From: an uncultured Actinomycetes bacterium
GTDB taxonomy: Bacteria > Actinomycetota > Acidimicrobiia > Spongiisociales > ZC4RG35
NCBI GenBank assembly: GCA_963730285.1
Contig: CAVSQY010000014.1
Coordinates: 11,992-75,991 of the forward strand
Direction: 5' to 3'
Length of the DNA: 64,000 bases
Of this stretch, positions 1 through 64,000 are shown piece by piece. Under the pieces are notes generated by a model, which saw only the letters and a list, made by a program, of their open reading frames with translations, had not been told where the DNA came from and searched no databases. Each line of letters begins with the position of its first letter. Within the stretch, counting starts at the first letter, position 1. The position numbers and the translations under genes were made by a program.

Positions 1-2295
1 CTCCACCACATAGCCCAGCCGCTCCCACTCGTCTGCCGCATCGGAGATACGACCCTCCCATTCCAGTCCGGCCGGTTCCGGGATCTCACCCTGTGGTGGC
101 TCCAGGTCGAGGCGGCGGGCCCAGAAGGCCAGCATTTCCCTACCCCAGTTGTCGTCGGCCAACCCGGGCGAGCCCAACATGGCCGTATATCTGCCGCCGG
201 CGATCTGGGGTTCGACGACTCCGACCCAGGCACCTTCCATGGCCAGGGCCGCTCCGCCCACGGCGATCTCGTGGTCACGGGAGCCCTCGATCCGATCGAG
301 GATCCTCTCGATCATCTCCCCTGAATCCGGGTCGCCCCGCCGAAGCGCCAAGGTGGCTGCGACGATCAGGGACTCGACCTCGGTGGAGATGCAGGTTCGC
401 TGACCGAGGACCAACGACAGTGCTTGGTCCACCTCTTCCCAACGACCGGTGGCGAGATGGATAGACGAGAGTGTGGACACCGCGGCGATGTACCAGGCTT
501 CGAGCTCTCGTGAGGTGGTGAAGTCGACCAGCTCCTCGAAGTATTCGGCGGCCCTTCCCAGCTCCAACGAGCCGAGGTGGGTCTTGCCGAGGTTGTTGTA
601 GGCGCGCGCCGTCCACTCATCGGCTCCCGACTCTCTCCCCAGGCGGATCGCATCCTCGATGCGGGCCCTACCCACCGGGTCTCCCAGCCAGTGACGGCAC
701 ATTCCCACAGTGGTGTTGGCATGAACCTCGACCCGGGGCGAACCTGCGGCTCGAGCCACTGCCGCCGCCTCCTCGCCATGGTCGATCGAGGCGGAAGCGT
801 CACCTTCGACTGCGAGCACCCAGGAGAGCACGGCGTGGGCGAGTGCCAACTCCTCCGAAGGCGGTTCACCCTGCAAGACCTCGATCGCCAATTCGGCCTC
901 CCGGCGACAGGCCGGCAGGTCGTTCTCACGTGACTCGAAGTAGGCGAGCCAGGCTCGGGCCCGTGCCTCATCGAGCTTGGTGTCCATCATCTCCACGCGT
1001 TGGTCCGCCAGATCGCATGCCTCCTGGAAGAGGTTGACCAGGCAATGCTCCATCGCCGCTTCGAGCAGCGTGTCCTCGAGCACCTTCTCGGGCATCTTCG
1101 ACTGGTATTCGAGCGCGTTGGCATAGTGGACCGCCGCCTGACGATGGGCGCCTCCTCTCGAGGCGTCCCTCGCCGCCCGTAGCGAGTAGTCCACCACCTT
1201 GTCGCCATCACCGGCGCCGACGGCGTGATAGGCGAGCCGGGCGATGTCGGGTGAGTCGGCCGCAGTCTCTTCGAGCAGCCCCAGAAGACGCCGATGGAGG
1301 TCCATCTTCAATGCCGGGGGAACCGCCTGCTCCAGACTGTCCCTGATCAGGGCATGCCGGCAGGTCACCTGGCCGTTGACCGAATCGAGCAGCCTGCGTC
1401 GGACCGCCAGATCCACATAGCTCCCCGCCTCCGGATTCAGCTTGGTCAGCAACGTGAGTGGCAGACCGTCTGGGGAGAGCGCCACCTGGTAGAGAACCTC
1501 CAGTGCATCCGGGGAGAGTCGGGCGGCCCGGACCATGACGGCGTTGGCGATGGTGGCGGGCAGCGTCGACCCCGGATGACTCACCACCTCCTCGACCAGG
1601 AAGGGATTGCCCAGGGTGGCGGCGTGGATCTCGACCGGATCGAGGTCCAGGCCCTTGGTCAGCTCCTCCACGCCTTTCAGCGACAGAGGTTGCAGATCGA
1701 TTCGTGTTCCCACCAGGGCCAGGTCGGCGGTGACCAGGTGGAGCGGGTGGGTCAGGTCCAGCTCCTCGTTCCGGAATGTCACGACCAGACAGCTCCGGGT
1801 CGGCCCGATCCTCCGGCCCAGATACCTGACCAGGCCCAGTGTGGCCTCGTCGGCCCACTGCAGGTCCTCGATGGTCAGGACCACACGGTCACTCTTGAGC
1901 AGGTCGAGCATCCCGGCATAGACCGCCGGGCGGCCGGAGCCGGCCCGAACGTCCCCACGCAGCTCATCGGGGAACGCATCCAGCAGATCGAACAACGGGG
2001 CGAAGGCCGTGGGCACACCTACCGGCTCGCACGCCGCCTCCAGGATCCGGTAGCGGTGATCCAACCCGGCGATGAACGTCCGAAGCAGCGAAGTCTTCCC
2101 GAAACCGGCCTCGCCGGAGATGAGGGCCACGCTCCCGGTGCTGACCGGCTCGGTCATCAGGGCGTGGAGCATCTCCAGCTGCTCGTCACGTTCGACCAGA
2201 GGCTGCAGTCCGAACACGATGCCCGACGCTACACCCCGGTTTGATCGTCCGGCTCGGGGGTCGGTCGTCGAGCTTGGGGTCTGAACGGTAACCAT
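1..2295 (-). CDS. Large STAND/AAA ATPase-domain transcriptional regulator (LuxR/AfsR-type ATP-binding regulator), N-terminal ~765 aa; C-terminus lies beyond window start
   Basis: Reverse-strand frame (codons ending at positions ≡ 0 mod 3) is open from 2295 to position 1, so it is absent from the ORF track. Manual translation gives MVTVQTPSS...FGLQPLVERDEQLEMLHALMTEPVSTGSVALISGEAGFGKTSLLRTFIAGLDHRYRILEAACEPVGVPTAFAPLFDLL (Walker A GEAGFGKT at ~2085-2125), then ...ATLGNPFLVEEVVSH (GNPF motif typical of this family, ~1590-1630), and at window start ...EWEGRISDAADEWERLGYVVE. The + strand ORF 1294..2244 is its antisense shadow. Confidence 0.7.
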   Translation of the reverse strand, partial: MVTVQTPSSTTDPRAGRSNRGVASGIVFGLQPLVERDEQLEMLHALMTEPVSTGSVALISGEAGFGKTSLLRTFIAGLDHRYRILEAACEPVGVPTAFAPLFDLLDAFPDELRGDVRAGSGRPAVYAGMLDLLKSDRVVLTIEDLQWADEATLGLVRYLGRRIGPTRSCLVVTFRNEELDLTHPLHLVTADLALVGTRIDLQPLSLKGVEELTKGLDLDPVEIHAATLGNPFLVEEVVSHPGSTLPATIANAVMVRAARLSPDALEVLYQVALSPDGLPLTLLTKLNPEAGSYVDLAVRRRLLDSVNGQVTCRHALIRDSLEQAVPPALKMDLHRRLLGLLEETAADSPDIARLAYHAVGAGDGDKVVDYSLRAARDASRGGAHRQAAVHYANALEYQSKMPEKVLEDTLLEAAMEHCLVNLFQEACDLADQRVEMMDTKLDEARARAWLAYFESRENDLPACRREAELAIEVLQGEPPSEELALAHAVLSWVLAVEGDASASIDHGEEAAAVARAAGSPRVEVHANTTVGMCRHWLGDPVGRARIEDAIRLGRESGADEWTARAYNNLGKTHLGSLELGRAAEYFEELVDFTTSRELEAWYIAAVSTLSSIHLATGRWEEVDQALSLVLGQRTCISTEVESLIVAATLALRRGDPDSGEMIERILDRIEGSRDHEIAVGGAALAMEGAWVGVVEPQIAGGRYTAMLGSPGLADDNWGREMLAFWARRLDLEPPQGEIPEPAGLEWEGRISDAADEWERLGYVVE

Positions 2296-2311
2296 GATCG
2301 GGCCTCCCGGC

Positions 2312-2563
2312 TCAGGAGTGCTCGCTCACCGGGTAGATCTCGTCTGCCACCAGGCCATGGGCGTCCCGATGAACCCTGTTCGCCAACTCGGCGCTCTCTG
2401 CTTCGACGAGGCAGAAGATCTTGCCGGCGGCCTCATCGACCCAATAGCGCTTGTAGTCGACACCGAAGCTGCCCTGGGTCTCCAGGTCTTTGGCATGGGC
2501 CTGGGCCACGTCGGTCTCCGATACTCCACCATCGATGGTGTGCACATCCATGAACAACGGCAT
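2312..2563 (-). CDS. DUF4242 family protein (SCO4226-like small nickel-binding protein family), paralogue of 26850..27103
   Basis: 83-aa ORF MPLFMDVHTIDGG...VHRDAHGLVADEIYPVSEHS; C-terminal 20 aa nearly identical to the ORF at 26850. Sits 16 nt upstream of, and co-directional with, the STAND regulator start at 2295. Confidence 0.75.
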   Translation of the reverse strand: MPLFMDVHTIDGGVSETDVAQAHAKDLETQGSFGVDYKRYWVDEAAGKIFCLVEAESAELANRVHRDAHGLVADEIYPVSEHS

Positions 2564-2619
2564 GCGAGCTCCTTTCTCGTCTCTTGCTCACAACCTATGA
2601 GGCGGGCCACCCGAGCGCA

Positions 2620-2637
2620 TAGGGAGAATTCCCTATC
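2620..2637. promoter_or_regulatory. Perfect 7-bp inverted repeat ATAGGGA-gaat-TCCCTAT in the leader region of the DUF4242/regulator operon
   Basis: Read directly: atagggagaattccctat, about 57 nt upstream of the DUF4242 start (2563, - strand). Candidate operator or RNA hairpin. Confidence 0.3.
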
Positions 2638-2876
2638 TTGGGAAATGGGCCAGGTGGCGACTCACGATCTGGCGTGATCGAACCACGGTGATGCTGGTCG
2701 TGGAGCCGGCTGCTCGGCGGCTTCCGATCTGACTTCGACCCACCATGGGCACTGCCACCCCCAAAGATGGGGCGACCTCCCGATGTGCCGTCATCGCTCC
2801 CGCCATACGTTTTGTTGGGTGATGAGCGCAACGACGTCCCCCGACCGGGGAGCGTCCCGAATCAAGGAGGAAGCCC

Positions 2877-3320
2877 ATGACGATTGCGATTCACAGACGA
2901 CTCCGGCAGCAGAGGTCCATGATCGGTGTGGGGTTGGTGGCAGTCCTGACCGTGGCCACCGTCGTGGCTCTCCGTCTCGACAGCCGGCCGATCACGGTGA
3001 CGGACGATCCCGCCCCGGCAGTCCAGAGTGGTGCGTTGGACCCGGCCCAGAGTGCGGCGACCGTACAGCCTCTCAGGGACGTCGAGATCCATCAGAAGTG
3101 GCTGGAGTCGGTCCGGAACGGGGCCATCGGGTCCGGTCAGGCGGCCGATGCGGGGAGCAACGCTGCGACCTTCATCGAGACGTCGGGTGGGGGTCTGGTT
3201 CGGGGTGATGCCGGCTCGGGCCTCGTGCCCCAGCGAGCTGGAGACGCTTCCCTGCCCGCAACCGTGCCGGCTCAGCCGGCTGGAGCGGGTAATGGGTTCG
3301 GGGCCCTTCCCGCCCGATAG
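2877..3320 (+). CDS. Hypothetical membrane-anchored protein (N-terminal TM helix, Ala/Gly-rich tail)
   Basis: ORF with strong SD (caaggagga) 8 nt upstream of ATG; hydrophobic segment MIGVGLVAVLTVATVVAL. Confidence 0.5.
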   Translation: MTIAIHRRLRQQRSMIGVGLVAVLTVATVVALRLDSRPITVTDDPAPAVQSGALDPAQSAATVQPLRDVEIHQKWLESVRNGAIGSGQAADAGSNAATFIETSGGGLVRGDAGSGLVPQRAGDASLPATVPAQPAGAGNGFGALPAR

Positions 3321-3580
3321 CCCGACCCTTCCCGACGACAGCTCCCGGATCCTCCCTTTCCGGGAGTTGTCGCGTCGGGGGGTTTGCGGTTTCTCAATTA
3401 AACGAGCCTCTGAAACTTCGGTCCACGCGGCGAGGCGGCCACAACTAGATAGCTCGGGAATCTGCGATAGATGCTCACAGCGGGTGCTCTCCGGCATGAT
3501 TGCGGCTGTCCCCCATTGGGTATGGGGGTGATCTTGAAAGCAAACAGTCGAAAGTCGATGTCAAATAGAAGGATCCCAAC

Positions 3581-4039
3581 GTGACCGAGTGGAACACATG
3601 GCTTCTATTCATCCACGTGGCCAGTGCGATGGTCTGGCTCGGCGGTGGCATTGCGATGTGCCTGCTTGGCTACCGGGCTCGTGGAAGCGCCGACGCCGCC
3701 GAGTTGGGAGACTTCGGTCGTACTCTTTCCTACGTCGGTCTGCGGGCGTTCACTCCTTCCGTGGTGCTCGTACTTGTAACCGGCATATGGATGGTCCTGG
3801 CTGGAACGGGAGATTTTGGCGATCTCTGGGTCATCATCGCCCTGGTGGCCTTCGTGACTGCGTTCCTCATCGGCGCCGTCTATCTGAGTCGCCAAGCCCT
3901 TCTCCTGGAACGTTTGAGTCGAGACGGCGACACCCCAAGGGCACGCCTCGCACTGCAACGTTGGCTGACCGGCTACAGCACCGTGCTCCTCGTTCTCCTC
4001 GTCGCTCTCTGGGACATGATCTTCAAGCCGGGTATATGA
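3581..4039 (+). CDS. Small integral membrane protein (4 predicted TM helices), hypothetical
   Basis: 152-aa ORF with four hydrophobic stretches (WLLFIHVASAMVWLGGGIAMCLLGY ... VLLVLLVALWDMIF); AT-rich upstream region 3391-3580. Confidence 0.6.
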   Translation: MTEWNTWLLFIHVASAMVWLGGGIAMCLLGYRARGSADAAELGDFGRTLSYVGLRAFTPSVVLVLVTGIWMVLAGTGDFGDLWVIIALVAFVTAFLIGAVYLSRQALLLERLSRDGDTPRARLALQRWLTGYSTVLLVLLVALWDMIFKPGI

Positions 4040-4096
4040 GCTGTCGGGCTTCCGGACAAAGCCGAATCCCCTGGCTGATCGCCAACCGTTGCCGGC

Positions 4097-4516
4097 TCAG
4101 AAGTCGTGCCCCCAGGGGCCGACTCCGTAGATCCGCTCGACAGTGACCCGGGTCACGAATCCGGGGGGCATGTCCCGCATGGGGAATCGCTCACCAGGCC
4201 CGATGTAGAACTCCGCCAGATGATCCATCCACTCCAGGGCCTCTCCTTCGAAGATCCTGGCGCGACCCTGGATGACCACATAGGGGTGGAGCCCCTGACC
4301 GGTGTTCTCGTGTGCCTGGAAGGAGACGGCCACACGGGGGTCACGCCGTATCGAGTCCAGCTTGTGCTGGTCGGGGAACGTGGCGAACACGAGCTCGTCA
4401 CCATCGAAACCTGCCCAGGTCACGGTGATATGGGGGGTCCCATCCGCATCCAGTGTCACGAGGTGGCCTAGTGGCCCGGTGGCGAGGAGATCGCGAACCG
4501 ATTGGGGAATGTCCAT
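4097..4516 (-). CDS. PPOX-class F420-dependent / pyridoxamine 5'-phosphate oxidase family protein
   Basis: The ORF 4097..4795 has a Pro/Arg-rich improbable N-terminus. The internal Met (MDIPQSVRDLLATGPLGHLVTLDADGTPHITVTWAG...PYVVIQGRARIFEGEALEWMDHL) gives a 139-aa protein matching the split-barrel PNPOx fold family. Confidence 0.65.
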   Translation of the reverse strand: MDIPQSVRDLLATGPLGHLVTLDADGTPHITVTWAGFDGDELVFATFPDQHKLDSIRRDPRVAVSFQAHENTGQGLHPYVVIQGRARIFEGEALEWMDHLAEFYIGPGERFPMRDMPPGFVTRVTVERIYGVGPWGHDF

Positions 4517-4809
4517 AACGACCGAGGTTACAACCGGAGCCAGATTCGGTGGTCCGACGGCATCACGCAGGGGTGTTGAGCTGGGTCTGGGCGGTGAGTT
4601 TGGCCTCTGACCGGGGGCGGGCCGATCTGAGAATGTAGTGGGTTTGATCGGGTTTGGGCAGCGGGATCGGATTATTGGGGCCGGCGAGCGCGGGCAGCAC
4701 GTGTCAAGGTTCTGCTGAGACATTCCGAAGACATCTGGAGAGCAGAATCGAATCCGGAGTTCCTCCGGGGTGTCTCGTTGAAAGTTTGCGGTCACGTTGG
4801 GAGTAACCC

Positions 4810-5928
4810 TTGCACGTCGCCTCGGCGGAATTTAGGAGGGCACCGGCACCTCAGCGTCGGCTCATCGCCGCGTCCCTGGTGGTCGCGACCGTCGGCTTTC
4901 TGGCCGTTCTGATCCTGGTCATCCCGGAGGGGAACCCTGCCGTTGTCCTTTTGTCGGCGATCCCGGTCGCCATCGCCGGCGGCTTCTTTGGTCTGCGCTT
5001 CGTTGTCGCTTTCATGACCATCCTGGCCATCGGCACGGTGGCCGTGGTCGAGTGGGTGGGGCCCGGCTTCGGCCAGATGATCCAGACATACCGGGGCATA
5101 CCCATCGTCATGCTGATCCTGATGGGCTTGGTCGTCGGTCGGCTGCGTGACCTGTCCGATGAGATGAAGTGGCAGTTGGAGCGAAGCAAGAAAGTGGAAG
5201 CCAAGCTCCGCACCACCCAGCAGCAGCTGGAGGAGTCACTGGCGGCCAAGGACCAGCTGATTGCCTCGGTTGGCCACCAACTCCGCACCCCGCTCACCGC
5301 GGTGCTCGGGTTTGCCGAGATGCTGCAGGCCGGGAACAACACCGACATGACGCCCGTCGAGCGTGAGGAGATGGTGAGTCACATCGCCCAGCAGGCTTTC
5401 CGCATCTCCGCCGCCATCGACGACCTCCTGGTGGCAGCTCGCATCGAGATCGGGAAACTCGAAGTCACCAGGGTTCCGATCGCACTGCGAGCCCAGATCG
5501 CACAGGTCATCGAGAACTGGGATTCCGATGAGGTCGGCAACATCACGGTCAGCGGCGACGACACCCGGGCCGTAGGTGACCCCGCCCGGGTTCGACAGAT
5601 TCTGCGAAACCTGATTTCCAATGCTCTGGCCTACGGGGGCGGTGACGTGGCGGTGAGGGTCGGGACCAATTCGACTCATGCCCTCGTCGAGGTGTCCGAC
5701 AACGGGCCCGGGCTCCCTGCCGACCAATGGGAGGCGATTTTCGAGCCCTATTACCGCTATCACTCCGAGGTCAGCCAGCCCGGCTCGGTCGGGCTCGGGC
5801 TCACGGTCTCCCGGGGTCTGGCGGAGGTCATGGACGGCGACCTCCAATACCGGTACCAGGAAGGGGAGGGCACCTTCGCGTTTCGCCTTCCCCTCGCCAC
5901 CTTGAACCCGGGGCCGTTCTCCGAATAG
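4810..5928 (+). CDS. Membrane sensor histidine kinase (4 TM + HisKA + HATPase_c); no adjacent response regulator
   Basis: H-box DQLIASVGHQLRTPLTAVLGFAEML, N-box RQILRNLISNALAYGG, G-boxes DNGPGL / GLGLTVSRGLAEVMDGDL. Kinase core paralogous to 30323..31813 and 56758..58356. Confidence 0.85.
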   Translation: MHVASAEFRRAPAPQRRLIAASLVVATVGFLAVLILVIPEGNPAVVLLSAIPVAIAGGFFGLRFVVAFMTILAIGTVAVVEWVGPGFGQMIQTYRGIPIVMLILMGLVVGRLRDLSDEMKWQLERSKKVEAKLRTTQQQLEESLAAKDQLIASVGHQLRTPLTAVLGFAEMLQAGNNTDMTPVEREEMVSHIAQQAFRISAAIDDLLVAARIEIGKLEVTRVPIALRAQIAQVIENWDSDEVGNITVSGDDTRAVGDPARVRQILRNLISNALAYGGGDVAVRVGTNSTHALVEVSDNGPGLPADQWEAIFEPYYRYHSEVSQPGSVGLGLTVSRGLAEVMDGDLQYRYQEGEGTFAFRLPLATLNPGPFSE

Positions 5929-6016
5929 GTAGCGGGGCCCCTCGTTTTGAGTAGTCGGATCTTCACCTGCCGGCCTTACTTTCGGCGCTGAGCTGCGGTT
6001 CGGTCAGGGAGGCAGC

Positions 6017-6348
6017 ATGCGAATCTCATTAGGGCGGACGATGACACTCAGACGTGGGCTCACCCTGGTCGTCACGCTCATGCTCGTGGCGGCCTGTGCC
6101 GGATCCGATGGCGCAGGGTCGAACGACTCGAGCGATGCCGGAACCACCACCACGACCGGCGGCGCCGAGGCGACCACGAGGGTGACGTCGAAGCCACCTA
6201 TGACGGGATGGTCCTCATGGAGGAGACCTTCGCCCGCCACGACTACGACATGACGGCGATCCCCGAGGACGAGCTGAAGGCGCTGTCGGACCCGGAGTTG
6301 GCTGCTGCGGCTCAGCGCATCCCCGACTATTGCGGTGTGGGCGGCTGA
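6017..6348 (+). pseudogene. Putative lipoprotein with apparent frameshift (signal peptide/lipobox in one frame, conserved-looking C-terminus in another)
   Basis: Frame from 6017 (SD agggagg): MRISLGRTMTLRRGLTLVVTLMLVAACAGSDGAGSNDSSDAGTTTTTGG... runs into low-complexity text and stops at 6253. The other frame reads ...EGDVEATYDGMVLMEETFARHDYDMTAIPEDELKALSDPELAAAAQRIPDYCGVGG* ending at 6348. Both frames are open across the ACC-rich tract ~6140-6200. Confidence 0.3.
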
Positions 6349-6423
6349 CTAGCTGCAGCGCCAACTTCCTGCCGGTCTCGGGGGTATTGCTTTCTGTCTC
6401 AGGGCCCCTGTACTGTCGAACAC

Positions 6424-7761
6424 ATGTTCGATCTGCTACTCGAGACCAGTTGGGATGACGCCTATCTCGACGAATTGACCGAGGCGGCCCTGTCGGAGCC
6501 GGCTGATGCAGATGTTTCGATTCCAGCGGGACTGGCCGAGATGGCCCCAGGCCCGTTTCTCGCCGCAATCCTCTCGACCATCGACGTGACGACTCTCTCC
6601 GGCTACGACCGCGTCGTCGTGCTGCAAGCCCGGCAGCGGATGGCTTCGCACTCCGAGGCGGCCACGTATGAGGCGACGTCTGCCGTCGCCGATCACTACT
6701 TCGAGCTGGATGGCGACTTCGTGTCGGCGGATGAGGCCGCCGAGCTCGAGATCCGCGCTGCGCTGAGACTCACCCGGAGGTCCGCCAACATCCGCCTGAC
6801 CCTGGCCCACGACCTCCATCATCGGCTTCCTGCCGTTGGCCGGGCGCTGGCCGCAGGCGACATCGACGTGCCCCGTTCCCGGGTTCTCTGCCACGAGACC
6901 GGTCACCTCGACGACGACACCGCACGCCGCGTGGTCGACCTGGTCATCGATGAAGCTCCCCGATTGACCACCGGTCAGCTGGGTGCCCATCTCCGTCAGG
7001 TGTGTGTCGAGGCTGATCCCGACGACGCCAAGATCCGCTATGAAGAGGCGCTCGAGGAGCGTCGGGTGACGAGAGAGGCCACCGTTTCGGGAACCACCAA
7101 CCTGTTCCTCCTGGACGTGGAGACAGATCGGGCAGCCGAGGCCTTCAAACACATCGACCGCCTGGCCAGGAGTCTCAAGACGAAGGACCAGAAGCGTGGC
7201 ATGGACCAGATTCGCGCCGATGTCGCCCTCGATTTGCTCTGTGGTAAGCCGTCACAAGCGAGCTCAGGCAAGGGGAGCATCAACATCCGTGTTGATCTCG
7301 CCACCCTGGCGCAACTCGACGACAACCCAGCCGAATTGGGTGGGTACGGGCCGGTCATCGCAGACATCGCCCGCCAGGTCACCGAACGTCAGCAGTCCTC
7401 CCAGTGGAAGTGGACACTCACCCACCCCGACAGTGGGATGGTCCTCGACACCGGGATCACCCGGAGGCGGCCCAACGCCACGCAACAACGGTGGGTGGAA
7501 GCCGAGAACCCCACCTGCACCTTCCCCGGTTGTCGGATGCCCGCTGAGGAGTGTGACATCGACCACTTGCGGCCGTGGGCGGAAGATGGGCCGACCGCAG
7601 TCGGCAACCTGAATCCGGACTGTCGTCACGATCACGTTCAATTCACCAAACATGGCTGGAGGCATTACCGGCTGCCCGACGGCGACTACCTCTGGATCAG
7701 CCCTCTCGGCCATCGGTACACCACCAGCGGTCGCGCCCCACCGCCGGATCCGGAGGAGTGA
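6424..7761 (+). CDS. HNH endonuclease with N-terminal DUF222 domain (REP13E12-type; commonly associated with mobile DNA in actinobacteria)
   Basis: 445-aa ORF; C-terminal HNH signature CTFPGCRMPAEECDIDHLRPWAEDGPTAVGNLNPDCRHDH; N-terminal DUF222-like region (VVLQARQRMASHSEAATYEAT...RLTRRSAN). Confidence 0.8.
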   Translation: MFDLLLETSWDDAYLDELTEAALSEPADADVSIPAGLAEMAPGPFLAAILSTIDVTTLSGYDRVVVLQARQRMASHSEAATYEATSAVADHYFELDGDFVSADEAAELEIRAALRLTRRSANIRLTLAHDLHHRLPAVGRALAAGDIDVPRSRVLCHETGHLDDDTARRVVDLVIDEAPRLTTGQLGAHLRQVCVEADPDDAKIRYEEALEERRVTREATVSGTTNLFLLDVETDRAAEAFKHIDRLARSLKTKDQKRGMDQIRADVALDLLCGKPSQASSGKGSINIRVDLATLAQLDDNPAELGGYGPVIADIARQVTERQQSSQWKWTLTHPDSGMVLDTGITRRRPNATQQRWVEAENPTCTFPGCRMPAEECDIDHLRPWAEDGPTAVGNLNPDCRHDHVQFTKHGWRHYRLPDGDYLWISPLGHRYTTSGRAPPPDPEE

Positions 7762-7890
7762 GGGCGGTCCACGCCGACGACGCCGTCCTCAGAACGAGTA
7801 GTCGCTTTCGTGAGATGAGTAGCCCGACCAGTGCTTTCGAGCCATACATTCGAACGAGCCCACTCCGGGACCATCCATTCGAGATACGCG

Positions 7891-8496
7891 ATGAAACACA
7901 GATGGCCACTCGCCCTGACCATGGCCCTCCTACTTTTGACGGCTTGCGCCGGGTCCCCTGACACCGGCCCCGCCGCGACCAGCGGCGCCGCCGACACCAC
8001 CACATCGATCTCGGGATCAGACGCCTCGGTTGCCGACGATGGCGGCTCCGCAACCACGACCACGGCAGCGAATGATGACAAGTCGACGGCCGGCGACCTC
8101 GGTGCCAACAGCGCCACTATCACCCTCGACGGCACCACCTACCTCTTCCAACTGGACGAAGGTGGCACCTGTGACCCGAATTGGGTTGGCACGGGGGGCA
8201 TGCGGGCAATCCTCACCATGGTCGACGAGAACGGAGACCCGGTCGCATTCGAGCAGGACTCGACCATCACCCAAGGGGTGGACTTGTTCCTGGTCATGCC
8301 CGGTGAGGGAGCGCCCGCATCGACGATCCTCGTGGGCCTGGAGCCCGCCTGGTGGGCCAATCCGGACAGCGTCGCCGGGAGCGGCGTCGATTCCCTCAGC
8401 CTCGACTCTGGTCACGCCGAAGGCACTGCGACATTCATGACCGAGGCGGGCGACGGCCCGGCCCAGGGGACCTTCGAGGTCAACTGCGCCGGCTAA
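7891..8496 (+). CDS. Secreted lipoprotein, hypothetical (Thr/Ser/Ala-rich linker)
   Basis: Internal Met MKHRWPLALTMALLLLTACAGS gives a signal peptide + lipobox (LTAC); ORF track start 7831 is probably too early. Confidence 0.55.
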   Translation: MKHRWPLALTMALLLLTACAGSPDTGPAATSGAADTTTSISGSDASVADDGGSATTTTAANDDKSTAGDLGANSATITLDGTTYLFQLDEGGTCDPNWVGTGGMRAILTMVDENGDPVAFEQDSTITQGVDLFLVMPGEGAPASTILVGLEPAWWANPDSVAGSGVDSLSLDSGHAEGTATFMTEAGDGPAQGTFEVNCAG

Positions 8497-8657
8497 TAGG
8501 CCCGTAATCGGGGTTTTCCGGGATCCCTCTTTGAGTAGTCGGAGCCGTGGGAATGAGTAGCCGGGATCGCGCCGGTTCCCGTACGTTGCAAACAGGGGCC
8601 TGGCGACGGGAGAGCGCAGGCCCGCATGCACACACCTTTCCGGTCTGGAGGAGCGAG

Positions 8658-10481
8658 ATGAGGCGTTTGGTCCGAACTTTGGTGACGATTTGGATACTGG
8701 TTGGGATGGTCACTGCCGCCAGCGCCGCGACACCCTCAGTCACCAGAGTCAGCGAGTCGGCCGATCGAACCTTGACCGGCGGTGGGTCGGTCGGGCCCGG
8801 GACCCGGATGGCGGTTTCCGACGATGGTCGCTACGTGGCCTTCGAGTCTTCATCTTCTCTTGATTCCGGCGACACGAACAAGGTCAACGATGTCTATCTA
8901 AAGGACATGCAGACCGGGGCGCTGACCAGAGCGAGCGTCTCGTCAGGAGGGGCATTGGCAAATGGGAGCAGCGGGGGTGACACCGTCGACATCTCCAATG
9001 ACGGCCGATACGTCCTCTTCAGCTCCAATGCCTCCAACCTGGTCACCGGTGACACCAACTCCAGTGGAGACCTGTTCATCTACGACCGCCAGACGGGCAA
9101 CACGGAGAGGATCCTTCGCAGCGACAGTCTCGAGAGCATCAGTTTTGCCCGTCAGGGCTCGCTATCGGGCAACGGCAGATACGTTGCCTTCTCAGGCAGG
9201 GGATACGACGGTGCTTCAGGGTCGAACGATGCGGGGACGTTCGTCTGGGATCGGGTCTCCAAGATGACGGAGCGTGTCACCGATGGCTTCAACTTCACCG
9301 GCCTCAGTGAGACGCAGTTCGCCGCGATATCCGACGACGGTCGCTACGTCGCCTTCGTCACGCCGGAGTTCAACCACGACGGTGATGTGATCCTGTTCGA
9401 TCGCAACACCGACACCTGGGAAGTGGCCAACCCCCGCATCGGAGGAGCGGCCCCGGTTGGCTCGCAGGCCGGGCTATCCATCTCGGGCAACGGCAGATTC
9501 GTGGCCTTTGGCTCGGCCGCCACGAACTACGTGGCCGGAGACACGGCAAACACCAACGATGTGTTCGTATACGACTCCAACACGGACTCCCTGGAGCGGA
9601 TACCGGCCAACGGAAACGCCAACCGCCCCTACCCGGCGCTAAACGATGATGGCCGATACGTAACATTCACGGACTGGACCGACGTCTATGGAGCGGCCAA
9701 CGGCCGGGCCGACGTCGTCTTCTACGACCGTCAGACAGACAATGCCCAGATCCTGTCGCTCAATAGCGATGGGTCCCCGGCCGATCGCAACAGCGGTTCG
9801 TTCAGCAAGGGCGCCATCAGCGGCGATGCGCGATTCATTGCCTTCTCATCCCAATGGAATTTTGAGACGGGGACGCCGGCGGCCACCAACGTCTGGCTCA
9901 CCGATCGGGAGGGGATCACGGCTCCCCCAGGGGAATGCAATCGGTTCAGTGACGTCACTTCCTCAAATGTGTTCCAGACGTCGATCTGCTGGCTTGCCGC
10001 ACAGGGAATCACCTTGGGTTGCAATCCGCCGGCGAACACCAAGTTCTGTCCGAAAGACCCGGTGACCCGTGGTCAGATGGCGGCGTTCCTGGTGCGGGCA
10101 TTGGGGTACACCGACAATGGGGGAGGGAACCTGTTCACCGATGATGACACTTCGGTGTTTGAGAATGCCATCGACAAGTTGGGCACGGCTGGTGTCACTC
10201 TGGGTTGCAATCCGCCGGCGAACACCAAATTCTGTCCGGCCGACAAGGTGACCCGTGGTCAGATGGCGGCGTTCCTGGTGCGTGCCCTGGGGTATACCGA
10301 CAATGGGGGAGGGAACCTGTTCACCGATGATGACACTTCGGTGTTCGAGGCGGCGATCGACAGATTGGGCACGGCTGGTGTCACCAAGGGCTGTAACCCG
10401 CCGGCGAACACCAAGTTCTGCCCGAAGGACCCGGTGACCCGTGAGCAAATGGCAGCCTTCCTGAAACGGGCATTGGGCTGA
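8658..10481 (+). CDS. Secreted PD40/WD40-like beta-propeller repeat protein with three C-terminal SLH (S-layer homology)-like domains
   Basis: Start at MRRLVRTLVTIWILVGMVTAASAATPS (SD ggagg 8 nt upstream; ORF-track start 8547 is upstream of this). Repeated DDGRYVAFxS...SNLV...DTN..DVFxYD blocks x6-7 (TolB/PD40-like). Three repeats of F[ST]D(V/D).......G.T.GCNPPANTKFCP.D.VTRGQMAAFLVRALG match the SLH consensus (FxDV...W...G; F.P...VTR.Q.A.FL). Confidence 0.75.
   Translation: MRRLVRTLVTIWILVGMVTAASAATPSVTRVSESADRTLTGGGSVGPGTRMAVSDDGRYVAFESSSSLDSGDTNKVNDVYLKDMQTGALTRASVSSGGALANGSSGGDTVDISNDGRYVLFSSNASNLVTGDTNSSGDLFIYDRQTGNTERILRSDSLESISFARQGSLSGNGRYVAFSGRGYDGASGSNDAGTFVWDRVSKMTERVTDGFNFTGLSETQFAAISDDGRYVAFVTPEFNHDGDVILFDRNTDTWEVANPRIGGAAPVGSQAGLSISGNGRFVAFGSAATNYVAGDTANTNDVFVYDSNTDSLERIPANGNANRPYPALNDDGRYVTFTDWTDVYGAANGRADVVFYDRQTDNAQILSLNSDGSPADRNSGSFSKGAISGDARFIAFSSQWNFETGTPAATNVWLTDREGITAPPGECNRFSDVTSSNVFQTSICWLAAQGITLGCNPPANTKFCPKDPVTRGQMAAFLVRALGYTDNGGGNLFTDDDTSVFENAIDKLGTAGVTLGCNPPANTKFCPADKVTRGQMAAFLVRALGYTDNGGGNLFTDDDTSVFEAAIDRLGTAGVTKGCNPPANTKFCPKDPVTREQMAAFLKRALG
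9946..10481. repeat. Tandem 186-bp repeat, about 2.9 copies, encoding the SLH-like modules
   Basis: Near-identical blocks (e.g. ggggtacaccgacaatgggggagggaacctgttcaccgatgatgacacttcggtgtt at ~10100 and ~10286). The ORF-track shadow ORFs 10069..10251 and 10255..10437 are 186 nt apart with near-identical translations. Confidence 0.7.
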
Positions 10482-10525
10482 GCACAAGCGGGGAGAGACC
10501 TACCTCCTGGGCTCTCCCCGAGCGG

Positions 10526-11098
10526 CTAGGACCCGTCCTCCCGACGATGCCCGGCTGCCACTTGCTCCAGGTCGGCTTGGTCGAAGGAGTCTGGGTCGAT
10601 GTTGGCGACCCGAACGTCGGTCACGGCCTTGACCGTGGCGGTGGCGTCACCCCCCTCGAGGATGGCCCGCTCGCCGACGATCGCCCCCGGGCCTAGCTCG
10701 GCCACGACCTCACCGTCGATCTCGACCTGGAGCATCCCGTCGAGGATCAGGCACACGGCACATCCGGGTTGGCCCTGCTCGGCCAGGACCGAGCCCGGGT
10801 CGAAACTGGTCAGTTGAGGCCGTCCCGACATCACCAACTTGGACGTCTCCCGCTCGATCTGCGACTCGACACCGCTGGTCAGCGCAGGGTGTTCGAAGTC
10901 GTGCCACGGCGAATGGACGTGGTCGTTGACCTTGGTCCACTCCGTGAAGTCGATCACACCGCTCTTGGCGACAAGCTCGCCATCGGGGCCGTAGATCCAA
11001 TGGCGGGGAAACGGCGAGGCCCCCGCCAACTCGAACTTGGAGGCTCTGTCGGCGGAGATGGTCAACGCCGGAGTGGTCCAGGCCGTGGGCGCCGTCAT
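10526..11098 (-). CDS. Cyclic nucleotide-binding (cNMP) domain protein
   Basis: C-terminal half ...GCAVCLILDGMLQVEIDGEVVAELGPGAIVGERAILEGGDATATVKAVTDVRV matches the cNMP-binding beta-barrel (G.GE.AL motif). Confidence 0.65.
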   Translation of the reverse strand: MTAPTAWTTPALTISADRASKFELAGASPFPRHWIYGPDGELVAKSGVIDFTEWTKVNDHVHSPWHDFEHPALTSGVESQIERETSKLVMSGRPQLTSFDPGSVLAEQGQPGCAVCLILDGMLQVEIDGEVVAELGPGAIVGERAILEGGDATATVKAVTDVRVANIDPDSFDQADLEQVAAGHRREDGS

Positions 11099-11259
11099 CC
11101 TGATGCTCGGGCGAAAGCGAGGGCCGGCCCGTGCACAGCCAGTCCGTCACTTGATCGTGCGACCAGCCCATCTCGGAGGTCACCGTGTGGTAGGAGGCGT
11201 CGTCGTAGACCATCAGGACCATGTCGGAATGCTGGTTCCGTGAAGCACTGGCCAGATGA

Positions 11260-11892
11260 TCAGGAGTCGGGGTTGCTTCGATGTTTGCCCGGGCTCCAGC
11301 GTCCCGAGTCGTATGTCTCAGTGGCGAAGCTGAACGGCTCGTCCTCGAGATCGGTGGCCATGGTGTCGTTCCACCGGTTGAGAAAGCCGAAGAGGGAGAT
11401 GACCGCCATGATCTCCACGATCTCGCCTTCGGTGAAGTGCTCCCGCACAGCCCCGAAATGCTCCGGTGTGGCCATGCTCGGCTGGAGAGAGGCATCGCGC
11501 GCCAGCCGAAGGGCCGCCCGCTCGGCTTCGGAGTAGAGCGGGCTGGTCTCGAACTCCCACACCCTGGCGATCTTCTCGGAATCGACGCCACGCTCACGGG
11601 CGTCCACAGCTTCGTGTGCCTGGCAATACCGGCACCCGGCGGCCTGACTTGAAACGATCGCTATCAACGGCTTCAGTTCGATGGGAAGGGTGCCACTCCG
11701 CCAGATACTGGTGATCAGCTCGGAGAACGCGCGGAGGATCTCGGGTCGTCTCGCCATCGTGTAAAGGCTGTTGGGGACAAAGCTGAGGGTCTCGTCGTAA
11801 TGCCGGAAGAGCTCCTCCAGCTCGGGGAGGTCTTCACGGGGCAGCGGGTCTAGGTTTGCCACGCGTCGACCGGGCTCAGGCGAGCCGCACAT
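11260..11892 (-). CDS. Carboxymuconolactone decarboxylase (CMD/AhpD-like) family protein
   Basis: LKPLIAIVSSQAAGCRYCQAHEAVDARERGVDSEKIARVWEF – AhpD-like Cxx(H)C motif and fold-typical helices; start codon uncertain. Confidence 0.7.
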   Translation of the reverse strand: MCGSPEPGRRVANLDPLPREDLPELEELFRHYDETLSFVPNSLYTMARRPEILRAFSELITSIWRSGTLPIELKPLIAIVSSQAAGCRYCQAHEAVDARERGVDSEKIARVWEFETSPLYSEAERAALRLARDASLQPSMATPEHFGAVREHFTEGEIVEIMAVISLFGFLNRWNDTMATDLEDEPFSFATETYDSGRWSPGKHRSNPDS

Positions 11893-12147
11893 ACACCAGC
11901 AGGTTGGTTGATACCGCGGATGAAGCTGGAGCGGAGCCGTTGCGCCGGGCTTCCCACCTCGGTGTCGATCAGCCGCGGCAGCAGTTTCTCCCTAGGCCCG
12001 AGGCGGAGATACCGACCGCTTCCGAAAGAGAGTTGGTCGGCAGGGGTGGGATGGATGTCGAACAGAAAGGGGTCGGGATAGCGGTCTTCATCGAAGTTGG
12101 CCGAGATGCAGCATATCGGTGGTTGATAACGTACCCGGGTTGCGGAT

Positions 12148-13089
12148 ATGAAACAGCCACCTCGCATCGTTCTCGTTCTCAGTGAGAACTGGACCCTGAT
12201 CGACCCGAGAAACCCGCCCCAGCTTCTCGAGATGGCCCGTGTCGCCGAGGCCACGGGGATCGATACGGTGATGCTGTCCGAGCACCTTGTCCTCGGCGCC
12301 GCGGCAGGAGCCGCCGGGATAATGGGGAATCCGCGTGACTACGCGATGCCGGGCAACCAGGACCCGTCGACGCCTTGGCCGGACTCTCTCGTCCTGGCCG
12401 GGGCGATAGCAGCCGTGACCTCCAGGGTCAGGATCGCGCTGGCTGCGGTCATCGCCCCCTTGCGTCATCCTCTCCTCCTCGCCAAGCAGTTGGCAACGCT
12501 GGATCTGTTGTGTCGGGGCCGTCTCGTCGTGCAGCCGACGGTCAGCTGGCACGAAGACGAGTACGAGGCACTCGGTGTGCCATTCGGAGAGCGAGGCGCA
12601 CGCCTGGACGAGCATCTCGCGTCCTGGAGTCGGGTCTGGGCCGAATCGCCTGCCAGCTTCGCAGGGAGGCACTACCACTTCGAAGGGGTGTATCTCGAAC
12701 CGAAGCCGATGCGACCCGAAGGACCACACATGTGGATAGGTGGGAGCTCGGGACGCCTTGCCGTGATCCGACGGCTGGTCGACTACGGCAGCGGCTTCCA
12801 CCCACTGGGGCAACCAAGCGACGAAGAGCTGAGTCGGGTGCACCAGGCTCTTCGGAAAGCCGGCCGCGACCCCGAGGAATTGGAATGGGTCGGCGGTGTT
12901 CGGGGCCGATTCTCCGACGACCACTCGCCTGCAAATTTGGACGAGGCCCTGGAACAGGTTCCGGTCCAGGTGGCACGTGGCTTCGGTTCGATTTGCGTCA
13001 AGCCGTCTCAGTTCATCGATCGCATCGAAGAGCTGCCACGGTTCTGCGAACAGTTGGTGCAACGATTTGGCGAGTTGGCATCCCAATGA
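12148..13089 (+). CDS. LLM-class (luciferase-like) F420-dependent oxidoreductase
   Basis: 313-aa ORF, IVLVLSENWTLIDP...DTVMLSEHLVLG...GRLVVQPTVSWHEDEY... typical TIM-barrel LLM family. Stop overlaps the next start (ATGA at 13086-13089). Confidence 0.8.
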   Translation: MKQPPRIVLVLSENWTLIDPRNPPQLLEMARVAEATGIDTVMLSEHLVLGAAAGAAGIMGNPRDYAMPGNQDPSTPWPDSLVLAGAIAAVTSRVRIALAAVIAPLRHPLLLAKQLATLDLLCRGRLVVQPTVSWHEDEYEALGVPFGERGARLDEHLASWSRVWAESPASFAGRHYHFEGVYLEPKPMRPEGPHMWIGGSSGRLAVIRRLVDYGSGFHPLGQPSDEELSRVHQALRKAGRDPEELEWVGGVRGRFSDDHSPANLDEALEQVPVQVARGFGSICVKPSQFIDRIEELPRFCEQLVQRFGELASQ

Positions 13090-13871
13090 CGACCGAACGT
13101 GTCGCGGTCGTCACCGGTGGTGGCACCGGCATCGGCGCAGCAACAGCTTCTGTCTTGGCTCAAAGCGGAATGAATGTGATCGTCACCGGTCGACGCAGAG
13201 AGCCGATTGATGCGGTGGCCGAACGCATCGGAGGCGTGGCCATGGTGGCAGATGTCACCGAAGAGGACGACTGGGACCGGGTCATGATGTTCGCTGACAA
13301 GCGGTTCGGCGGAGTGGACGTGCTCGTGGCCAATGCCGGCATAGAGGCTTTCGGCTCGGTCGAAACGGTGACCCTCGACCAATGGCATGCCGTTCAGCAC
13401 ACCAACGTCGACGGCGTTCTGCTCGGGATCCGCGCGGTCGTCCCGGTGATGCGGCGGAGAGGCGGTGGGGCGATCGTGGTCGTCTCTTCTGTTGCCGGGC
13501 TCACCTCGGGGCCTCAGTACGCCGCCTATGTCACATCCAAGACCGCGCTCCTCGGTCTCGTTCGGTCCGCCGCCGTCGACTTGGGTCGCGATGGGATACG
13601 GGTCAACGCCATCTGCCCGGGATGGACTCGGACGGAGATGAGTGAGCGGGAGGCGGAACTGGTTGCCCGAGCAGAGGGGATCACCACAGGGGAACTGTGG
13701 GCGAGACTCGTCGCGCCGCTTCCGCTGGGCCGGGCGGCCGATCCCACGGAGATCGCGGCATGCGTCGCCTTCCTCGCCCGATCCGGGTCCTCCTTCATGA
13801 CGGGCGCCGCCGTCGTCGTCGACGGCGGGGGCTCTGCGGTCGACGTGGGAACGCTCGGCTTCAACCGATAG
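13086..13871 (+). CDS. SDR family oxidoreductase (short-chain dehydrogenase/reductase)
   Basis: MTTERVAVVTGGGTGIGAATA (TGxxxGxG), NAG motif VLVANAGI, catalytic YxxxK (YVTSKTAL). ATGA overlap with the upstream LLM gene. The ORF-track entry 12375..13871 has a spurious Arg-rich N-terminus. Confidence 0.85.
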   Translation: MTTERVAVVTGGGTGIGAATASVLAQSGMNVIVTGRRREPIDAVAERIGGVAMVADVTEEDDWDRVMMFADKRFGGVDVLVANAGIEAFGSVETVTLDQWHAVQHTNVDGVLLGIRAVVPVMRRRGGGAIVVVSSVAGLTSGPQYAAYVTSKTALLGLVRSAAVDLGRDGIRVNAICPGWTRTEMSEREAELVARAEGITTGELWARLVAPLPLGRAADPTEIAACVAFLARSGSSFMTGAAVVVDGGGSAVDVGTLGFNR

Positions 13872-13969
13872 CCTTGAGTCATCGGGTGAGGCGCGGCGGC
13901 GCGGCACTCCCGGCACACGTTCGAGGTGTGGGGTTTGGGACCGGGAGAGCAAACAACTTGAGAAAACGA

Positions 13970-14022
13970 AGTGGGCCCACGTGGACTTGAACCACGGACC
14001 TCATCCTTATCAGGGATGCGCT
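13970..14022 (-). repeat. 53-bp direct repeat = duplicate of the 3' 52 nt of tRNA-Ile (partial tRNA; att-like site)
   Basis: gtgggcccacgtggacttgaaccacggacctcatccttatcagggatgcgctc is identical to 16930-16982 (3' half of the intact tRNA-Ile), then diverges. Confidence 0.7.
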
Positions 14023-14160
14023 CACAGCCGTCATGTATGCCATCTACCAGGGCTTTCGCTCCTGCATAAGTGTCCCGTGTCACATCTGTGGCACACGCCT
14101 CAGTACCAGCGGAGTGAGTTGGAATGTGTCCAGGACGGACGTGTAGTTGACGGGGCAGGT

Positions 14161-14562
14161 TCACGCAGCCGGGGGAGACGGTGACGCTACCTCGATCCCG
14201 GCGGCGGCCGCTGCCGATCGCAGGCGATCGTCATAGACAACCATCCCCGCGAGGTCCTCGCCCAGAGTCGTCGCCGCGGCAAGGTGCAATGCATCGAGTG
14301 ATCGGAGATTTAGGGGTTCGAGCCGTCCGGCTCGGTCGAACACCTCGGCGTCGATCCGGATCACGTCGCTTTCCGCAAGAAGGCGCTCGGCCCGAGCCAT
14401 GGCGCGACCGCCGGCTCGGCCAGCAACACGCCGGAGCTCGGTTCGATGGAGGTCCGAGAGCACCCAGCGTTGGACTCCCAACCAGTGCCGTAGATGCTCG
14501 GTCTCTGCTTCGGGTCGAACGAGCTTCGCCAACGCCGACGTGTCGAGATACCAGATGACCAG
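14161..14562 (-). CDS. vapC: PIN-domain toxin VapC
   Basis: In-frame extension upstream of the track's TTG start reads (L)VIWYLDTSALAKLVRPEAETE... (PIN N-terminal D-T/S motif), later LDALHLAAA and YDDRL. No canonical ATG/GTG; start probably coupled to the antitoxin stop (TAG at 14563-14565 is in the same frame). Confidence 0.65.
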   Translation of the reverse strand: MVIWYLDTSALAKLVRPEAETEHLRHWLGVQRWVLSDLHRTELRRVAGRAGGRAMARAERLLAESDVIRIDAEVFDRAGRLEPLNLRSLDALHLAAATTLGEDLAGMVVYDDRLRSAAAAAGIEVASPSPPAA

Positions 14563-14859
14563 CTAGCGCTCCCCTTCTCGCATCTCTGCCAGGATTTCCG
14601 ACAGCGCGGGTCCCTGATCAGGTGGGATGTCGGCGTCCATTGCGGTAATAGCCTCCTCGAGAGAACGCCCCATGCCTGGTGCTATGCGTCCCTCGGCCAG
14701 CAAACTCTCATAACCCTCGGGTTGCGCAACGGGAGAGATCTTTGCCACCGGGCGACCCCGATCGGTTACCACGAAAGTCTCGCCGGCTTTGACTCTGCCC
14801 AGCCACCGACTGGCGTATCGCCGCAGCTCCCGGATCCCGATCGTGTTCATGTGCGACAT
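14563..14859 (-). CDS. vapB: Type II antitoxin, Phd/YefM-like (VapB partner)
   Basis: MSHMNTIGIRELRRYASRWLGRVKAGETFVVTDRGRPVAKISPV – classic Phd/YefM N-terminal fold signature; immediately upstream of vapC. Confidence 0.65.
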   Translation of the reverse strand: MSHMNTIGIRELRRYASRWLGRVKAGETFVVTDRGRPVAKISPVAQPEGYESLLAEGRIAPGMGRSLEEAITAMDADIPPDQGPALSEILAEMREGER

Positions 14860-15018
14860 AGTAGCACATTGGACCCGGTCGGATGAGCTCGTGTGACGGC
14901 ATCGGCGTCGAAGCCAATAGCCCAAACCTGTGCGTCACTCTGGTTTCGATAGCCCGATCCCAGGACCAAGTCGTCAAGAGTCTTTCAACGTTACGGGTGG
15001 GCTAGAGCCTTGATGACA

Positions 15019-15951
15019 TCACCACCCAGTTTGTCGGGTAAGTGTCTGGTGGTCGGTCAGTGGAGCGGTGACGTAGCTGGACGGTGTTTCAGACACTGAT
15101 GTCAGGATCTCGATCAATGCGGACGTGGCGGGTGGGTCTGGCGGATCACCGTATGTCGCGGCGTAGATGTGGCGGGCGATGCCAGTGAGCTGAGTGGTGT
15201 GGATGCCCGGCGCCCGGTGAGCTTGTAGCGCGAGCCCGTTGAGTATGGCGACGCCCATTCCTGCGGCCACCAGCGACTGGGCGATGACCGTGTCGTCGAA
15301 GGAGTGGACGATGCGCGGTGAGAAACCGGCGCCTTCGCATGCTGTGATCGTGGCGGCTCGACAGTGATCGCATCCGCCCACCCAGGCGGAGTCATGGTGG
15401 TCCTCGAGACGCTGGTGGGGTTTGTCGCTGACGAGGAAGAGAGGGTCATCCAGCAGATGGGTGAGTCGCATGCCTTCCACCTCTTCCAAGGGAATGTCGG
15501 CGTGCCGGAAGATCAAGGCGATGTCGACGTGCCCCGAACGCAGCATCTTCAAGCCCTCGGCCGGGTGGGCATCGACGAGGGTCAACTCGATTCCTGGACT
15601 GGATCTGGCCAGCTCGGTGGCTGCCTTCGTTACGAGGGTGCTGAGGACCGTTTGGAAGCCGGCGAGTCGTACCCGTCCGGCACGAAGTCCGACGTAGGCG
15701 TCCAGCTCGACAGATGCGGCGTTCAGTCGGCCCAGGATCTCTGTCGCCCGCTGCGCCAGGAGCTCCCCTTCGGGGGTGAGTCGGATGCCGCGCCCTACCC
15801 GTTGGATGAGCGTGGCTCCAGTGGCGGCCTGCAGCCGCGCCAGGTGGTGACTGACCGATGGCTGGGAGTAATGCAGCTCCTTGGCTGCTTCGGTCACCGA
15901 CCCGTGACGGGCAACCGCTTCCAACACCTTGAGATGAGTCAAGCTCAGCAT
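15019..15951 (-). CDS. LysR-family transcriptional regulator
   Basis: N-terminal HTH LTHLKVLEAVARHGSVTEAAKELHYSQPSVSHHLARLQ; LysR substrate-binding C-terminal region. Divergent from 16076..16711. Confidence 0.85.
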   Translation of the reverse strand: MLSLTHLKVLEAVARHGSVTEAAKELHYSQPSVSHHLARLQAATGATLIQRVGRGIRLTPEGELLAQRATEILGRLNAASVELDAYVGLRAGRVRLAGFQTVLSTLVTKAATELARSSPGIELTLVDAHPAEGLKMLRSGHVDIALIFRHADIPLEEVEGMRLTHLLDDPLFLVSDKPHQRLEDHHDSAWVGGCDHCRAATITACEGAGFSPRIVHSFDDTVIAQSLVAAGMGVAILNGLALQAHRAPGIHTTQLTGIARHIYAATYGDPPDPPATSALIEILTSVSETPSSYVTAPLTDHQTLTRQTGW

Positions 15952-16075
15952 GTATTGACTTTATCTATGAGTTCCTGGCTGATTTGGCATTGGACATCAT
16001 GAAACTGGGCTCCCATCATCGCTTCATCGAGGAGCTGACCCGAGGAAGTTCCACCAAACAGAAGGAACACCAGCT

Positions 16076-16711
16076 GTGTCACTTGTACGTGTCCACAACT
16101 TCGCAATTTCGCTAGACGGTTTCGGTACAGGCGAGGGTCAGAGCCACGACGCACACTTCGGTCACGCCGGCGAAAGGTTGCACGAATGGATGTTCGCCAC
16201 CCGGTGGTGGGCCCAGTCCGGTGGCACTCGCGGCGTCGACGATGCCTTCGTCCAGCAGCATGATCCGGGGATAGGAGCCGAGATCATGGGTGCGGGGAAG
16301 TTCGGCCACCCCGGATGGCATGAAGACCCGGAATGGAAGGGCGCGTGGGGTCCCAACCCGCCGTTCCACACACCGACCTTCATCCTCACTCATCACACAC
16401 GCCCGTCGATCGAGATGGAGGGCGGCACGACGTACCACTTCATCGACGCTCCGCCTACCGAGGCGCTCGAGACGGCCCGGGAGGCAGCAGGCGGCCGGGA
16501 CGTGCGCATCGGCGGTGGCCCCACCGTCATCCGCGACTTCCTTGCTGCCCGGCTCATCGACCACATGCACGTCGCGGTGGTCCCGATCCTGCTCGGCCGT
16601 GGCGTACGTCTCTGGGACGGACTTGAGGGTCTCGAGAAGGACTACGAGATCGAAGCCACCTCCTCGCCCAGCGGTGTCACGCATGTGACCTTCACCCGTG
16701 CGGGCGTCTGA
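16076..16711 (+). CDS. Dihydrofolate reductase family protein (RibD C-terminal domain-like)
   Basis: MSLVRVHNFAISLDGF...RDVRIGGGPTVIRDFLAARLIDHMHVAVVPILLG – RibD_C/DHFR-like family. Confidence 0.8.
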   Translation: MSLVRVHNFAISLDGFGTGEGQSHDAHFGHAGERLHEWMFATRWWAQSGGTRGVDDAFVQQHDPGIGAEIMGAGKFGHPGWHEDPEWKGAWGPNPPFHTPTFILTHHTRPSIEMEGGTTYHFIDAPPTEALETAREAAGGRDVRIGGGPTVIRDFLAARLIDHMHVAVVPILLGRGVRLWDGLEGLEKDYEIEATSSPSGVTHVTFTRAGV

Positions 16712-16930
16712 ACCAAGCGACGGCTTATCGCCAGGGCAACCAAAGCGCCGGCCGGACTTGTTCGCCAGGTTCCCACCAATCCCACGCCAGACCCAAAGAC
16801 AAGGCCTGCATTGCTTTCTTCGGACTCCCTCGAAGGCCGGGTCAGCCGGTGACTTCGATCGGCTGCTATATGCGATGATGCTGGGATGGGATACGAGATC
16901 ATCCCGGCGACATCTTGCGGCCTCCCAGGT

Positions 16931-17005
16931 TATTGAATTGTGGGCCCACGTGGACTTGAACCACGGACCTCATCCTTATCAGGGATGCGCTCTAACCGGG
17001 CTGAG
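16931..17005 (-). tRNA. tRNA-Ile (anticodon GAT)
   Basis: Reverse complement GGGCCCATAGCTCAGCCCGGTTAGAGCGCATCCCTGATAAGGATGAGGTCCGTGGTTCAAGTCCACGTGGGCCCA; 7-bp acceptor stem, anticodon loop CTGATAA, T-loop TTCAAGT. Confidence 0.85.
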
Positions 17006-17091
17006 CTATGGGCCCCCGACTGGTAGTCAAGGACGAGGAATTGTATTCCCATTGCCGGACTGAGTCGAAGTTGGTTCCGGGACGGGCCTGA

Positions 17092-18003
17092 TCAGGGCGT
17101 GTAGGTGAATTCGAAGTTTGCCTGCCTATCGAACTCGTCGGTGACGTGCACGACGAAGGTGGTGTCGGGCGGAGCCGTCTCGAAGAACACCTTCTTCTCC
17201 CACTGGCCGTTCGCGCCCACCTCCACGGACGTCGACCCGTACTCGGAGGTGATCTGCACCAATGAGCCGGGCTCCCCGGACCCGTAATAGACGTCGAAGG
17301 GCGGGGTCTCCGAACAAGAGCCATATGAGGCGTTGGCGCTGAACTCGGCCGGCTTCTTCTCGGTTGTGCTGGTCGTGGGCTCGGTGGTGGTGGTGGTCGT
17401 TGTCGGGATCGCGTAGTAGACGGTCACCGATGCCTCCGACTCGTTGCCTGCGACGTCCCTGGCAACGAACCGGGCGACGTTCTTTCCCTCAGCCAGCACG
17501 AGGACGATGTGCCATTCGCCCGATTTGGCGACGTCTGCCTCGTACTTGCCGGCGAAGACCCGGGCACCAGGCTCGGTCACCCCGGCGAACGTGATCTTCT
17601 TCTCGGCGAATTCGGCCCCGTTCTCGGGAGACGTGACCTCGAGAAGAGGGGGCTCGGTGTCGCGTGCCTCAGTGGTCGTAGGCGCGACCGGCACGACAAC
17701 TGCAGTGGTCGGCGGGGTCGGCTCGGTCGTGACCGCGTCGGCCTCTGTGGTCGTGGTGACGATGGTGGTGGTCGTGACAGCCGGGATGGTGGTCGTCGGA
17801 GGTGACGTGTCCATCACCAGGGCGACACCGACCGCGGAGCCGAGCATCAGCAAGGCGACCGCCCATGCCGGCCGCAGCACGAAGCCGAGCACCCGCCTGC
17901 GGGTGGTGGATCCGGGAGCCACCGATGACAACTCGGCTGTCTCTATGGCCGCCCTCAACTTGGCCGCAGCCTCGCGACCCCGGGCGTCAAGATCATTCCT
18001 CAT
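17092..18003 (-). CDS. Anti-sigma factor (single TM) with Thr/Pro-rich linker and a two-domain extracytoplasmic module
   Basis: Cytoplasmic MRNDLDARGREAAAKLRAAIETAEL, TM VLGFVLRPAWAVALLMLGSAVGVALV, then TTTTxPT linker and two domains (Ig-like; then ...YGSCSETPPFDVYYGSGEPGS...DEFDRQANFEFTYT). Start overlaps the ECF sigma stop by ~11 nt; ORF-track start 18048 is probably too early. Confidence 0.65.
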   Translation of the reverse strand: MRNDLDARGREAAAKLRAAIETAELSSVAPGSTTRRRVLGFVLRPAWAVALLMLGSAVGVALVMDTSPPTTTIPAVTTTTIVTTTTEADAVTTEPTPPTTAVVVPVAPTTTEARDTEPPLLEVTSPENGAEFAEKKITFAGVTEPGARVFAGKYEADVAKSGEWHIVLVLAEGKNVARFVARDVAGNESEASVTVYYAIPTTTTTTTEPTTSTTEKKPAEFSANASYGSCSETPPFDVYYGSGEPGSLVQITSEYGSTSVEVGANGQWEKKVFFETAPPDTTFVVHVTDEFDRQANFEFTYTP

Positions 18004-18538
18004 CGGCCACCTCCAGACCCAGCTTCTCGGCGAGAGCCCGACGCCCACGAAACAGATGCACCTTGGCCGTGGCCGGACTGCACTCGAGGATCTCGGCGAT
18101 CTCGGCCACGGGACGGTCCTCGACGTAGAAAAGCGCGATCGTCTGTGCCTGCCGGTCCGGGAGCTTTCGAACGGTCTTCCAGAACTCCTCGTCCTCCGGC
18201 TCGAGCTGGGGAAAGGGCTGGTGACGTTGCCCGGCCAGACGGGCCAGGGCCTTCGCCTCGGCCGCCTTGCGTCTAAATCCCGATATCGCCTTGTTCGCCA
18301 CGACTCGTCTCACCCATGCTCCCGGTTTGTCATACCCGCTGATCCGATCCCATCGCTGGTGGGCGGCGATGAAGGCCTCCTGTGCCAGGTCTTCGGCACC
18401 GAGACGACTACCCGAAAGGGCGTATGCCAATCCGACGACCTCCCTGAACTCCCTGCGATAGAAGCTCTCGAAAGACTCATGACTGGTGACCCGCTCCTCA
18501 TCTAGTTGTGCCGACTCGGGCTTGGTTTCTGCGGTCAC
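17993..18538 (-). CDS. ECF (sigma-70 family group IV) RNA polymerase sigma factor
   Basis: Region 2 (FESFYRREFREVVGLAYALSGSRLGAEDLAQEAFIAAHQRWDRI) and region 4 HTH (LPDRQAQTIALFYVEDRPVAEIAEILECSPATAKVHLFRGRRAL). Confidence 0.85.
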   Translation of the reverse strand: MTAETKPESAQLDEERVTSHESFESFYRREFREVVGLAYALSGSRLGAEDLAQEAFIAAHQRWDRISGYDKPGAWVRRVVANKAISGFRRKAAEAKALARLAGQRHQPFPQLEPEDEEFWKTVRKLPDRQAQTIALFYVEDRPVAEIAEILECSPATAKVHLFRGRRALAEKLGLEVADEE

Positions 18539-18565
18539 GACATCACTCGCATCGGCAGGCCCCGT

Positions 18566-18589
18566 GGTTTACCTGAGTCCTTGTAAACC
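18566..18589. promoter_or_regulatory. Inverted repeat GGTTTAC-N10-GTAAACC in the divergent region between the ECF sigma operon and the secreted paralogue gene
   Basis: Read directly: ggtttacctgagtccttgtaaacc, 28 nt upstream of the sigma start (- strand). Confidence 0.3.
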
Positions 18590-18658
18590 TCTGAGGCGGC
18601 TCATGCGTGTGACGTCGGGACGGGTTCGGGAGACGAGAGATCAATGAAGGAGTGTCAA

Positions 18659-19549
18659 ATGCGCAGATGGTTCGCATTGCTGGCAGGGGTGGCGGCGATC
18701 GCCGTGGCCGGGACCGCTCTGGCCCTCACCGGGCCCGACATGGTCAAAGACGAGAAGACCGCAACCGAAACGACCGTGAAGATCGAGGCGACCACCACCA
18801 CGTTCGAGAGACGTGTGATAGCGGAGCCTGTGGTCTCCGAAAACGTCTCCGAAATCGTGGAAAAGGACGAGGGGGCCGAGGAGGAGCCAAAGCAGTCCGA
18901 CCCGGTCGAGCAGGTCGAGCCACGTGACCACATGCCCTTCGAGATCGCCATCCTCTATCCCAAGCACGGCCAGGTCTTCGAGAAGGGCGAGGCCGTGTTC
19001 GAAGGCAGCAGCGCCCCCGGGGCCAGGGTCTACGTGGGCGACCGCCAGGCCGACGTGAACGACGACGGTGGCTGGCGCATAGTCCTCGACCTGCAGCCCG
19101 GTGAGAACCACATCACCGTGAAGGCAACGGACGAGTCCGGCAATCATGGCGCCGACTCGGTCGGCGTGACCTACAGAGCACCCGAGCCAAAGAAGGAAGA
19201 GCCCAAGAAGGAAGAGCCGAAGAAGGAAGAGCCGAAGAACGAAGAGCCCAAGAAGGAAGAGCCCAATCCAGAGCAGCCGCACGAGTGGGAGTTCTCAGCC
19301 CACCAGGTCTACGGCGAGTGCAGCGAGACCCCTCCCTTCGACGTGTTCTGGGGCACGGGCAAGCCCGGGTCCGTCATTCACGTGCAGTCCGAGTACGGCG
19401 GCGGAAGCCGTGAGGTCAACCAGAACGGAGAATGGGAGATCAAGGTGATCTTCGAGAACGCTCCCATCGGCCAGGCCTTTGCCGTCAAGGTGAGGGATGA
19501 GTTCGACCACCAGCAGATGTTCGAGTTCACCAGGATCGCAGCCGACTGA
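18659..19549 (+). CDS. Secreted protein paralogous to the extracytoplasmic two-domain module of the adjacent anti-sigma factor; contains a (E)PKKEE repeat linker
   Basis: Signal peptide MRRWFALLAGVAAIAVAGTALA (SD gaaggag 7 nt upstream of this ATG). Domain 1 ...FEKGEAVFEGSSAPGARVYVGDRQADVNDDGGWRIVLDLQPGENHITVKATDESGN vs anti-sigma ...FAEKKITFAGVTEPGARVFAGKYEADVAKSGEWHIVLVLAEGKNVARFVARDVAGN. Domain 2 YGECSETPPFDVFWGTGKPGSVIHVQSEYGGGSREVNQNGEWEIKVIFENAP...DEFDHQQMFEFT vs YGSCSETPPFDVYYGSGEPGSLVQITSEYGSTSVEVGANGQWEKKVFFETAP...DEFDRQANFEFT. Confidence 0.7.
   Translation: MRRWFALLAGVAAIAVAGTALALTGPDMVKDEKTATETTVKIEATTTTFERRVIAEPVVSENVSEIVEKDEGAEEEPKQSDPVEQVEPRDHMPFEIAILYPKHGQVFEKGEAVFEGSSAPGARVYVGDRQADVNDDGGWRIVLDLQPGENHITVKATDESGNHGADSVGVTYRAPEPKKEEPKKEEPKKEEPKNEEPKKEEPNPEQPHEWEFSAHQVYGECSETPPFDVFWGTGKPGSVIHVQSEYGGGSREVNQNGEWEIKVIFENAPIGQAFAVKVRDEFDHQQMFEFTRIAAD
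19192..19266 (+). repeat. Tandem 15-bp repeat (x5) encoding EPKKE linker
   Basis: ccaaagaaggaagagcccaagaaggaagagccgaagaaggaagagccgaagaacgaagagcccaagaaggaagagccc. Confidence 0.6.
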
Positions 19550-19615
19550 CTTCCCGACCGAGGTCCACAGCAAGGGGTCCCGGCTCTGCCGGGGCCCTCT
19601 TGCGTGTCTAGGTTG

Positions 19616-22399
19616 TCAGGACGAGCCGCCCGGATTCAGCACCTTCTGGAGTAGCTCGGGGATGTCCTGAAACACCAGGAAGTAGGCACTCGGGTCACAA
19701 TTGCAGGTCTGTGGCGGCGGCTTCTTCTGTGGCTCCTTCTTTTGACAGTCCGGCTCCTCGTTGACGTCGCGAACGTTCATCCGGAACCTCTCGCCATCGT
19801 GCACCGAGGTGGCCACCACCACGAAGTCCTCGTTGAAGGCCGTCTCCTCAGTGGGGAAGTCGGTCCATTCGCCGCTCGGGCTTCCCACCTTCCCCGGCCG
19901 ATACGACACTTGCACTTCCTCTCCCATCTCCCCGGTGACGCACGCATACTGACCGGAGGGGATGCTCACCTCCCAGCGAGCCGCCTGGAAGGCGTTGAGT
20001 TCCAGCTCGTAGTTGCCGGGGCCATCGAGCGATTTGGTGACCTTGGGCGGCTGATAGGCGATGAAGCCTCCTCCGGTGTCGGTGACGGCCACGTCGGTCA
20101 TGTGCTTGGAGAAGCTTTGATACATCCCGCTCATCTCATCTCGATTGGCCAGCTCGACCTGATCGAGTATCGGGTTGTTGCCACCGGGCAGGGCTTGGAT
20201 GATCTGGCCCAGCTCTTCATCGCCGAGAACGTTTACGACGTCCTGGAAGAAGATCCAGTTGTCGGCGCCCCTCTCGACCATTGGGCGTGAGGTCTCCTCC
20301 GCCCTCATGGCTGGGGCCAGTCTCCACTCCAGGTTCACGCCCGGATACACGACGTTGCTCATGTATTCGGCGAGGGCGTGGTTCCACCAGCGTCTTGCCA
20401 GATAGGTGGCCCCGGACTGACCGGGGAACAACAACGGGATGTAACAGTGGGCGATGTCGGCGGCCAGCTGCTGCTTGAAGTGGTCTGGGTTGCGCGGCTG
20501 CATCGGCTTGTTGATGAACACAAGGCAGACCGAGGGGTCGATGCGCTGCTCCACGAAGGTGTACGAGCCGCCGTGATGGGACAGCAACATCCAAATGCAC
20601 ACCGGCGGTGTGCCGTACTTGGCGATCGAGTCAGTCAATGCCTGCTGGGCCCAGAGCAGATGCGTCTCCCGACTCCAGCCATCTTCCTGACCTGCGATCG
20701 GAAACAGCACCGCACCTACCCATGCCCCGTATGTTCCGAGCTCGTAGCCGCTGGTGTCCCAGCCCGCCTGTTTCGGCTCGAGTCCGGCGCACTCGCCCGG
20801 CTCGATCGGCGGAGCGGAATAGTCGTGCGGCACGTCGTCATCGGGTGAGGCATAACCCCGGTCCTCACTGCCCTCTTGAAGCTGCTCCTCATCCGGGGGA
20901 GGCTCCTGCGCCAACAGGTCCGGGAAGATGAAGTCGCCCAGCGCAACGGTGAGCGACTTCGACGTCTCCGGGGGCGCCGTCCTGTTGAACCTCGGGGTCA
21001 GCAGGTCGAGAAGACGGGTCACCTCGTCCTTGGCCGGCCCCGGTTCGGCGGTGTCGAGGTACTCCTCCGCCAGGCTGATGATCCCCGTCCCGGAGTAGTC
21101 GAGCAGTTCGGGGTGTCGGAGCACGGCCCCGGAGTCGGCCTCGTCGGCGAACAGCTTCAGCGTGGCGATCAGCCCATCCTCGTGGGTCCACTCACCCGCC
21201 TCTTCCTTGGCCAGCAGGTTGTCGACATAGCCGAGGTTGGAGAGGTCCGGCTTTTCCTGCTGCACGATGATCGGGCCGCCCGGGATTCGGCCCAGTGCCT
21301 TGCTCGCCAGCTCCTTGGCGGTGTCGAACTGCTCATCAGGCCCCAGGTCGGGCAACGCCAGGACAATGCGGAACATGGCCCCACTCCATGCGACAGAGAT
21401 GACGTCTGCTTCGTGTGGGGAGGCGAACCCGCCTCCGGCCGGCACGTTCTCGAACCACATCGCAGAGTCGCCGACGCCATCCAACGGGACTCCGGGCACT
21501 CCATCGATGTTTGCGCCATCGCCGAAGTCTGATTCTGCAGCGGTCTGGACCTTGACGTATATCTCGGTGAGGATGAGCTTGGTGCACTCGAAGTCGCCGA
21601 ATTGGGTCAGATCGGCGACTTCGCCGAAGTTGTCCGACACGAAGACGTGATCCATCGCCGCGGCGCGGCCTTCCCGCTCCGGAGCGAGGAGGGCCTCGGC
21701 CTCCTGGTCGGTGACCAGGTCACACAAGTCGGCTTCGATCGGCTCTGGCGGTCCCAGCACCACCATGTCGATCGCTGACGCGGCGAGACCCTTGGCCAGG
21801 TCGAGGCGGTCCTGGTCACTGACGTCGGGTCGGCTTATCGAGAGCCTGATGAACAGATAGGCCTGTTCGGTCTCGGTGACGACACTCAGGGTTCCCATGT
21901 CTCCGCCACCGAACCACATCGCCACCTGGCCGACCCCGGACACGGGGACGCCGGCCACATCATCCAAAGTCGCTGCCGATCCGAAATCGTCGGGACTGCC
22001 GGGCTCGAGCTGGGCAGACCGCCCCTGCATGGCCGGCACATCATCGGGAGGTTGCCAGAGACAGCCCTCGTGTCCGGAGAACTGGATCAAGCCCACGTCA
22101 TCTGGAAGCCCGAGGGCGACGCCGACATCGTCGATCGAGATCAGGGTGCACCCGTCGAGCGGAGGGATTTGATGTCCTGTGTTGGCGGAGGTCGGGTCGG
22201 TTGATGGTGTCGGCCCCGAAGGGGAGGTTGTCGATGTGGCGGCCGCTTCCGGGCCTGAATCTCCCAGACGGCCGATGACCGCGACGATGACTGCGAGGGC
22301 AACGAGCCCGACGACCACCACCGGGAAGGGCTTGCCTTTCAGGAGATTCGTCAACGGGCTTCTGTCTTGTCGGCCTGGCTCCGGGCCTCCGGGGTCCAT
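19616..22399 (-). CDS. Large membrane-anchored extracytoplasmic protein (927 aa), two N-terminal Cys-containing DUF3558-like repeats plus a large uncharacterised C-terminal domain
   Basis: N-terminal TM (FPVVVVGLVALAVIVAVIG), Ser/Thr/Pro linker, two repeats each with C...C..W pattern (LDGCTLISIDDVGVALG...GCLWQ; ADLCDLVTDQEAEAL...FECTKL). C-terminus EEPDCQKKEPQKKPPPQTCNCD. Co-directional with, and 76 nt downstream of, the giant regulator gene. Confidence 0.65.
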   Translation of the reverse strand: MDPGGPEPGRQDRSPLTNLLKGKPFPVVVVGLVALAVIVAVIGRLGDSGPEAAATSTTSPSGPTPSTDPTSANTGHQIPPLDGCTLISIDDVGVALGLPDDVGLIQFSGHEGCLWQPPDDVPAMQGRSAQLEPGSPDDFGSAATLDDVAGVPVSGVGQVAMWFGGGDMGTLSVVTETEQAYLFIRLSISRPDVSDQDRLDLAKGLAASAIDMVVLGPPEPIEADLCDLVTDQEAEALLAPEREGRAAAMDHVFVSDNFGEVADLTQFGDFECTKLILTEIYVKVQTAAESDFGDGANIDGVPGVPLDGVGDSAMWFENVPAGGGFASPHEADVISVAWSGAMFRIVLALPDLGPDEQFDTAKELASKALGRIPGGPIIVQQEKPDLSNLGYVDNLLAKEEAGEWTHEDGLIATLKLFADEADSGAVLRHPELLDYSGTGIISLAEEYLDTAEPGPAKDEVTRLLDLLTPRFNRTAPPETSKSLTVALGDFIFPDLLAQEPPPDEEQLQEGSEDRGYASPDDDVPHDYSAPPIEPGECAGLEPKQAGWDTSGYELGTYGAWVGAVLFPIAGQEDGWSRETHLLWAQQALTDSIAKYGTPPVCIWMLLSHHGGSYTFVEQRIDPSVCLVFINKPMQPRNPDHFKQQLAADIAHCYIPLLFPGQSGATYLARRWWNHALAEYMSNVVYPGVNLEWRLAPAMRAEETSRPMVERGADNWIFFQDVVNVLGDEELGQIIQALPGGNNPILDQVELANRDEMSGMYQSFSKHMTDVAVTDTGGGFIAYQPPKVTKSLDGPGNYELELNAFQAARWEVSIPSGQYACVTGEMGEEVQVSYRPGKVGSPSGEWTDFPTEETAFNEDFVVVATSVHDGERFRMNVRDVNEEPDCQKKEPQKKPPPQTCNCDPSAYFLVFQDIPELLQKVLNPGGSS

Positions 22400-22474
22400 C
22401 AGTCCGCCTTAGGGCTACTGAAACCCAAGATACTCATGTGGACCGGGGTGGGGCGGCCGCGGCCCCGTCTGCCG

Positions 22475-25400
22475 TCAACTCAAGGTGAGGTCGGCGAAAT
22501 TGGCCCAGGATTTGCCGAATTCCCACCAGCCCTCGACAAGGGGTCGCCTCAGGGAGGTGTTCCTCGTGTAGACCAATGGGATCACCGCAGCCAGCTCGGC
22601 CACGGCGAGTCGGTCTGCCTGGTGGAAGAGCCCGAGCCGGGTCCGCTCGTCGCGCTCCATTCGGGCCCGCTCGACCAGGTCGTCGAATGCCTCGCTGGAG
22701 AATCTCCCGGTGTTGTCTGCTCCCTCGGTGTGAAGCAGCAGCCTGAGGAAGTACTCGGGATCGGTGTATCCCGGATACCACCAGGTTGGAGCGATATCGA
22801 CATCTTCCCAAACCTCACGAAGTCTTTGGGAGGAGGGGCCCAGAGTCGTGGTCTCCACCTCGATGCCCAAGTGTCGGCGCCACTGGCCGGCGGCTCTCTC
22901 CACCAGAGTCGTATAGACGATGTGGGGTATATCGAAGGCTGCCATCCGGATCGGCGCATCCGGTCGTGCCTGGCCGACGAGCGACCGCGCCAGGTCGACG
23001 TCGAAGACCGGTGCGACGTCGGGCGTGTGCCCGGCAAGTGCCGGGGGGACCACGCCACCGGTGGCCGGGATCAGATGCTCGCCCAATCCTTCGCACAGGG
23101 CGGCTCGATCCAACGATTGGGCCAGGGCGAGGCGAAGACGGGGATCGGCCATGTTCTTTCGGCCATGGTTGAGAACGAAGTAGATGAGCCCTGCCGTCGG
23201 TTCCCGATTCACCAGATCGGTTGGGATCTGCTCCGACCCGGCGCCGTCCCATGGCCCGCTGATCCAGGCGAGGTCGTGTCGTTCGTCGAGAAAGCCCTCC
23301 ATGACCTCGTTGACGGGCGCGGTGTGCCACACCACGGTCTCCACGTTTCCGAGACGATGGCCGACATAGTCGGGTCGGCGATCCAGGACGACACGATTGG
23401 CCTTGTGCTCAGTCCGACGGAAGGCTCCGCTGACCACCTCGACATCGAGATCGCACCACCGCTCGGGTTCCGCTTCGATGACATGACGGGGCTGAGGGCC
23501 GCAGTCCGGCCGGTTCAACATGCCGAGGAAGTAAGGAGCGGGCGCATTCAATGAGAACTGAACGACCCTGTCGTCCAACGCTCTCACGCCGATCAGGTCG
23601 GGGTCACTGCTGCGACCAAGCGCATGGTCGGCGGCGCCTTCGAGGACATAGAGCATGGCCACGCTCACCCCGGGGGAGTCGGGGTCGAGGTTGCGTTTCA
23701 GACCGAACTCGACGTCGTGGGCGGTGAGTGGGGCCCCGTCAGACCATTTGAGCCCGTCACGGAGGGTGAACCGGTAGATGAGACCGTCGTCGGAGATCTC
23801 CCAACGCTCCGCCAGGGAGGGGACGATGGTGTCGTCGGGCCATCTCTCCACCAGACGATCGAAAAGCGCCATCTGCAGCTGGATGTCCTGGAGGGCGTAG
23901 GAGCGGACCGGGTCGGGGACATCGAAAAAGGCCGGACCGGCGAAAAGGAGCGTCTCGGTGGCCTCCTGGCTCGGTGCGGGGCTCCACAGCTCGAAGGCCC
24001 TCTGATAGGTGGCGTTCGCCTCGGCGAACCGGAGGGCGGTGTGATAGGCCAGCCCCAACTTGAACAGGACCAGCGTGGTGGTGGGCGTGTCTCCACTCCC
24101 CTCCAGGAGAGGGAGAAGCTGTCGATAGTGCTCGATTGCCTCCTCCAAGGCATGGCGTCCCCGAGCCAGATCGCCTGCCCGTAGCAACGCTGGGGCGGCC
24201 CGGTCGTCGACCCCTGCCGCCGTCCAATGCCGGGCTAGAAGCTCAACGACCTCTTCGTCATTCCCCTCGAATTGGCGTTCCAGCCACTCGGCGGCATGTC
24301 GGTGCAGGGCCCGTCTCCTACCCTCGGGAAGGGTGCGATAGGCGGCCTCACGGGTGAGGGCGTGCTTGAACAGATATTCCGCCTGCGGCCATCGGCGTGC
24401 CTCGACCAGCAGGTCAGACCTCAAGAGGTCCTGGACGGCGGGAAGGACCCCACCTCTCTCGTCGGCGATGCCCTGGAGCAGGGGGAGGCCGAAGCTCCGG
24501 CCCAGCACTGAGGCCGAGGTCAGCACCATGTGGGTGGAAGGATCGAGACGGTCGATGCGCGACTGGACCACCTTCTCCACCGTCTCAGGCACGGTCAGGG
24601 CAGCGTCACGGTCGAAGACCCATCCCGACCCCGAAGGGGTGAGGGCGCCCTCATCGATCAGCGACCCGATCAGCTCCTCGAGATAGAAGGGGTTCCCCTC
24701 GGAGAGGTCGAGGAGCCGCCCGGTGGTCTCCTCGGGGAGATCGGCGGTGCCGAGTAGCGAGGAAAGCATGGCTCGTTGGTCGGAGTCGCCGAGGGCGCCG
24801 AGTGTGATCTCGGTGATCAGATGGGGCACCCGATGCCGGGCCGCCTCTGCGATGCGCCACGACACGTGACCGGGAGACGGGCGGCTGCTGACCACATACA
24901 GGATGCGGTGACTCTCGGCGAGTGAGGTCAGATTCCCTAGAAGCTCCACCGAAGTCGGGTCGGCCCAGTGGGCGTCTTCGATAACCATCGCGGTGGGGGA
25001 CCTCTCTGAGATGGCAGTGAGCAGCTCTGCCACCACCTCGAACGTGCGGAATTGGATTGCTTCCGGCGCCAGCGATAGCCGGGTCTGCTGGTCGGGGGTC
25101 AGGCTGAGACCGAGAAGACGCGTCAGATAGGCATACATCGGCTCGGCCGGCTCGTCCAGCAGCTCTTCGAGGCGGTTGTGCAGCGTTCGCCGGGAGGGGA
25201 GGTCCTTTTCGTCGATGCCCAACCCGAGCCATGACCGGATCAGGTCGCGGAACGGCCAGTAGGGGGTGGCCTCACCGTAGGGATCACAGTGACCGAGCAG
25301 CCAGGTAAACCCGATCCCGGAAGGCGACCGGCGCAGCTCGGAGATGATCCGAGTCTTTCCCACGCCGGCGTCGCCACTGAGTACCAGGACTCCGCCGATG

Positions 25401-26740
25401 CCGCGTTCGAGCGATTCGAGCATGTGGCCCGCCTGGGCCATCTCTGACTCACGACCGACAAGTGGGGCGCGGAGACGTCTTCCCAGCCTTGCCTTGTCGG
25501 CGGTTCGGCGCACCGCCGTCGGCCGCCACATGACTCCCGATCCCGAAGAAGCGGACTCCTCCCAGTCGAAGGCGTCGATCATGAGACGACGGGTGTGGTC
25601 GTCGACCAGCACCGAATGGGGGCCTGGGTCGCTGAGCATTGTCTGAAGCGGTCCCTCTTCCATGCCGAAACCGGTCTCGAAGGGCAGTGTCACCGGCAGT
25701 GTGGACACGACACACCGGCCCTCACCGGTGGGCCCCAATGTCTCCCCGACGGCCAGCGCTGCCCGGATGGCTCGATAGGTGTCGTCCTCACGGGCGATGG
25801 GTGCCCCGAAGACGGCAAGGGCACGCGTCCCGTCTTCGTCGACGATCGTCCCTCCGAATCGGGCCAATGCCGAACGCGTCGCCTCTAGTGCGGCGGCCGA
25901 GCCGGTGGCCACCAAGAGCAGGGTGGCGAGCCGGTTCCCTGGGGGCAATGGCCGACCGATGACAGTTGCAGGACGGGCCTGCGGTCGATGTGACGGGGAT
26001 GGCGAGAGAGTCGGGTCCTGTGCCAGGATCCGATCGAGCAGGTTCTGGAGCTCGGGCCCAGGCTCGATCCCCAGTTCCTCGATGAGAAGCGCGCGCACGG
26101 TGTCGAAGGCCCGAAGTGCGTCGGCCTGCCGGCCCGAACGATAGAGCGCCAGCACGTATCGGCTCCACAAGTCCTCACGCAACGGGTGCTCTTCGAGCAG
26201 GGAGTGGAGGTCGACTGCGGCCTGGTCGTGACTGCCGGATCGGAGTTGGGCATCGGCCATGTCGACCTGGGCCTGAAGACGCACCGCCTCCAATCTGGCC
26301 TTGAGCGGGCGGACGACGTCGGCCTCGCGGGCGTCCACCAGGGGCTCGCCACGCCACCAGGAGAGGGCCTCACCGAGCCGACCGACCGTCGTCTCCGGGT
26401 CCTCCCACGTCGCCTCCCTGGCCTCGGTGACTGCCAGGACGAATCGGTGGGCGTCGACGTCTGATGTCTCGAGTGCCAGCTGGTAGCCGGGACCCTTGGT
26501 GGCGATCAACCCTTCGGGGAGCACCGAGCGCAGATGGTGGATGTAGGTCTGAAGTGCTTTGGCCGCCGTCGCCGGAGGGGTTTCGCCCCAAAGGCCGTCG
26601 ATGAGCCTGTCGCTGGTGATCAACCTTCCCACGTCGGCCGCCAGCAACGTCAGAAGGGCGCGCTCCATCGGACGACTGACCTCGATTCGGTGGCCATCGT
26701 CACTCAATTCCAGCGGTCCGAGCACCCCGACGAGCACCAC
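22475..26740 (-). CDS. 1421-aa multidomain one-component regulator: SARP-type winged-helix DNA-binding + BTAD / degenerate class-III cyclase-like domain / STAND (NB-ARC-like) P-loop ATPase / helical-TPR region / C-terminal solute-binding-protein family 5 (SBP_bac_5) domain
   Basis: aa 1-250: LGPLELSDDGHRIEVSRPMERALLTLLAADVGRLITSDRLIDGLWGE + BTAD (…YRSGRQADALRAFDTVRALLIEELGIEPGPELQNL). aa 270-390: cyclase-homology-like RLATLLLVATGSAAALEA...FGGTIVDEDGTRALAVFGAPIAREDDTYRAIRAAL (metal-binding Asp positions not conserved). Walker A VLVLSGDAGVGKT (aa ~451-463), Walker B MVIEDAHWAD, GNPFYLEEL motif. aa ~935-1421: ...LAERWEISDDGLIYRFTLRDGLKWSDGAPLTAHDVEFGL = canonical SBP_bac_5 signature (DppA/OppA/NikA family). 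No signal peptide, so the SBP domain is cytoplasmic. Confidence 0.85.
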   Translation of the reverse strand: MVLVGVLGPLELSDDGHRIEVSRPMERALLTLLAADVGRLITSDRLIDGLWGETPPATAAKALQTYIHHLRSVLPEGLIATKGPGYQLALETSDVDAHRFVLAVTEAREATWEDPETTVGRLGEALSWWRGEPLVDAREADVVRPLKARLEAVRLQAQVDMADAQLRSGSHDQAAVDLHSLLEEHPLREDLWSRYVLALYRSGRQADALRAFDTVRALLIEELGIEPGPELQNLLDRILAQDPTLSPSPSHRPQARPATVIGRPLPPGNRLATLLLVATGSAAALEATRSALARFGGTIVDEDGTRALAVFGAPIAREDDTYRAIRAALAVGETLGPTGEGRCVVSTLPVTLPFETGFGMEEGPLQTMLSDPGPHSVLVDDHTRRLMIDAFDWEESASSGSGVMWRPTAVRRTADKARLGRRLRAPLVGRESEMAQAGHMLESLERGIGGVLVLSGDAGVGKTRIISELRRSPSGIGFTWLLGHCDPYGEATPYWPFRDLIRSWLGLGIDEKDLPSRRTLHNRLEELLDEPAEPMYAYLTRLLGLSLTPDQQTRLSLAPEAIQFRTFEVVAELLTAISERSPTAMVIEDAHWADPTSVELLGNLTSLAESHRILYVVSSRPSPGHVSWRIAEAARHRVPHLITEITLGALGDSDQRAMLSSLLGTADLPEETTGRLLDLSEGNPFYLEELIGSLIDEGALTPSGSGWVFDRDAALTVPETVEKVVQSRIDRLDPSTHMVLTSASVLGRSFGLPLLQGIADERGGVLPAVQDLLRSDLLVEARRWPQAEYLFKHALTREAAYRTLPEGRRRALHRHAAEWLERQFEGNDEEVVELLARHWTAAGVDDRAAPALLRAGDLARGRHALEEAIEHYRQLLPLLEGSGDTPTTTLVLFKLGLAYHTALRFAEANATYQRAFELWSPAPSQEATETLLFAGPAFFDVPDPVRSYALQDIQLQMALFDRLVERWPDDTIVPSLAERWEISDDGLIYRFTLRDGLKWSDGAPLTAHDVEFGLKRNLDPDSPGVSVAMLYVLEGAADHALGRSSDPDLIGVRALDDRVVQFSLNAPAPYFLGMLNRPDCGPQPRHVIEAEPERWCDLDVEVVSGAFRRTEHKANRVVLDRRPDYVGHRLGNVETVVWHTAPVNEVMEGFLDERHDLAWISGPWDGAGSEQIPTDLVNREPTAGLIYFVLNHGRKNMADPRLRLALAQSLDRAALCEGLGEHLIPATGGVVPPALAGHTPDVAPVFDVDLARSLVGQARPDAPIRMAAFDIPHIVYTTLVERAAGQWRRHLGIEVETTTLGPSSQRLREVWEDVDIAPTWWYPGYTDPEYFLRLLLHTEGADNTGRFSSEAFDDLVERARMERDERTRLGLFHQADRLAVAELAAVIPLVYTRNTSLRRPLVEGWWEFGKSWANFADLTLS

Positions 26741-26779
26741 ACAACCGTACCGAGATCGATTGCGGCACAGGGCGCCTTC

Positions 26780-26799
26780 TTACCGGGCGTTTACCGGGC
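26780..26799. promoter_or_regulatory. Direct repeat TTACCGGGC x2 with 11-bp phasing in the divergent regulator/DUF4242 intergenic region (candidate SARP-type binding site)
   Basis: cTTACCGGGCgtTTACCGGGCt at 26779-26800; located 40 nt from the regulator start (26740, -) and 50 nt from the DUF4242 start (26850, +). Confidence 0.35.
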
Positions 26800-26849
26800 T
26801 AGGGCAATTTCGACGCCGCAAGGGTCAATCGATCTGAGGAGGTATCAGA

Positions 26850-27103
26850 TGCCCCTGTTCATGGATGTGCACCAGCAACTGCCCGACGGTGCGACCGAAT
26901 CGGACGTGGCCGAAGCTCACGCCGCCGATCTGGCCACTCAGGACAGGTTCGGAGTCCACTACCAGCGGTACTGGGTTGATGAGAAGGCGGGCAAGGTGTT
27001 CTGTCTGGTGGAGGCACCCGACGCCGATGCCGCGGTCGCGGTGCACCGCGAGGCGCACGGGTTGGTCGCCGACGAGATCTACCCCGTCAGCGAACACAGT
27101 TGA
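26850..27103 (+). CDS. DUF4242 family protein (SCO4226-like), paralogue of 2312..2563
   Basis: MPLFMDVHQQLPDGATESDVAEAHAADLATQDRFGVHYQRYWVDEKAGKVFCLVEAPDADAAVAVHREAHGLVADEIYPVSEHS; strong SD gaggagg upstream. Confidence 0.8.
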
Positions 27104-27117
27104 TAGGGGGAAGGGCG

Positions 27118-27672
27118 ATGCGAAAGACCACGATTGCCGTGATGACTGCCCTGGCCGTGATGCTGGGGGCGGTCCCGGCTCTGGCCCACGACCACGGCCA
27201 TGAAGAGTGGCGCGACGTGAGACACGATCTGCGCCAGGCCTCCAAGGTGACAGCCAAGTATCACCGGGTGTCGAAGGCGATCCGGGACGGGTTTGGCCCA
27301 TTCGCCATACCCGAAGAGGATGGGGGGACCCTTCTCACCATCCGCGGCGAGGCGATTACCTGTTTCGACAGTCCCACCGGGGGGATGGGCGTCCACTATG
27401 TCCGTCACATCGATGGCACCGTGGACCCGGCGGACCCCGAGGCTCTCGTCTATGAGGTGGGCCGGCATGGGCGGCTCCGGCTGGTGGCCTTGGAGTACAT
27501 CATCCCCGAGGAGTTCGTCGATCCGGCAGACCCGCCGATGCTCTTCGGTCGGACGATGCACCACCACTCGTATCTGCCCGTCTTCATCCTCCACGTGTGG
27601 TTGTGGAAATGGAACCCATCGGGCCTGTTCGCCGACTTCAACCCGAGAGTAAAGGACTGTCCCGCGGCCTGA
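27118..27672 (+). CDS. Secreted hypothetical protein (His-rich N-terminus after signal peptide)
   Basis: Signal peptide MRKTTIAVMTALAVMLGAVPALAHDHGHEEW; 15 nt after the DUF4242 stop, likely co-transcribed. Confidence 0.6.
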   Translation: MRKTTIAVMTALAVMLGAVPALAHDHGHEEWRDVRHDLRQASKVTAKYHRVSKAIRDGFGPFAIPEEDGGTLLTIRGEAITCFDSPTGGMGVHYVRHIDGTVDPADPEALVYEVGRHGRLRLVALEYIIPEEFVDPADPPMLFGRTMHHHSYLPVFILHVWLWKWNPSGLFADFNPRVKDCPAA

Positions 27673-27761
27673 ACAGGGCGAGGCCGTCGACAAGAGAGGA
27701 GACCGGTCATCACCGGTCTCCTCTCGCGTGAAGATGGATCTTCAGATACCGTGGCTTTGAA

Positions 27762-28100
27762 TTGAGATTGCAGACCATCCTCTACTCGACGGCCACCGAG
27801 CAGGCTGTGGACTGGTACTCGAAGGTTCTCGGGACGGAACCGGCCTACCGATCCGACGTTTGGACGTCGTTCGAGGTCGGCGGCGCCCACCTGGCGATAC
27901 ATCATGTGGACGAACCGGCTGTCGGGTCCAGGGCCGAGCTCTCACTGGTCTCGGACACGCCCCTCGAAGCAGTGGTGGAGCGTCTCATTTCCTCGGGGAT
28001 CCACATCGAGAAGGGCATCCAGGAGGAGACCTTTGGTCGCTCGCTTCTGTTGAAGGATCCCGACGAGTACCCGGTCCAGATCAACGAGTACGCCGGCTGA
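27762..28100 (+). CDS. VOC (glyoxalase/bleomycin-resistance) family protein
   Basis: 112 aa; ...VDWYSKVLGTEPAYRSDVWTSFEVGGAHLAIHHVDEP... paired beta-alpha-beta-beta-beta module typical of VOC. Confidence 0.75.
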   Translation: MRLQTILYSTATEQAVDWYSKVLGTEPAYRSDVWTSFEVGGAHLAIHHVDEPAVGSRAELSLVSDTPLEAVVERLISSGIHIEKGIQEETFGRSLLLKDPDEYPVQINEYAG

Positions 28101-28258
28101 ACGAGTCGATCAGCGCAGACTGAGGACGGCTGGTCATCCTGGCCCTTCCGTGTCGAACTCATCGGAAGAACAAGGACTTTGGACCCTGGGAGAAGCTAGC
28201 TCAGCTGGATATGACTGATTCGTAGTGCTTTCTCGGGTGCATCGAATGCAGATGGGAG

Positions 28259-28909
28259 GTGGCGAAATTGACCGAGATGAAGGGCGTCGAACATGACTCG
28301 CTTCGGTTGCCTTGGATCGAGGTTGGGATCGGGGCAGGTCTGGTGGCCGTCGGTTCGTACACCTTCCTCGTGATCACGTCAGGTGGCATTCGGATGACCT
28401 TCGTGATCGCCTCCGTGTTCAGCGTGTCGCTCGGGTTGGCAAGTTTCGGTCTCTATCAGTTCCTGACCATTGAAAGACGGACGCTGGTGGCGCAAGTTGC
28501 AGCGGTGGCGACAGGTGTCGGGGCTGTGCTGTTCTTGGCGATGGCTTCGATCCAACTGGCCATCAAGAGCGATCTGGGAGGGGTTGATCCGGTCACCCTC
28601 GGCACGACGTTTGACCTGACCGAGCGGGTTCATCTGGGGCTCGATGTGGCATGGGACGTCTACTTCGCATTAGGAGTGGCGCTATTCGGAGTTTCCGCAT
28701 ACACACATCCACGGCTGGGAAGAGTCATTGGCGCAGTAGGAGTCTTGGTCGCGGTGGCTCTCGTTGCCCTGAACGTCGCCACGTTCCCCATTCCGCCCGC
28801 ATCCGCCGGATCTTTCGATCTAGGCCCTGCGGCAGGACTCTGGTACCTGGTGGTCACCATCCAAATCGCCAGGTCTCTCGATTGGGCGAAACAGAGACTG
28901 ATCCAATAG
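28259..28909 (+). CDS. Integral membrane protein, hypothetical (5-6 TM)
   Basis: Multiple long hydrophobic segments; no recognisable catalytic motif. Confidence 0.5.
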   Translation: MAKLTEMKGVEHDSLRLPWIEVGIGAGLVAVGSYTFLVITSGGIRMTFVIASVFSVSLGLASFGLYQFLTIERRTLVAQVAAVATGVGAVLFLAMASIQLAIKSDLGGVDPVTLGTTFDLTERVHLGLDVAWDVYFALGVALFGVSAYTHPRLGRVIGAVGVLVAVALVALNVATFPIPPASAGSFDLGPAAGLWYLVVTIQIARSLDWAKQRLIQ

Positions 28910-29100
28910 ACGCCGATCGCGATGCGTCACGGGTGATCATGGCGTCTGTTGACACCCTGGTCTGACTGGCACTGCCACGACCGCGAGCATCCTTGAAAGC
29001 AGGGCTTCCTCAGCCGATCAGGCAGAAAGTTCCAGTTCCAGGCGACACGGCTCCTCTCGCTTTGCCAGTATTGAGAATCTGGATCAAAGGGAGGTTATTT

Positions 29101-30315
29101 GTGAATTCGGCGCCAGCCGGTGTGCGAAATCTGTTCCGGGCGGCTCTTGTGATATTCATCATCACGGTGGTGATCGGGATCCTGAACGGGACCGACGTGT
29201 GGGATCCGCCCCGCAACACCCTTCTCGCCCATGTGCACGCCGGGACGCTGGGTTGGATCACTCTCTCGGTGTTCGGTGCGGCGATCTGGATGTTCGGCAA
29301 GCCCAACGATCCCAAGACCGGGAACATGGCGATGTACTGCATCGTGGCGTTGTCGCTGTATGTCCTCGCGTTTTGGTCCGGTGACATCTTCAATACCACA
29401 GAGAGCATCCAACGGCCCATCGGCGGCACACTTGCCTTCATCGCCATCACCTGGATGTTCGTCTGGGTGTTGAGAAGCAAGCAGGGCGAAAAGTGGAACG
29501 TTGCCGAATTCGGAATGGGCCTGGCTCTCTTCTTCCTCCTGATCGGGGCCGTCCTCGGTGTCCTCCTTGGCCTGCAGCTGGCCAATGTCGAGGTGGTGGC
29601 AGCGGAGAATGCCGGGCGTCTCGGCGACGCCCACCCGGCGGCCATGGTGATCGGCTACGTGGTGTTGGCGATGTTGGCTGTCATCGAGTGGCGGATCAGA
29701 GGTGAGTCGACACCCCTGATCGGCGATGCCAAGGCCGGTGTGGTCCAGATGGTGCTGATGTTCCTGGCCGGGTTGTTCGGGATGTTGGGATTCCTCCTCG
29801 ACACCCAGGGTCTTTTGATCGCCAACACGCCATTGCAGATAGCCGGGCTTCTCATATTCCTGTGGCGTCTGCGCAAGGAACTGGCACCGGCGCGGTGGCG
29901 AGGCGGAATCGAGGGGGTGATGTTGCGCACCGCCATCCTCGGGCTGGTCGCAGCCGTAGTTCTCACCGCCATCGTGGTGCAGAAGTTCGTTTCGGCCACC
30001 GGTGACGACGATGCGGTGTTCGCCCTCATCGAGCCCTATCTCCTGGCGCTGGACCACACCACCTTTATCCTGGTGGTGACCAATGTGATCTTCGCCATGC
30101 TGACGGTGGCCTCGGCGGTCCCGGACCTCTCGAGCAAGATCGTCTATTGGGGGATAAACGTCGGTGCCGTCGGGTTCGTGATCGGGCTCATCACCGAGAG
30201 CGCTCCGCTGAAGCGAACCTTCACCCCGATTCTCGGGCTGGCCCTGCTCTATGGGATCTATCTACATCTGACGGCCAAGCCGCGGGAGACCACGCAGGTG
30301 ATGGCGAGCGGGTAG
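29101..30315 (+). CDS. Polytopic integral membrane protein, hypothetical (~12 TM)
   Basis: GTG start with SD aaagggagg 7 nt upstream (the ORF-track start 28993 extends through an unlikely leader). Hydrophobic throughout. Confidence 0.55.
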   Translation: MNSAPAGVRNLFRAALVIFIITVVIGILNGTDVWDPPRNTLLAHVHAGTLGWITLSVFGAAIWMFGKPNDPKTGNMAMYCIVALSLYVLAFWSGDIFNTTESIQRPIGGTLAFIAITWMFVWVLRSKQGEKWNVAEFGMGLALFFLLIGAVLGVLLGLQLANVEVVAAENAGRLGDAHPAAMVIGYVVLAMLAVIEWRIRGESTPLIGDAKAGVVQMVLMFLAGLFGMLGFLLDTQGLLIANTPLQIAGLLIFLWRLRKELAPARWRGGIEGVMLRTAILGLVAAVVLTAIVVQKFVSATGDDDAVFALIEPYLLALDHTTFILVVTNVIFAMLTVASAVPDLSSKIVYWGINVGAVGFVIGLITESAPLKRTFTPILGLALLYGIYLHLTAKPRETTQVMASG

Positions 30316-30322
30316 CGGTCGA

Positions 30323-31813
30323 TCAGGTCGCGATGGGCAGGGAAAGCTCAAAGATGCTCTTGCCGTCTTCGTAGTTGTAGGTGAGGTCTCCGTCCATCAA
30401 GGATGCGAGCTTCCGCGAGACGGTGAGCCCGAGCCCGATGGATGCGGCCAGTCTCTCCCTGTTCGAGGCCCGCTGATATGGCTCGAATATGGTGCCTTGG
30501 TCGTCGAGCGGTATGCCCTCCCCATCGTCGACAACCGCAACACAGGCCAGAGGCCCGCAGTCGTAGGTCCGCACTTCGACGGTGTCGCCTCCATAGCGGA
30601 AGGCATTGGAGATCAGGTTGCGCAGGACCTGGCGAACCCGGGCGGGATCACCCATCCCGCGGATCGACGGCCCGCTGAGCACTACCCGTCCGCCCTCGCC
30701 GTTTTCGCCCAGGGCCTCGACTACCTGTGCCGACTGGGCCCGGAGGTCAACCGATACCTTGGCCACCTTGAGCGTCTCGTTGTCGGCCCGCGCCGCCACC
30801 AGCAAGTCCTCGACGATGTTGGTCAGGTCGGCGGTTTGATCGGCGATGCTCGTGACGATCTCGACTTGCTCGGCGGGCGACAGGGATGGGAGCTCGCTCC
30901 GCATCAGCTGGGCGAATCCCAGCACTGCGGTGAGTGGTATCCGCAGCTCGTGGGACACCGATGCGATCAGCTGATCTTTCGAGTCGAGCATCCCGCGAAG
31001 CTGGTCTTGAGCCTCGACCTGCTCGGTGATGTCGACCACATTCGCCACCAGATGGAGAGGCTTGCCTTCGGAGTCCCGCACCAGGGCGGTTGAGATGATC
31101 CCGTATGAGGTCGAACCGTCGCGGCGGAGATAGTGGAGTTTGGCTTCCGCCGAGGCCACCTCCCCATTGGCGACCTGGCGAAAGCGGGTCATGCTCTCCT
31201 CGCGGTCGTCGGGCGCTACCACCTCGAGAATGGTTCGACCCTCGATCTCCGCTTCGGTGTAACCGAGCATGTTGCAGCCAGCCGCGTTCACCCGGAGGAA
31301 TCGCCCGTCCGTGGGGCTCACCAGGGCCATTCCCGAGGCGGCCGACTCGAAGGCGAGGCGGAACCTTTCCTCACTGGTGGCGACGGCTTCCTCTGCGCGC
31401 TTTTGGCCGGTGATGTCCTGCATCTGCACCACGAAATGTTGAATTTCTTCCTCGGGATCCACAACGGGGGCAACATTGATTCGGGCCCAGACGATGCTGC
31501 CGTCGCTGTGGAGATACCGCTTCTCCCAGTTGGCCACTGGTGTCTCGCCGTCGAGGAGAGCTCGTAGCCATTCTTCACTCTGGGCCATGTCGACTGGGTG
31601 GGTGATATCGGCGAAGTGCCGGCCGTCGAGCGCACCGGGCTCGCGACCCAGCATCATGTTGAGAGATCGGTTGGTTGCAATGAAGTCGCCCTCGCGGGAG
31701 GTGACAGCCATCGCTACCGAGGCGTGCTCAAAGATGGCGCGAAAGTGCCGATCGGAGTCCCACATGGGGTTTGTTTGAGAGTTGTCCTGGTTGTTGCGAG
31801 TGCTCATCGGCAA
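30323..31813 (-). CDS. Cytoplasmic PAS-PAS sensor histidine kinase (orphan)
   Basis: Two PAS modules (RAIFEHASVAMAVTSREGDFIATNRSLNMMLG...; RFRLAFESAASGMALVSPTDGRFLRVNAAGCNMLGY...), H-box DQLIASVSHELRIPLTAVLGFAQLM, HATPase GDPARVRQVLRNLISNAFRYGG...GLGLTVSRKLASLMDGDL. Confidence 0.85.
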   Translation of the reverse strand: MPMSTRNNQDNSQTNPMWDSDRHFRAIFEHASVAMAVTSREGDFIATNRSLNMMLGREPGALDGRHFADITHPVDMAQSEEWLRALLDGETPVANWEKRYLHSDGSIVWARINVAPVVDPEEEIQHFVVQMQDITGQKRAEEAVATSEERFRLAFESAASGMALVSPTDGRFLRVNAAGCNMLGYTEAEIEGRTILEVVAPDDREESMTRFRQVANGEVASAEAKLHYLRRDGSTSYGIISTALVRDSEGKPLHLVANVVDITEQVEAQDQLRGMLDSKDQLIASVSHELRIPLTAVLGFAQLMRSELPSLSPAEQVEIVTSIADQTADLTNIVEDLLVAARADNETLKVAKVSVDLRAQSAQVVEALGENGEGGRVVLSGPSIRGMGDPARVRQVLRNLISNAFRYGGDTVEVRTYDCGPLACVAVVDDGEGIPLDDQGTIFEPYQRASNRERLAASIGLGLTVSRKLASLMDGDLTYNYEDGKSIFELSLPIAT

Positions 31814-31946
31814 CGTCCCTAGACCGACGGGGGCATGTTAGGGATGATCGGCAAGGGTTGTGGGGTACTGGAGACTTCCATCTGGGTGGGGTATTGACAC
31901 ATCGACTGCTCTCTGGCATGATTCGGTCGATCGACCGATTAGCGAG

Positions 31947-32546
31947 ATGGAGCCAACATTGACCGTCGAGACGGAAACCAGAGCCACCATCCTCGAGGCC
32001 GCCAAACAGGCCCTGTTGGCATCCGGTTTCTCCGGATTGTCCACCCGAAAGATCGCCGAGGAAGCCGGGGTGCCATTGAGCCAGATCCACTACCACTTCG
32101 GCTCAAAGCAAGGTTTGGTCCTGGAAGTGCTGGCTGAGGAGAACCGTCGGCTGCTGCGGAGACAGCGAGATCTCTATTCCGCCGAGATGCCCCTGTGGAA
32201 ACAGTGGGAGCAGGCCTGCGACTACCTGGAGGACGATCTCGAGTCCGGCTATGTCCGTGTCCTTCAGGAAATGATGGCTGCGGGGTGGTCGAACCCGGAG
32301 ATCGCCACCGTGGTCAAGGCGATGTTGAGCCAATGGTTCAAAGTGCTTCGAGACGTGGCCGCCGGCGCCGCCGGAGGAATCGGGGGTCTCGGGCCTTTCA
32401 CGCCCGCCGAGGCGAGTGTGATCGCCGGCTCTCCATTCCTTGGCGTCGAAAGCATGATCCTCCTCGGGTTCAGCGAGGCCGAGCTTCCGGTTCGGTCCGC
32501 CCTTCGCAAGTTCGGCGACCTCCTCCGGACGATGGAAGCGGAATGA
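31947..32546 (+). CDS. TetR-family transcriptional regulator
   Basis: HTH TRATILEAAKQALLASGFSGLSTRKIAEEAGVPLSQIHYHFGSKQGLVLEVL; ATGA overlap with the downstream hydrolase. Confidence 0.8.
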   Translation: MEPTLTVETETRATILEAAKQALLASGFSGLSTRKIAEEAGVPLSQIHYHFGSKQGLVLEVLAEENRRLLRRQRDLYSAEMPLWKQWEQACDYLEDDLESGYVRVLQEMMAAGWSNPEIATVVKAMLSQWFKVLRDVAAGAAGGIGGLGPFTPAEASVIAGSPFLGVESMILLGFSEAELPVRSALRKFGDLLRTMEAE

Positions 32547-33412
32547 GGGCAGTGCTGCCCACTCGGGCCTCCCATGTCGTGCGCGATGGTGTCAGCCTCG
32601 GTTACGAGACATTCGGTGAGGGGGATCGAACCATCCTCCTCCTCCCCACCTGGACCATCATTCACTCTCGATTCTGGAAGATGCAGGTTGCCTTTCTGTC
32701 CCGGCACTATCACGTGGTCACATATGACGGCCCAGGCAACGGCCGCTCGGATCGGACCACCGACCCCGACCGATACACGGCCGACGCATATGCCGACGAT
32801 GCGGTCGCCGTTCTCGATGCCTGCGGAGTCGAGCAGGCTGTGGTGGTCGGTCTCTCGCTGGGGGCGCAATATGGCACACGTCTCGCCGCCCGATATCCGA
32901 CCCGGGTGATTGGCCTGGCGCTGATCGGCTCGTCACTCCCCCTGGTCCCCCTACCCCCGGAAAGGGCCGGTATCCCGGCAAGCTTCCTCCAGCCATATCC
33001 CGAGGATCCGCAGGGATGGGAGAAGTACAACCTGGCCTATTGGCACGCCGATCACCGGGACTTCGTCGAATTCTTCTTTGGCCGGGTGTTTTCCGAGCCT
33101 CATTCCACCAAGCCGATCGAGGACGCGGTCGGTTGGGCGTTGGAGTCCGGGCCCGAGATACTCGAAGCGGAATCGTACGCACGCGAACTCGAGTTGACCG
33201 GTCCCGAGATCTTCGATCCGGTCAGGTGTCCGGTCATGGTCATACACGGGACCGAAGATCAGATCCAGTCCCATGAGGTCGGCGTGGAGGCCGCTCGTTG
33301 GAGCGGCGGCACCCTGGTATCGCTGGCGGGCTCCGGTCACCTGCCCAATGTCAGGGACCCGGTCAAGGTGAATCTGGCACTCCGCCAGTTCGTGGAGGGG
33401 CTGAAGGCATGA
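32543..33412 (+). CDS. Alpha/beta-hydrolase fold protein (289 aa)
   Basis: MRAVLPTRASHVVRDGVSLGYETFGEGDRTILLLPTWTIIHSRFWK..., nucleophile elbow VVVGLSLGAQYG (GxSxG), C-terminal ...SGHLPNVRDP. Start overlaps the TetR stop (ATGA 32543-32546). Confidence 0.8.
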   Translation: MRAVLPTRASHVVRDGVSLGYETFGEGDRTILLLPTWTIIHSRFWKMQVAFLSRHYHVVTYDGPGNGRSDRTTDPDRYTADAYADDAVAVLDACGVEQAVVVGLSLGAQYGTRLAARYPTRVIGLALIGSSLPLVPLPPERAGIPASFLQPYPEDPQGWEKYNLAYWHADHRDFVEFFFGRVFSEPHSTKPIEDAVGWALESGPEILEAESYARELELTGPEIFDPVRCPVMVIHGTEDQIQSHEVGVEAARWSGGTLVSLAGSGHLPNVRDPVKVNLALRQFVEGLKA

Positions 33413-35530
33413 GGGCGCGCGAGCCCGATCAGTCGGGAACACTCGATCGCGATGGGGTGAAGATCCATTACGAGGTGTTTGGCGAGGGGGACACCACCAT
33501 CGCGCTCGATACCACCTTCTCCGATCACCCATTCGAGGATCTGGAAGGGTCTCATCCCGTATCTCTCCCGTGACCATCGAGTTGTCACCCTCGATGGGAG
33601 AGGTAGCGGCAAGTCAGGCCGGCCGAGCACTGTGGCCGCTCACATCTCAGCCGAGAACGTGGCCGATATCCTGGCGGTCCTCGATGAAGTCGAGGTTTCG
33701 CGCGCAGTGCTCGTGGCCCACTGTCACGCCTGCTGGTGGGCGCTCGAGCTTGCCACCAAGCATCCTGAGCGAGTCGACGCTCTGGTGGCCGTCGCCCCAG
33801 GTATTCCGTATCTGGCCAAGTCGCAGCCGCATTGGGTGGAGACCGCCCCTCGCTGGGACGAGATCGTCGAGAGCCCGGTCGGCTGGGAGCTGAACAATCG
33901 GCACACGATCACGACGCGGCATCGTGAGTGGATCGAGTTCTTCTTCGGGGAGCAACTGGTGGAGCCGCACTCGACCAAGCAGTACGAGGATGCCGTCTCG
34001 TGGGCGATGGAATCCAACGGCGAGATCCTGGCCGCTGCCGATGAGGGCATCGAGACCGATCTCCCCGATTCCGAGGCCGTTGAGGAGATGTGCCGGGCGT
34101 TGCCCGTGTCCACGCTGACAATTCATGGCGACGCAGACATCTGCCAACACGTGGACCGGGGTCGGGAATTTGCCCGGCTCACCGGTGGAGAACTGCTCGT
34201 CATCGAGGGCGCCGGCCACCTCACACCGGCTCGCGAGCCGGTCAGGGTGAACCGGGCGATCAGAGAATTTGTCGACAAATTGAGAGGTGTTCCGATGGTT
34301 GATCACGTTTGGCCACGTGCCATGAGTCGTAGGAAGAAGGTGCTCTATCTCTCGTCGCCGATTGGTCTCGGTCACGCCCGACGTGATCTGGCGGTGGCAC
34401 AGGAGTTGAGACGAATCGATCCGGACCTCGAGATCGATTGGCTGGCTCAACACCCGGTCACGATGGTGCTGGAGCAAGCCGGTGAATCCGTGCATCCCGC
34501 TAGCGCCTGGCTCGCCTCCGAGTCGGGCCACATCGCTTCGGAGGCGTCCGGTCATGATCTGCATTGCTTTCAAGCGTTGCGGCGCATGGATGAGATCCTG
34601 CTGGCTAACTTCATGTTGTTCCAAGAAGTGGTCGAAGAGTCCCAATACGACCTCATAGTGGGGGATGAGGCCTGGGAGGTCGACTACTACTGGCACGAGA
34701 ACCCCGAGTTGAAGCGGGGCTCGCATGTGTGGATGACCGACTTCGTCGGCTACCTCCCTATGCCCGACGGTGGGGGCCACGAGGCATTTCTGACTGCCGA
34801 TTACAACGCGGAGATGATCGAGCACATCGCCCGTTTCCCCCGGATCCGCGACAGGGCCATCTTCGTCGGGAACGCCAACGACATCTATCCGGATGTCTTC
34901 GGCCCGACTCTCCCCAAGATCCGGGACTGGACCGAGGATCACTTCGAATTCTCGGGCTACATCACTGGGTTCACGCCGCCCACCGAGGATGAGATCGACG
35001 AGTGGCGGGCGGCGTTGGGCTACATGCCCGACGAGAAGGTTTGCGTCGTCACGGTAGGTGGTTCCGGTGTAGGGCGCGACCTCCTCGAGAAGGTGATCGC
35101 GGCCTTCCCCATGGTCAAGGCGAGGATCCCTGAACTCAGGATGGTCGCGGTTGCCGGCCCACGCATCGAGCCGAAGAATCTCCCCACCCATCCCGGTCTC
35201 GAGGTGAGGGGATATGTGGACGAGCTCTATCGACATCTGTCCGTATGTGACCTTGCTGTGGTCCAAGGTGGGCTCACGACCACGATGGAGCTCACCGCAT
35301 CCAAGAGACCCTTCATGTACTTCCCACTCCGCAATCACTTCGAGCAGAACTTCCATGTCCGCCATCGTCTCGATCAGTACGGGGCGGGACGACACATGGA
35401 CTATGCCGCCACCGATCCCGATGCGATCGCCACCGAGATCGAGGACCTGCTGGGTCGTCCAGTCCAATATCACGATGTCGAAGCCGACGGCGCCGCTCGC
35501 GCCGCCCGGATGATCGCCGAGCTCATCTAG
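33409..35530 (+). CDS. Second alpha/beta-hydrolase paralogue with an apparent +1 frameshift near codon ~37, continuing without a stop into a GT1/MGT-type glycosyltransferase domain (fusion or lost stop)
   Basis: Frame A from ATG 33409 (ATGA overlap with hydrolase 1): MRAREPDQSGTLDRDGVKIHYEVFGEGDTTIAL then goes out of register and stops at 33573. Frame B (the 33479 ORF): ...IPPSPITHSRIWKGLIPYLSRDHRVVTLDGRGSGKS...HCHACWW... aligns with hydrolase 1 (LLLPTWTIIHSRFWK...). Deleting one nt near 33515-33520 restores IAL-IPPSPITHSRIWK. After ...AREPVRVNRAIREFVDKLRGV the frame continues into a GT-B glycosyltransferase (KKVLYLSSPIGLGHARRDLAVAQEL ... GGLTTTMELTASKRPFMYFPL). Confidence 0.5.
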
Positions 35531-35628
35531 CGCCAACCGAAAGGGGTCTCATAGGAAACAGACATGTCCATCGAATCGGTCGAACGACCGAACGAAACCG
35601 GATCACCCAACCAAGCAAAGGAGCAAAG

Positions 35629-36192
35629 ATGCCTATCACCAGAGAGAAGAGAAACGGTGTCAACGTCGAAGGCCTGTTCGGGGCCCTAGACGCCGTCAAG
35701 GCCCAGCCGGAGGCGGCAAAGTTTCAGTTCAGGGCCACCAACCATTGGATAAGCGGCACCCATAGCAAGAGTCGCATCCATGACTTCTTCGGTCTCGGAG
35801 CCGAGCAGACCCACCGGGAGCCGCGCACTTTCGAGGCCGACCATCCCGAGCAACTGGTCGCGACGGACCAGGCGCCGGCGCCGGTCGAGTTCCTGCTCCA
35901 TGCCCTGGCCGCCTGCATCACCGCGGGTATCGGCAATGTTGCGGCGGCCCGCGATATCGAGCTGACCCGGGTCGAGTCCAGCGTGAGCGGCGACATCGAC
36001 CTGGTCGGTCTCCTCGGTCTCGACGACAGGGTCCGCAACGGCTATCAGGGCATGCGGGTCAGCATCGCCATCGAGGGCGACGCCTCCGCGGAGGACCTAC
36101 GCCGGGTGGTGGAGCGCTCGATAGCTCGCTCTGCCGTCTTCGACGTCCTTGCCAACGGCACTTCCGTCTCGGTCGAGATCGAAGCCGGCTGA
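35629..36192 (+). CDS. OsmC/Ohr family peroxiredoxin-like protein
   Basis: SD aaaggag; ...VEFLLHALAACITAGIGNVAAARDIEL...RVVERSIARSAVFDVL typical OsmC fold with conserved Cys. Confidence 0.8.
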   Translation: MPITREKRNGVNVEGLFGALDAVKAQPEAAKFQFRATNHWISGTHSKSRIHDFFGLGAEQTHREPRTFEADHPEQLVATDQAPAPVEFLLHALAACITAGIGNVAAARDIELTRVESSVSGDIDLVGLLGLDDRVRNGYQGMRVSIAIEGDASAEDLRRVVERSIARSAVFDVLANGTSVSVEIEAG

Positions 36193-36250
36193 ATGCCCGA
36201 CGGTGTGATCGGGGGATCCCCCGATCACACCACCGAACCTGGAGTGAATC

Positions 36251-37423
36251 ATGAGTGACTATTTCGATGTGATCGTGGTGGGGGCACGAGTGGCCGGCGC
36301 TTCGACGGCGATGCTCCTGGCCCAGCAAGGCCACCATGTGCTGGTGATGGATCGGGCGCCCATGCCATCTGACACTGTCTCGACACACGCCATGCTGCGC
36401 ACCGGTGTCCTTCAGCTTTCCCGATGGGGGCTGCTGGACCGGGTGATCGACTCCGGCGCCGCGCCGATTCGAGAGATAACCCTGGGCTTCGGCAGAGAGC
36501 GAATTTCTTTCGAGGTGCGCTCCAGTCATGGGATCGACACCCTCTATGCGCCGCGTCGTGTCGTCCTGGACCGGATCCTGCTCGAAGCGGCCCAGTCGTC
36601 CGGTGCCGAGTTCTTCGGAGAGACTCGGCTGACTGGTGTCCGGCGAGATGAGGATGGCAACATCTGTGGTGTGGCGGCGGAGCGATCTGGCGAGGTTCTG
36701 GAGCTCGATGCACGGATGGTGATCGGCGCCGACGGCGTATGGTCCCGGGTGGCGAACCTCGTTCAGGCGCCGATTCAACGCGGCCACCGGCCCACCAATG
36801 CGGTCCACTATGCGTATTACCGTGACGTTCGGCAGCGCGGCTTCTGGTTTCAGTTCACACCCGGCGTCAATGCCGGGATCATTCCCACCAATGATGACCT
36901 CTGCTGTGTCTTCGTTGGGCGACCTAGCCGCGAGGTTGCGGCCTTCCGGGCCGACCCAGAGGCGGAGTTTCATCGTCTTCTGAGAATGGCGGGGTCCGAC
37001 CTGGCCGAACGTGTCTCGGCCGGATCGAGAGTCAGTCAGTTCCGCGGGACCAAAGGACTACCCGGGCAGATACGAAAGCCGTTTGGTCCCACTTGGGCAC
37101 TCGTCGGGGACGCCGGATATACCAAAGACCCCATCTCAGCTCATGGGATCAGTGATGCATTGAGAGATGCCGAATTGTGCGCCCGGGCAGTGGATCGGGC
37201 GATCAGGCGTCCAGAGGAGGCCGTCGAAGCGATGAGTGAGTATCAGCAGATTCGCGATGAGCTTTCGTCGGTCATGTTCGGCGAGTCGGAGGCACTTGCC
37301 GCCTATCACTGGGAGGCCGATGAGGCATCCGCCCGGATGCGGCTGATCAGCCAGGCGGTCCGCGAAGAGTGCGATGCCCTGATGTCATTGCCCGAACGGT
37401 CGACCACAGTTGCCCGAGTCTGA
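36251..37423 (+). CDS. FAD-dependent oxidoreductase / flavin monooxygenase family
   Basis: Rossmann GxGxxG DVIVVGARVAGASTAMLLAQQGHHVLVMDR; GD motif LVGDAGYTKDPISAHGISDALRDAE. Confidence 0.8.
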   Translation: MSDYFDVIVVGARVAGASTAMLLAQQGHHVLVMDRAPMPSDTVSTHAMLRTGVLQLSRWGLLDRVIDSGAAPIREITLGFGRERISFEVRSSHGIDTLYAPRRVVLDRILLEAAQSSGAEFFGETRLTGVRRDEDGNICGVAAERSGEVLELDARMVIGADGVWSRVANLVQAPIQRGHRPTNAVHYAYYRDVRQRGFWFQFTPGVNAGIIPTNDDLCCVFVGRPSREVAAFRADPEAEFHRLLRMAGSDLAERVSAGSRVSQFRGTKGLPGQIRKPFGPTWALVGDAGYTKDPISAHGISDALRDAELCARAVDRAIRRPEEAVEAMSEYQQIRDELSSVMFGESEALAAYHWEADEASARMRLISQAVREECDALMSLPERSTTVARV

Positions 37424-37432
37424 AGATTCCAA

Positions 37433-38476
37433 TCAGCGAATTATCAGCAATTCGTCGCCGAACTCGTGCCACAGATAGCCGGATGCCAGGGCACTCTCAT
37501 AGACGTCTTCCAGCCGTTGTCTCCCGCCCATTGCCTCCAGTAGGCGTAGGTGTGACGACCGGGGCTCGTGCCACCCGGTGAGCAGCCCATCGACCGCTCT
37601 GATGTCCCGCTCGGGTGAGATCACCAGATCGGTGAGACCGCTGCCAGGGTGCAAAGTCCCGTCGCGGCCGGCGACCGTCTCCAAAGCCCTGACGACGCTG
37701 GTGCCGACGGCGATCAGACGGCCTCCGGTCTCGCGAAGTCGATTCACCGTGTTGGCGGTGGTGGCTGAAACTCGGAATCGTTCCTCGCCGGGCGCTTCGT
37801 CGTCTTCGAAGGAGGAGACCCCGGTGTGAAGGGTGACGGGAACCACCACCACTCCATTTGCCACCAGCCGGGTCACCAGCTCTGTTGTGAATGGTCGTCC
37901 GGCGCTGGGCATCTCGGAGGAGCCCGGCTCGGTGGCGAAGACCGTCTGGTAATCCGCAAGGGGCCAATCCGGCCCGTCCACGTAGCGAATGGGGCTCCCG
38001 TGCCAGTCGAGGTACTCCTCGATCTTCCCGATTCTCTCCAGGGCGGCGATCCACAGTCGGGGCGACCGTGGGCTCCTGGCCATCAGACGTGCGGTCGCAT
38101 CGCCTTGGAGGGTCAGGGTCTGTGCATCGAGTCGTGGGCCGGGTGTGGTTCCGCCGCCCGGCCCGGCGGTTCGCACTTCGAGTGACCAAATCCCCTCGGC
38201 AAGGGGCGAGGCGAGATGGACCCGAACCCTGGCCCCGTCCTGGGTGGTCGCTTCGAGGGAGGCCGGGATGGTCTTCGAGTTGTTGACCACCAGTGCATCC
38301 CCTGGGCGCAAGAGTTCCGCGAGGTCGGTGAAGGTTCGATGTTCGATCGCACCTGTTGGCGCCCGGGAGACCATGAGACGCACCCCGTCCCGGGGGGCGC
38401 CGCGGTGTTCGGGCGGTCCGCTGGCAACGCTCGATTCGGGCATCGCGAAGTCGATGGAGCGACTCAGAAGTGTCAC
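37433..38476 (-). CDS. queA: S-adenosylmethionine:tRNA ribosyltransferase-isomerase (QueA) family protein
   Basis: Matches QueA motifs: DALVVNNSKTIPASL (cf. DLLVFNNTRVIPARL), RLIAVGTSVVRALETVA (cf. RVIAVGTTSVRSLE), GYLWHEFGDELLI (cf. YRFFSYGDAMFI). The ORF-track frame 37497..38528 is an Arg-rich artefact. Confidence 0.7.
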   Translation of the reverse strand: MTLLSRSIDFAMPESSVASGPPEHRGAPRDGVRLMVSRAPTGAIEHRTFTDLAELLRPGDALVVNNSKTIPASLEATTQDGARVRVHLASPLAEGIWSLEVRTAGPGGGTTPGPRLDAQTLTLQGDATARLMARSPRSPRLWIAALERIGKIEEYLDWHGSPIRYVDGPDWPLADYQTVFATEPGSSEMPSAGRPFTTELVTRLVANGVVVVPVTLHTGVSSFEDDEAPGEERFRVSATTANTVNRLRETGGRLIAVGTSVVRALETVAGRDGTLHPGSGLTDLVISPERDIRAVDGLLTGWHEPRSSHLRLLEAMGGRQRLEDVYESALASGYLWHEFGDELLIIR

Positions 38477-39168
38477 GAGCCGGTCTCGATGGCGCTTGCC
38501 TGATAGCGGCCTGAGGGCCGTCGCTCACTGAGGATCCTAAGCAGCGGCGGAACGCTCTCCTCCGGTGGGGGACGGTCGGAGATGTCCTCGCCGGGGAATG
38601 CCTGCTGATGCATGACGGTGTTCATGTCGCCGGGGTCGAACCAGATCACGGTGACATCGGGCTCCTCGGCGGCGAGCACATTTGATAACTGCTCCAGGGC
38701 CGCCTTCGAAGATCCATATCCTCCCCAACCCTCATATCCCTCGACGGCGGCGTCGGAGGTGATGTTCACGATCGTGCCGTGCCTCTCTCGCAACGAAGGG
38801 AGCGCAAGTTGGATGATTCCGAGTGGGCCCAGGACGTTGGCACGGTAGACCTCGTCGAGATCGGTGATGGGGTAGTCGGCGAGGTTCGGCTGTGGGCTTG
38901 GTCCCAACACCGAGGCGTTGTTGACCAGCAAGTCGATACCACCCTGGTCGATCGCCGCATCGACCAGGGCGTGGCGGTGTCCGTCGTCGCCGACGTCACC
39001 CGCCACTGCTCGGACGATGGTTTGGCCGGCCAGCTCGCGGGCCGCCTCATCCAATGCCTTCGATCCACGAGCGTCGATGACCAGTGACCACTTGTCAGCC
39101 GCAAGTGCTCGGGCCAGAGCCAGGCCGAATCCGCGCGAAGCGCCCGTGATCACCGCGATGTCACCCAT
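38473..39168 (-). CDS. SDR family oxidoreductase
   Basis: MGDIAVITGASRGFGLALA (TGxxxGxG), LLVNNASV, YGSSKAAL (YxxxK). Stop overlaps the queA start. Confidence 0.8.
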   Translation of the reverse strand: MGDIAVITGASRGFGLALARALAADKWSLVIDARGSKALDEAARELAGQTIVRAVAGDVGDDGHRHALVDAAIDQGGIDLLVNNASVLGPSPQPNLADYPITDLDEVYRANVLGPLGIIQLALPSLRERHGTIVNITSDAAVEGYEGWGGYGSSKAALEQLSNVLAAEEPDVTVIWFDPGDMNTVMHQQAFPGEDISDRPPPEESVPPLLRILSERRPSGRYQASAIETGS

Positions 39169-39292
39169 CGGACCTGACCAGCGTGCTTTCTGAGTTGGAC
39201 ATGGCGCCAAGTTACAACTTCAACCTAACTTGAAGTCAAGCGCCGGGAGTGGCCCAGCAAAGGCGAGGCCGTACAATTGGGGTCGACCAGAC

Positions 39293-39365
39293 GGGGACGT
39301 AGCTCAGCTGGAAGAGCACCGGCTTTGCAAGCCGGGGGTCGTGGGTTCGAGTCCCATCGTCTCCA
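39293..39365 (+). tRNA. tRNA-Ala (anticodon TGC)
   Basis: GGGGACGTAGCTCAGCTGGAAGAGCACCGGCTTTGCAAGCCGGGGGTCGTGGGTTCGAGTCCCATCGTCTCCA; G3:U70 wobble (Ala identity), anticodon loop TTTGCAA. Confidence 0.85.
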
Positions 39366-39435
39366 CCGACGTCGAAGCGGATTGAATCCGACGACACGGT
39401 GGTTGTATCTGACGGCAGAGACAAGAGGAGTTGAA

Positions 39436-40614
39436 ATGGCCAATGCGGTGATCGTCGATGCAGTCCGGACCCCGTCGGGCCGACGCAACGGAGTCTTCAA
39501 GGACTTCCATCCCGTCGATCTGGCGTCGATCCCTCTTCAGGCTCTGGTCGAGCGCAATCAGCTGGACCCCTCCACGATCGACGATGTGATCATGGGCACC
39601 GTCTCCCAGACCGGGGAGCAGGCATACAACGTCGGGCGAAATGCGGCTCTCGCCGCCGGTTTTCCCGAGGAAGTCCCCGGCGTCACCATCGATCGCCAGT
39701 GCGGGTCCTCCCAGCAGTCCGCTCACTTCGCCGCCCAGGCGATCATGGCCGGTGCACAGGACATCGTCCTCGCCGCGGGAGTGGAGAACATGACCCGGGT
39801 GCCGATGGGGATCACCGCTCAGCAAGGCCCGGGTCTTCCGTTTGGTGCCCGGATGCTGGAGCGGTATTCGCAGGGTTTGGTCCCACAAGGGATCTCGGCG
39901 GAGATGATCGCCGAGAAATGGGGTATCAGCCGTGAGGAGTTGGACACCCTTGCCCTCGAGTCGCACCGAAGGGCCGCCCGCGCCACCGACGAAGGCCGTT
40001 TCGAGGGCCAGATCATCCCGGTGGGTGTGATCGCCGAGGACGGATCGCATCAGACCGTGACCAAGGACGAGGGGATCCGCTGGGAAACATCGAAGGAGAA
40101 GCTGGCCGGCCTTCAGCCTGCCTTCAAGGCGGACGGGGTGGTCACAGCTGGGAACTCGTCTCAGATTTCCGACGGTGCCGCCGCATTACTCATCATGTCC
40201 GAGGAGAAGGCCACCGAGTTGGGGTTGACGCCGAAGGCGCGCTTCGTCGCCTTCGCCATGGCGGGTGTCGACCCGGTCATGATGCTGACAGGGCCGATCC
40301 CGGCGACCGAGAAGGTGCTGGCCCGAGCCGGGCTGAAGATGGACGAAATCGACCTGTTCGAAGTGAACGAGGCATTCGCCTCAGTGCCGGTTGCCTGGCG
40401 GATGGAGCTGGGCGGCACCGACCCCATGGGCTTGTGGGATCGGACCAACGTCAACGGCGGCGCCATTGCCCTCGGTCATCCGCTCGGGGCCTCCGGTGCC
40501 CGTCTCTTGACCACCCTGGTTTGGGAGCTGGAGCGAACCGGGGGCCGATACGGCCTGCAGACCATGTGCGAGGGTGGCGGCATGGCCAACGCCCTGATCA
40601 TCGAACGTCTCTAG
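39436..40614 (+). CDS. Acetyl-CoA C-acyltransferase (thiolase)
   Basis: SD agaggag; active-site Cys region QCGSSQQSAHFAAQAIMAG, C-terminal NVNGGAIALGHPLGASGARLLTTLVWEL...CEGGGMANALIIERL. Confidence 0.9.
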   Translation: MANAVIVDAVRTPSGRRNGVFKDFHPVDLASIPLQALVERNQLDPSTIDDVIMGTVSQTGEQAYNVGRNAALAAGFPEEVPGVTIDRQCGSSQQSAHFAAQAIMAGAQDIVLAAGVENMTRVPMGITAQQGPGLPFGARMLERYSQGLVPQGISAEMIAEKWGISREELDTLALESHRRAARATDEGRFEGQIIPVGVIAEDGSHQTVTKDEGIRWETSKEKLAGLQPAFKADGVVTAGNSSQISDGAAALLIMSEEKATELGLTPKARFVAFAMAGVDPVMMLTGPIPATEKVLARAGLKMDEIDLFEVNEAFASVPVAWRMELGGTDPMGLWDRTNVNGGAIALGHPLGASGARLLTTLVWELERTGGRYGLQTMCEGGGMANALIIERL

Positions 40615-40653
40615 GTGTCGGCGACGCCCGGCTCTTCCTCTCGTCGCTGAGCG

Positions 40654-40908
40654 ATGACCGGCAACACCGTCATCGACGTCCTCCTGGCTGTGGGAATGGG
40701 ATATGCCATCTGGCGTGGCTCGTTGTTCTTCATCAGGATGCTCTCCACGCCACCGCCCGAGATCGACCCAGACGATGTGGTGGCGGTCGACCAGGACTAC
40801 AAATGCACCGTCTGCGGCGCAGAGCTCACCATGCGTGCGATCAACATCCAAGACGACGCCGCCCCGCGCCATTGCCGTGAGGAGATGGTCCCCGTCTGGC
40901 GGCCGTAG
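40654..40908 (+). CDS. Small membrane protein with C-terminal Cys-rich (zinc-ribbon-like) motif, hypothetical
   Basis: TM VIDVLLAVGMGYAIW; CTVCGAEL...HCREE. Confidence 0.4.
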   Translation: MTGNTVIDVLLAVGMGYAIWRGSLFFIRMLSTPPPEIDPDDVVAVDQDYKCTVCGAELTMRAINIQDDAAPRHCREEMVPVWRP

Positions 40909-40947
40909 CTCTTGTTAGCGGAATCGGCGGGATTCAAGGGGTTTGGG

Positions 40948-41295
40948 TCACGGTTGGCTCATGAAGCGGACCGACATGTGGAGGTAGCCGTCTTCGTCGG
41001 GATGTTGGGCCCATATCTCGGTCCACTCGGGGTCGTCCCACATGGCAGGCCATCGGGCATCTCGTTCCTCGAGGCTCTCCCAACGAAGGATCCAGGTCAC
41101 ATTGGCCGATCCGTGCCGCAGATCCATCGGGTCGGCACCGGTGATTCGAGGTGAGATCCCACTGTCGAACCAGAGCCCTATGACGTCGAATCGATTGCTG
41201 AAGTACTCCAGTGCCGGCTCCCACCAACTCTTGTACTCGTCCCAGAGATCGCGTCGGAACCAGTAGTCCCGAAACTCGTATAGGCCATCGGCCAT
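40948..41295 (-). CDS. NIPSNAP-like family protein
   Basis: MADGLYEFRDYWFRRDLWDEYKSWWEPALEYF...NVTWILRWESLEERDARW; the ORF-track N-terminal extension (to 41388) is Pro/Arg-rich and unlikely. Confidence 0.55.
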   Translation of the reverse strand: MADGLYEFRDYWFRRDLWDEYKSWWEPALEYFSNRFDVIGLWFDSGISPRITGADPMDLRHGSANVTWILRWESLEERDARWPAMWDDPEWTEIWAQHPDEDGYLHMSVRFMSQP

Positions 41296-41303
41296 GGGAG
41301 GGG

Positions 41304-41585
41304 CTACCCCCAACCGAGCATGGGTCGTCCAAAGAAGAGGAGAATGAGGACGAAGGGGCCGCCGAGGAGGACGAGAACTCGCCCCCATTGGTTCGGGATG
41401 ACCCTCACGATCAGGGCCACTATCAGGATTCCCACTCCCCAGAGGCCGATGAGCATGGCCATGACGATGCGTTGGAGATCGCCGAATTCGGGGTCGTTGG
41501 CCCCTAAGAAACCCATCACTCCAATGACGATCGCCCCCACGATGTGAAGCCCGAGCAGGGCCCGGTCAAGCCTGGTCAGAGGCAT
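41304..41585 (-). CDS. Small integral membrane protein, hypothetical
   Basis: MPLTRLDRALLGLHIVGAIVIGVMGFLGAN...; three hydrophobic helices. Confidence 0.4.
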   Translation of the reverse strand: MPLTRLDRALLGLHIVGAIVIGVMGFLGANDPEFGDLQRIVMAMLIGLWGVGILIVALIVRVIPNQWGRVLVLLGGPFVLILLFFGRPMLGWG

Positions 41586-41846
41586 CCGCCGCGGCTTGTC
41601 GGTTGCAGTTGTCGACACCGATACACTCTCTGGCGCCTGTGTTCGGTGGTCCTGGCGCCGTCGCACAGAGTAGAGGTGCATTGTCGATTCCGACCGCTCT
41701 CGAAGCCGATTTCTTGGGCGATCCTCGGTCGTCGTATACCCAAATCACACCGCTGTAGTTATCCAGGGGTTTGTCCACAGGGTGTGGAGAACTACACGGG
41801 TGTAACTCTGTTCTCAGGCTCCCAACGATCGACTACGCTCGCCGAC

Positions 41847-42086
41847 GTGCCAGAGTCGAAACGTCGCAAGCCAAAGAGCGCACCGGTGTCCGCCACTTCT
41901 GCGGCCGCCGAAGCCCGATCCAAGGAGCCCAGCCCCACCTGGTACGTGGTGGTGATGGCGGGCCTGATGGTGATCGGGGTGATCCTGGTCCTGGTCAGAT
42001 TCGTGTTCCAGCTCGATCAGCTGGTCCTGGTCGGGGGTCTGGTGGCGATTGCGGCCGGATTCCTCATGACCACCAATTACCGCTAG
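41847..42086 (+). CDS. crgA: Cell division protein CrgA
   Basis: GTG start; VPESKRRKPKSAPVSATSAA...PSPTWYVVVMAGLMVIGVILVLVRFVF...LVGGLVAIAAGFLMTTNYR resembles CrgA (MPKSKVRKK...two TM). Conserved position next to pknB. Confidence 0.7.
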   Translation: MPESKRRKPKSAPVSATSAAAEARSKEPSPTWYVVVMAGLMVIGVILVLVRFVFQLDQLVLVGGLVAIAAGFLMTTNYR

Positions 42087-42096
42087 AGGGCCATAC

Positions 42097-44052
42097 CTAT
42101 CCGCCGCCGGTAGTCGTTGTAGTCGTCGGGACCGTGGTCGTGGTCGTCGTCGAAGTCGTCGTGGTCGGTGGCGCCTCGAACTTGCCCACGGTCACCGTGA
42201 CGATGTCACCGGGCACCAGGGTGGCCCCCACCTGAGGATTCTGGGAGACGATGGTCCCATCCTGACCGGGATCCGCCACGGGTTGGGTGGTGGTCGACAC
42301 CCGAAGCACCAGGCCGACGTCTTTGAGGATCGCATCCGCCTGGTCTGCAGTGAGGCCGGTCAATGATGGCACGTCCACCGGCTGGGGACCCCGGGAGACC
42401 ACGAGGAGGATGGTGTCGCCCGATTGGACCTCGAGCCCCGGCTCGGGATCGGTGCGGATGACCAGGCCGGTGTCGATCGTGCTCGAATACTCCTCGTTGA
42501 CGGTCACCTTCAGGCCAAGATCGGTGAGGGCCGCGGTGGCATCACGCTCGGTCTGCGTGGTGACATCGGGCAGCTCATAGACCTCGGGACCGGTCGACAC
42601 CACCAGGTTGACCGGGGCTTGTGACCCGATGCGAACCCCCGCACCCGGGTCCTGTTCGATGACCACGCCCTCGGCGAAGGTCGCGTCCGGGCGCTCGTCC
42701 ACCGTGCCCACGGTGAGGTTCGATTCCTCGAGGAGGCGGCGGGCGTTCTCCAACGTCTGGCCGATCAGCGGAGGCACCGGGAACTCCTCGGCACCCGTAG
42801 AGACATAGACCTGGATCACGGTGGCCTTGGCGGCCTGAGTCCCGAAGGGCGGGTTGGTCCGAGTCACATTCCCCACTTCTTCGGTGTCGGAGGACTCAAG
42901 GAACACGGTGACCTCGAAACCGTCCGCCTGGAGACGAGCCAGGGCGGCCTCTTGGGTCAGCCCGGTGACATTGGGGATTTCGATCAAATCGGACTCGTTG
43001 GTGCCGCCGGCCAGGCGGAAGAGGAAGAAGAGCAGGATTGCCAGGGCAATGAGAAGGCCAAATGCAGTCAGGATGAACGGAAGCTGAGACGCCGGTTCTT
43101 CCTCCAACTCGCGGTAGACCTCGTCGGGCGGCACCGTGGCAGGAGGCACCGGTGTCGTCATGAGCCTGGTCGAGCTGTCCCCGTTGCCCGGGACGCCGAC
43201 CGGAACTGCCAACGGCATCCCCACCGGCTCGCCCTTGAGCACGGTGAGCAGGTCAGAGCGCATCTCCGAGGCGGTCTGATAGCGAGCGACCGGGTCCTTT
43301 CGCATCGCCTTCGTAACCACCGCATCCAGCGACTGGGACACGTCGGAGTTCAGTGAGGAAGGGGTGGGTGCATCGGTGGAGACATGCTGGAAGGCAACCG
43401 ACATCGGGCTGTCACCGGTGTAGGGCGGGCGCCCGGTCAGCATCTCGTAGAGCACCACCCCGAGCGAGTAGACGTCGCTTCGCTCGTCGGCCGACGCCCC
43501 CTGGGCCTGCTCGGGACTGAAGTACGTGGCCGTGCCGATGACCGCACCGGTGCGGGTCAGCTCCTGGCTGTCGTCCCAGGCCCGGGCGATGCCGAAGTCG
43601 GTCACCTTCACCGTGCCGTCCTTTGCCAACAGGATGTTCCCCGGTTTGACGTCACGATGGACCAAACCGGCCTGGTGGGCAACCGAAAGGGCGGCGGCGA
43701 CTTCGGAGGCGATCTCGGTGGCACGTCGGGGAAGCAGGGCGCCCTCCGACTTGAGGACGTCGCGAAGCGAGCGACCGTCGACCAACTCCATCACGATGAA
43801 GTACGTGTTCTGGGCTTGGCCCCAGTCGTAGATGCCCACGATGTTGGGATGGCTCAGATTCGCCGCCGCCTGGGCCTCACGGCGGAATCTCTTCACGAAA
43901 GCCTCGTCGGCCGAGTATTGGGAGTGGAGGACCTTGATCGCCACTCTGCGGTTGAGCAGGGTGTCCACACCCTCATACACGTCGGCCATGCCACCTCGGG
44001 CGAGATGGGACGTGATCTGATAGCGATCTGTCAGTGTGGTCTGGGGTTCCAT
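42097..44052 (-). CDS. pknB: Ser/Thr protein kinase PknB with four C-terminal PASTA domains
   Basis: Kinase subdomains GGMADVYEG, VAIKVL, HRDVKPGNILL, DFGIA; TM; repeated PASTA units. ATG at 44052 preferred over the track's TTG at 44088. Confidence 0.9.
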   Translation of the reverse strand: MEPQTTLTDRYQITSHLARGGMADVYEGVDTLLNRRVAIKVLHSQYSADEAFVKRFRREAQAAANLSHPNIVGIYDWGQAQNTYFIVMELVDGRSLRDVLKSEGALLPRRATEIASEVAAALSVAHQAGLVHRDVKPGNILLAKDGTVKVTDFGIARAWDDSQELTRTGAVIGTATYFSPEQAQGASADERSDVYSLGVVLYEMLTGRPPYTGDSPMSVAFQHVSTDAPTPSSLNSDVSQSLDAVVTKAMRKDPVARYQTASEMRSDLLTVLKGEPVGMPLAVPVGVPGNGDSSTRLMTTPVPPATVPPDEVYRELEEEPASQLPFILTAFGLLIALAILLFFLFRLAGGTNESDLIEIPNVTGLTQEAALARLQADGFEVTVFLESSDTEEVGNVTRTNPPFGTQAAKATVIQVYVSTGAEEFPVPPLIGQTLENARRLLEESNLTVGTVDERPDATFAEGVVIEQDPGAGVRIGSQAPVNLVVSTGPEVYELPDVTTQTERDATAALTDLGLKVTVNEEYSSTIDTGLVIRTDPEPGLEVQSGDTILLVVSRGPQPVDVPSLTGLTADQADAILKDVGLVLRVSTTTQPVADPGQDGTIVSQNPQVGATLVPGDIVTVTVGKFEAPPTTTTSTTTTTTVPTTTTTTGGG

Positions 44053-44089
44053 AGGAGTCGACGGATTGTAGGAATGCTCCGGGTGCAAC

Positions 44090-45547
44090 TCACGGGGTTC
44101 TCTGCAGCCAGACCTGGATCAGCTGTGCTGCGATGGGCGCCGCCACCGACCCGCCCGAGGCCGATTCACCCAGGTCGCCACCCTCCTCGACCAGCACCGC
44201 CAGAGCGATCGAAGGATCTTCGACCGGGGCGAAGCCGATGAACCATGGGTTGGGAAGCCCGTTCGGGCCCGAGGACGTTCCGGTCTTCCCCGCCACCCGC
44301 ACGCCGGGCACCGCGGCACTCCGCCCGGTCCCTTCGGTGACTACCCGCTCCATCATCTGGGCGAGGACGTCGGATGTCGCCGGGTCCATGGCCCGGCCCA
44401 GCGGATTCGAGGTGAATGTCTTCACGGTGTTCCCATCGGCGTCGAATAGTCGATTGACCAGGTAGGGGGCGGGGGTTACTCCATGGTTCGCTACCGCCGC
44501 CGCCACCATTGCCATGTTTAACGGCGAAGCCCTGACATCGCGTTCCCCGATCCCGCTTTGGGCCAGGGCGGCCGGATCGTCGGCCAGCTCAGCCACCGGG
44601 TATGCCGCCTGGGGCACCTTCCAGGGAAAGTCCAGGTCGGTGTTGAAACCGAGGGCGTCGGCGGTGATCCCGATGTCCTCGGCGCCGAGCCGAACGGAGA
44701 GATCGGCGAACACCGTGTTGCAGGAGACCACGAACGCCTTGAGGAGCGTTATCGACTGGCCGTCGTTGCAGGATCGGCCGTTGGCATTGGATATGGTTGC
44801 CGTAGATCCGGGAAGGTCGAACGCGACCGGATCGGGGAATGTCGTCGACGGGTCGGCCTCGCCCGTGTCGAGGGCGGTGGCGGCCACAACCGTCTTGAAC
44901 GTCGATCCGGGCGGGTAGATCTCCTTCGTGGCACGGTCGTTGAGTGGTCGGGTCTCGTCGGCGAGCAGCCCTTCCCACATCGCGGCGGCATCGGCGCCGA
45001 GTAGCGACTCGGGGTCGAAGGACGGGGATGACACCGCGGCCAGGATGGCCCCGGTCCGCGGGTCGAGAGCCACCACCGCGCCTTTCTGACCACCCAGAGC
45101 CTCATAGGCGGCACGTTGCAACGGCGCATATACCGTCATCTCCAAGCTTTGAGGGCGAAGGTCGCGCCCCAGGATCACGGTGACCAGGTCGCTAATGGTC
45201 AGATCGCGTTTGGAGCGGAGCTCGCTCGAGTAGGCCAGCTCGAGACCGGACGATCCGACCAAGAAGGAGTTGTAGCCAACGATGTGGGCGAATGCCTCAC
45301 CTTCGGGGTATTCACGTTGGAACGACCGGGGATCGTCGGGGTCCTCCACCGAGCGCGCCACCACCGTCCCATCGGCGGTGACGATCAACCCTCTCTCCTT
45401 TCCCCGGTCGGCGAGGGCCGGTCGGGAGTTGCGAGGGTCGGCCTTGAGGGCGTCGGCATGGATCACCTGGATCCAGCTCACCGCCATGAGCAGGGCGAAG
45501 AACCCCACGAAGACCCCGAGGGAGAGACGCCGGATGGGGCCGTTCAT
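44090..45547 (-). CDS. pbpA: Penicillin-binding protein (transpeptidase), PbpA
   Basis: SxxK (PPGSTFKTV), SxN (SCN), KTG (GKTGTS). Overlaps the rodA stop (ATGA). Confidence 0.9.
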   Translation of the reverse strand: MNGPIRRLSLGVFVGFFALLMAVSWIQVIHADALKADPRNSRPALADRGKERGLIVTADGTVVARSVEDPDDPRSFQREYPEGEAFAHIVGYNSFLVGSSGLELAYSSELRSKRDLTISDLVTVILGRDLRPQSLEMTVYAPLQRAAYEALGGQKGAVVALDPRTGAILAAVSSPSFDPESLLGADAAAMWEGLLADETRPLNDRATKEIYPPGSTFKTVVAATALDTGEADPSTTFPDPVAFDLPGSTATISNANGRSCNDGQSITLLKAFVVSCNTVFADLSVRLGAEDIGITADALGFNTDLDFPWKVPQAAYPVAELADDPAALAQSGIGERDVRASPLNMAMVAAAVANHGVTPAPYLVNRLFDADGNTVKTFTSNPLGRAMDPATSDVLAQMMERVVTEGTGRSAAVPGVRVAGKTGTSSGPNGLPNPWFIGFAPVEDPSIALAVLVEEGGDLGESASGGSVAAPIAAQLIQVWLQRTP

Positions 45548-46851
45548 TGCGCTTCCTCATGGCTGATACGGAGGAGGAGGGCGACCAAGACCAGATTGCC
45601 GACCAGGGCCGATCCTCCATAGGACATGAACGGGAGGGTGATCCCGGTGAGCGGCACCAGACGGACGATGCCCCCGATGATGAGAAAGGTCTGGACTGCG
45701 AACACGAGAGTGAGACCGGCGGCGAGCAGCTTGCGGAAGGTGTCACGGCTTCTGAACGCGATACCGAGGCCGACGGTGATCACCAAGGCGAAAAGGGCCA
45801 GCACCGACACAGTGCCGGCAAATCCAAGCTCCTCACCGACCGCGGCGAAGATGAAGTCGGTGGAGGCATTGGGGATCAGATCGGGTCTTCCCAGCCCCGG
45901 CCCCGACCCGGAGAGCGATCCAGTGCCCATGGCGAATAGACCCTGGGCGATCTGATAGCCCTGGTCTTGGTAGTGATCGAAGGGGGCGAGCCAGGCGATG
46001 ATGCGCCGTTGCACGTGGTCGAAGGCGAGATATGAGGCCACCCCACCAATTGCCCCCAAGACTCCACCGGCCACCAGATAGCCCGCGGTGCCTGTGGCCG
46101 CGTAGATCAAGAGGACGAACCCGGCGAACAGGAGGATCGAGGCGCCGAGGTCTCGCTGTGAGATGAGTATCAGGACACTGACACCCCAGGTGAGCAGGAG
46201 TGGGATCAGCTGGCGCGGTTCAGGCAGGTGGATCGGGCCGATGGTCCGTCTCGCCTCGCGCAATGCCCGCTGGTGGTCCGCCAGGTAGGAGGCCACATAG
46301 GCGACCAGACCCAGCTTGGCCAGCTCCGCCGGTTGGAACTGGAGACTGGTGAACCCGGCGTCGAGAACGACCCAGAGCCGGGAGCCGTTGATCTCGAGCC
46401 CGCGGAGCGGGAAACCCCAATCGGAAGGAAGGTTCGGCATCAGGAGAAGGAGGGTGGAGATGAGCAATGTGATGTTGCGATAGGTGCGAAGGACGACGAT
46501 CGAGCTCCGGTTGAGCAGGGCCAGCACCAAGGCGGCGAGACCTGCCCCGATGAGGATCCACCACCTCTGGAGGGCTGCCCGGTCGGTCCCCAGGGCCAGA
46601 TCGAGACGATAGATCTCGAAGAATCCGAGGGCAGTGAGGGCGGCGATTGGAGCGACCAGCAATGGTGTCGCCCTCGGCGCAAAAGCTCTCACTGCCAGAT
46701 GAAGCCCACCAAAGGCGATGAGGAACACGAGGAAGGTGAGGGCGATCTGGGCGTCGATGTTGCGGTCCTGGGCGAAGTTGACCAGCGACAAGGCGAATGC
46801 GGCCAGCACCGAGGCCGCAACGATGGTGAGACCCTCGACGTTGCGAGTCAT
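45544..46851 (-). CDS. rodA: FtsW/RodA/SpoVE family peptidoglycan glycosyltransferase (RodA)
   Basis: ~10 TM; conserved RodA/FtsW C-terminal region PLTGITLPFMSYGGSA. Confidence 0.9.
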   Translation of the reverse strand: MTRNVEGLTIVAASVLAAFALSLVNFAQDRNIDAQIALTFLVFLIAFGGLHLAVRAFAPRATPLLVAPIAALTALGFFEIYRLDLALGTDRAALQRWWILIGAGLAALVLALLNRSSIVVLRTYRNITLLISTLLLLMPNLPSDWGFPLRGLEINGSRLWVVLDAGFTSLQFQPAELAKLGLVAYVASYLADHQRALREARRTIGPIHLPEPRQLIPLLLTWGVSVLILISQRDLGASILLFAGFVLLIYAATGTAGYLVAGGVLGAIGGVASYLAFDHVQRRIIAWLAPFDHYQDQGYQIAQGLFAMGTGSLSGSGPGLGRPDLIPNASTDFIFAAVGEELGFAGTVSVLALFALVITVGLGIAFRSRDTFRKLLAAGLTLVFAVQTFLIIGGIVRLVPLTGITLPFMSYGGSALVGNLVLVALLLRISHEEAQ

Positions 46852-46855
46852 GGGC

Positions 46856-47563
46856 TCAGGCGAGCACTTCGGCCACGATCACGGTGATGTTGTCGTGACC
46901 CCCGGCCTTGTTCGCCATTTCGATGAGGTTCCATGCCGTCTCCTCCACTGAACCCTCGGAGAGGCCCTTGTTGATTGCCACTGCCGGGACCATCGAGTTG
47001 AGCCCGTCGGAGCAGAGCAGGATCCGGTCCCCCGGCTCCAACTCGACTTCGAACTCGTCGACATTGATGAATCTGGTCAGCCCGAGACAGCGGGTGATGA
47101 TGTGACTCTGTGGGTGTTCTTCGGCCTCCTCGGCGGTGATCTCACCCAGTGAGACCAATTGAGCGGCCATGGTGTGATCCGAGGTGAGCTGGAGCAGTTG
47201 CCCTTCGTTGTGCAGATAGGCGCGGCTGTCCCCGACGTGGGCGAAGTGGGCGACACCCTCGGGGGTGAGCTCGACCAACGTCATGGTGGTCCCCATCCCC
47301 TCCAGGTCGGGTTGGCGAGCCACTTCTTCCCGGATGGCGCGATTGGCGGCCGCCACCCGATCACCCGGATCGAGGCCGGAGGATGCGGCGGCGTTGACGG
47401 CGAGCCGGGACGCCACCTCGCCGGCGACATGACCGCCCATGCCATCGGCCACCATCAGTGTCACCGGACCGTCCGATTCGCCGGAATCCTCGGGGAAGAG
47501 GGAGTCCTCGTTGTTCTTGCGGACCATTCCCTGATGGGTGGCTGAGGCCCAGACGTATCTCAC
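46856..47563 (-). CDS. pstP: PP2C-family Ser/Thr phosphatase (PstP-like, soluble catalytic domain only)
   Basis: MRYVWASATHQGMVRKNNEDS...MVADGMGGHVAGE...ILLCSDGL. Confidence 0.85.
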   Translation of the reverse strand: MRYVWASATHQGMVRKNNEDSLFPEDSGESDGPVTLMVADGMGGHVAGEVASRLAVNAAASSGLDPGDRVAAANRAIREEVARQPDLEGMGTTMTLVELTPEGVAHFAHVGDSRAYLHNEGQLLQLTSDHTMAAQLVSLGEITAEEAEEHPQSHIITRCLGLTRFINVDEFEVELEPGDRILLCSDGLNSMVPAVAINKGLSEGSVEETAWNLIEMANKAGGHDNITVIVAEVLA

Positions 47564-47970
47564 CTGACCTCCATCACACTCTTACCCACCTGAATCGTGT
47601 CTCCTCGTCTCAGCCTGGTCGGTGCGGTGACCCTCCGCCCGTTGACGTATGTGCCGTTGGTGCTCCCGAGATCGTGGAGCACAATCCCGTCTTCCTGGGC
47701 CACCAGCCTCATGTGGAACTCAGAAGCGTAGGGGTCATCCAGGAGCACGTCGGCCTCGGCCGACCTTCCCAACACCACGACGTCCTCCACCTCCAGCGTC
47801 GTCCCCTGTTGGCTCTCCGACTTGATCATCACCACTTTCGTCCCTTCCTTGCGCTTACGTCGGAGAGAGATGCCGAGATGGGAGCCGATGGCCCGAGCCA
47901 CCTGCCACACGAAGAGATAGACAAGGCCCAGGAAGATGATGCGGAGGATCGCCAGGATGATGTCGGGCAC
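47560..47970 (-). CDS. fhaB: FHA-domain membrane protein (FhaB/FipA-like)
   Basis: N-terminal TM + FHA (VVLGRSAEADVLLDDPYASEFHMRL...GSTNGTYVNGRRV). Confidence 0.8.
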   Translation of the reverse strand: MPDIILAILRIIFLGLVYLFVWQVARAIGSHLGISLRRKRKEGTKVVMIKSESQQGTTLEVEDVVVLGRSAEADVLLDDPYASEFHMRLVAQEDGIVLHDLGSTNGTYVNGRRVTAPTRLRRGDTIQVGKSVMEVR

Positions 47971-47972
47971 CG

Positions 47973-48623
47973 CTATCCCTCCAGGAACCGGAATCGCAGA
48001 TCAGCAAGCCCAACCACGGCGCCATGCTGCAACCGGACCGGCTCCGACCCTATACGGGCCCCATCGACTGTGGTGCCGTTGGCCGAACCGAGATCGCGAA
48101 TCCAACTCTGACCCTCTGACCGCCAGATCAGCGCATGCCGGCGTGAGACCGAGTCGCGGGGTATCACCACCACGGCGTCGCCCGAACGCCCGATCGTTGC
48201 CCGATTGGCCCCGATCTCGAAGGTGCCGGTCGTCCCGTTGAGCCGGGCCCAAGTGGCGAGCGGGCCCGGCGCCACCGACGGCTCCACCTCGAACTGCCCG
48301 GGCAAGACGGTCTCCGAGGTGCGGATGAGCACCGTGGGCGGGCCTTCGAACAAAAGCCCGGCCTTCTCGGCATGCTCGGCGAGGGCAGTCTCCAGTTCCC
48401 CCCGCAACGACCCGGGGTCCACATCGAGGTCACTCGGGCTGACGGTGAGAACGTATCGGTTGGCGGTGGCCGGCCCCGATTCGTGCTCGTATCGGCTCAG
48501 ATCCGCTTCCCTGGCGATGCGTCCGGCCATCTCCGCAGGGTGGAGACGACCGGAGAAGACACGACCTGCGGCGCCTTCGAATAGGCGCTCGAGACGACGC
48601 TCCAGACTGCGGGCGATGCTCAC
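47973..48623 (-). CDS. fhaA: FHA-domain protein (FhaA-like; DUF3662-type N-terminus + C-terminal FHA)
   Basis: MSIARSLERRLERLFEGAAGRVF (DUF3662-like) and FHA (ATIGRSGDAVVVIPRDSVSRRHALIWRSEGQSWIRDLGSANGTTVDG). Confidence 0.75.
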   Translation of the reverse strand: MSIARSLERRLERLFEGAAGRVFSGRLHPAEMAGRIAREADLSRYEHESGPATANRYVLTVSPSDLDVDPGSLRGELETALAEHAEKAGLLFEGPPTVLIRTSETVLPGQFEVEPSVAPGPLATWARLNGTTGTFEIGANRATIGRSGDAVVVIPRDSVSRRHALIWRSEGQSWIRDLGSANGTTVDGARIGSEPVRLQHGAVVGLADLRFRFLEG

Positions 48624-48704
48624 CGGCGGAAGGTTACGGTTGGTTTGGAATCAAGGGCGACTACCGGAAGCCAGGTGCCGACGGTACGATTTTGGGCCGA
48701 CCCA

Positions 48705-48791
<87 letters not shown>

Positions 48792-48900
48792 GGGGTTTCG
48801 GCCGGGAAGGGCTTCTGCTCGCAGTCGAGAAACAGCCGATTGCAACCCGATTGCAACCCTTTCAATCGCACGACTGTTCGATCAGGCTCGTCTGGCCCCC

Positions 48901-49149
48901 TCAGTCGAGGGCTAGGAAGGACGCCGTTTCGTCCTCGAGGAAGGCCATGATCGTGTCGTGGCCGTCTTGGATCGCCTGCTCGATGTCGCTTGTCGTGCAG
49001 TTGCCCAACCGGACCCAGATCACTTTGGGTGGGGGCCTGGACACCAATGCCCTCTGGTGGAATTCTTCGTCCTTCGACACGATGGCGAATCCGTGATCGA
49101 GCGCATACCTCCAAATCTCGTCGTCGGTCGCGTCGCCAAGATCGAGCAA
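48901..49149 (-). CDS. DUF5615-family (PIN-like) protein; annotated TTG start is probably too late (frame stays open and homologous up to ~49270)
   Basis: ORF ...LDLGDATDDEIWRYALDHGFAIVSKDEEFHQRALVSRPPPKVIWVRLGN. In-frame upstream sequence reads ...ASLDANISRRLIPRISGTFPDSSHVAL matching the DUF5615 N-terminus (LLDENLP.RL......GHDV) but with no ATG/GTG/TTG, overlapping the DUF433 gene end. Confidence 0.5.
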   Translation of the reverse strand: MLDLGDATDDEIWRYALDHGFAIVSKDEEFHQRALVSRPPPKVIWVRLGNCTTSDIEQAIQDGHDTIMAFLEDETASFLALD

Positions 49150-49228
49150 GGCGACGTGAGACGAGTCGGGGAAGGTTCCAGAGATTCGAGGTATCAGTCG
49201 ACGCGAGATGTTCGCATCGAGGGAAGCT

Positions 49229-49450
49229 TCACGCGCCGGAGACGAGCTTGCGTTCGCGATCAGCAGCGAACGCCAGACATGCCCGGATGTCCTCTTGCTC
49301 GAGCTCGGGGAAGTCGCTGAGGATCTCCTCTTCGCTCATCCCGGACGCGAGGTAGTCGAGGACGTCATAGACAGTGATGCGCAGCCCTCGAATGATGGGC
49401 TTGCCTCCGCGCTTGCCCGGTTCGGTCGTAATGCGGTCCTGATGGTTCAC
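49229..49450 (-). CDS. DUF433 family protein (partner of DUF5615; TA-like pair)
   Basis: GTG start; VNHQDRITTEPGKRGGKPIIRGLRITVYDVLDYLASGMSEEEILSDFPELEQEDIRACLAFAADRE. The ORF-track N-terminal extension to 49630 is spurious. Confidence 0.6.
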   Translation of the reverse strand: MNHQDRITTEPGKRGGKPIIRGLRITVYDVLDYLASGMSEEEILSDFPELEQEDIRACLAFAADRERKLVSGA

Positions 49451-49681
49451 AATCTCACGCGATTCTAGGTGTGCTGGTGGCGGATCAAGGCCCGAGGAAG
49501 GAGTGCGTTGCTCATGCCTCAACTGGACGATTGTTCGATGAGCGCGGCGACAGCCTCGGCCACCAGGGGTTTCGACAAGCCCCTCGACCAGATCTTTGGC
49601 TACCGAGCCGATGAGCAGACCTGGGCACACATATTCACAGAAAAGTCTGAAGACGATTCTTTAGTCTGGGCGGCACCCGCC

Positions 49682-50017
49682 CTAAAGCGCGAGTTTCAGG
49701 TTCACCAGCTCGCGGATCAGGTCTTCGTCCGGGGGTCGGTCGATTGGGAAACGCAGAGTGCCCTTGGACCAGTCGTAGTCAGCGAGCTTCGCAGGGTCGA
49801 CCATCTCGAGCACCGAGCCGGAGTGAGGGAAGTAGCTGCAGTGACCCTTCGAGTAGGAGTAGCCGGCCACCGGCTTCCCTTGGATCAGGAACGCCGGCAC
49901 CGAATAGGACATGCCCTCTTCTCCCTCGGGCAGGATTCTGGACAGCATCGCCCTGACGGCCCTGAGTGACGTCTGCTGGGGCTCTGGTGCCGAGTCGATG
50001 TACTCGTCGACTGTCAT
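49682..50017 (-). CDS. DUF1801 (YdhG-like) domain protein
   Basis: MTVDEYIDSAPEPQQTSLRAVRAMLSRILPEGEEGMSYSVPAFLIQGKPVAGYSYSKGHCSYF. Confidence 0.6.
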   Translation of the reverse strand: MTVDEYIDSAPEPQQTSLRAVRAMLSRILPEGEEGMSYSVPAFLIQGKPVAGYSYSKGHCSYFPHSGSVLEMVDPAKLADYDWSKGTLRFPIDRPPDEDLIRELVNLKLAL

Positions 50018-50027
50018 CGGCGCGACA

Positions 50028-50387
50028 TTATCTCCCGTAGGTGGATGGACGACCCTGTTTGAGCTTGCGCCAGCCACCAACTCGATTGTTCGCGATGACC
50101 TGTCGGAACACGGCCGCCAAGGCTGGAGCGTTGATGGTCTCGGTTTCTCTCACAGCAACGGTTCTTCCGGTCTTGGTGTCGTGACCCCCAGTGATGATTT
50201 GCGCCGGATCGGGCACGATCCCGCCGTCATACAGGAAGATGCTGACGTGATCGTTGGCCGCCAATAGGGCGCAAATGTTGCCCTCCAAGACGAAGTAGGA
50301 CTGGACCCGCCTCTTGATGGTTTCTTCGACCTCGGAGTCCACATCTGCACCAATTGGCGAACTTCCCGACATATCGCCCGCTGCCAC
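50028..50387 (-). CDS. Hypothetical protein
   Basis: ORF only; no recognisable motif. Confidence 0.3.
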   Translation of the reverse strand: MAAGDMSGSSPIGADVDSEVEETIKRRVQSYFVLEGNICALLAANDHVSIFLYDGGIVPDPAQIITGGHDTKTGRTVAVRETETINAPALAAVFRQVIANNRVGGWRKLKQGRPSTYGR

Positions 50388-50496
50388 TCAGGGAGTGGGT
50401 CGATGTAGTCGTCAACTCGAGGGTCTCTAGTTCAACTCAGGTCCGAAATGCTATCCGACGACGCTGAATAATCTGCTGAGTCGAGGCGGCTCGAAG

Positions 50497-50546
50497 TGCC
50501 CTTTCTGTGAACTGGATTGGGTGGGTCTTGCCGGTTTCGGTTCACA
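50497..50546. promoter_or_regulatory. Copy 1 of a conserved ~45-nt palindromic motif GTGAAC-N33-GTTCAC (core GGGTGGGT...CCGGTTT.GGTTCAC), upstream of the methyltransferase gene
   Basis: gtgaactggattgggtgggtcttgccggtttcggttcac; 39/45 positions identical to copy 2 at 51232-51281 with identical spacing. Confidence 0.5.
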
Positions 50547-50591
50547 GAGACGACCTCGGCTCCATTTCAGGCTGAAGGGAAGAGGACAAAC

Positions 50592-51230
50592 GTGTCGGAG
50601 GAATCAGGTGGGCGGGATCCGACGAGTCATGAGCGGATGACGGGTCTGCCCTGGGATGCGTCATACCAAGACGGTCCTGCTCCTTGGGATATCGGCCGGC
50701 CCCAACCGGCGGTGGTGCGTCTGGCATCTGAGGGCGGATTCACCGGACCGGTGCTCGATGCGGGCTGCGGGACCGGCGAAAACGCTCTGCATCTATCCTC
50801 GATGGGCCTGAAGGTCCTGGGCGTCGATGTGGCCGAGACGGCATTGGCGATCGCAAGGGAGAGGGCCATCGACCGGGGGATCGAGGTCGAGTTCGCGGTG
50901 GCCGACGCCATGCAACTGGAGCGTTTGGGGCGTAAGTTCGAAACGGTGCTCGATTGCGGCCTTTTCCACACATTCGACCAAGACGAGCGATCTGGCTACT
51001 TGGCGAGTCTCTCGTCGGTCACCAAGCATGGTGGGGTCCTGCAACTGCTGTGCTTCAGTGACGCCGGCCCCAACGTCGGCCCCCACCCGATCAGCCGGGG
51101 TGAGCTGAGAGCGGCGTTCGACCTGGGGGGTGAATGGGAGGTCGCCGCCGTCGAACCAGATCGTCTCCAGACCAGATTTCACGACGAGGCCGGCGCCCCG
51201 GCCTGGTTGGCGACAGTCAGACGCCGTTAG
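50592..51230 (+). CDS. Class I SAM-dependent methyltransferase (TPMT-like)
   Basis: GTG start with SD gggaagagga; motif I VLDAGCGTGENALHL, ...LGVDVAETAL..., motif post-I AVADAM. The ORF-track start 50517 overlaps the upstream motif. Confidence 0.75.
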   Translation: MSEESGGRDPTSHERMTGLPWDASYQDGPAPWDIGRPQPAVVRLASEGGFTGPVLDAGCGTGENALHLSSMGLKVLGVDVAETALAIARERAIDRGIEVEFAVADAMQLERLGRKFETVLDCGLFHTFDQDERSGYLASLSSVTKHGGVLQLLCFSDAGPNVGPHPISRGELRAAFDLGGEWEVAAVEPDRLQTRFHDEAGAPAWLATVRRR

Positions 51231-51231
51231 A

Positions 51232-51281
51232 TCCGTGAACGGAATCGGGTGGGTTTGACCGGTTTTGGTTCACGGAAGGGC
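51232..51281. promoter_or_regulatory. Copy 2 of the GTGAAC-N33-GTTCAC motif, upstream of 51310..52314
   Basis: gtgaacggaatcgggtgggtttgaccggttttggttcac. Confidence 0.5.
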
Positions 51282-51309
51282 ACCGGGCCGATATACCCTC
51301 GCCACTCAC

Positions 51310-52314
51310 GTGATCCTCGATTCACCCAGGTCGCGAAGAAAGGCGTGGAGACGTCTCTTCTGGCCGGCCCTCATCACCGTTGTCGCAATTGTCGCCGTAG
51401 CGGTCTCCGCGGCAGGACGTGACACGCGTCTCGACCTCGCCTATCTGGATGCCGTGCGAGATCAGAGCGCAGAGTTGTCGTTGGACGGTGATGCGTTGCG
51501 GGTCGTGATCTCGCGACTTTCCCGGATCGAGCGGGATGAGTTGGTCACTGCAATCGACACGATCCGGACCGATCTCCAGGTCGGCCAGGATCTCGTCGAC
51601 CAGGGACCTCCATCTGATTCGCTGATAGGGATCAATTCCCTCTATCGGCAGGCGATACTGGCCTGGACCGTGGGCGTCAGTGGCTTCGAGTCGGGGGTTC
51701 TCACAGCCGCAGACGATCCATTGAACACGGTGGTCGTCGACAACCTCGCTAACGCACTCGCCGAGATCAGGGACGGTGACCGTCTCTACGAGGATCTGGT
51801 GCGTGAGCTGGGCATGGACGAGATCCCCGATCCCGTCGGTTCGATGCCGAGCGTGGTGTTGATGCCGGCCGACGGTGAACTGGCCAGTTTGGCCGATGCA
51901 TATGTGGTGGCGGCGCGGTCGGTGAACGCAATGATCGCCCTCCGTCCCGGTCTTGGATTGAGTCAGATCACATCCGATCCACTGTGGAACGTGAACCCCG
52001 ACGACCAGACTGTGCTGCCTGCCACCGACCTGGTCACGTTCTCGGTGGTCGTGAGCAACAAAGGCAATGTCGCCAGTGACCCGACTCCACTCCGTCTGAC
52101 CCTGTCCGGAAACGGTGACCCCGTCGTGGCGACCCAACAGGTTCCCGTCCTCGAGCCCGGCGAGCAGACGGCTATCGACTTCGTCGACATGGCTGTGGTG
52201 GCGGGAGGCCCGTTTGAGGTGAAAGCCGAGCTCGAGGTCATCCAGTTGGACGTGGACCTCGACGACAACGCTTTGGCTGTCATCTTCATGGTCAACGAGG
52301 CGCAGAGCGGCTGA
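51310..52314 (+). CDS. Membrane-anchored hypothetical protein with C-terminal CARDB-like beta-sandwich domain
   Basis: TM LFWPALITVVAIVAVAVSAAG; C-terminal DLVTFSVVVSNKGNVASDPTPLRLTLSGNGDPV...GEQTAIDFVDM (CARDB-like). Confidence 0.5.
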   Translation: MILDSPRSRRKAWRRLFWPALITVVAIVAVAVSAAGRDTRLDLAYLDAVRDQSAELSLDGDALRVVISRLSRIERDELVTAIDTIRTDLQVGQDLVDQGPPSDSLIGINSLYRQAILAWTVGVSGFESGVLTAADDPLNTVVVDNLANALAEIRDGDRLYEDLVRELGMDEIPDPVGSMPSVVLMPADGELASLADAYVVAARSVNAMIALRPGLGLSQITSDPLWNVNPDDQTVLPATDLVTFSVVVSNKGNVASDPTPLRLTLSGNGDPVVATQQVPVLEPGEQTAIDFVDMAVVAGGPFEVKAELEVIQLDVDLDDNALAVIFMVNEAQSG

Positions 52315-52340
52315 GTGACTCCCGGTACCATCGGCTGACC

Positions 52341-53588
52341 ATGATCGATCCACGACTCATTCGCGACGACCCGGACACTGTCCGTGAGTCGTTACGTCGA
52401 CGCGGCTCGAAGATCGACCTGGACGCTCTGATCGGTTTGGAGGTTGCCGCCCGCTCCGCCCGGCAGAGAGCCGAAGAGCTGCGGGCGAGCCAAAAGGAGG
52501 CGGGGAGGCAGATCGCAACTCTCGAAGGCGAGGACAAAGAGCGGGCGATAGCATCGGTGGGGGAGTTGGCCGAAGAGGTCAAAACCTCCTCCGCGGAGGC
52601 AGACCGGCTCGACCGGGAGCTCGATGAGCGGCTTCTCGAAGTGCCCAACCTCGTTGCGACCGATGCCGCAGATGGCTTCACCGAAGAAGACAATCTCGAG
52701 ATCAAGCAGGTCGGAGAGCCTGGCCCGGCAGCAACCGACTACGAGGCGCTGGGGGAGAGTCTCGACATCATCGATACCGTACGTGGGGCCAAGGTCTCCG
52801 GCAGCCGTTTTGGCTATCTGAAAGGCAAGGGAGCCCTGCTCGAGTTCTCCCTGGTCCGTTGGGCCATGGACCACCTGGTCGAGTCGGGGTTCACCCCGAT
52901 GATCCCCCCGGTCCTGGTCCGCGACGAGGCCCTGGTGGGCACCGGGTTCTTCCCCGAGGCGAGGGAGCAGGTCTACGAAGTCCCCAAAGACGAGTTGTTC
53001 TTGGTTGGCACGGCCGAGGTCCCGCTGGCCGCCTATCACGGTGACGAGATCTTCCAGCCTGAGCAGCTACCCATCAGGTATGCCGGCTTCTCCACGTGCT
53101 TTCGCCGGGAGTCGGGCACCTACGGGAGGGACACCGCCAGCATCTTCCGGGTTCATCAATTCGACAAGGTGGAGATGTTCGTCTTCATCGACCCTCAGGC
53201 CTCTGCCGACGAGCACGATCGCCTGCTGGAGGTGGAGGAGTCGCTGGTCCGTGAGCTGGAGATCCCCTACCGCGTGGTCAATGTCGCCGCCGGGGATCTT
53301 GGAGCCTCGGCAACCAAGAAGTACGACATCGAGGCCTGGTTCCCCGGTCAGCAGCGCTATCGGGAGATCACCTCCTGCTCCAACACGACTGACTACCAGG
53401 CGCGTCGGCTCAAGGTCCGGCAGCGAACCGACGGTGGGAACCAGATAGTCCACACCCTCAATGGGACCGCCTGTGCAGTCGGGCGAACCATCCTCACTCT
53501 CCTCGAGAATCATCAGCAGGGCGACGGGTCGGTGGTCATCCCGAAGGCCCTTCGCGATTACACCGGTTTCGATGTCATCGGGCCGTGA
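52341..53588 (+). CDS. serS: Seryl-tRNA synthetase
   Basis: N-terminal coiled coil (MIDPRLIRDDPDTVRESLRRRG...), class II motifs (FRRESGTYGRDTASIFRVHQFDKVEMF; ...GTACAVGRTILTLLEN). Confidence 0.9.
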   Translation: MIDPRLIRDDPDTVRESLRRRGSKIDLDALIGLEVAARSARQRAEELRASQKEAGRQIATLEGEDKERAIASVGELAEEVKTSSAEADRLDRELDERLLEVPNLVATDAADGFTEEDNLEIKQVGEPGPAATDYEALGESLDIIDTVRGAKVSGSRFGYLKGKGALLEFSLVRWAMDHLVESGFTPMIPPVLVRDEALVGTGFFPEAREQVYEVPKDELFLVGTAEVPLAAYHGDEIFQPEQLPIRYAGFSTCFRRESGTYGRDTASIFRVHQFDKVEMFVFIDPQASADEHDRLLEVEESLVRELEIPYRVVNVAAGDLGASATKKYDIEAWFPGQQRYREITSCSNTTDYQARRLKVRQRTDGGNQIVHTLNGTACAVGRTILTLLENHQQGDGSVVIPKALRDYTGFDVIGP

Positions 53589-54274
53589 GTGAGGTAACCG
53601 ATCCGATTTTTGCCCGGATCGCCGCCCGCTACGACCGGATCAACAGCATCCTCTCCCTGGGGCGGGAGAGGAAATGGCGCGCCACCGGCGTGGACATGCT
53701 TCGTCCCGGCCTGGTTCTCGACCTCGGATCGGGGACCGGCGCCACCGACTTCGGGCAGAGGGATCCGGTCGATCTCGACCCAGTTCTGGAGATGCTCGCA
53801 CTCAGCCCCGTCAGTCGGCGGGTGGTGGGGGTAGGGGAGACCCTTCCGTTCGCCGATTCGTCGTTCGACGCGGTGTTCAGCGGTTTCGTGTTCCGCAACC
53901 TGACGTCCGTCGATCGCACGTTGAGAGAGATCCGGCGTGTCCTCGAGCCGGGTGCGGTGGCCACCGTCATCGATCTGTCCCGCCCCAAGAACCCCATTCT
54001 CCGGGGAATCCATCGGCTTGCGACCGCCATCGTCTTGCCGCTGGTGGGTCTGCTCTTCGCCGGCGCACCGAGGGAGTACTGGTACCTGCACCGATCCCTC
54101 GACTCACTCGCTCCTCCGGAACAGCTGTTTCGGGACGGCCCCCTCGTCCTCGAAGAAATCTGGAGAATGGGGCTGTTCGGCTTCGTCTACGGAGTCAGGT
54201 TGAGGAAGCCGCCGGAGGCAGCGGCTTCGGATCCACCAGACCGGCGCGCCGCCACTTCGGAGGCTGCCCGTTGA
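53585..54274 (+). CDS. UbiE/MenG-like class I methyltransferase (divergent)
   Basis: GTGA overlap with the serS stop; N-terminal IFARIAARYDRINSILSLGRERKWR resembles the UbiE family motif (FDRIA.RYD..N...S.G....W); LDLGSGTG. Confidence 0.55.
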   Translation: MSEVTDPIFARIAARYDRINSILSLGRERKWRATGVDMLRPGLVLDLGSGTGATDFGQRDPVDLDPVLEMLALSPVSRRVVGVGETLPFADSSFDAVFSGFVFRNLTSVDRTLREIRRVLEPGAVATVIDLSRPKNPILRGIHRLATAIVLPLVGLLFAGAPREYWYLHRSLDSLAPPEQLFRDGPLVLEEIWRMGLFGFVYGVRLRKPPEAAASDPPDRRAATSEAAR

Positions 54275-54629
54275 CGGCCTGAGAGCTGATCGTGCCCCCG
54301 CCTTCGAGGCCTCGTGCACGCCGTCGAGATCGGCCGCCAACTCGGGTCAGGCCGCCCTACGTCACCCGGTGCGATCCACTTAGGGCTGCTTCCTTCCGGA
54401 TCTGACCCGATTCATGGTGCTCCGCCGCGCAGGACCCAACCGTCAACATCGCGTGTCCGACCTCAGGGCAGTGAGCCCCGACGACACGTTGCCCCTCGGG
54501 CGGGGAACTCAGCCCCGCGTGGAGAGGATTTCGGGTTCAGGGCACCCCTAGCGCCCCGCCTATCACGATCGCGACGAAGGCTACCCAACGGGCACTCCTA
54601 GGCGAATAGGTCTTCGGGGTCCTGTTACC

Positions 54630-55808
54630 TTGCTCGGGCCGATGAGCACCCATCGTTTCGGGCCCGATTTCACGAGCATCTTCCTGGCCGGCCTGCTCCA
54701 GGAGGTCTCCTTCCAGTTGATGGTGCACTTTCCGGGGTACGTCCAGAGTTTGGGGGCGACCGAAGCCTTGATCGGGCTGCTCTATGCCGGGGGTGCGATC
54801 ATGGCGCTCCTCTTCCGCCCGTTGTTGGGACGGGCGCTCGACCTCACTCATCGGCGCACGGTGCTGTTGTTCTGTGGAGCGATGAACGTCACCGTGGTGG
54901 CGCTGCTTTCGTTGACCAGCCAGTGGGGCGTCGTGTTGTGGGCTTTGTTCCTCGTGCACCGGGTGTTTCAAATCGCCCTCTTCACCACGATGCTCACCTA
55001 CATGGCCGACTCTCTACCGGTTGAGCATCGGACACAAGGGCTGGCCCTATTCGGCCTTTCCGGGTTGGTCCCGATCGCCATGGGAGGGGTCATCGGCGAC
55101 CTGGTGATCGACGGGCTGGGGTTCGGTGCCCTTTTCCTGCTTGCGGCCGCGGCGGGCCTGATTTCCTGGTCGATCGTGTGGAGCCTTCCGGTGCTTCCCG
55201 TGATGAGTCGCCGGCCGCGTCGTGGCTTCTGGTCGGCATTCGCCCAACGCAACCTGCTCCCGCTGTGGTGGATCACCTTCTGTTTCAGCATCGGGATGGA
55301 GACTCTGTTCACATTCACCCGTACCTATGTGGATGACCGTCAGGTTGGGTCCACCGGTCTGTTCTTCGGCATCTATGGGGTGACTGCCGCCGCCATGAGG
55401 CTGGTCGGTGGGAACAGGTACGACCGGGTCCCACATCGTCCGCTCGCCGTCGCGGCTCTCATCTCTTATGGGCTAGGTCTCGGTCTACTGGCCGTGGCCG
55501 GCTCGATACCGATCCTGGCCTTGGCAGCCTTCTTCGCGGGTATGGCCCATGGCGGTCTCTTCCCACTGCTGTCCAGTCAGGTTGTGGCGAGGGCTCGGAC
55601 CGCCGAGCGGGGCTCCGCCATGGCGGTCTTCACCTCGATCTTCGACATCGCCCTGCTGGTGGCCGCTCCTTCAGTTGGCGGACTGATCGATGGGTTCGAC
55701 TACGAGGTTGCCTTTGCCGCGGTTGCGGGCGTCTTGGTCGTCGGATCGGCGGTATATGCGATATGGGATCGGCGCATGGTGGCGGCAGAGGCGATCGCCG
55801 CCGCCTGA
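54630..55808 (+). CDS. MFS transporter
   Basis: 12 hydrophobic segments; MFS-type loop motifs (GRALDLTHRRTVLL; GNRYDRVPHRPLAV). Confidence 0.8.
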   Translation: MLGPMSTHRFGPDFTSIFLAGLLQEVSFQLMVHFPGYVQSLGATEALIGLLYAGGAIMALLFRPLLGRALDLTHRRTVLLFCGAMNVTVVALLSLTSQWGVVLWALFLVHRVFQIALFTTMLTYMADSLPVEHRTQGLALFGLSGLVPIAMGGVIGDLVIDGLGFGALFLLAAAAGLISWSIVWSLPVLPVMSRRPRRGFWSAFAQRNLLPLWWITFCFSIGMETLFTFTRTYVDDRQVGSTGLFFGIYGVTAAAMRLVGGNRYDRVPHRPLAVAALISYGLGLGLLAVAGSIPILALAAFFAGMAHGGLFPLLSSQVVARARTAERGSAMAVFTSIFDIALLVAAPSVGGLIDGFDYEVAFAAVAGVLVVGSAVYAIWDRRMVAAEAIAAA

Positions 55809-55809
55809 G

Positions 55810-56280
55810 TCATCGACGCTCGGAGAAGAAATCCTGGAGGAGCTGGCGTGACTCGTCGGCCATGACCCCCTCGATCAGGTCGACACGGTGGTTGAGACGA
55901 GCATCCTGGGGGATGTTGTAGAGGGACCAGGATCCCCCCGCCTTGAGATCAGCTGCGCCGTACACGATTCGATCGAGGTGAGCGAGCACGGACGCACCAG
56001 AGCACATGACGCACGGCTCCAGTGTCACCACCAGAGTGTGCCCGGCCAGCCTCCAGTCAGCGAGCTGACGTGCCCGGGCCGAGAGGACCAGCAGTTCGGC
56101 ATGGGCGGTTGGATCCGACAGCTCCTCACGCCGATTCCGGTCGATTCCCACCTGGTTGCCCTTCTCATCGAGCAGCACAGCACCCACGGGCACGTCGCCA
56201 TGGGCGGCAGCCTCCCGCGCTGCCTCCAGAGCGGCGCGCATTGGCTCGAGGAATGATTCGGGGGATATGGGTTGAGTCAT
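55810..56280 (-). CDS. tadA: tRNA-specific adenosine deaminase TadA (CDA fold)
   Basis: HAELLVLSARARQL (H[AC]E) and PCVMCSGA (PCxxC) zinc motifs. Confidence 0.85.
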   Translation of the reverse strand: MTQPISPESFLEPMRAALEAAREAAAHGDVPVGAVLLDEKGNQVGIDRNRREELSDPTAHAELLVLSARARQLADWRLAGHTLVVTLEPCVMCSGASVLAHLDRIVYGAADLKAGGSWSLYNIPQDARLNHRVDLIEGVMADESRQLLQDFFSERR

Positions 56281-56327
56281 CGACGTGGATTATCCTTTCT
56301 CTGCCTGCCGGTCCTGGCGGGAATCCC

Positions 56328-56418
56328 GGAGGGATCGCATAGTTTGGTCTAGTGCGCGGCACTGGAAATGCCGTTGGGGGTTTACGCTCCCTCGAGGGTT
56401 CAAATCCCTCTCCCTCCG
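56328..56418 (+). tRNA. tRNA-Ser (anticodon GGA)
   Basis: GGAGGGATCGCATAGTTTGGTCTAGTGCGCGGCACTGGAAATGCCG...GAGGGTTCAAATCCCTCTCCCTCCG; long variable arm; acceptor GGAGGGA/TCCCTCC. Confidence 0.85.
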
Positions 56419-56511
56419 CGAGTCATGAGTGGTAGGCCCAAGCCCGACCCGCTGACCTGCGGCCTACAACCTATGACTTACCGTCGGCGACATCTCCGGA
56501 TGTCGCCGCTC

Positions 56512-56602
56512 GGAGGGGTCGCATAGTCCGGTCTAGTGCGCGGCACTCGAAATGCCGTAGGGGGCTGACGCTTCCTCGAGGGTTCGAATCCCTCCCCCTC
56601 CG
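56512..56602 (+). tRNA. tRNA-Ser (anticodon CGA)
   Basis: GGAGGGGTCGCATAGTCCGGTCTAGTGCGCGGCACTCGAAATGCCG...GAGGGTTCGAATCCCTCCCCCTCCG. Confidence 0.85.
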
Positions 56603-56667
56603 CGACCGGGACCGACGCTCGTCGGTCCCAACGGTGCTCCAAGTACGGTCTCGATGACGCGCAACCT

Positions 56668-56757
56668 GGAGGGGTGTCCGAGTGGTCTAAGGAGACGGTC
56701 TTGAAAACCGTTGGGCCCAATAGGGTCTCGTGGGTTCGAATCCCACCCCCTCCGCCA
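56668..56757 (+). tRNA. tRNA-Ser (anticodon TGA), CCA encoded
   Basis: GGAGGGGTGTCCGAGTGGTCTAAGGAGACGGTCTTGAAAACCGTTGGGCCCAATAGGGTCTCGTGGGTTCGAATCCCACCCCCTCCGCCA. Confidence 0.85.
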
Positions 56758-58356
56758 ATGTCGACCAAGCTCCAAGTTGGGGTCTCCCGACCCATTGGGT
56801 GTCGGCGCTCGCTGGTCGATCAAGGACCCGTGTCGTTCTTCCAGAATTCTGCCCGCAAAGAATCGGCCCGCGACCTGATTGCCTCTACCGGTGGATCCCG
56901 GGAGTTGCGTGAGGACAAGGACGAATTCCTTCGCGCCGCCTACCACCACATCAGTAATCCGCTTGGCGCCATCGTCGGATTTTCCGAGATGCTCCGGGAT
57001 CGTTCCCGCGATATCAGCGCCGGGGTCCGCAACGAGGTGATAGAGCTTCTCACGCTCCAGGCCCAGGAGACAGCTCGACTGGTCGATGACCTGCTCGTCA
57101 CGGCGACCATCGATCTCTCCGAGCTCGAGATCACGACCGGCGAAGTCGACTTGCGCATGGTTGTCGAGAGCGCCACCTCAGAGTGGGCATCACGTCAGCG
57201 CTCCCGGCTCACGGTCAGCGGCAATTCGAAGGCCCGGGCCGACCAGCACTGGGTCACTCACATCGTTCGAAATCTTCTGCGCAATGCCGTTTCGTTCGGC
57301 GGAGACAACATCAGCGTTCGGATCACCGAGGGTCATCACCGGGTCGTGCTCGAGGTGATGGACGACGGTGCCGGTGTCTCTCCCGAGGATGTAGAACAGA
57401 TCTTTGATCCCTATCACACGAGATCCGGACGGAGCTCTTCTGATCCCTCACTCGGCCTCGGCCTGTTCGTGGGCCGTCGCCTGGCCCGGGCAATGGGCGG
57501 GGACGTCCAATACATGCGGGAAGACGGCATGACCGTGTTCGAGCTCTCCCTGCCGCGGGTGAGTCTGCAGACATCATCGTGGGAGCCGATGCCCGATGTG
57601 GTCATCGATCCCATGGAGGGGCGGCCGACTCAGGAGTCCGTGTCCAGGATCGTCGACACTGGCGGGCCCGAGATGGTCTATCAGCCGATCATGGATCTGA
57701 GGGCCCACCGAGTCGGCGACAGTCGAACCATCGGGTACGAGAGCCTGGCGCGGTTCCCATTCTCCACGCCACCCGTCTGGTTTGAGATGGCGGGCTCGTT
57801 GGGGATGCGGTTGGACCTCGAGTTGGCGGCGATCACAGCCGCCATCGCCGGCTTCGCCCCATCCAATCACGACGGATTCCTCGCCCTCAACCTTTCCGAC
57901 ACCACGTTGACATCGTCACGTCTGGTCGAGTCGCTGGACGGGCTCGATCCGGGGCGTATCGTCCTGGAGCTATCCGAGGTGGCCGCGATCAAGAGCTACG
58001 AGGCGACCCGTCGACATGTGGACGCTCTCCGTGACGCGGGGATACGCCTCGCGGTGGACGATGTGGGATCGGGCGAGATCGATCTGTGGCAAATCCTTCG
58101 ACTGGAGCCTGCCGTGATCAAGATCGACATGTGCCTGGTTCGAGACATCGAGCACACGCCCCGTAACCGGGCCTTGATTCGTGGCATGGCAGCCATGGCC
58201 CAGGACCTGGGGACCATGGTGATCGCCGAGGGTGTCGAGTCGACTGAGGAAGAAGAGCAACTGCTGCATCTGGGCGTCGAGTACGGGCAGGGTTACCTTC
58301 TCGGCAAGCCACGTGCCCTCCAGTGGAAGACCCGGGTGCTCCAGGACGTCGATTGA
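56758..58356 (+). CDS. Histidine-kinase-like (HisKA + HATPase_c) protein fused to a C-terminal EAL (c-di-GMP phosphodiesterase) domain
   Basis: H-box RAAYHHISNPLGAIVGFSEML; HATPase VTHIVRNLLRNAVSFGG...GLGLFVGRRLARAMGGDV. EAL domain YQPIMDLRAHRVG...GYESLAR (ESL variant of EAL), ...LALNLS..., LELSE, AVDDVGSG (DDFGTG-like), IKID, VIAEGVES, GQGYLLGKP. First ATG (56758) abuts the tRNA-Ser CCA; an in-frame GTG at 56830 is an alternative start. Confidence 0.7.
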   Translation: MSTKLQVGVSRPIGCRRSLVDQGPVSFFQNSARKESARDLIASTGGSRELREDKDEFLRAAYHHISNPLGAIVGFSEMLRDRSRDISAGVRNEVIELLTLQAQETARLVDDLLVTATIDLSELEITTGEVDLRMVVESATSEWASRQRSRLTVSGNSKARADQHWVTHIVRNLLRNAVSFGGDNISVRITEGHHRVVLEVMDDGAGVSPEDVEQIFDPYHTRSGRSSSDPSLGLGLFVGRRLARAMGGDVQYMREDGMTVFELSLPRVSLQTSSWEPMPDVVIDPMEGRPTQESVSRIVDTGGPEMVYQPIMDLRAHRVGDSRTIGYESLARFPFSTPPVWFEMAGSLGMRLDLELAAITAAIAGFAPSNHDGFLALNLSDTTLTSSRLVESLDGLDPGRIVLELSEVAAIKSYEATRRHVDALRDAGIRLAVDDVGSGEIDLWQILRLEPAVIKIDMCLVRDIEHTPRNRALIRGMAAMAQDLGTMVIAEGVESTEEEEQLLHLGVEYGQGYLLGKPRALQWKTRVLQDVD

Positions 58357-58450
58357 CGCGGCCTTCGAAACAGCCGGTCACCGCTCACAGGCTCGTTTCC
58401 ACATAGCCTGGGTAGCCAATAACGTACGACATCGGCGATGACGCCGTATT

Positions 58451-58543
<93 letters not shown>

Positions 58544-58561
58544 AACGCCGACGACTGAGGG

Positions 58562-60253
58562 CTACTCGGCTGCCTCTGACTCGATCCAGTCCTCGACGGT
58601 GTCGGCCAGAAGTGGCAGAGTCATCGCCCCGCTGGTGAGCAGGGTGTCGTGGAATCCCTTGATATCGAATCGATCACCGAGACGCTCCTCCGCCTTTCGC
58701 CGCAGACTCATGATCTCGATCTGGCCCATCTTGTAGGAAAGCGCCTGCCCGGCCATCCCGATGTATCGATCCACCTCCTGTTCGACGGTGAGACGCCCGA
58801 TCGGCGTCCACTCCAGGAGGAAGTCGATTGCCTTTTCACGCGACCATCCCAATGCATGGAGCCCGGTGTCCACCACCAGTCGCCCGGCACGCCAGGCATC
58901 AGCGCTGAGCATCCCGAGGCGGTCCACGTCGGTGGAGAAGAGACCCATCTCGTCGGCGAGACGCTCGGCATAGAGGCCCCATCCCTCGGTGTGGGCATAA
59001 ACCTGGGCGTAACGGCGGAACATGGGGATGCCCACGAGCTCGGTGGCCAGAGACCGATCGAAGTGGTGGCCGGGTACGGCCTCGTGGAATGTCGTCGACT
59101 CGTACTCGAAGCGGTCCCGCTCCTCGGGCTTGTAAGTGTTGAGGAAGTAAGTGCCCTCCCGGGATCCATCCGGTGGGGGCTGCATGTAGTAGGCGGGCGG
59201 CATGGCCGGGGCGATCGATGCGGGTACCGGCACCACCTGGCAGGGTGTGGCTGGGCGAGCACCGAACCAGTCGTCCACGGCATTCCAGGCCCGGGTGATG
59301 GTTGCCCTTGCCTGCTCCAGCATCTCGTCCTCGCTGCTGAAACGAAACGAAGGGTCGGTGTGGAGACGATGGAAGATCGACTCCATAGATGTGTCGCCGA
59401 AGGCACTGTTGCCGATCTCTTCCCACTCGGTAACAAGGATGTCGGTGGCCCAGTCGAGGCCGATCTGGTGAATCTCCTCAGCCGTCTTGTCGAGCTGGGT
59501 GTATTTGTGGATCAAATGGCGATAGATCTCTTCGCCGTTGGTCATCCAGACCAAACCCGACTTCTCCGGTGGTCTGGTCACCGGGCCGATGTGCTCGACC
59601 AGACCGTCACGGAAGGCAGTCATCGCCGGTCTTATGACTCCGGTCACCAGGTCCCCGGCCCGCACCAGCCATGCCTCGGCATCGGCGCCCGCCGGGAGCT
59701 TCAGCTTCAGGAACGGATCGGTGTCCATCGTGGAAACGAGATAGCCATCCAGCTGGCTGATCACGCGGTCGAGCGAAGCTTGGGGCGGGGTCATCCCCTG
59801 AGCGGCGCACTGGCGAATCATGTCCAGGGCACCTGCCAGATACTCACCGGCCTTCGAGTACCGGTCGAGAAGCGCAGCCGCCTGGTCTGTCGTCGTCACC
59901 GTGTTCTGCTGCGTGTCGGAGAGGAGCCTGGTGTGTGGGCCTAGATACGGATCGACCGACGCAACGAAGAAGCGTTGCTCGATCTCGGTGGCCCACACCC
60001 CGGCCTCGTGGATCAACAAGTCCCTCGTGATCCGATCTTGAAGTCCGAGATCTGAGGGCTCTATGCCGCTCGCCTCGGACTCGATGGCCCGGAGCTTTCC
60101 GGCCATCCCGTCCAGCCATCCCCCATCGAACTGTCTCAGCCGGTCGTCAAAGGAATGCTCGCCACGCACCGTCGCAACGGTGGGAAAATACTCGGAGTAG
60201 GCCATCCAGAAGCGATCGGAGAGTTGCTCGAGGGTCATGGGCGCACCGTACAC
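58562..60253 (-). CDS. DUF885 family protein (putative metallopeptidase-like, HExxH)
   Basis: 563 aa; ...YESTTFHEAVPGHHFDRSLA... (HEAVPGHH zinc motif typical of DUF885). Confidence 0.7.
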   Translation of the reverse strand: MYGAPMTLEQLSDRFWMAYSEYFPTVATVRGEHSFDDRLRQFDGGWLDGMAGKLRAIESEASGIEPSDLGLQDRITRDLLIHEAGVWATEIEQRFFVASVDPYLGPHTRLLSDTQQNTVTTTDQAAALLDRYSKAGEYLAGALDMIRQCAAQGMTPPQASLDRVISQLDGYLVSTMDTDPFLKLKLPAGADAEAWLVRAGDLVTGVIRPAMTAFRDGLVEHIGPVTRPPEKSGLVWMTNGEEIYRHLIHKYTQLDKTAEEIHQIGLDWATDILVTEWEEIGNSAFGDTSMESIFHRLHTDPSFRFSSEDEMLEQARATITRAWNAVDDWFGARPATPCQVVPVPASIAPAMPPAYYMQPPPDGSREGTYFLNTYKPEERDRFEYESTTFHEAVPGHHFDRSLATELVGIPMFRRYAQVYAHTEGWGLYAERLADEMGLFSTDVDRLGMLSADAWRAGRLVVDTGLHALGWSREKAIDFLLEWTPIGRLTVEQEVDRYIGMAGQALSYKMGQIEIMSLRRKAEERLGDRFDIKGFHDTLLTSGAMTLPLLADTVEDWIESEAAE

Positions 60254-60269
60254 AGCCTTGGCCCGCTGA

Positions 60270-61385
60270 TCATCCGGTTGCCTGCTGACTCTGACGGACC
60301 AACTCGACCGCCGCTGCGATCACGGCTGCGACCACGATGATGGACGACCCGACCACCGACAACCGGCCATACAGACCGGTTCCCACGGCCAGCCCACCGA
60401 CAACCGGACCAAAGACTCTCCCGGATGCCATCAGGGCCTGGGCGTCGCCGATCCGCTCACTGGGCACCAAGGAGCGCTCGGCGAGGAGTGAGAAGAGTGA
60501 CGGCACGGCCACCCAATAGGAGAACCCCCACAGGGCCATCGAGAGGAAGAAGATCAGGGGAATGCCCAGGGTCCCCAGGACCAGGGCAGAGAGCGCAGTC
60601 CCGACAAGCCAGATCCAGGAACGCCCTCGTGAGGCGACCACCCGGGTTCCAGCCACACCGGTCAGGGCATTCAAGCTGAGGGCCCACGAGACGGTGAGTG
60701 GTGACAATCCCAGCAGGCTGGTACCGGTGGCCCCGGAGAAGACGAAGACGGCTGATCCCCCGAGACTCAGCGTGAACAAGGAGGCGAGCAGCCAACGATT
60801 AGACCGGGATGCGCTGACAGTCCGGCCCACTCTGGGCAGGTCACCAAAGCCGACCCGAAGCGTCATGGCGATGAGCGCGAGCATGCCCAAGGTGGTAAAA
60901 GCCAAGCGATAGCCGCCGAATTCGATCAGCCAAGCCAAAACCGGTGAGGCGACCATGGCGGTCACCGGAGCCACCGCTGCCACCTCGCCGATGCCACGAG
61001 AGAACCTGGTGGCGTCGGCCCAGGCCACCCAGGTCAGTGTGCCCATCCCAATTCCCGAGACCACCCTGGTGGCGATAAGGATCGGAAAGGTGGTGGCCAG
61101 GGCGGCCCCGAAGCTGGCCCCTGCGATGACCACGAGCCCGCCGTAGTGAAGTCGTTTCCCCGGTCGAAACAGACGGCCTGCCAGGAAAGAAGCGATGGCG
61201 AAGCTCGCCACCTGCGCCGTGCTGAGCAGACCGGTGAGACCTATGGGAATATCGAGCTGGGTCGAAACATCAGGAAGAAGGAAAGGTGTCGCCGCGAAGA
61301 CGGCGGCGACGACGGCGGCCCCTGCAATGACACCGGAGGATGCCTGGGGGCGAACCGACTGGATGACCCGTAGCGGGAGCGCCAT
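60270..61385 (-). CDS. MFS transporter
   Basis: 371 aa, 12 hydrophobic segments. Confidence 0.75.
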   Translation of the reverse strand: MALPLRVIQSVRPQASSGVIAGAAVVAAVFAATPFLLPDVSTQLDIPIGLTGLLSTAQVASFAIASFLAGRLFRPGKRLHYGGLVVIAGASFGAALATTFPILIATRVVSGIGMGTLTWVAWADATRFSRGIGEVAAVAPVTAMVASPVLAWLIEFGGYRLAFTTLGMLALIAMTLRVGFGDLPRVGRTVSASRSNRWLLASLFTLSLGGSAVFVFSGATGTSLLGLSPLTVSWALSLNALTGVAGTRVVASRGRSWIWLVGTALSALVLGTLGIPLIFFLSMALWGFSYWVAVPSLFSLLAERSLVPSERIGDAQALMASGRVFGPVVGGLAVGTGLYGRLSVVGSSIIVVAAVIAAAVELVRQSQQATG

Positions 61386-61460
61386 GAGTCAGACAGTATG
61401 AACGGGGATAGGCCGCAATTATCGGCGGTTGATGCTCGGCGACGGCCGCATGCACGCCGT

Positions 61461-62537
61461 CTATGGAACCGAGGGTCGGGCTGTAGAGGCGGGAATCAGC
61501 GAGGAGCCCTCCTTCCTCGAGGCCTGTTCGAGGTTCAGGGCTCGCACACGTTGTAGCGCCCATAGCGCCGAGATCGTCGACTCGGCTCCGGCGTTTCCGT
61601 TGATGCCATCTCTGGTCAGCCCATCATGGCCTGCCCCGGATGGCGTGTCGTACAGGGGCATTCCCATGTCATTGACCCCCAGGAACCAGGACGCGGCTCT
61701 GACTGCGTGCTCCAGCCAGGCCGGGTCGGAGGTGGCCCGCCACGCAGCGAGGCATGCATCGCACATTGCCGTCGCCTCCAAAGGCTGTTGATCGAAGGCG
61801 ATTGATTCGTCATCGGGCCCTCGTCCTCCTACCGGCGTGAACGAAAAGTGATCCCCGGCCAGCTCGATGTCGATCAACCAACGCAGAAGTCGAAGACCCT
61901 CATCGACGAGGTCGGGGCGCCCACGGGCCACCCCCAAGGCGATCATGCACTCAGGGAGCCTGGCGTTGTCGTATGCGAGTCTTGGCTCAGGCCAGATCCA
62001 AGAACCGTCGTGAATGTGGGGGAGCATCTCGATGGCGGAATCCGACAGGGATATGGCGTACGGGTCGTCCGGCGTCCTGTCCAGCAGTGCTGCTGCGCCC
62101 AGTCCGCAGTAGACCCAGGGTCTCAACGAAGGATCGTCGAGCGGCCCCAGTCGTCGCAACACTCTTATCGCCCTGTCCGAGACAGAAACCGCGACTGCCT
62201 CGGCCGCCGCTATTCCAAGACCCCATATCACCCGCCCGTGCGCATCAGCGGACCAAGGCCCTCCCCAAACCTGGTCGGAGCTCAACCGATTTCTCAGACT
62301 CCCGTTCACGATGGCGCGATCGAGAAAGGAGAGGTACACCCCACTCAGGCGAGAGGCCTCGGTGCTCGAACTGTCCCATCTGATGGTCACCACCAGTGCC
62401 CTGGCCGCGTCCTCGGCCGTGTGTCCATGCCGCCGATCCGGTGTCAGCCCATTGGCATGCTCAACGATCCCAATGTGGTCGCTGAGACGGGCAAGGTGAC
62501 TCAGAACCGGGGATGGTGTCCGCTGGACGCGGTTCAT
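61461..62537 (-). CDS. Hypothetical protein (358 aa), translationally coupled to the upstream glycosyltransferase; possibly an (alpha/alpha)6-type glycoside hydrolase-like enzyme
   Basis: Only the C-terminal 358 aa of the 636-aa track ORF look protein-like (MNRVQRTPSPVLSHLARLSDHIGIVEHANG...). The N-terminal 278 aa are Arg/Pro-rich and lie in an alternate frame of the GT gene. ATG at 62535-62537 overlaps the GT stop (ATGA). Confidence 0.5.
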   Translation of the reverse strand: MNRVQRTPSPVLSHLARLSDHIGIVEHANGLTPDRRHGHTAEDAARALVVTIRWDSSSTEASRLSGVYLSFLDRAIVNGSLRNRLSSDQVWGGPWSADAHGRVIWGLGIAAAEAVAVSVSDRAIRVLRRLGPLDDPSLRPWVYCGLGAAALLDRTPDDPYAISLSDSAIEMLPHIHDGSWIWPEPRLAYDNARLPECMIALGVARGRPDLVDEGLRLLRWLIDIELAGDHFSFTPVGGRGPDDESIAFDQQPLEATAMCDACLAAWRATSDPAWLEHAVRAASWFLGVNDMGMPLYDTPSGAGHDGLTRDGINGNAGAESTISALWALQRVRALNLEQASRKEGSSLIPASTARPSVP

Positions 62538-63694
62538 CGCAGTGTCAGGGCGGTGTTCTGGATGGCTCTCTCGGCCAGGGCATCGTATCTGGCTGCGACA
62601 AACGGCCATGAGAAGCTGCGCCCGACGCGACGTGCGCCTGAGGCGGCTTTGAGCAGCGCTGCCGGATTGGTGACGTACTGCTCGATGGCTCGGGCAATGG
62701 CCGCAGGGTCGCGGTGGGGGACGATCACCCCGGCTCCAGCAGACAGCACCTCCACTGCATGGGGAAAGGCGGTGGCGATGACGGGCAGCCCGGCGGCCAG
62801 GGCCTCGACCAAGACCCCCGACGTGACCTGTTCCGCACTGTCGTAGGGGAGTATGACGACATGAGAGGCGCGGATCAGTTGCTGCAAGTCCCGCATCGGG
62901 AGATATCTGTTTTCCATGTCGAGCTGACTCTCGACACCGAGATCGGATGCGAGCCTCATCAAGTGGTTGCGATATGCCTCTCCCTCCCGGCGGCGCACGT
63001 TGGGATGAGTGGTGCCGGTGATCGCGAGTCGCGGCGGCACCTCGAGATGCCGAAGCAGCGGCAATGAGCGAATCGCCCACTCCAGACCCTTGCCCGGTCC
63101 GATCAGCCCCCAGTTGAGGATGTTCAAAGGTTGGCCAGGCTCTGGCGGCTCGACCGGTGTCGACAGGACGGGTGCGCCGTGAGCGATGACCTGCACTCTT
63201 CCCGCATCTATCGAGTAGAGGCGGGTCAGCCGTCTTCGCGCTTCGTTTGACATCACCACCAACGTCGTCGCGAGCTCCCCCAGCTGCTCCAGGATCTGGC
63301 GCTGGTGTGGGGTGGGCGTGGCAGGAACGGTGTGGAGGGTGACGATCACCGGGATCGGTGAGGATCGGCACAAGTCCAACACCCCGGCGCCGTCGTCCGG
63401 CCCATAGATGCCGTACTCGTGCTGGATCCAGAGCAAGTCATAGCCATGGCAAAGGGCGGCTATCTGGTCAACCCAGCCAGAAGAGCCCGGATCGACTTCG
63501 CCGACCATCTCCGGATCGAGGCAGATGGAGGCATCCTCTGCAGAGACGAGCCGCACGACCCGCCACGTAGAGGAGATGTCGTCGTTCTTGGCTGCCGATG
63601 CCAGGAGGGCACGGCTGAATGTCGCTATCCCGCACTGTGTGGGCGGGAAAGTGCTCACCACCAAGATTCGCTTCAACGATGACCCTTCGATCAT
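62534..63694 (-). CDS. GT4-family (group 1) glycosyltransferase
   Basis: N-terminal KRILVVSTFPPTQCGIATFSRAL; C-terminal GT-B motifs (...ASHVVILPYDSAEQVTSGVLVEALAAGLPVIATAFPHAVEVL). Confidence 0.8.
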   Translation of the reverse strand: MIEGSSLKRILVVSTFPPTQCGIATFSRALLASAAKNDDISSTWRVVRLVSAEDASICLDPEMVGEVDPGSSGWVDQIAALCHGYDLLWIQHEYGIYGPDDGAGVLDLCRSSPIPVIVTLHTVPATPTPHQRQILEQLGELATTLVVMSNEARRRLTRLYSIDAGRVQVIAHGAPVLSTPVEPPEPGQPLNILNWGLIGPGKGLEWAIRSLPLLRHLEVPPRLAITGTTHPNVRRREGEAYRNHLMRLASDLGVESQLDMENRYLPMRDLQQLIRASHVVILPYDSAEQVTSGVLVEALAAGLPVIATAFPHAVEVLSAGAGVIVPHRDPAAIARAIEQYVTNPAALLKAASGARRVGRSFSWPFVAARYDALAERAIQNTALTLR

Positions 63695-63867
63695 GGCGAC
63701 TACCCCATCGCTCCTAGTCTCGAGCATCATTCGCCTATCAGTTGAGTCATAGAGACCAAAGTCCCGATTTCAGTCTCGCCGGTTCCCGGGACTAGCGGCT
63801 ATTTGGGAATCCAGCTGACCGGTACCAGACCTCGGTCAGCTTTGCGTCGCCGCTCGTATCTTGGCGA

Positions 63868-64000
63868 TCAGGGCCTCGGGCCCGACTCGACCACTGCGTC
63901 GGGAACCCCATCGGAATACTGCTTGAAGTTGTCCCGGAACATCCCGGCGAGACGCTCCCGCTGGGCGTCGAAGGCGTTCTTGTCTGCCCAGGTGTCTCGC
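63868..64000 (-). CDS. 3' end of a gene running into the window end (C-terminus ...RDTWADKNAFDAQRERLAGMFRDNFKQYSDGVPDAVVESGPRP*); possibly GTP-dependent PEP carboxykinase C-terminus (uncertain)
   Basis: Open reverse frame to position 64000 with stop at 63868-63870; C-terminal motif W.DK.AFDAQ...LA.MF..NFK.Y recalled as PEPCK-GTP-like but not verifiable here. Confidence 0.3.
   Translation of the reverse strand, partial: RDTWADKNAFDAQRERLAGMFRDNFKQYSDGVPDAVVESGPRP

Follow-up and report, generated by a model that had tools for sequence, protein, structure and literature searches.

The early genes of phage T7 are separated by RNase III processing hairpins, which lie between cistrons and define and stabilise the ends of the mRNAs. 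The attC sites of integrons have the consensus R'' = RYYYAAC and R' = GTTRRRY, and the half-sites TGTGAA...TTCACA, known from Rex operators, are also those of CRP-type sites. In Actinobacteria, the Tuberculosis Rho-independent terminator (TRIT) comprises 147 sequence-conserved palindromic hairpins that are located at stop codons and restricted to Mycobacterium (PMC3152330). In attC sites the triplets AAC and GTT are conserved where the R'' and R' boxes end on the inner side, L boxes and spacers are joined by a variable terminal structure 20-100 nt long, and sites of one integron are more alike than those of different integrons; in the same 2016 survey all Actinobacteria genomes were without complete integrons (PMC4889954). 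The Rex operator (ROP) has the consensus TTGTGAAW4TTCACAA (PMC2883068). The paired element reported here, found in a 64-kb window (the whole stretch of DNA that was analysed) of an uncultured species of Acidimicrobiia, belongs to no described family, though it is of a familiar kind.

Two related palindromic elements are present in the window, both on the + strand. Copy 1 (50504-50548, TCTGTGAACTGGATTGGGTGGGTCTTGCCGGTTTCGGTTCACAGA) and copy 2 (51232-51276, TCCGTGAACGGAATCGGGTGGGTTTGACCGGTTTTGGTTCACGGA) are 45-nt imperfect palindromes of the form TCYGTGAAC-N27-GTTCACRGA, and a repeat search of the window finds them in direct orientation, 728 nt apart and identical at 36 of 45 positions (80%). 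Each is closed by a perfect inverted repeat of 9 bp, TCTGTGAAC-N27-GTTCACAGA in copy 1 and TCCGTGAAC-N27-GTTCACGGA in copy 2, and the boxes GGGTGGGT and CCGGTTT occur in both at the same spacing. The flanks do not align, the 3' flank being GACGACC in copy 1 and AGGGCAC in copy 2. The pair is real and far beyond chance: GTGAAC-N25-29-GTTCAC has two matches in the 64-kb window versus 0.02 expected, and the full boxed pattern, allowing up to three mismatches, is matched there only by copies 1 and 2, versus 0.00 expected. The original prediction of a palindromic element of ~45 nt occurring twice in the window, with these two boxes at identical spacing and with unrelated flanks, is therefore borne out. 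Its measurements have been revised: copy 1 is shifted by ~7 nt (extents of 50497-50546 and 51232-51281 had been given), 27 nt, not 33, separate GTGAAC from GTTCAC, the terminal inverted repeats are 9 bp and perfect rather than 6 bp, and the identities number 36/45 rather than 39/45. Several other candidates were considered and dismissed on sequence and Pfam results: a CRISPR-like repeat (just two copies, separated by 683 nt), a template/variable repeat pair of a DGR (no adenine specificity in the differences and no reverse transcriptase), a retron, and a pair of DnaA boxes (a 6/9 match only).

As + strand RNA, 60-nt pieces containing either copy fold into one long hairpin (-25.4 kcal/mol, z -3.1 for copy 1; -24.1 kcal/mol, z -3.4 for copy 2). 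The - strand folds are weaker (z -1.5 and -2.3, respectively), and the + strand ranks above the - strand with DNA folding parameters as well. The predicted ability to form a hairpin thus holds for both copies, and more strongly on the + strand, in whose sense both flanking genes are read. From the base upward, the hairpin of both copies begins with the perfect 9-bp base, followed by a K.G position and three pairs; next come a U.U and then a G.G mismatch, with one pair between them, and two G-C pairs that close a 9-nt loop, UGGGUYUKR. Standard pairs number 16 and 15 on the + strand and 13 and 14 on the - strand (copies 1 and 2), and the + strand folds better because three G.U pairs in copy 1 and one in copy 2 have A.C mismatches as their counterparts on the - strand. 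While the two boxes, their spacing and the two internal mismatches are invariant between the copies, nine positions differ. In the stem these comprise one double compensatory change (U-A to C-G, or T-A versus C-G as DNA), three single changes that keep the pair by way of G.U wobble, and one that breaks a U.G pair; the remaining three are in the loop. When nine random substitutions were simulated on copy 1 with the observed transition/transversion mix, 6-9% of trials retained at least 15 of the 16 pairs, and a covariation shuffle control was uninformative with 3 sequences only. The pairing changes are thus suggestive, not strong, as a sign of selection. A scan for intrinsic terminator and promoter consensus sequences finds no site at either copy, and because no U-tract is present at either one, neither is a canonical intrinsic terminator. 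Neither ribosome-binding site lies inside a hairpin or is obviously sequestered by it.

Pfam scans and gene calls on near-identical contigs give the gene order around the copies. From the left, an fhaA/FHA/PP2C/FtsW/PBP/PknB cluster (-) is followed by tRNA-Leu(CAG) (48705-48791, +), a DUF5615/DUF433 toxin-antitoxin-like pair (-) and two DUF1801 genes (49681-50387, -); to the right of these are copy 1, a SAM-methyltransferase gene (50592-51230, +), copy 2, a CARDB-like gene (51310-52314, +), serS, a UbiE-like methyltransferase gene and the SRP RNA (-). The sole gene between the copies encodes a class I SAM-dependent methyltransferase of 212 aa, TPMT/TehB-like, and the CARDB-like gene, a lineage-specific core gene of Acidimicrobiia, encodes a membrane protein of 334 aa whose homologues are confined to that class. 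Copy 1 is situated in the intergenic region between a DUF1801 gene (-) and the divergent methyltransferase gene (+), with 43 nt from its end to the GTG at 50592 that starts the latter. Copy 2 starts 1 nt past the methyltransferase stop codon (TAG, 51228-51230), so that the pair brackets the methyltransferase gene, and it ends 33 nt before the CARDB-like GTG at 51310; both distances agree with the 30-50 nt that had been predicted between each copy and a start codon. The 28-nt segment immediately upstream of the methyltransferase start, with the leader and Shine-Dalgarno sequence (50564-50591, +, ATTTCAGGCTGAAGGGAAGAGGACAAAC), resembles the leaders of three methyltransferase homologues (L042, L048 and L057) in unrelated contexts, by eye and unscored, and the acquired payload would therefore begin ~15 nt past copy 1. 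Taken with the position of the stop codon, this resemblance leaves the payload within 15 nt of the left copy and 1 nt from the right one. No gene of either strand has its 3' end at copy 1, and the possibility that this copy terminated a lost gene was rejected, as no + strand ORF ends there. Plain hairpins with no T-run follow genes elsewhere in the window (27694-27725, 36202-36231 and 49667-49683), and compared with these plain GC hairpins the paired element has a greater length, a higher AT content and a more elaborate form.

The surrounding DNA, compared with that of relatives, alters how the pair is to be read. In the relative L046 the order is fhaA (-), tRNA-Leu, CARDB-like gene and serS, with the CARDB-like GTG start 3 nt past the tRNA 3' end, so that the segment 48792-51287 is missing there. 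By BLAST, the left homology of L046 to the window stops at 48791, and right homology resumes at 51288-51296 in all four relatives, whose CARDB-like proteins are 87% (L043 and L044), 71% (L045) and 64% (L046) identical to that of the window; the left neighbour differs in each. These break points make the 2.5 kb at 48792-51287, within which both copies and the two DUF1801 genes lie, specific to this lineage. Because homology to the relatives resumes only at 51288, 11 nt past copy 2, this copy is inserted DNA and not an ancestral CARDB-like promoter or leader. Copy 2 is the last feature of the insert. An attempt to derive its right arm from the CARDB-like upstream region of L043 and L045 or from tRNA-Leu was rejected, since local alignments left of 51288 were no better than shuffles.

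The insert is bounded on the left by tRNA-Leu(CAG), and its right edge is marked by a degenerate, displaced tRNA-Leu 3' end (51293-51309, +, ACCCTCGCCACTCAC) recognised by alignment with the L046 tRNA and with L043 and L045. A 21-bp direct repeat, consisting of the tRNA-Leu 3' end and 9 nt downstream, is present at 49554-49574 (+) and is 20/21 identical to 48780-48800; the two repeats bracket the toxin-antitoxin islet, and the one at 49554-49574 divides this islet on its left from the DUF1801/methyltransferase islet on its right. These tRNA repeats are traces of repeated integration at tRNA-Leu. The nearest homologues of the methyltransferase outside the species are 75-80% identical and mostly unnamed, those with names being Actinomycetia (Microbispora, Nocardia, Streptomyces, Mycobacterium), and the DUF1801 protein nearest copy 1 is ~80% identical to Actinomycetia proteins; the named Actinomycetia among the homologues of the two proteins include Streptosporangiaceae. 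Identities of ~80% to Actinomycetia homologues point to horizontal acquisition of both the methyltransferase gene and the adjacent DUF1801 gene. The two genes are not neighbours in the four methyltransferase-homologue loci compared for gene content or in the DUF1801-homologue locus L049. A Pfam scan of 47 window ORFs found no integrase, transposase, recombinase or HUH protein.

Within the data searched, no more than two copies of the element are known, both in a single uncultured species. Both are present in 7/7 strain contigs from six samples, which are 98.4-100% identical to the window. None of the seven shows any change in copy 2. For copy 1 there is a second haplotype that differs at two positions, one difference turning U.G into C-G (a better pair) and the other breaking the second basal pair; these are two of the four SNPs in its 204-nt intergenic region, and copy 1 is therefore not visibly more constrained than its surroundings. 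Neither a mismatch pattern nor a covariance model found a further copy in the ~60 intergenic regions of the 64-kb window. The element is absent upstream of the CARDB-like gene in L043, L044, L045 and L046, and around the methyltransferase homologues L042, L048 and L057 and the DUF1801 homologue L049. A covariance model (R1) of both copies, searched without filters against the window, the relatives' loci and the methyltransferase- and DUF1801-homologue loci found only copy 1 (80.6 bits) and copy 2 (72.7 bits), contrary to the expectation of conservation in related genomes.

Wider searches gave the same picture. Among 185,579 GTDB species genomes, the exact pattern GAAC-N5-7-GGGTGGGT-N3-5-CCGGTTT occurs at 35 loci, all of them chance matches or an unrelated repeat of Gracilibacillus suaedae, and none with a GGTTCAC arm. 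The pattern GGGTGGGT-N3-5-CCGGTTT-N0-2-GGTTCAC has one chance match in the JGI metagenome collection, on an AT-rich contig with no likeness past the pattern, and an exact-pattern scan of IMG/VR yields 6 matches, none with palindromic arms. These scans fix 18-22 bases, so diverged copies would be missed by them. BLAST of the bracketed unit (50400-51300) against plasmids and of copy 1 against phages returned nothing relevant, and nothing relevant was found in the literature on GTGAAC/GTTCAC inverted repeats. At the gathering threshold, Rfam recognises only the SRP RNA and tRNAs in the whole window; at E<=10 it has no match over either copy in 50380-51400. The pattern search that was expected to reveal more copies thus revealed none in the window, GTDB, the JGI metagenomes, IMG/VR or the phage and plasmid sets.

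The original prediction had read the element as a shared cis-regulatory operator or structured leader. The hairpin part of that interpretation stands. Conserved, shared cis-regulation of the two genes does not: with no further copies in the data searched, and with the orthologous CARDB-like upstream regions (87%, 71% and 64%) lacking the element, a conserved two-gene regulon signal is not supported, and the element is probably a local repeat of an ordinary sort, not a signal conserved for regulation. A double-stranded DNA operator, at which a symmetric regulator would bind the GTGAAC/GTTCAC arms and perhaps the inner boxes and so co-regulate the methyltransferase and CARDB-like/serS genes, is an improbable reading. 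The perfect 9-bp inverted repeat would suit it, as would the copy 1 arms TGTGAA...TTCACA, shared with CRP-type sites, and the 3' arm of copy 2, which as the sequence reads lies roughly where the -35 box of the CARDB-like gene would be. However, half-sites 27-29 bp apart are incompatible with one Rex or CRP dimer, and orthologous CARDB promoters have no such site. The copy 1 arms TGTGAA/TTCACA equal Rex half-sites (PMC2883068), but the distance between them is 29 nt where the operator has 4, and in copy 2 the arms are CGTGAA/TTCACG. In addition, a symmetric compensatory difference is unexpected between two sites of one protein, the G.U-type changes and the asymmetry between strands speak for a single-stranded fold, no regulator gene is found in the islet and no Rex gene among the window ORFs scanned, and the downstream genes are not typical Rex targets. 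A further reading is a riboswitch-like leader RNA that would bind a ligand or protein, its G-rich loop and mismatches forming a pocket that controls the downstream genes. The preference for the + strand, the location of the copies 33-43 nt upstream of start codons, and a loop and boxes counted as invariant while stem positions vary are consistent with such a leader. Set against this are the absence of any Rfam family even at E<=10, the lack of conservation outside one species, ribosome-binding sites that are neither included nor obviously sequestered, and downstream genes that are functionally unrelated, one of which gained the element only via the insertion; a leader of this kind is very improbable. 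Restriction to one species and to two copies agrees with a non-functional relic, either a 45-nt unit duplicated once or a selfish palindromic repeat, MITE- or REP-like, that came from a donor not yet sampled and has decayed, with incidental hairpins. The element was not found in the relatives or the methyltransferase-homologue loci examined, the strain SNPs in copy 1 occur at or above the intergenic rate and one of them breaks a stem pair, and the covariation signal is not significant. Yet after 20% divergence the perfect 9-bp stem, the spacing, the two mismatches and the GGGTGGGT and CCGGTTT boxes have all been kept, and copy 2 is the same in every strain contig; a relic is an unlikely explanation, though the next in rank after the one preferred below.

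Another possibility is that the copies are sites of recombination or transposition, in which folded single-stranded DNA hairpins would end a mobile 728-bp methyltransferase cassette in the manner of attC, IS200/IS605 or paired MITEs. As in attC arrays, direct-orientation imperfect palindromes closely enclose a single compact ORF oriented toward the downstream copy, AAC and GTT stand at the inner ends of the basal stem in both copies (GTGAAC...GTTCAC; compare PMC4889954), unpaired positions are conserved, and the copies are ~80% alike, in keeping with the likeness of attC sites within an integron. The triplets alone fit, however: the arms (T/CGTGAAC and GTTCACA/G) depart from the R-box consensus, and with 27 nt in total between the triplets and a 9-nt apical loop, the element has neither the length nor the R-UCS-L architecture of attC. 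Among the 47 window ORFs scanned there is also no IntI, the integron integrase. Similar hairpins in one orientation at both ends of a short unit, the right one ending ~11 nt from the unit edge, recall IS200/IS605 elements and MITE pairs; the acquired islet at a tRNA hotspot, whose edge is 11 nt from the end of copy 2, would also suit mobility. In contrast to IS200/IS605 and PATE elements, neither TnpA (Y1 HUH) nor TnpB occurs among the window ORFs scanned and no extra copies were found, and in contrast to these elements and MITE pairs the cargo encodes a methyltransferase, the repeat measures just 45 bp and no target-site signature is seen. A 9-bp terminal inverted repeat is present, as in a MITE, but the flanking dinucleotides (TT/GA for copy 1, GA/AG for copy 2) are not direct repeats and there are just two copies. 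With none of the window ORFs scanned encoding an integrase, transposase or HUH protein, no target-site duplication, no other cassette or copy in the collections scanned by exact core pattern or BLAST, methyltransferase homologues at 77-80% identity that are not flanked by the element, and a filled site in 7/7 strain contigs, a recombination site is quite improbable. The narrower proposal, that the hairpins would be attC-like single-stranded gene-cassette sites in Acidimicrobiia and the 728-bp unit a mobile cassette beside a tRNA-Leu hotspot, is very improbable; a hairpin-based cassette site in Actinomycetota would be notable if true, this being a phylum without complete integrons in the 2016 survey (PMC4889954).

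The explanation that we tentatively prefer, at somewhat less than even probability, is that the element may be a small, lineage-restricted palindromic repeat of REP/TRIT type that arrived with the islet or spread in it and whose copies may serve as transcript-boundary hairpins. The repeat would have come in with, or spread within, a horizontally acquired islet that integrated at tRNA-Leu. On a + strand transcript the copies would fold into long imperfect hairpins, one in the 5' leader, as copy 1 plausibly lies within that of the methyltransferase, and the other just past the methyltransferase stop codon. There they may shield the mRNA of the foreign gene at its 5' and 3' ends, be sites of its processing or bring about weak termination, and would thereby insulate it. 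The analysis shows the repeat itself, its capacity to form hairpins with a strand bias, the bracketing, the islet context and the absence from the other data searched; transcription through the copies and any effect on RNA stability or termination are inferred, and activity at the RNA level as transcript-boundary hairpins would be the most likely mode.

Several lines of evidence argue for such REP/TRIT-like hairpins: a repeat far beyond chance, greater stability on the sense strand of both flanking genes, one compensatory pair change with three wobble-compatible single changes, tight bracketing (~15 nt before the leader, by eye, and 1 nt past the stop), the location of both copies in an insert bounded by tRNA-Leu and a displaced tRNA 3'-end remnant, and the T-run-free hairpins that this genome places after other genes. 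TRIT provides a precedent in Actinobacteria, also with no strong U-tract (PMC3152330). The parallel with TRIT, REP and BIME, drawn from descriptions, lies in a sequence-conserved imperfect palindromic hairpin of a few tens of nt that is restricted to a lineage. TRIT hairpins are at or next to stop codons, which here is true of copy 2 only, 1 nt past the methyltransferase TAG, while copy 1 is near no stop codon of a gene on either strand. Copy number also differs, as TRIT has 147 copies per genome and REPs number in the hundreds, whereas here there are 2 in 64 kb, adjacent to one another; with two copies known and none elsewhere in the 64 kb, a dispersed repeat family is not demonstrated. The RNase III hairpins of T7 are likewise repeated, similar, imperfect and long and flank individual cistrons, but the present case consists of two sites in a chromosomal islet known from sequence only. 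Counting against REP/TRIT-like hairpins are the position of copy 1 at no gene's 3' end, the missing U-tract, an element that exceeds the plain GC hairpins of this genome in length, AT content and complexity, the 6-9% of random simulations that match the pair retention, and the lack of visible constraint on copy 1 among strains.

Because the element is known from two copies in one uncultured species, its wider significance is small. The useful result is a correction: there is no conserved regulon signal, and copy 2 is part of the islet, not of the CARDB-like gene. If the hairpins do define or stabilise the transcript, the locus would be a small example of foreign genes arriving already insulated at the RNA level and, if true, would join TRIT as a second instance in Actinobacteria of a hairpin conserved in sequence at gene boundaries.

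In the window, tRNA-Leu(CAG) is a hotspot of integration at which remnants have accreted (48705-49590 and 51288-51309). The 3' end of the tRNA is directly repeated over 21 bp (48780-48800 versus 49554-49574, 20 of 21 positions identical), and these repeats bracket an islet of approximately 770 bp whose sole content is a toxin-antitoxin-like pair (DUF5615/DUF433). Another degenerate copy, of the T-arm and acceptor, is located at 49566-49590, and a displaced remnant of the tRNA 3' end is found at 51293-51309. No integrase is left at this hotspot among the 47 window ORFs scanned. The only mobile-element-like gene noticed in the window encodes a DUF222 protein (6424-7761, + strand), the family of the mycobacterial 13E12/HNH-associated repeat proteins, and it is distant from the 45-nt hairpin palindrome that brackets the SAM-methyltransferase gene.

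Inspection by eye revealed a similar leader of ~25 nt, (G)ATCAG-N3-4-AGGGAAGGGGA-N-GAAG, immediately 5' of the start codon of the methyltransferase (50564-50591) and of its homologs in L042 (~3975-4000), L048 (~2972-3000) and L057 (~468-494). These genes lie in unrelated genomic contexts, and the likeness, again judged by eye, reaches past a Shine-Dalgarno sequence.

The pattern scan for the core of the 45-nt element also matched a dispersed repeat, CAAAATAACTACTTYGAACAGGACCGGGTGGGTTTTCCCGGTTTTTCTTA, at no fewer than 12 sites of a single Bacillota genome, Gracilibacillus suaedae (loci L003, L005, L010, L017, L018, L020, L022, L024, L028, L030, L031 and L033). This repeat contains a terminator-like hairpin with a T-run and is unrelated to the 45-nt element. 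Within the window, a perfect 15-bp loopless palindrome, GGTGTGATCGGGGGA/TCCCCCGATCACACC (36202-36231), begins 10 nt past an OsmC-like ORF, and a perfect 14-bp stem (27694-27725) follows an ORF ending at 27672. Because a T-run is absent at both, these gene-end hairpins look like the I-shaped terminators typical of Actinobacteria.

Elsewhere in the window, two adjacent and very large ORFs of 927 and 1421 aa (19616-26740, - strand), the former without a Pfam match at E<=1e-4, are found near an ECF sigma factor gene (17993-18538) and genes for Glucodextran_B/Big_6-domain proteins. In the stretch 52341-58543, four tRNA-Ser genes with different anticodons (GGA, CGA, TGA and GCT) lie within 5 kb downstream of serS, and a large SRP RNA is encoded on the - strand at 54290-54568. 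By sequence comparison, the locus of the relative L046 is homologous to this serS/tRNA-Ser stretch, tRNA-Ser matches included.

In the same relative, whose CARDB-like protein is 64% identical to that of the window, the CCA end of tRNA-Leu is followed 3 nt later by the GTG start codon of the CARDB-like gene (L046 5900-6010). The tRNA and this gene may therefore share a transcript, from which tRNA 3' processing would release the gene as a nearly leaderless mRNA. In the lineages that carry the island (the window, L043 and L045), GTCCCCCCT in the displaced tRNA fragment has become ATATACCCT or ATCTACCCT, which resembles a -10 box that has newly arisen.
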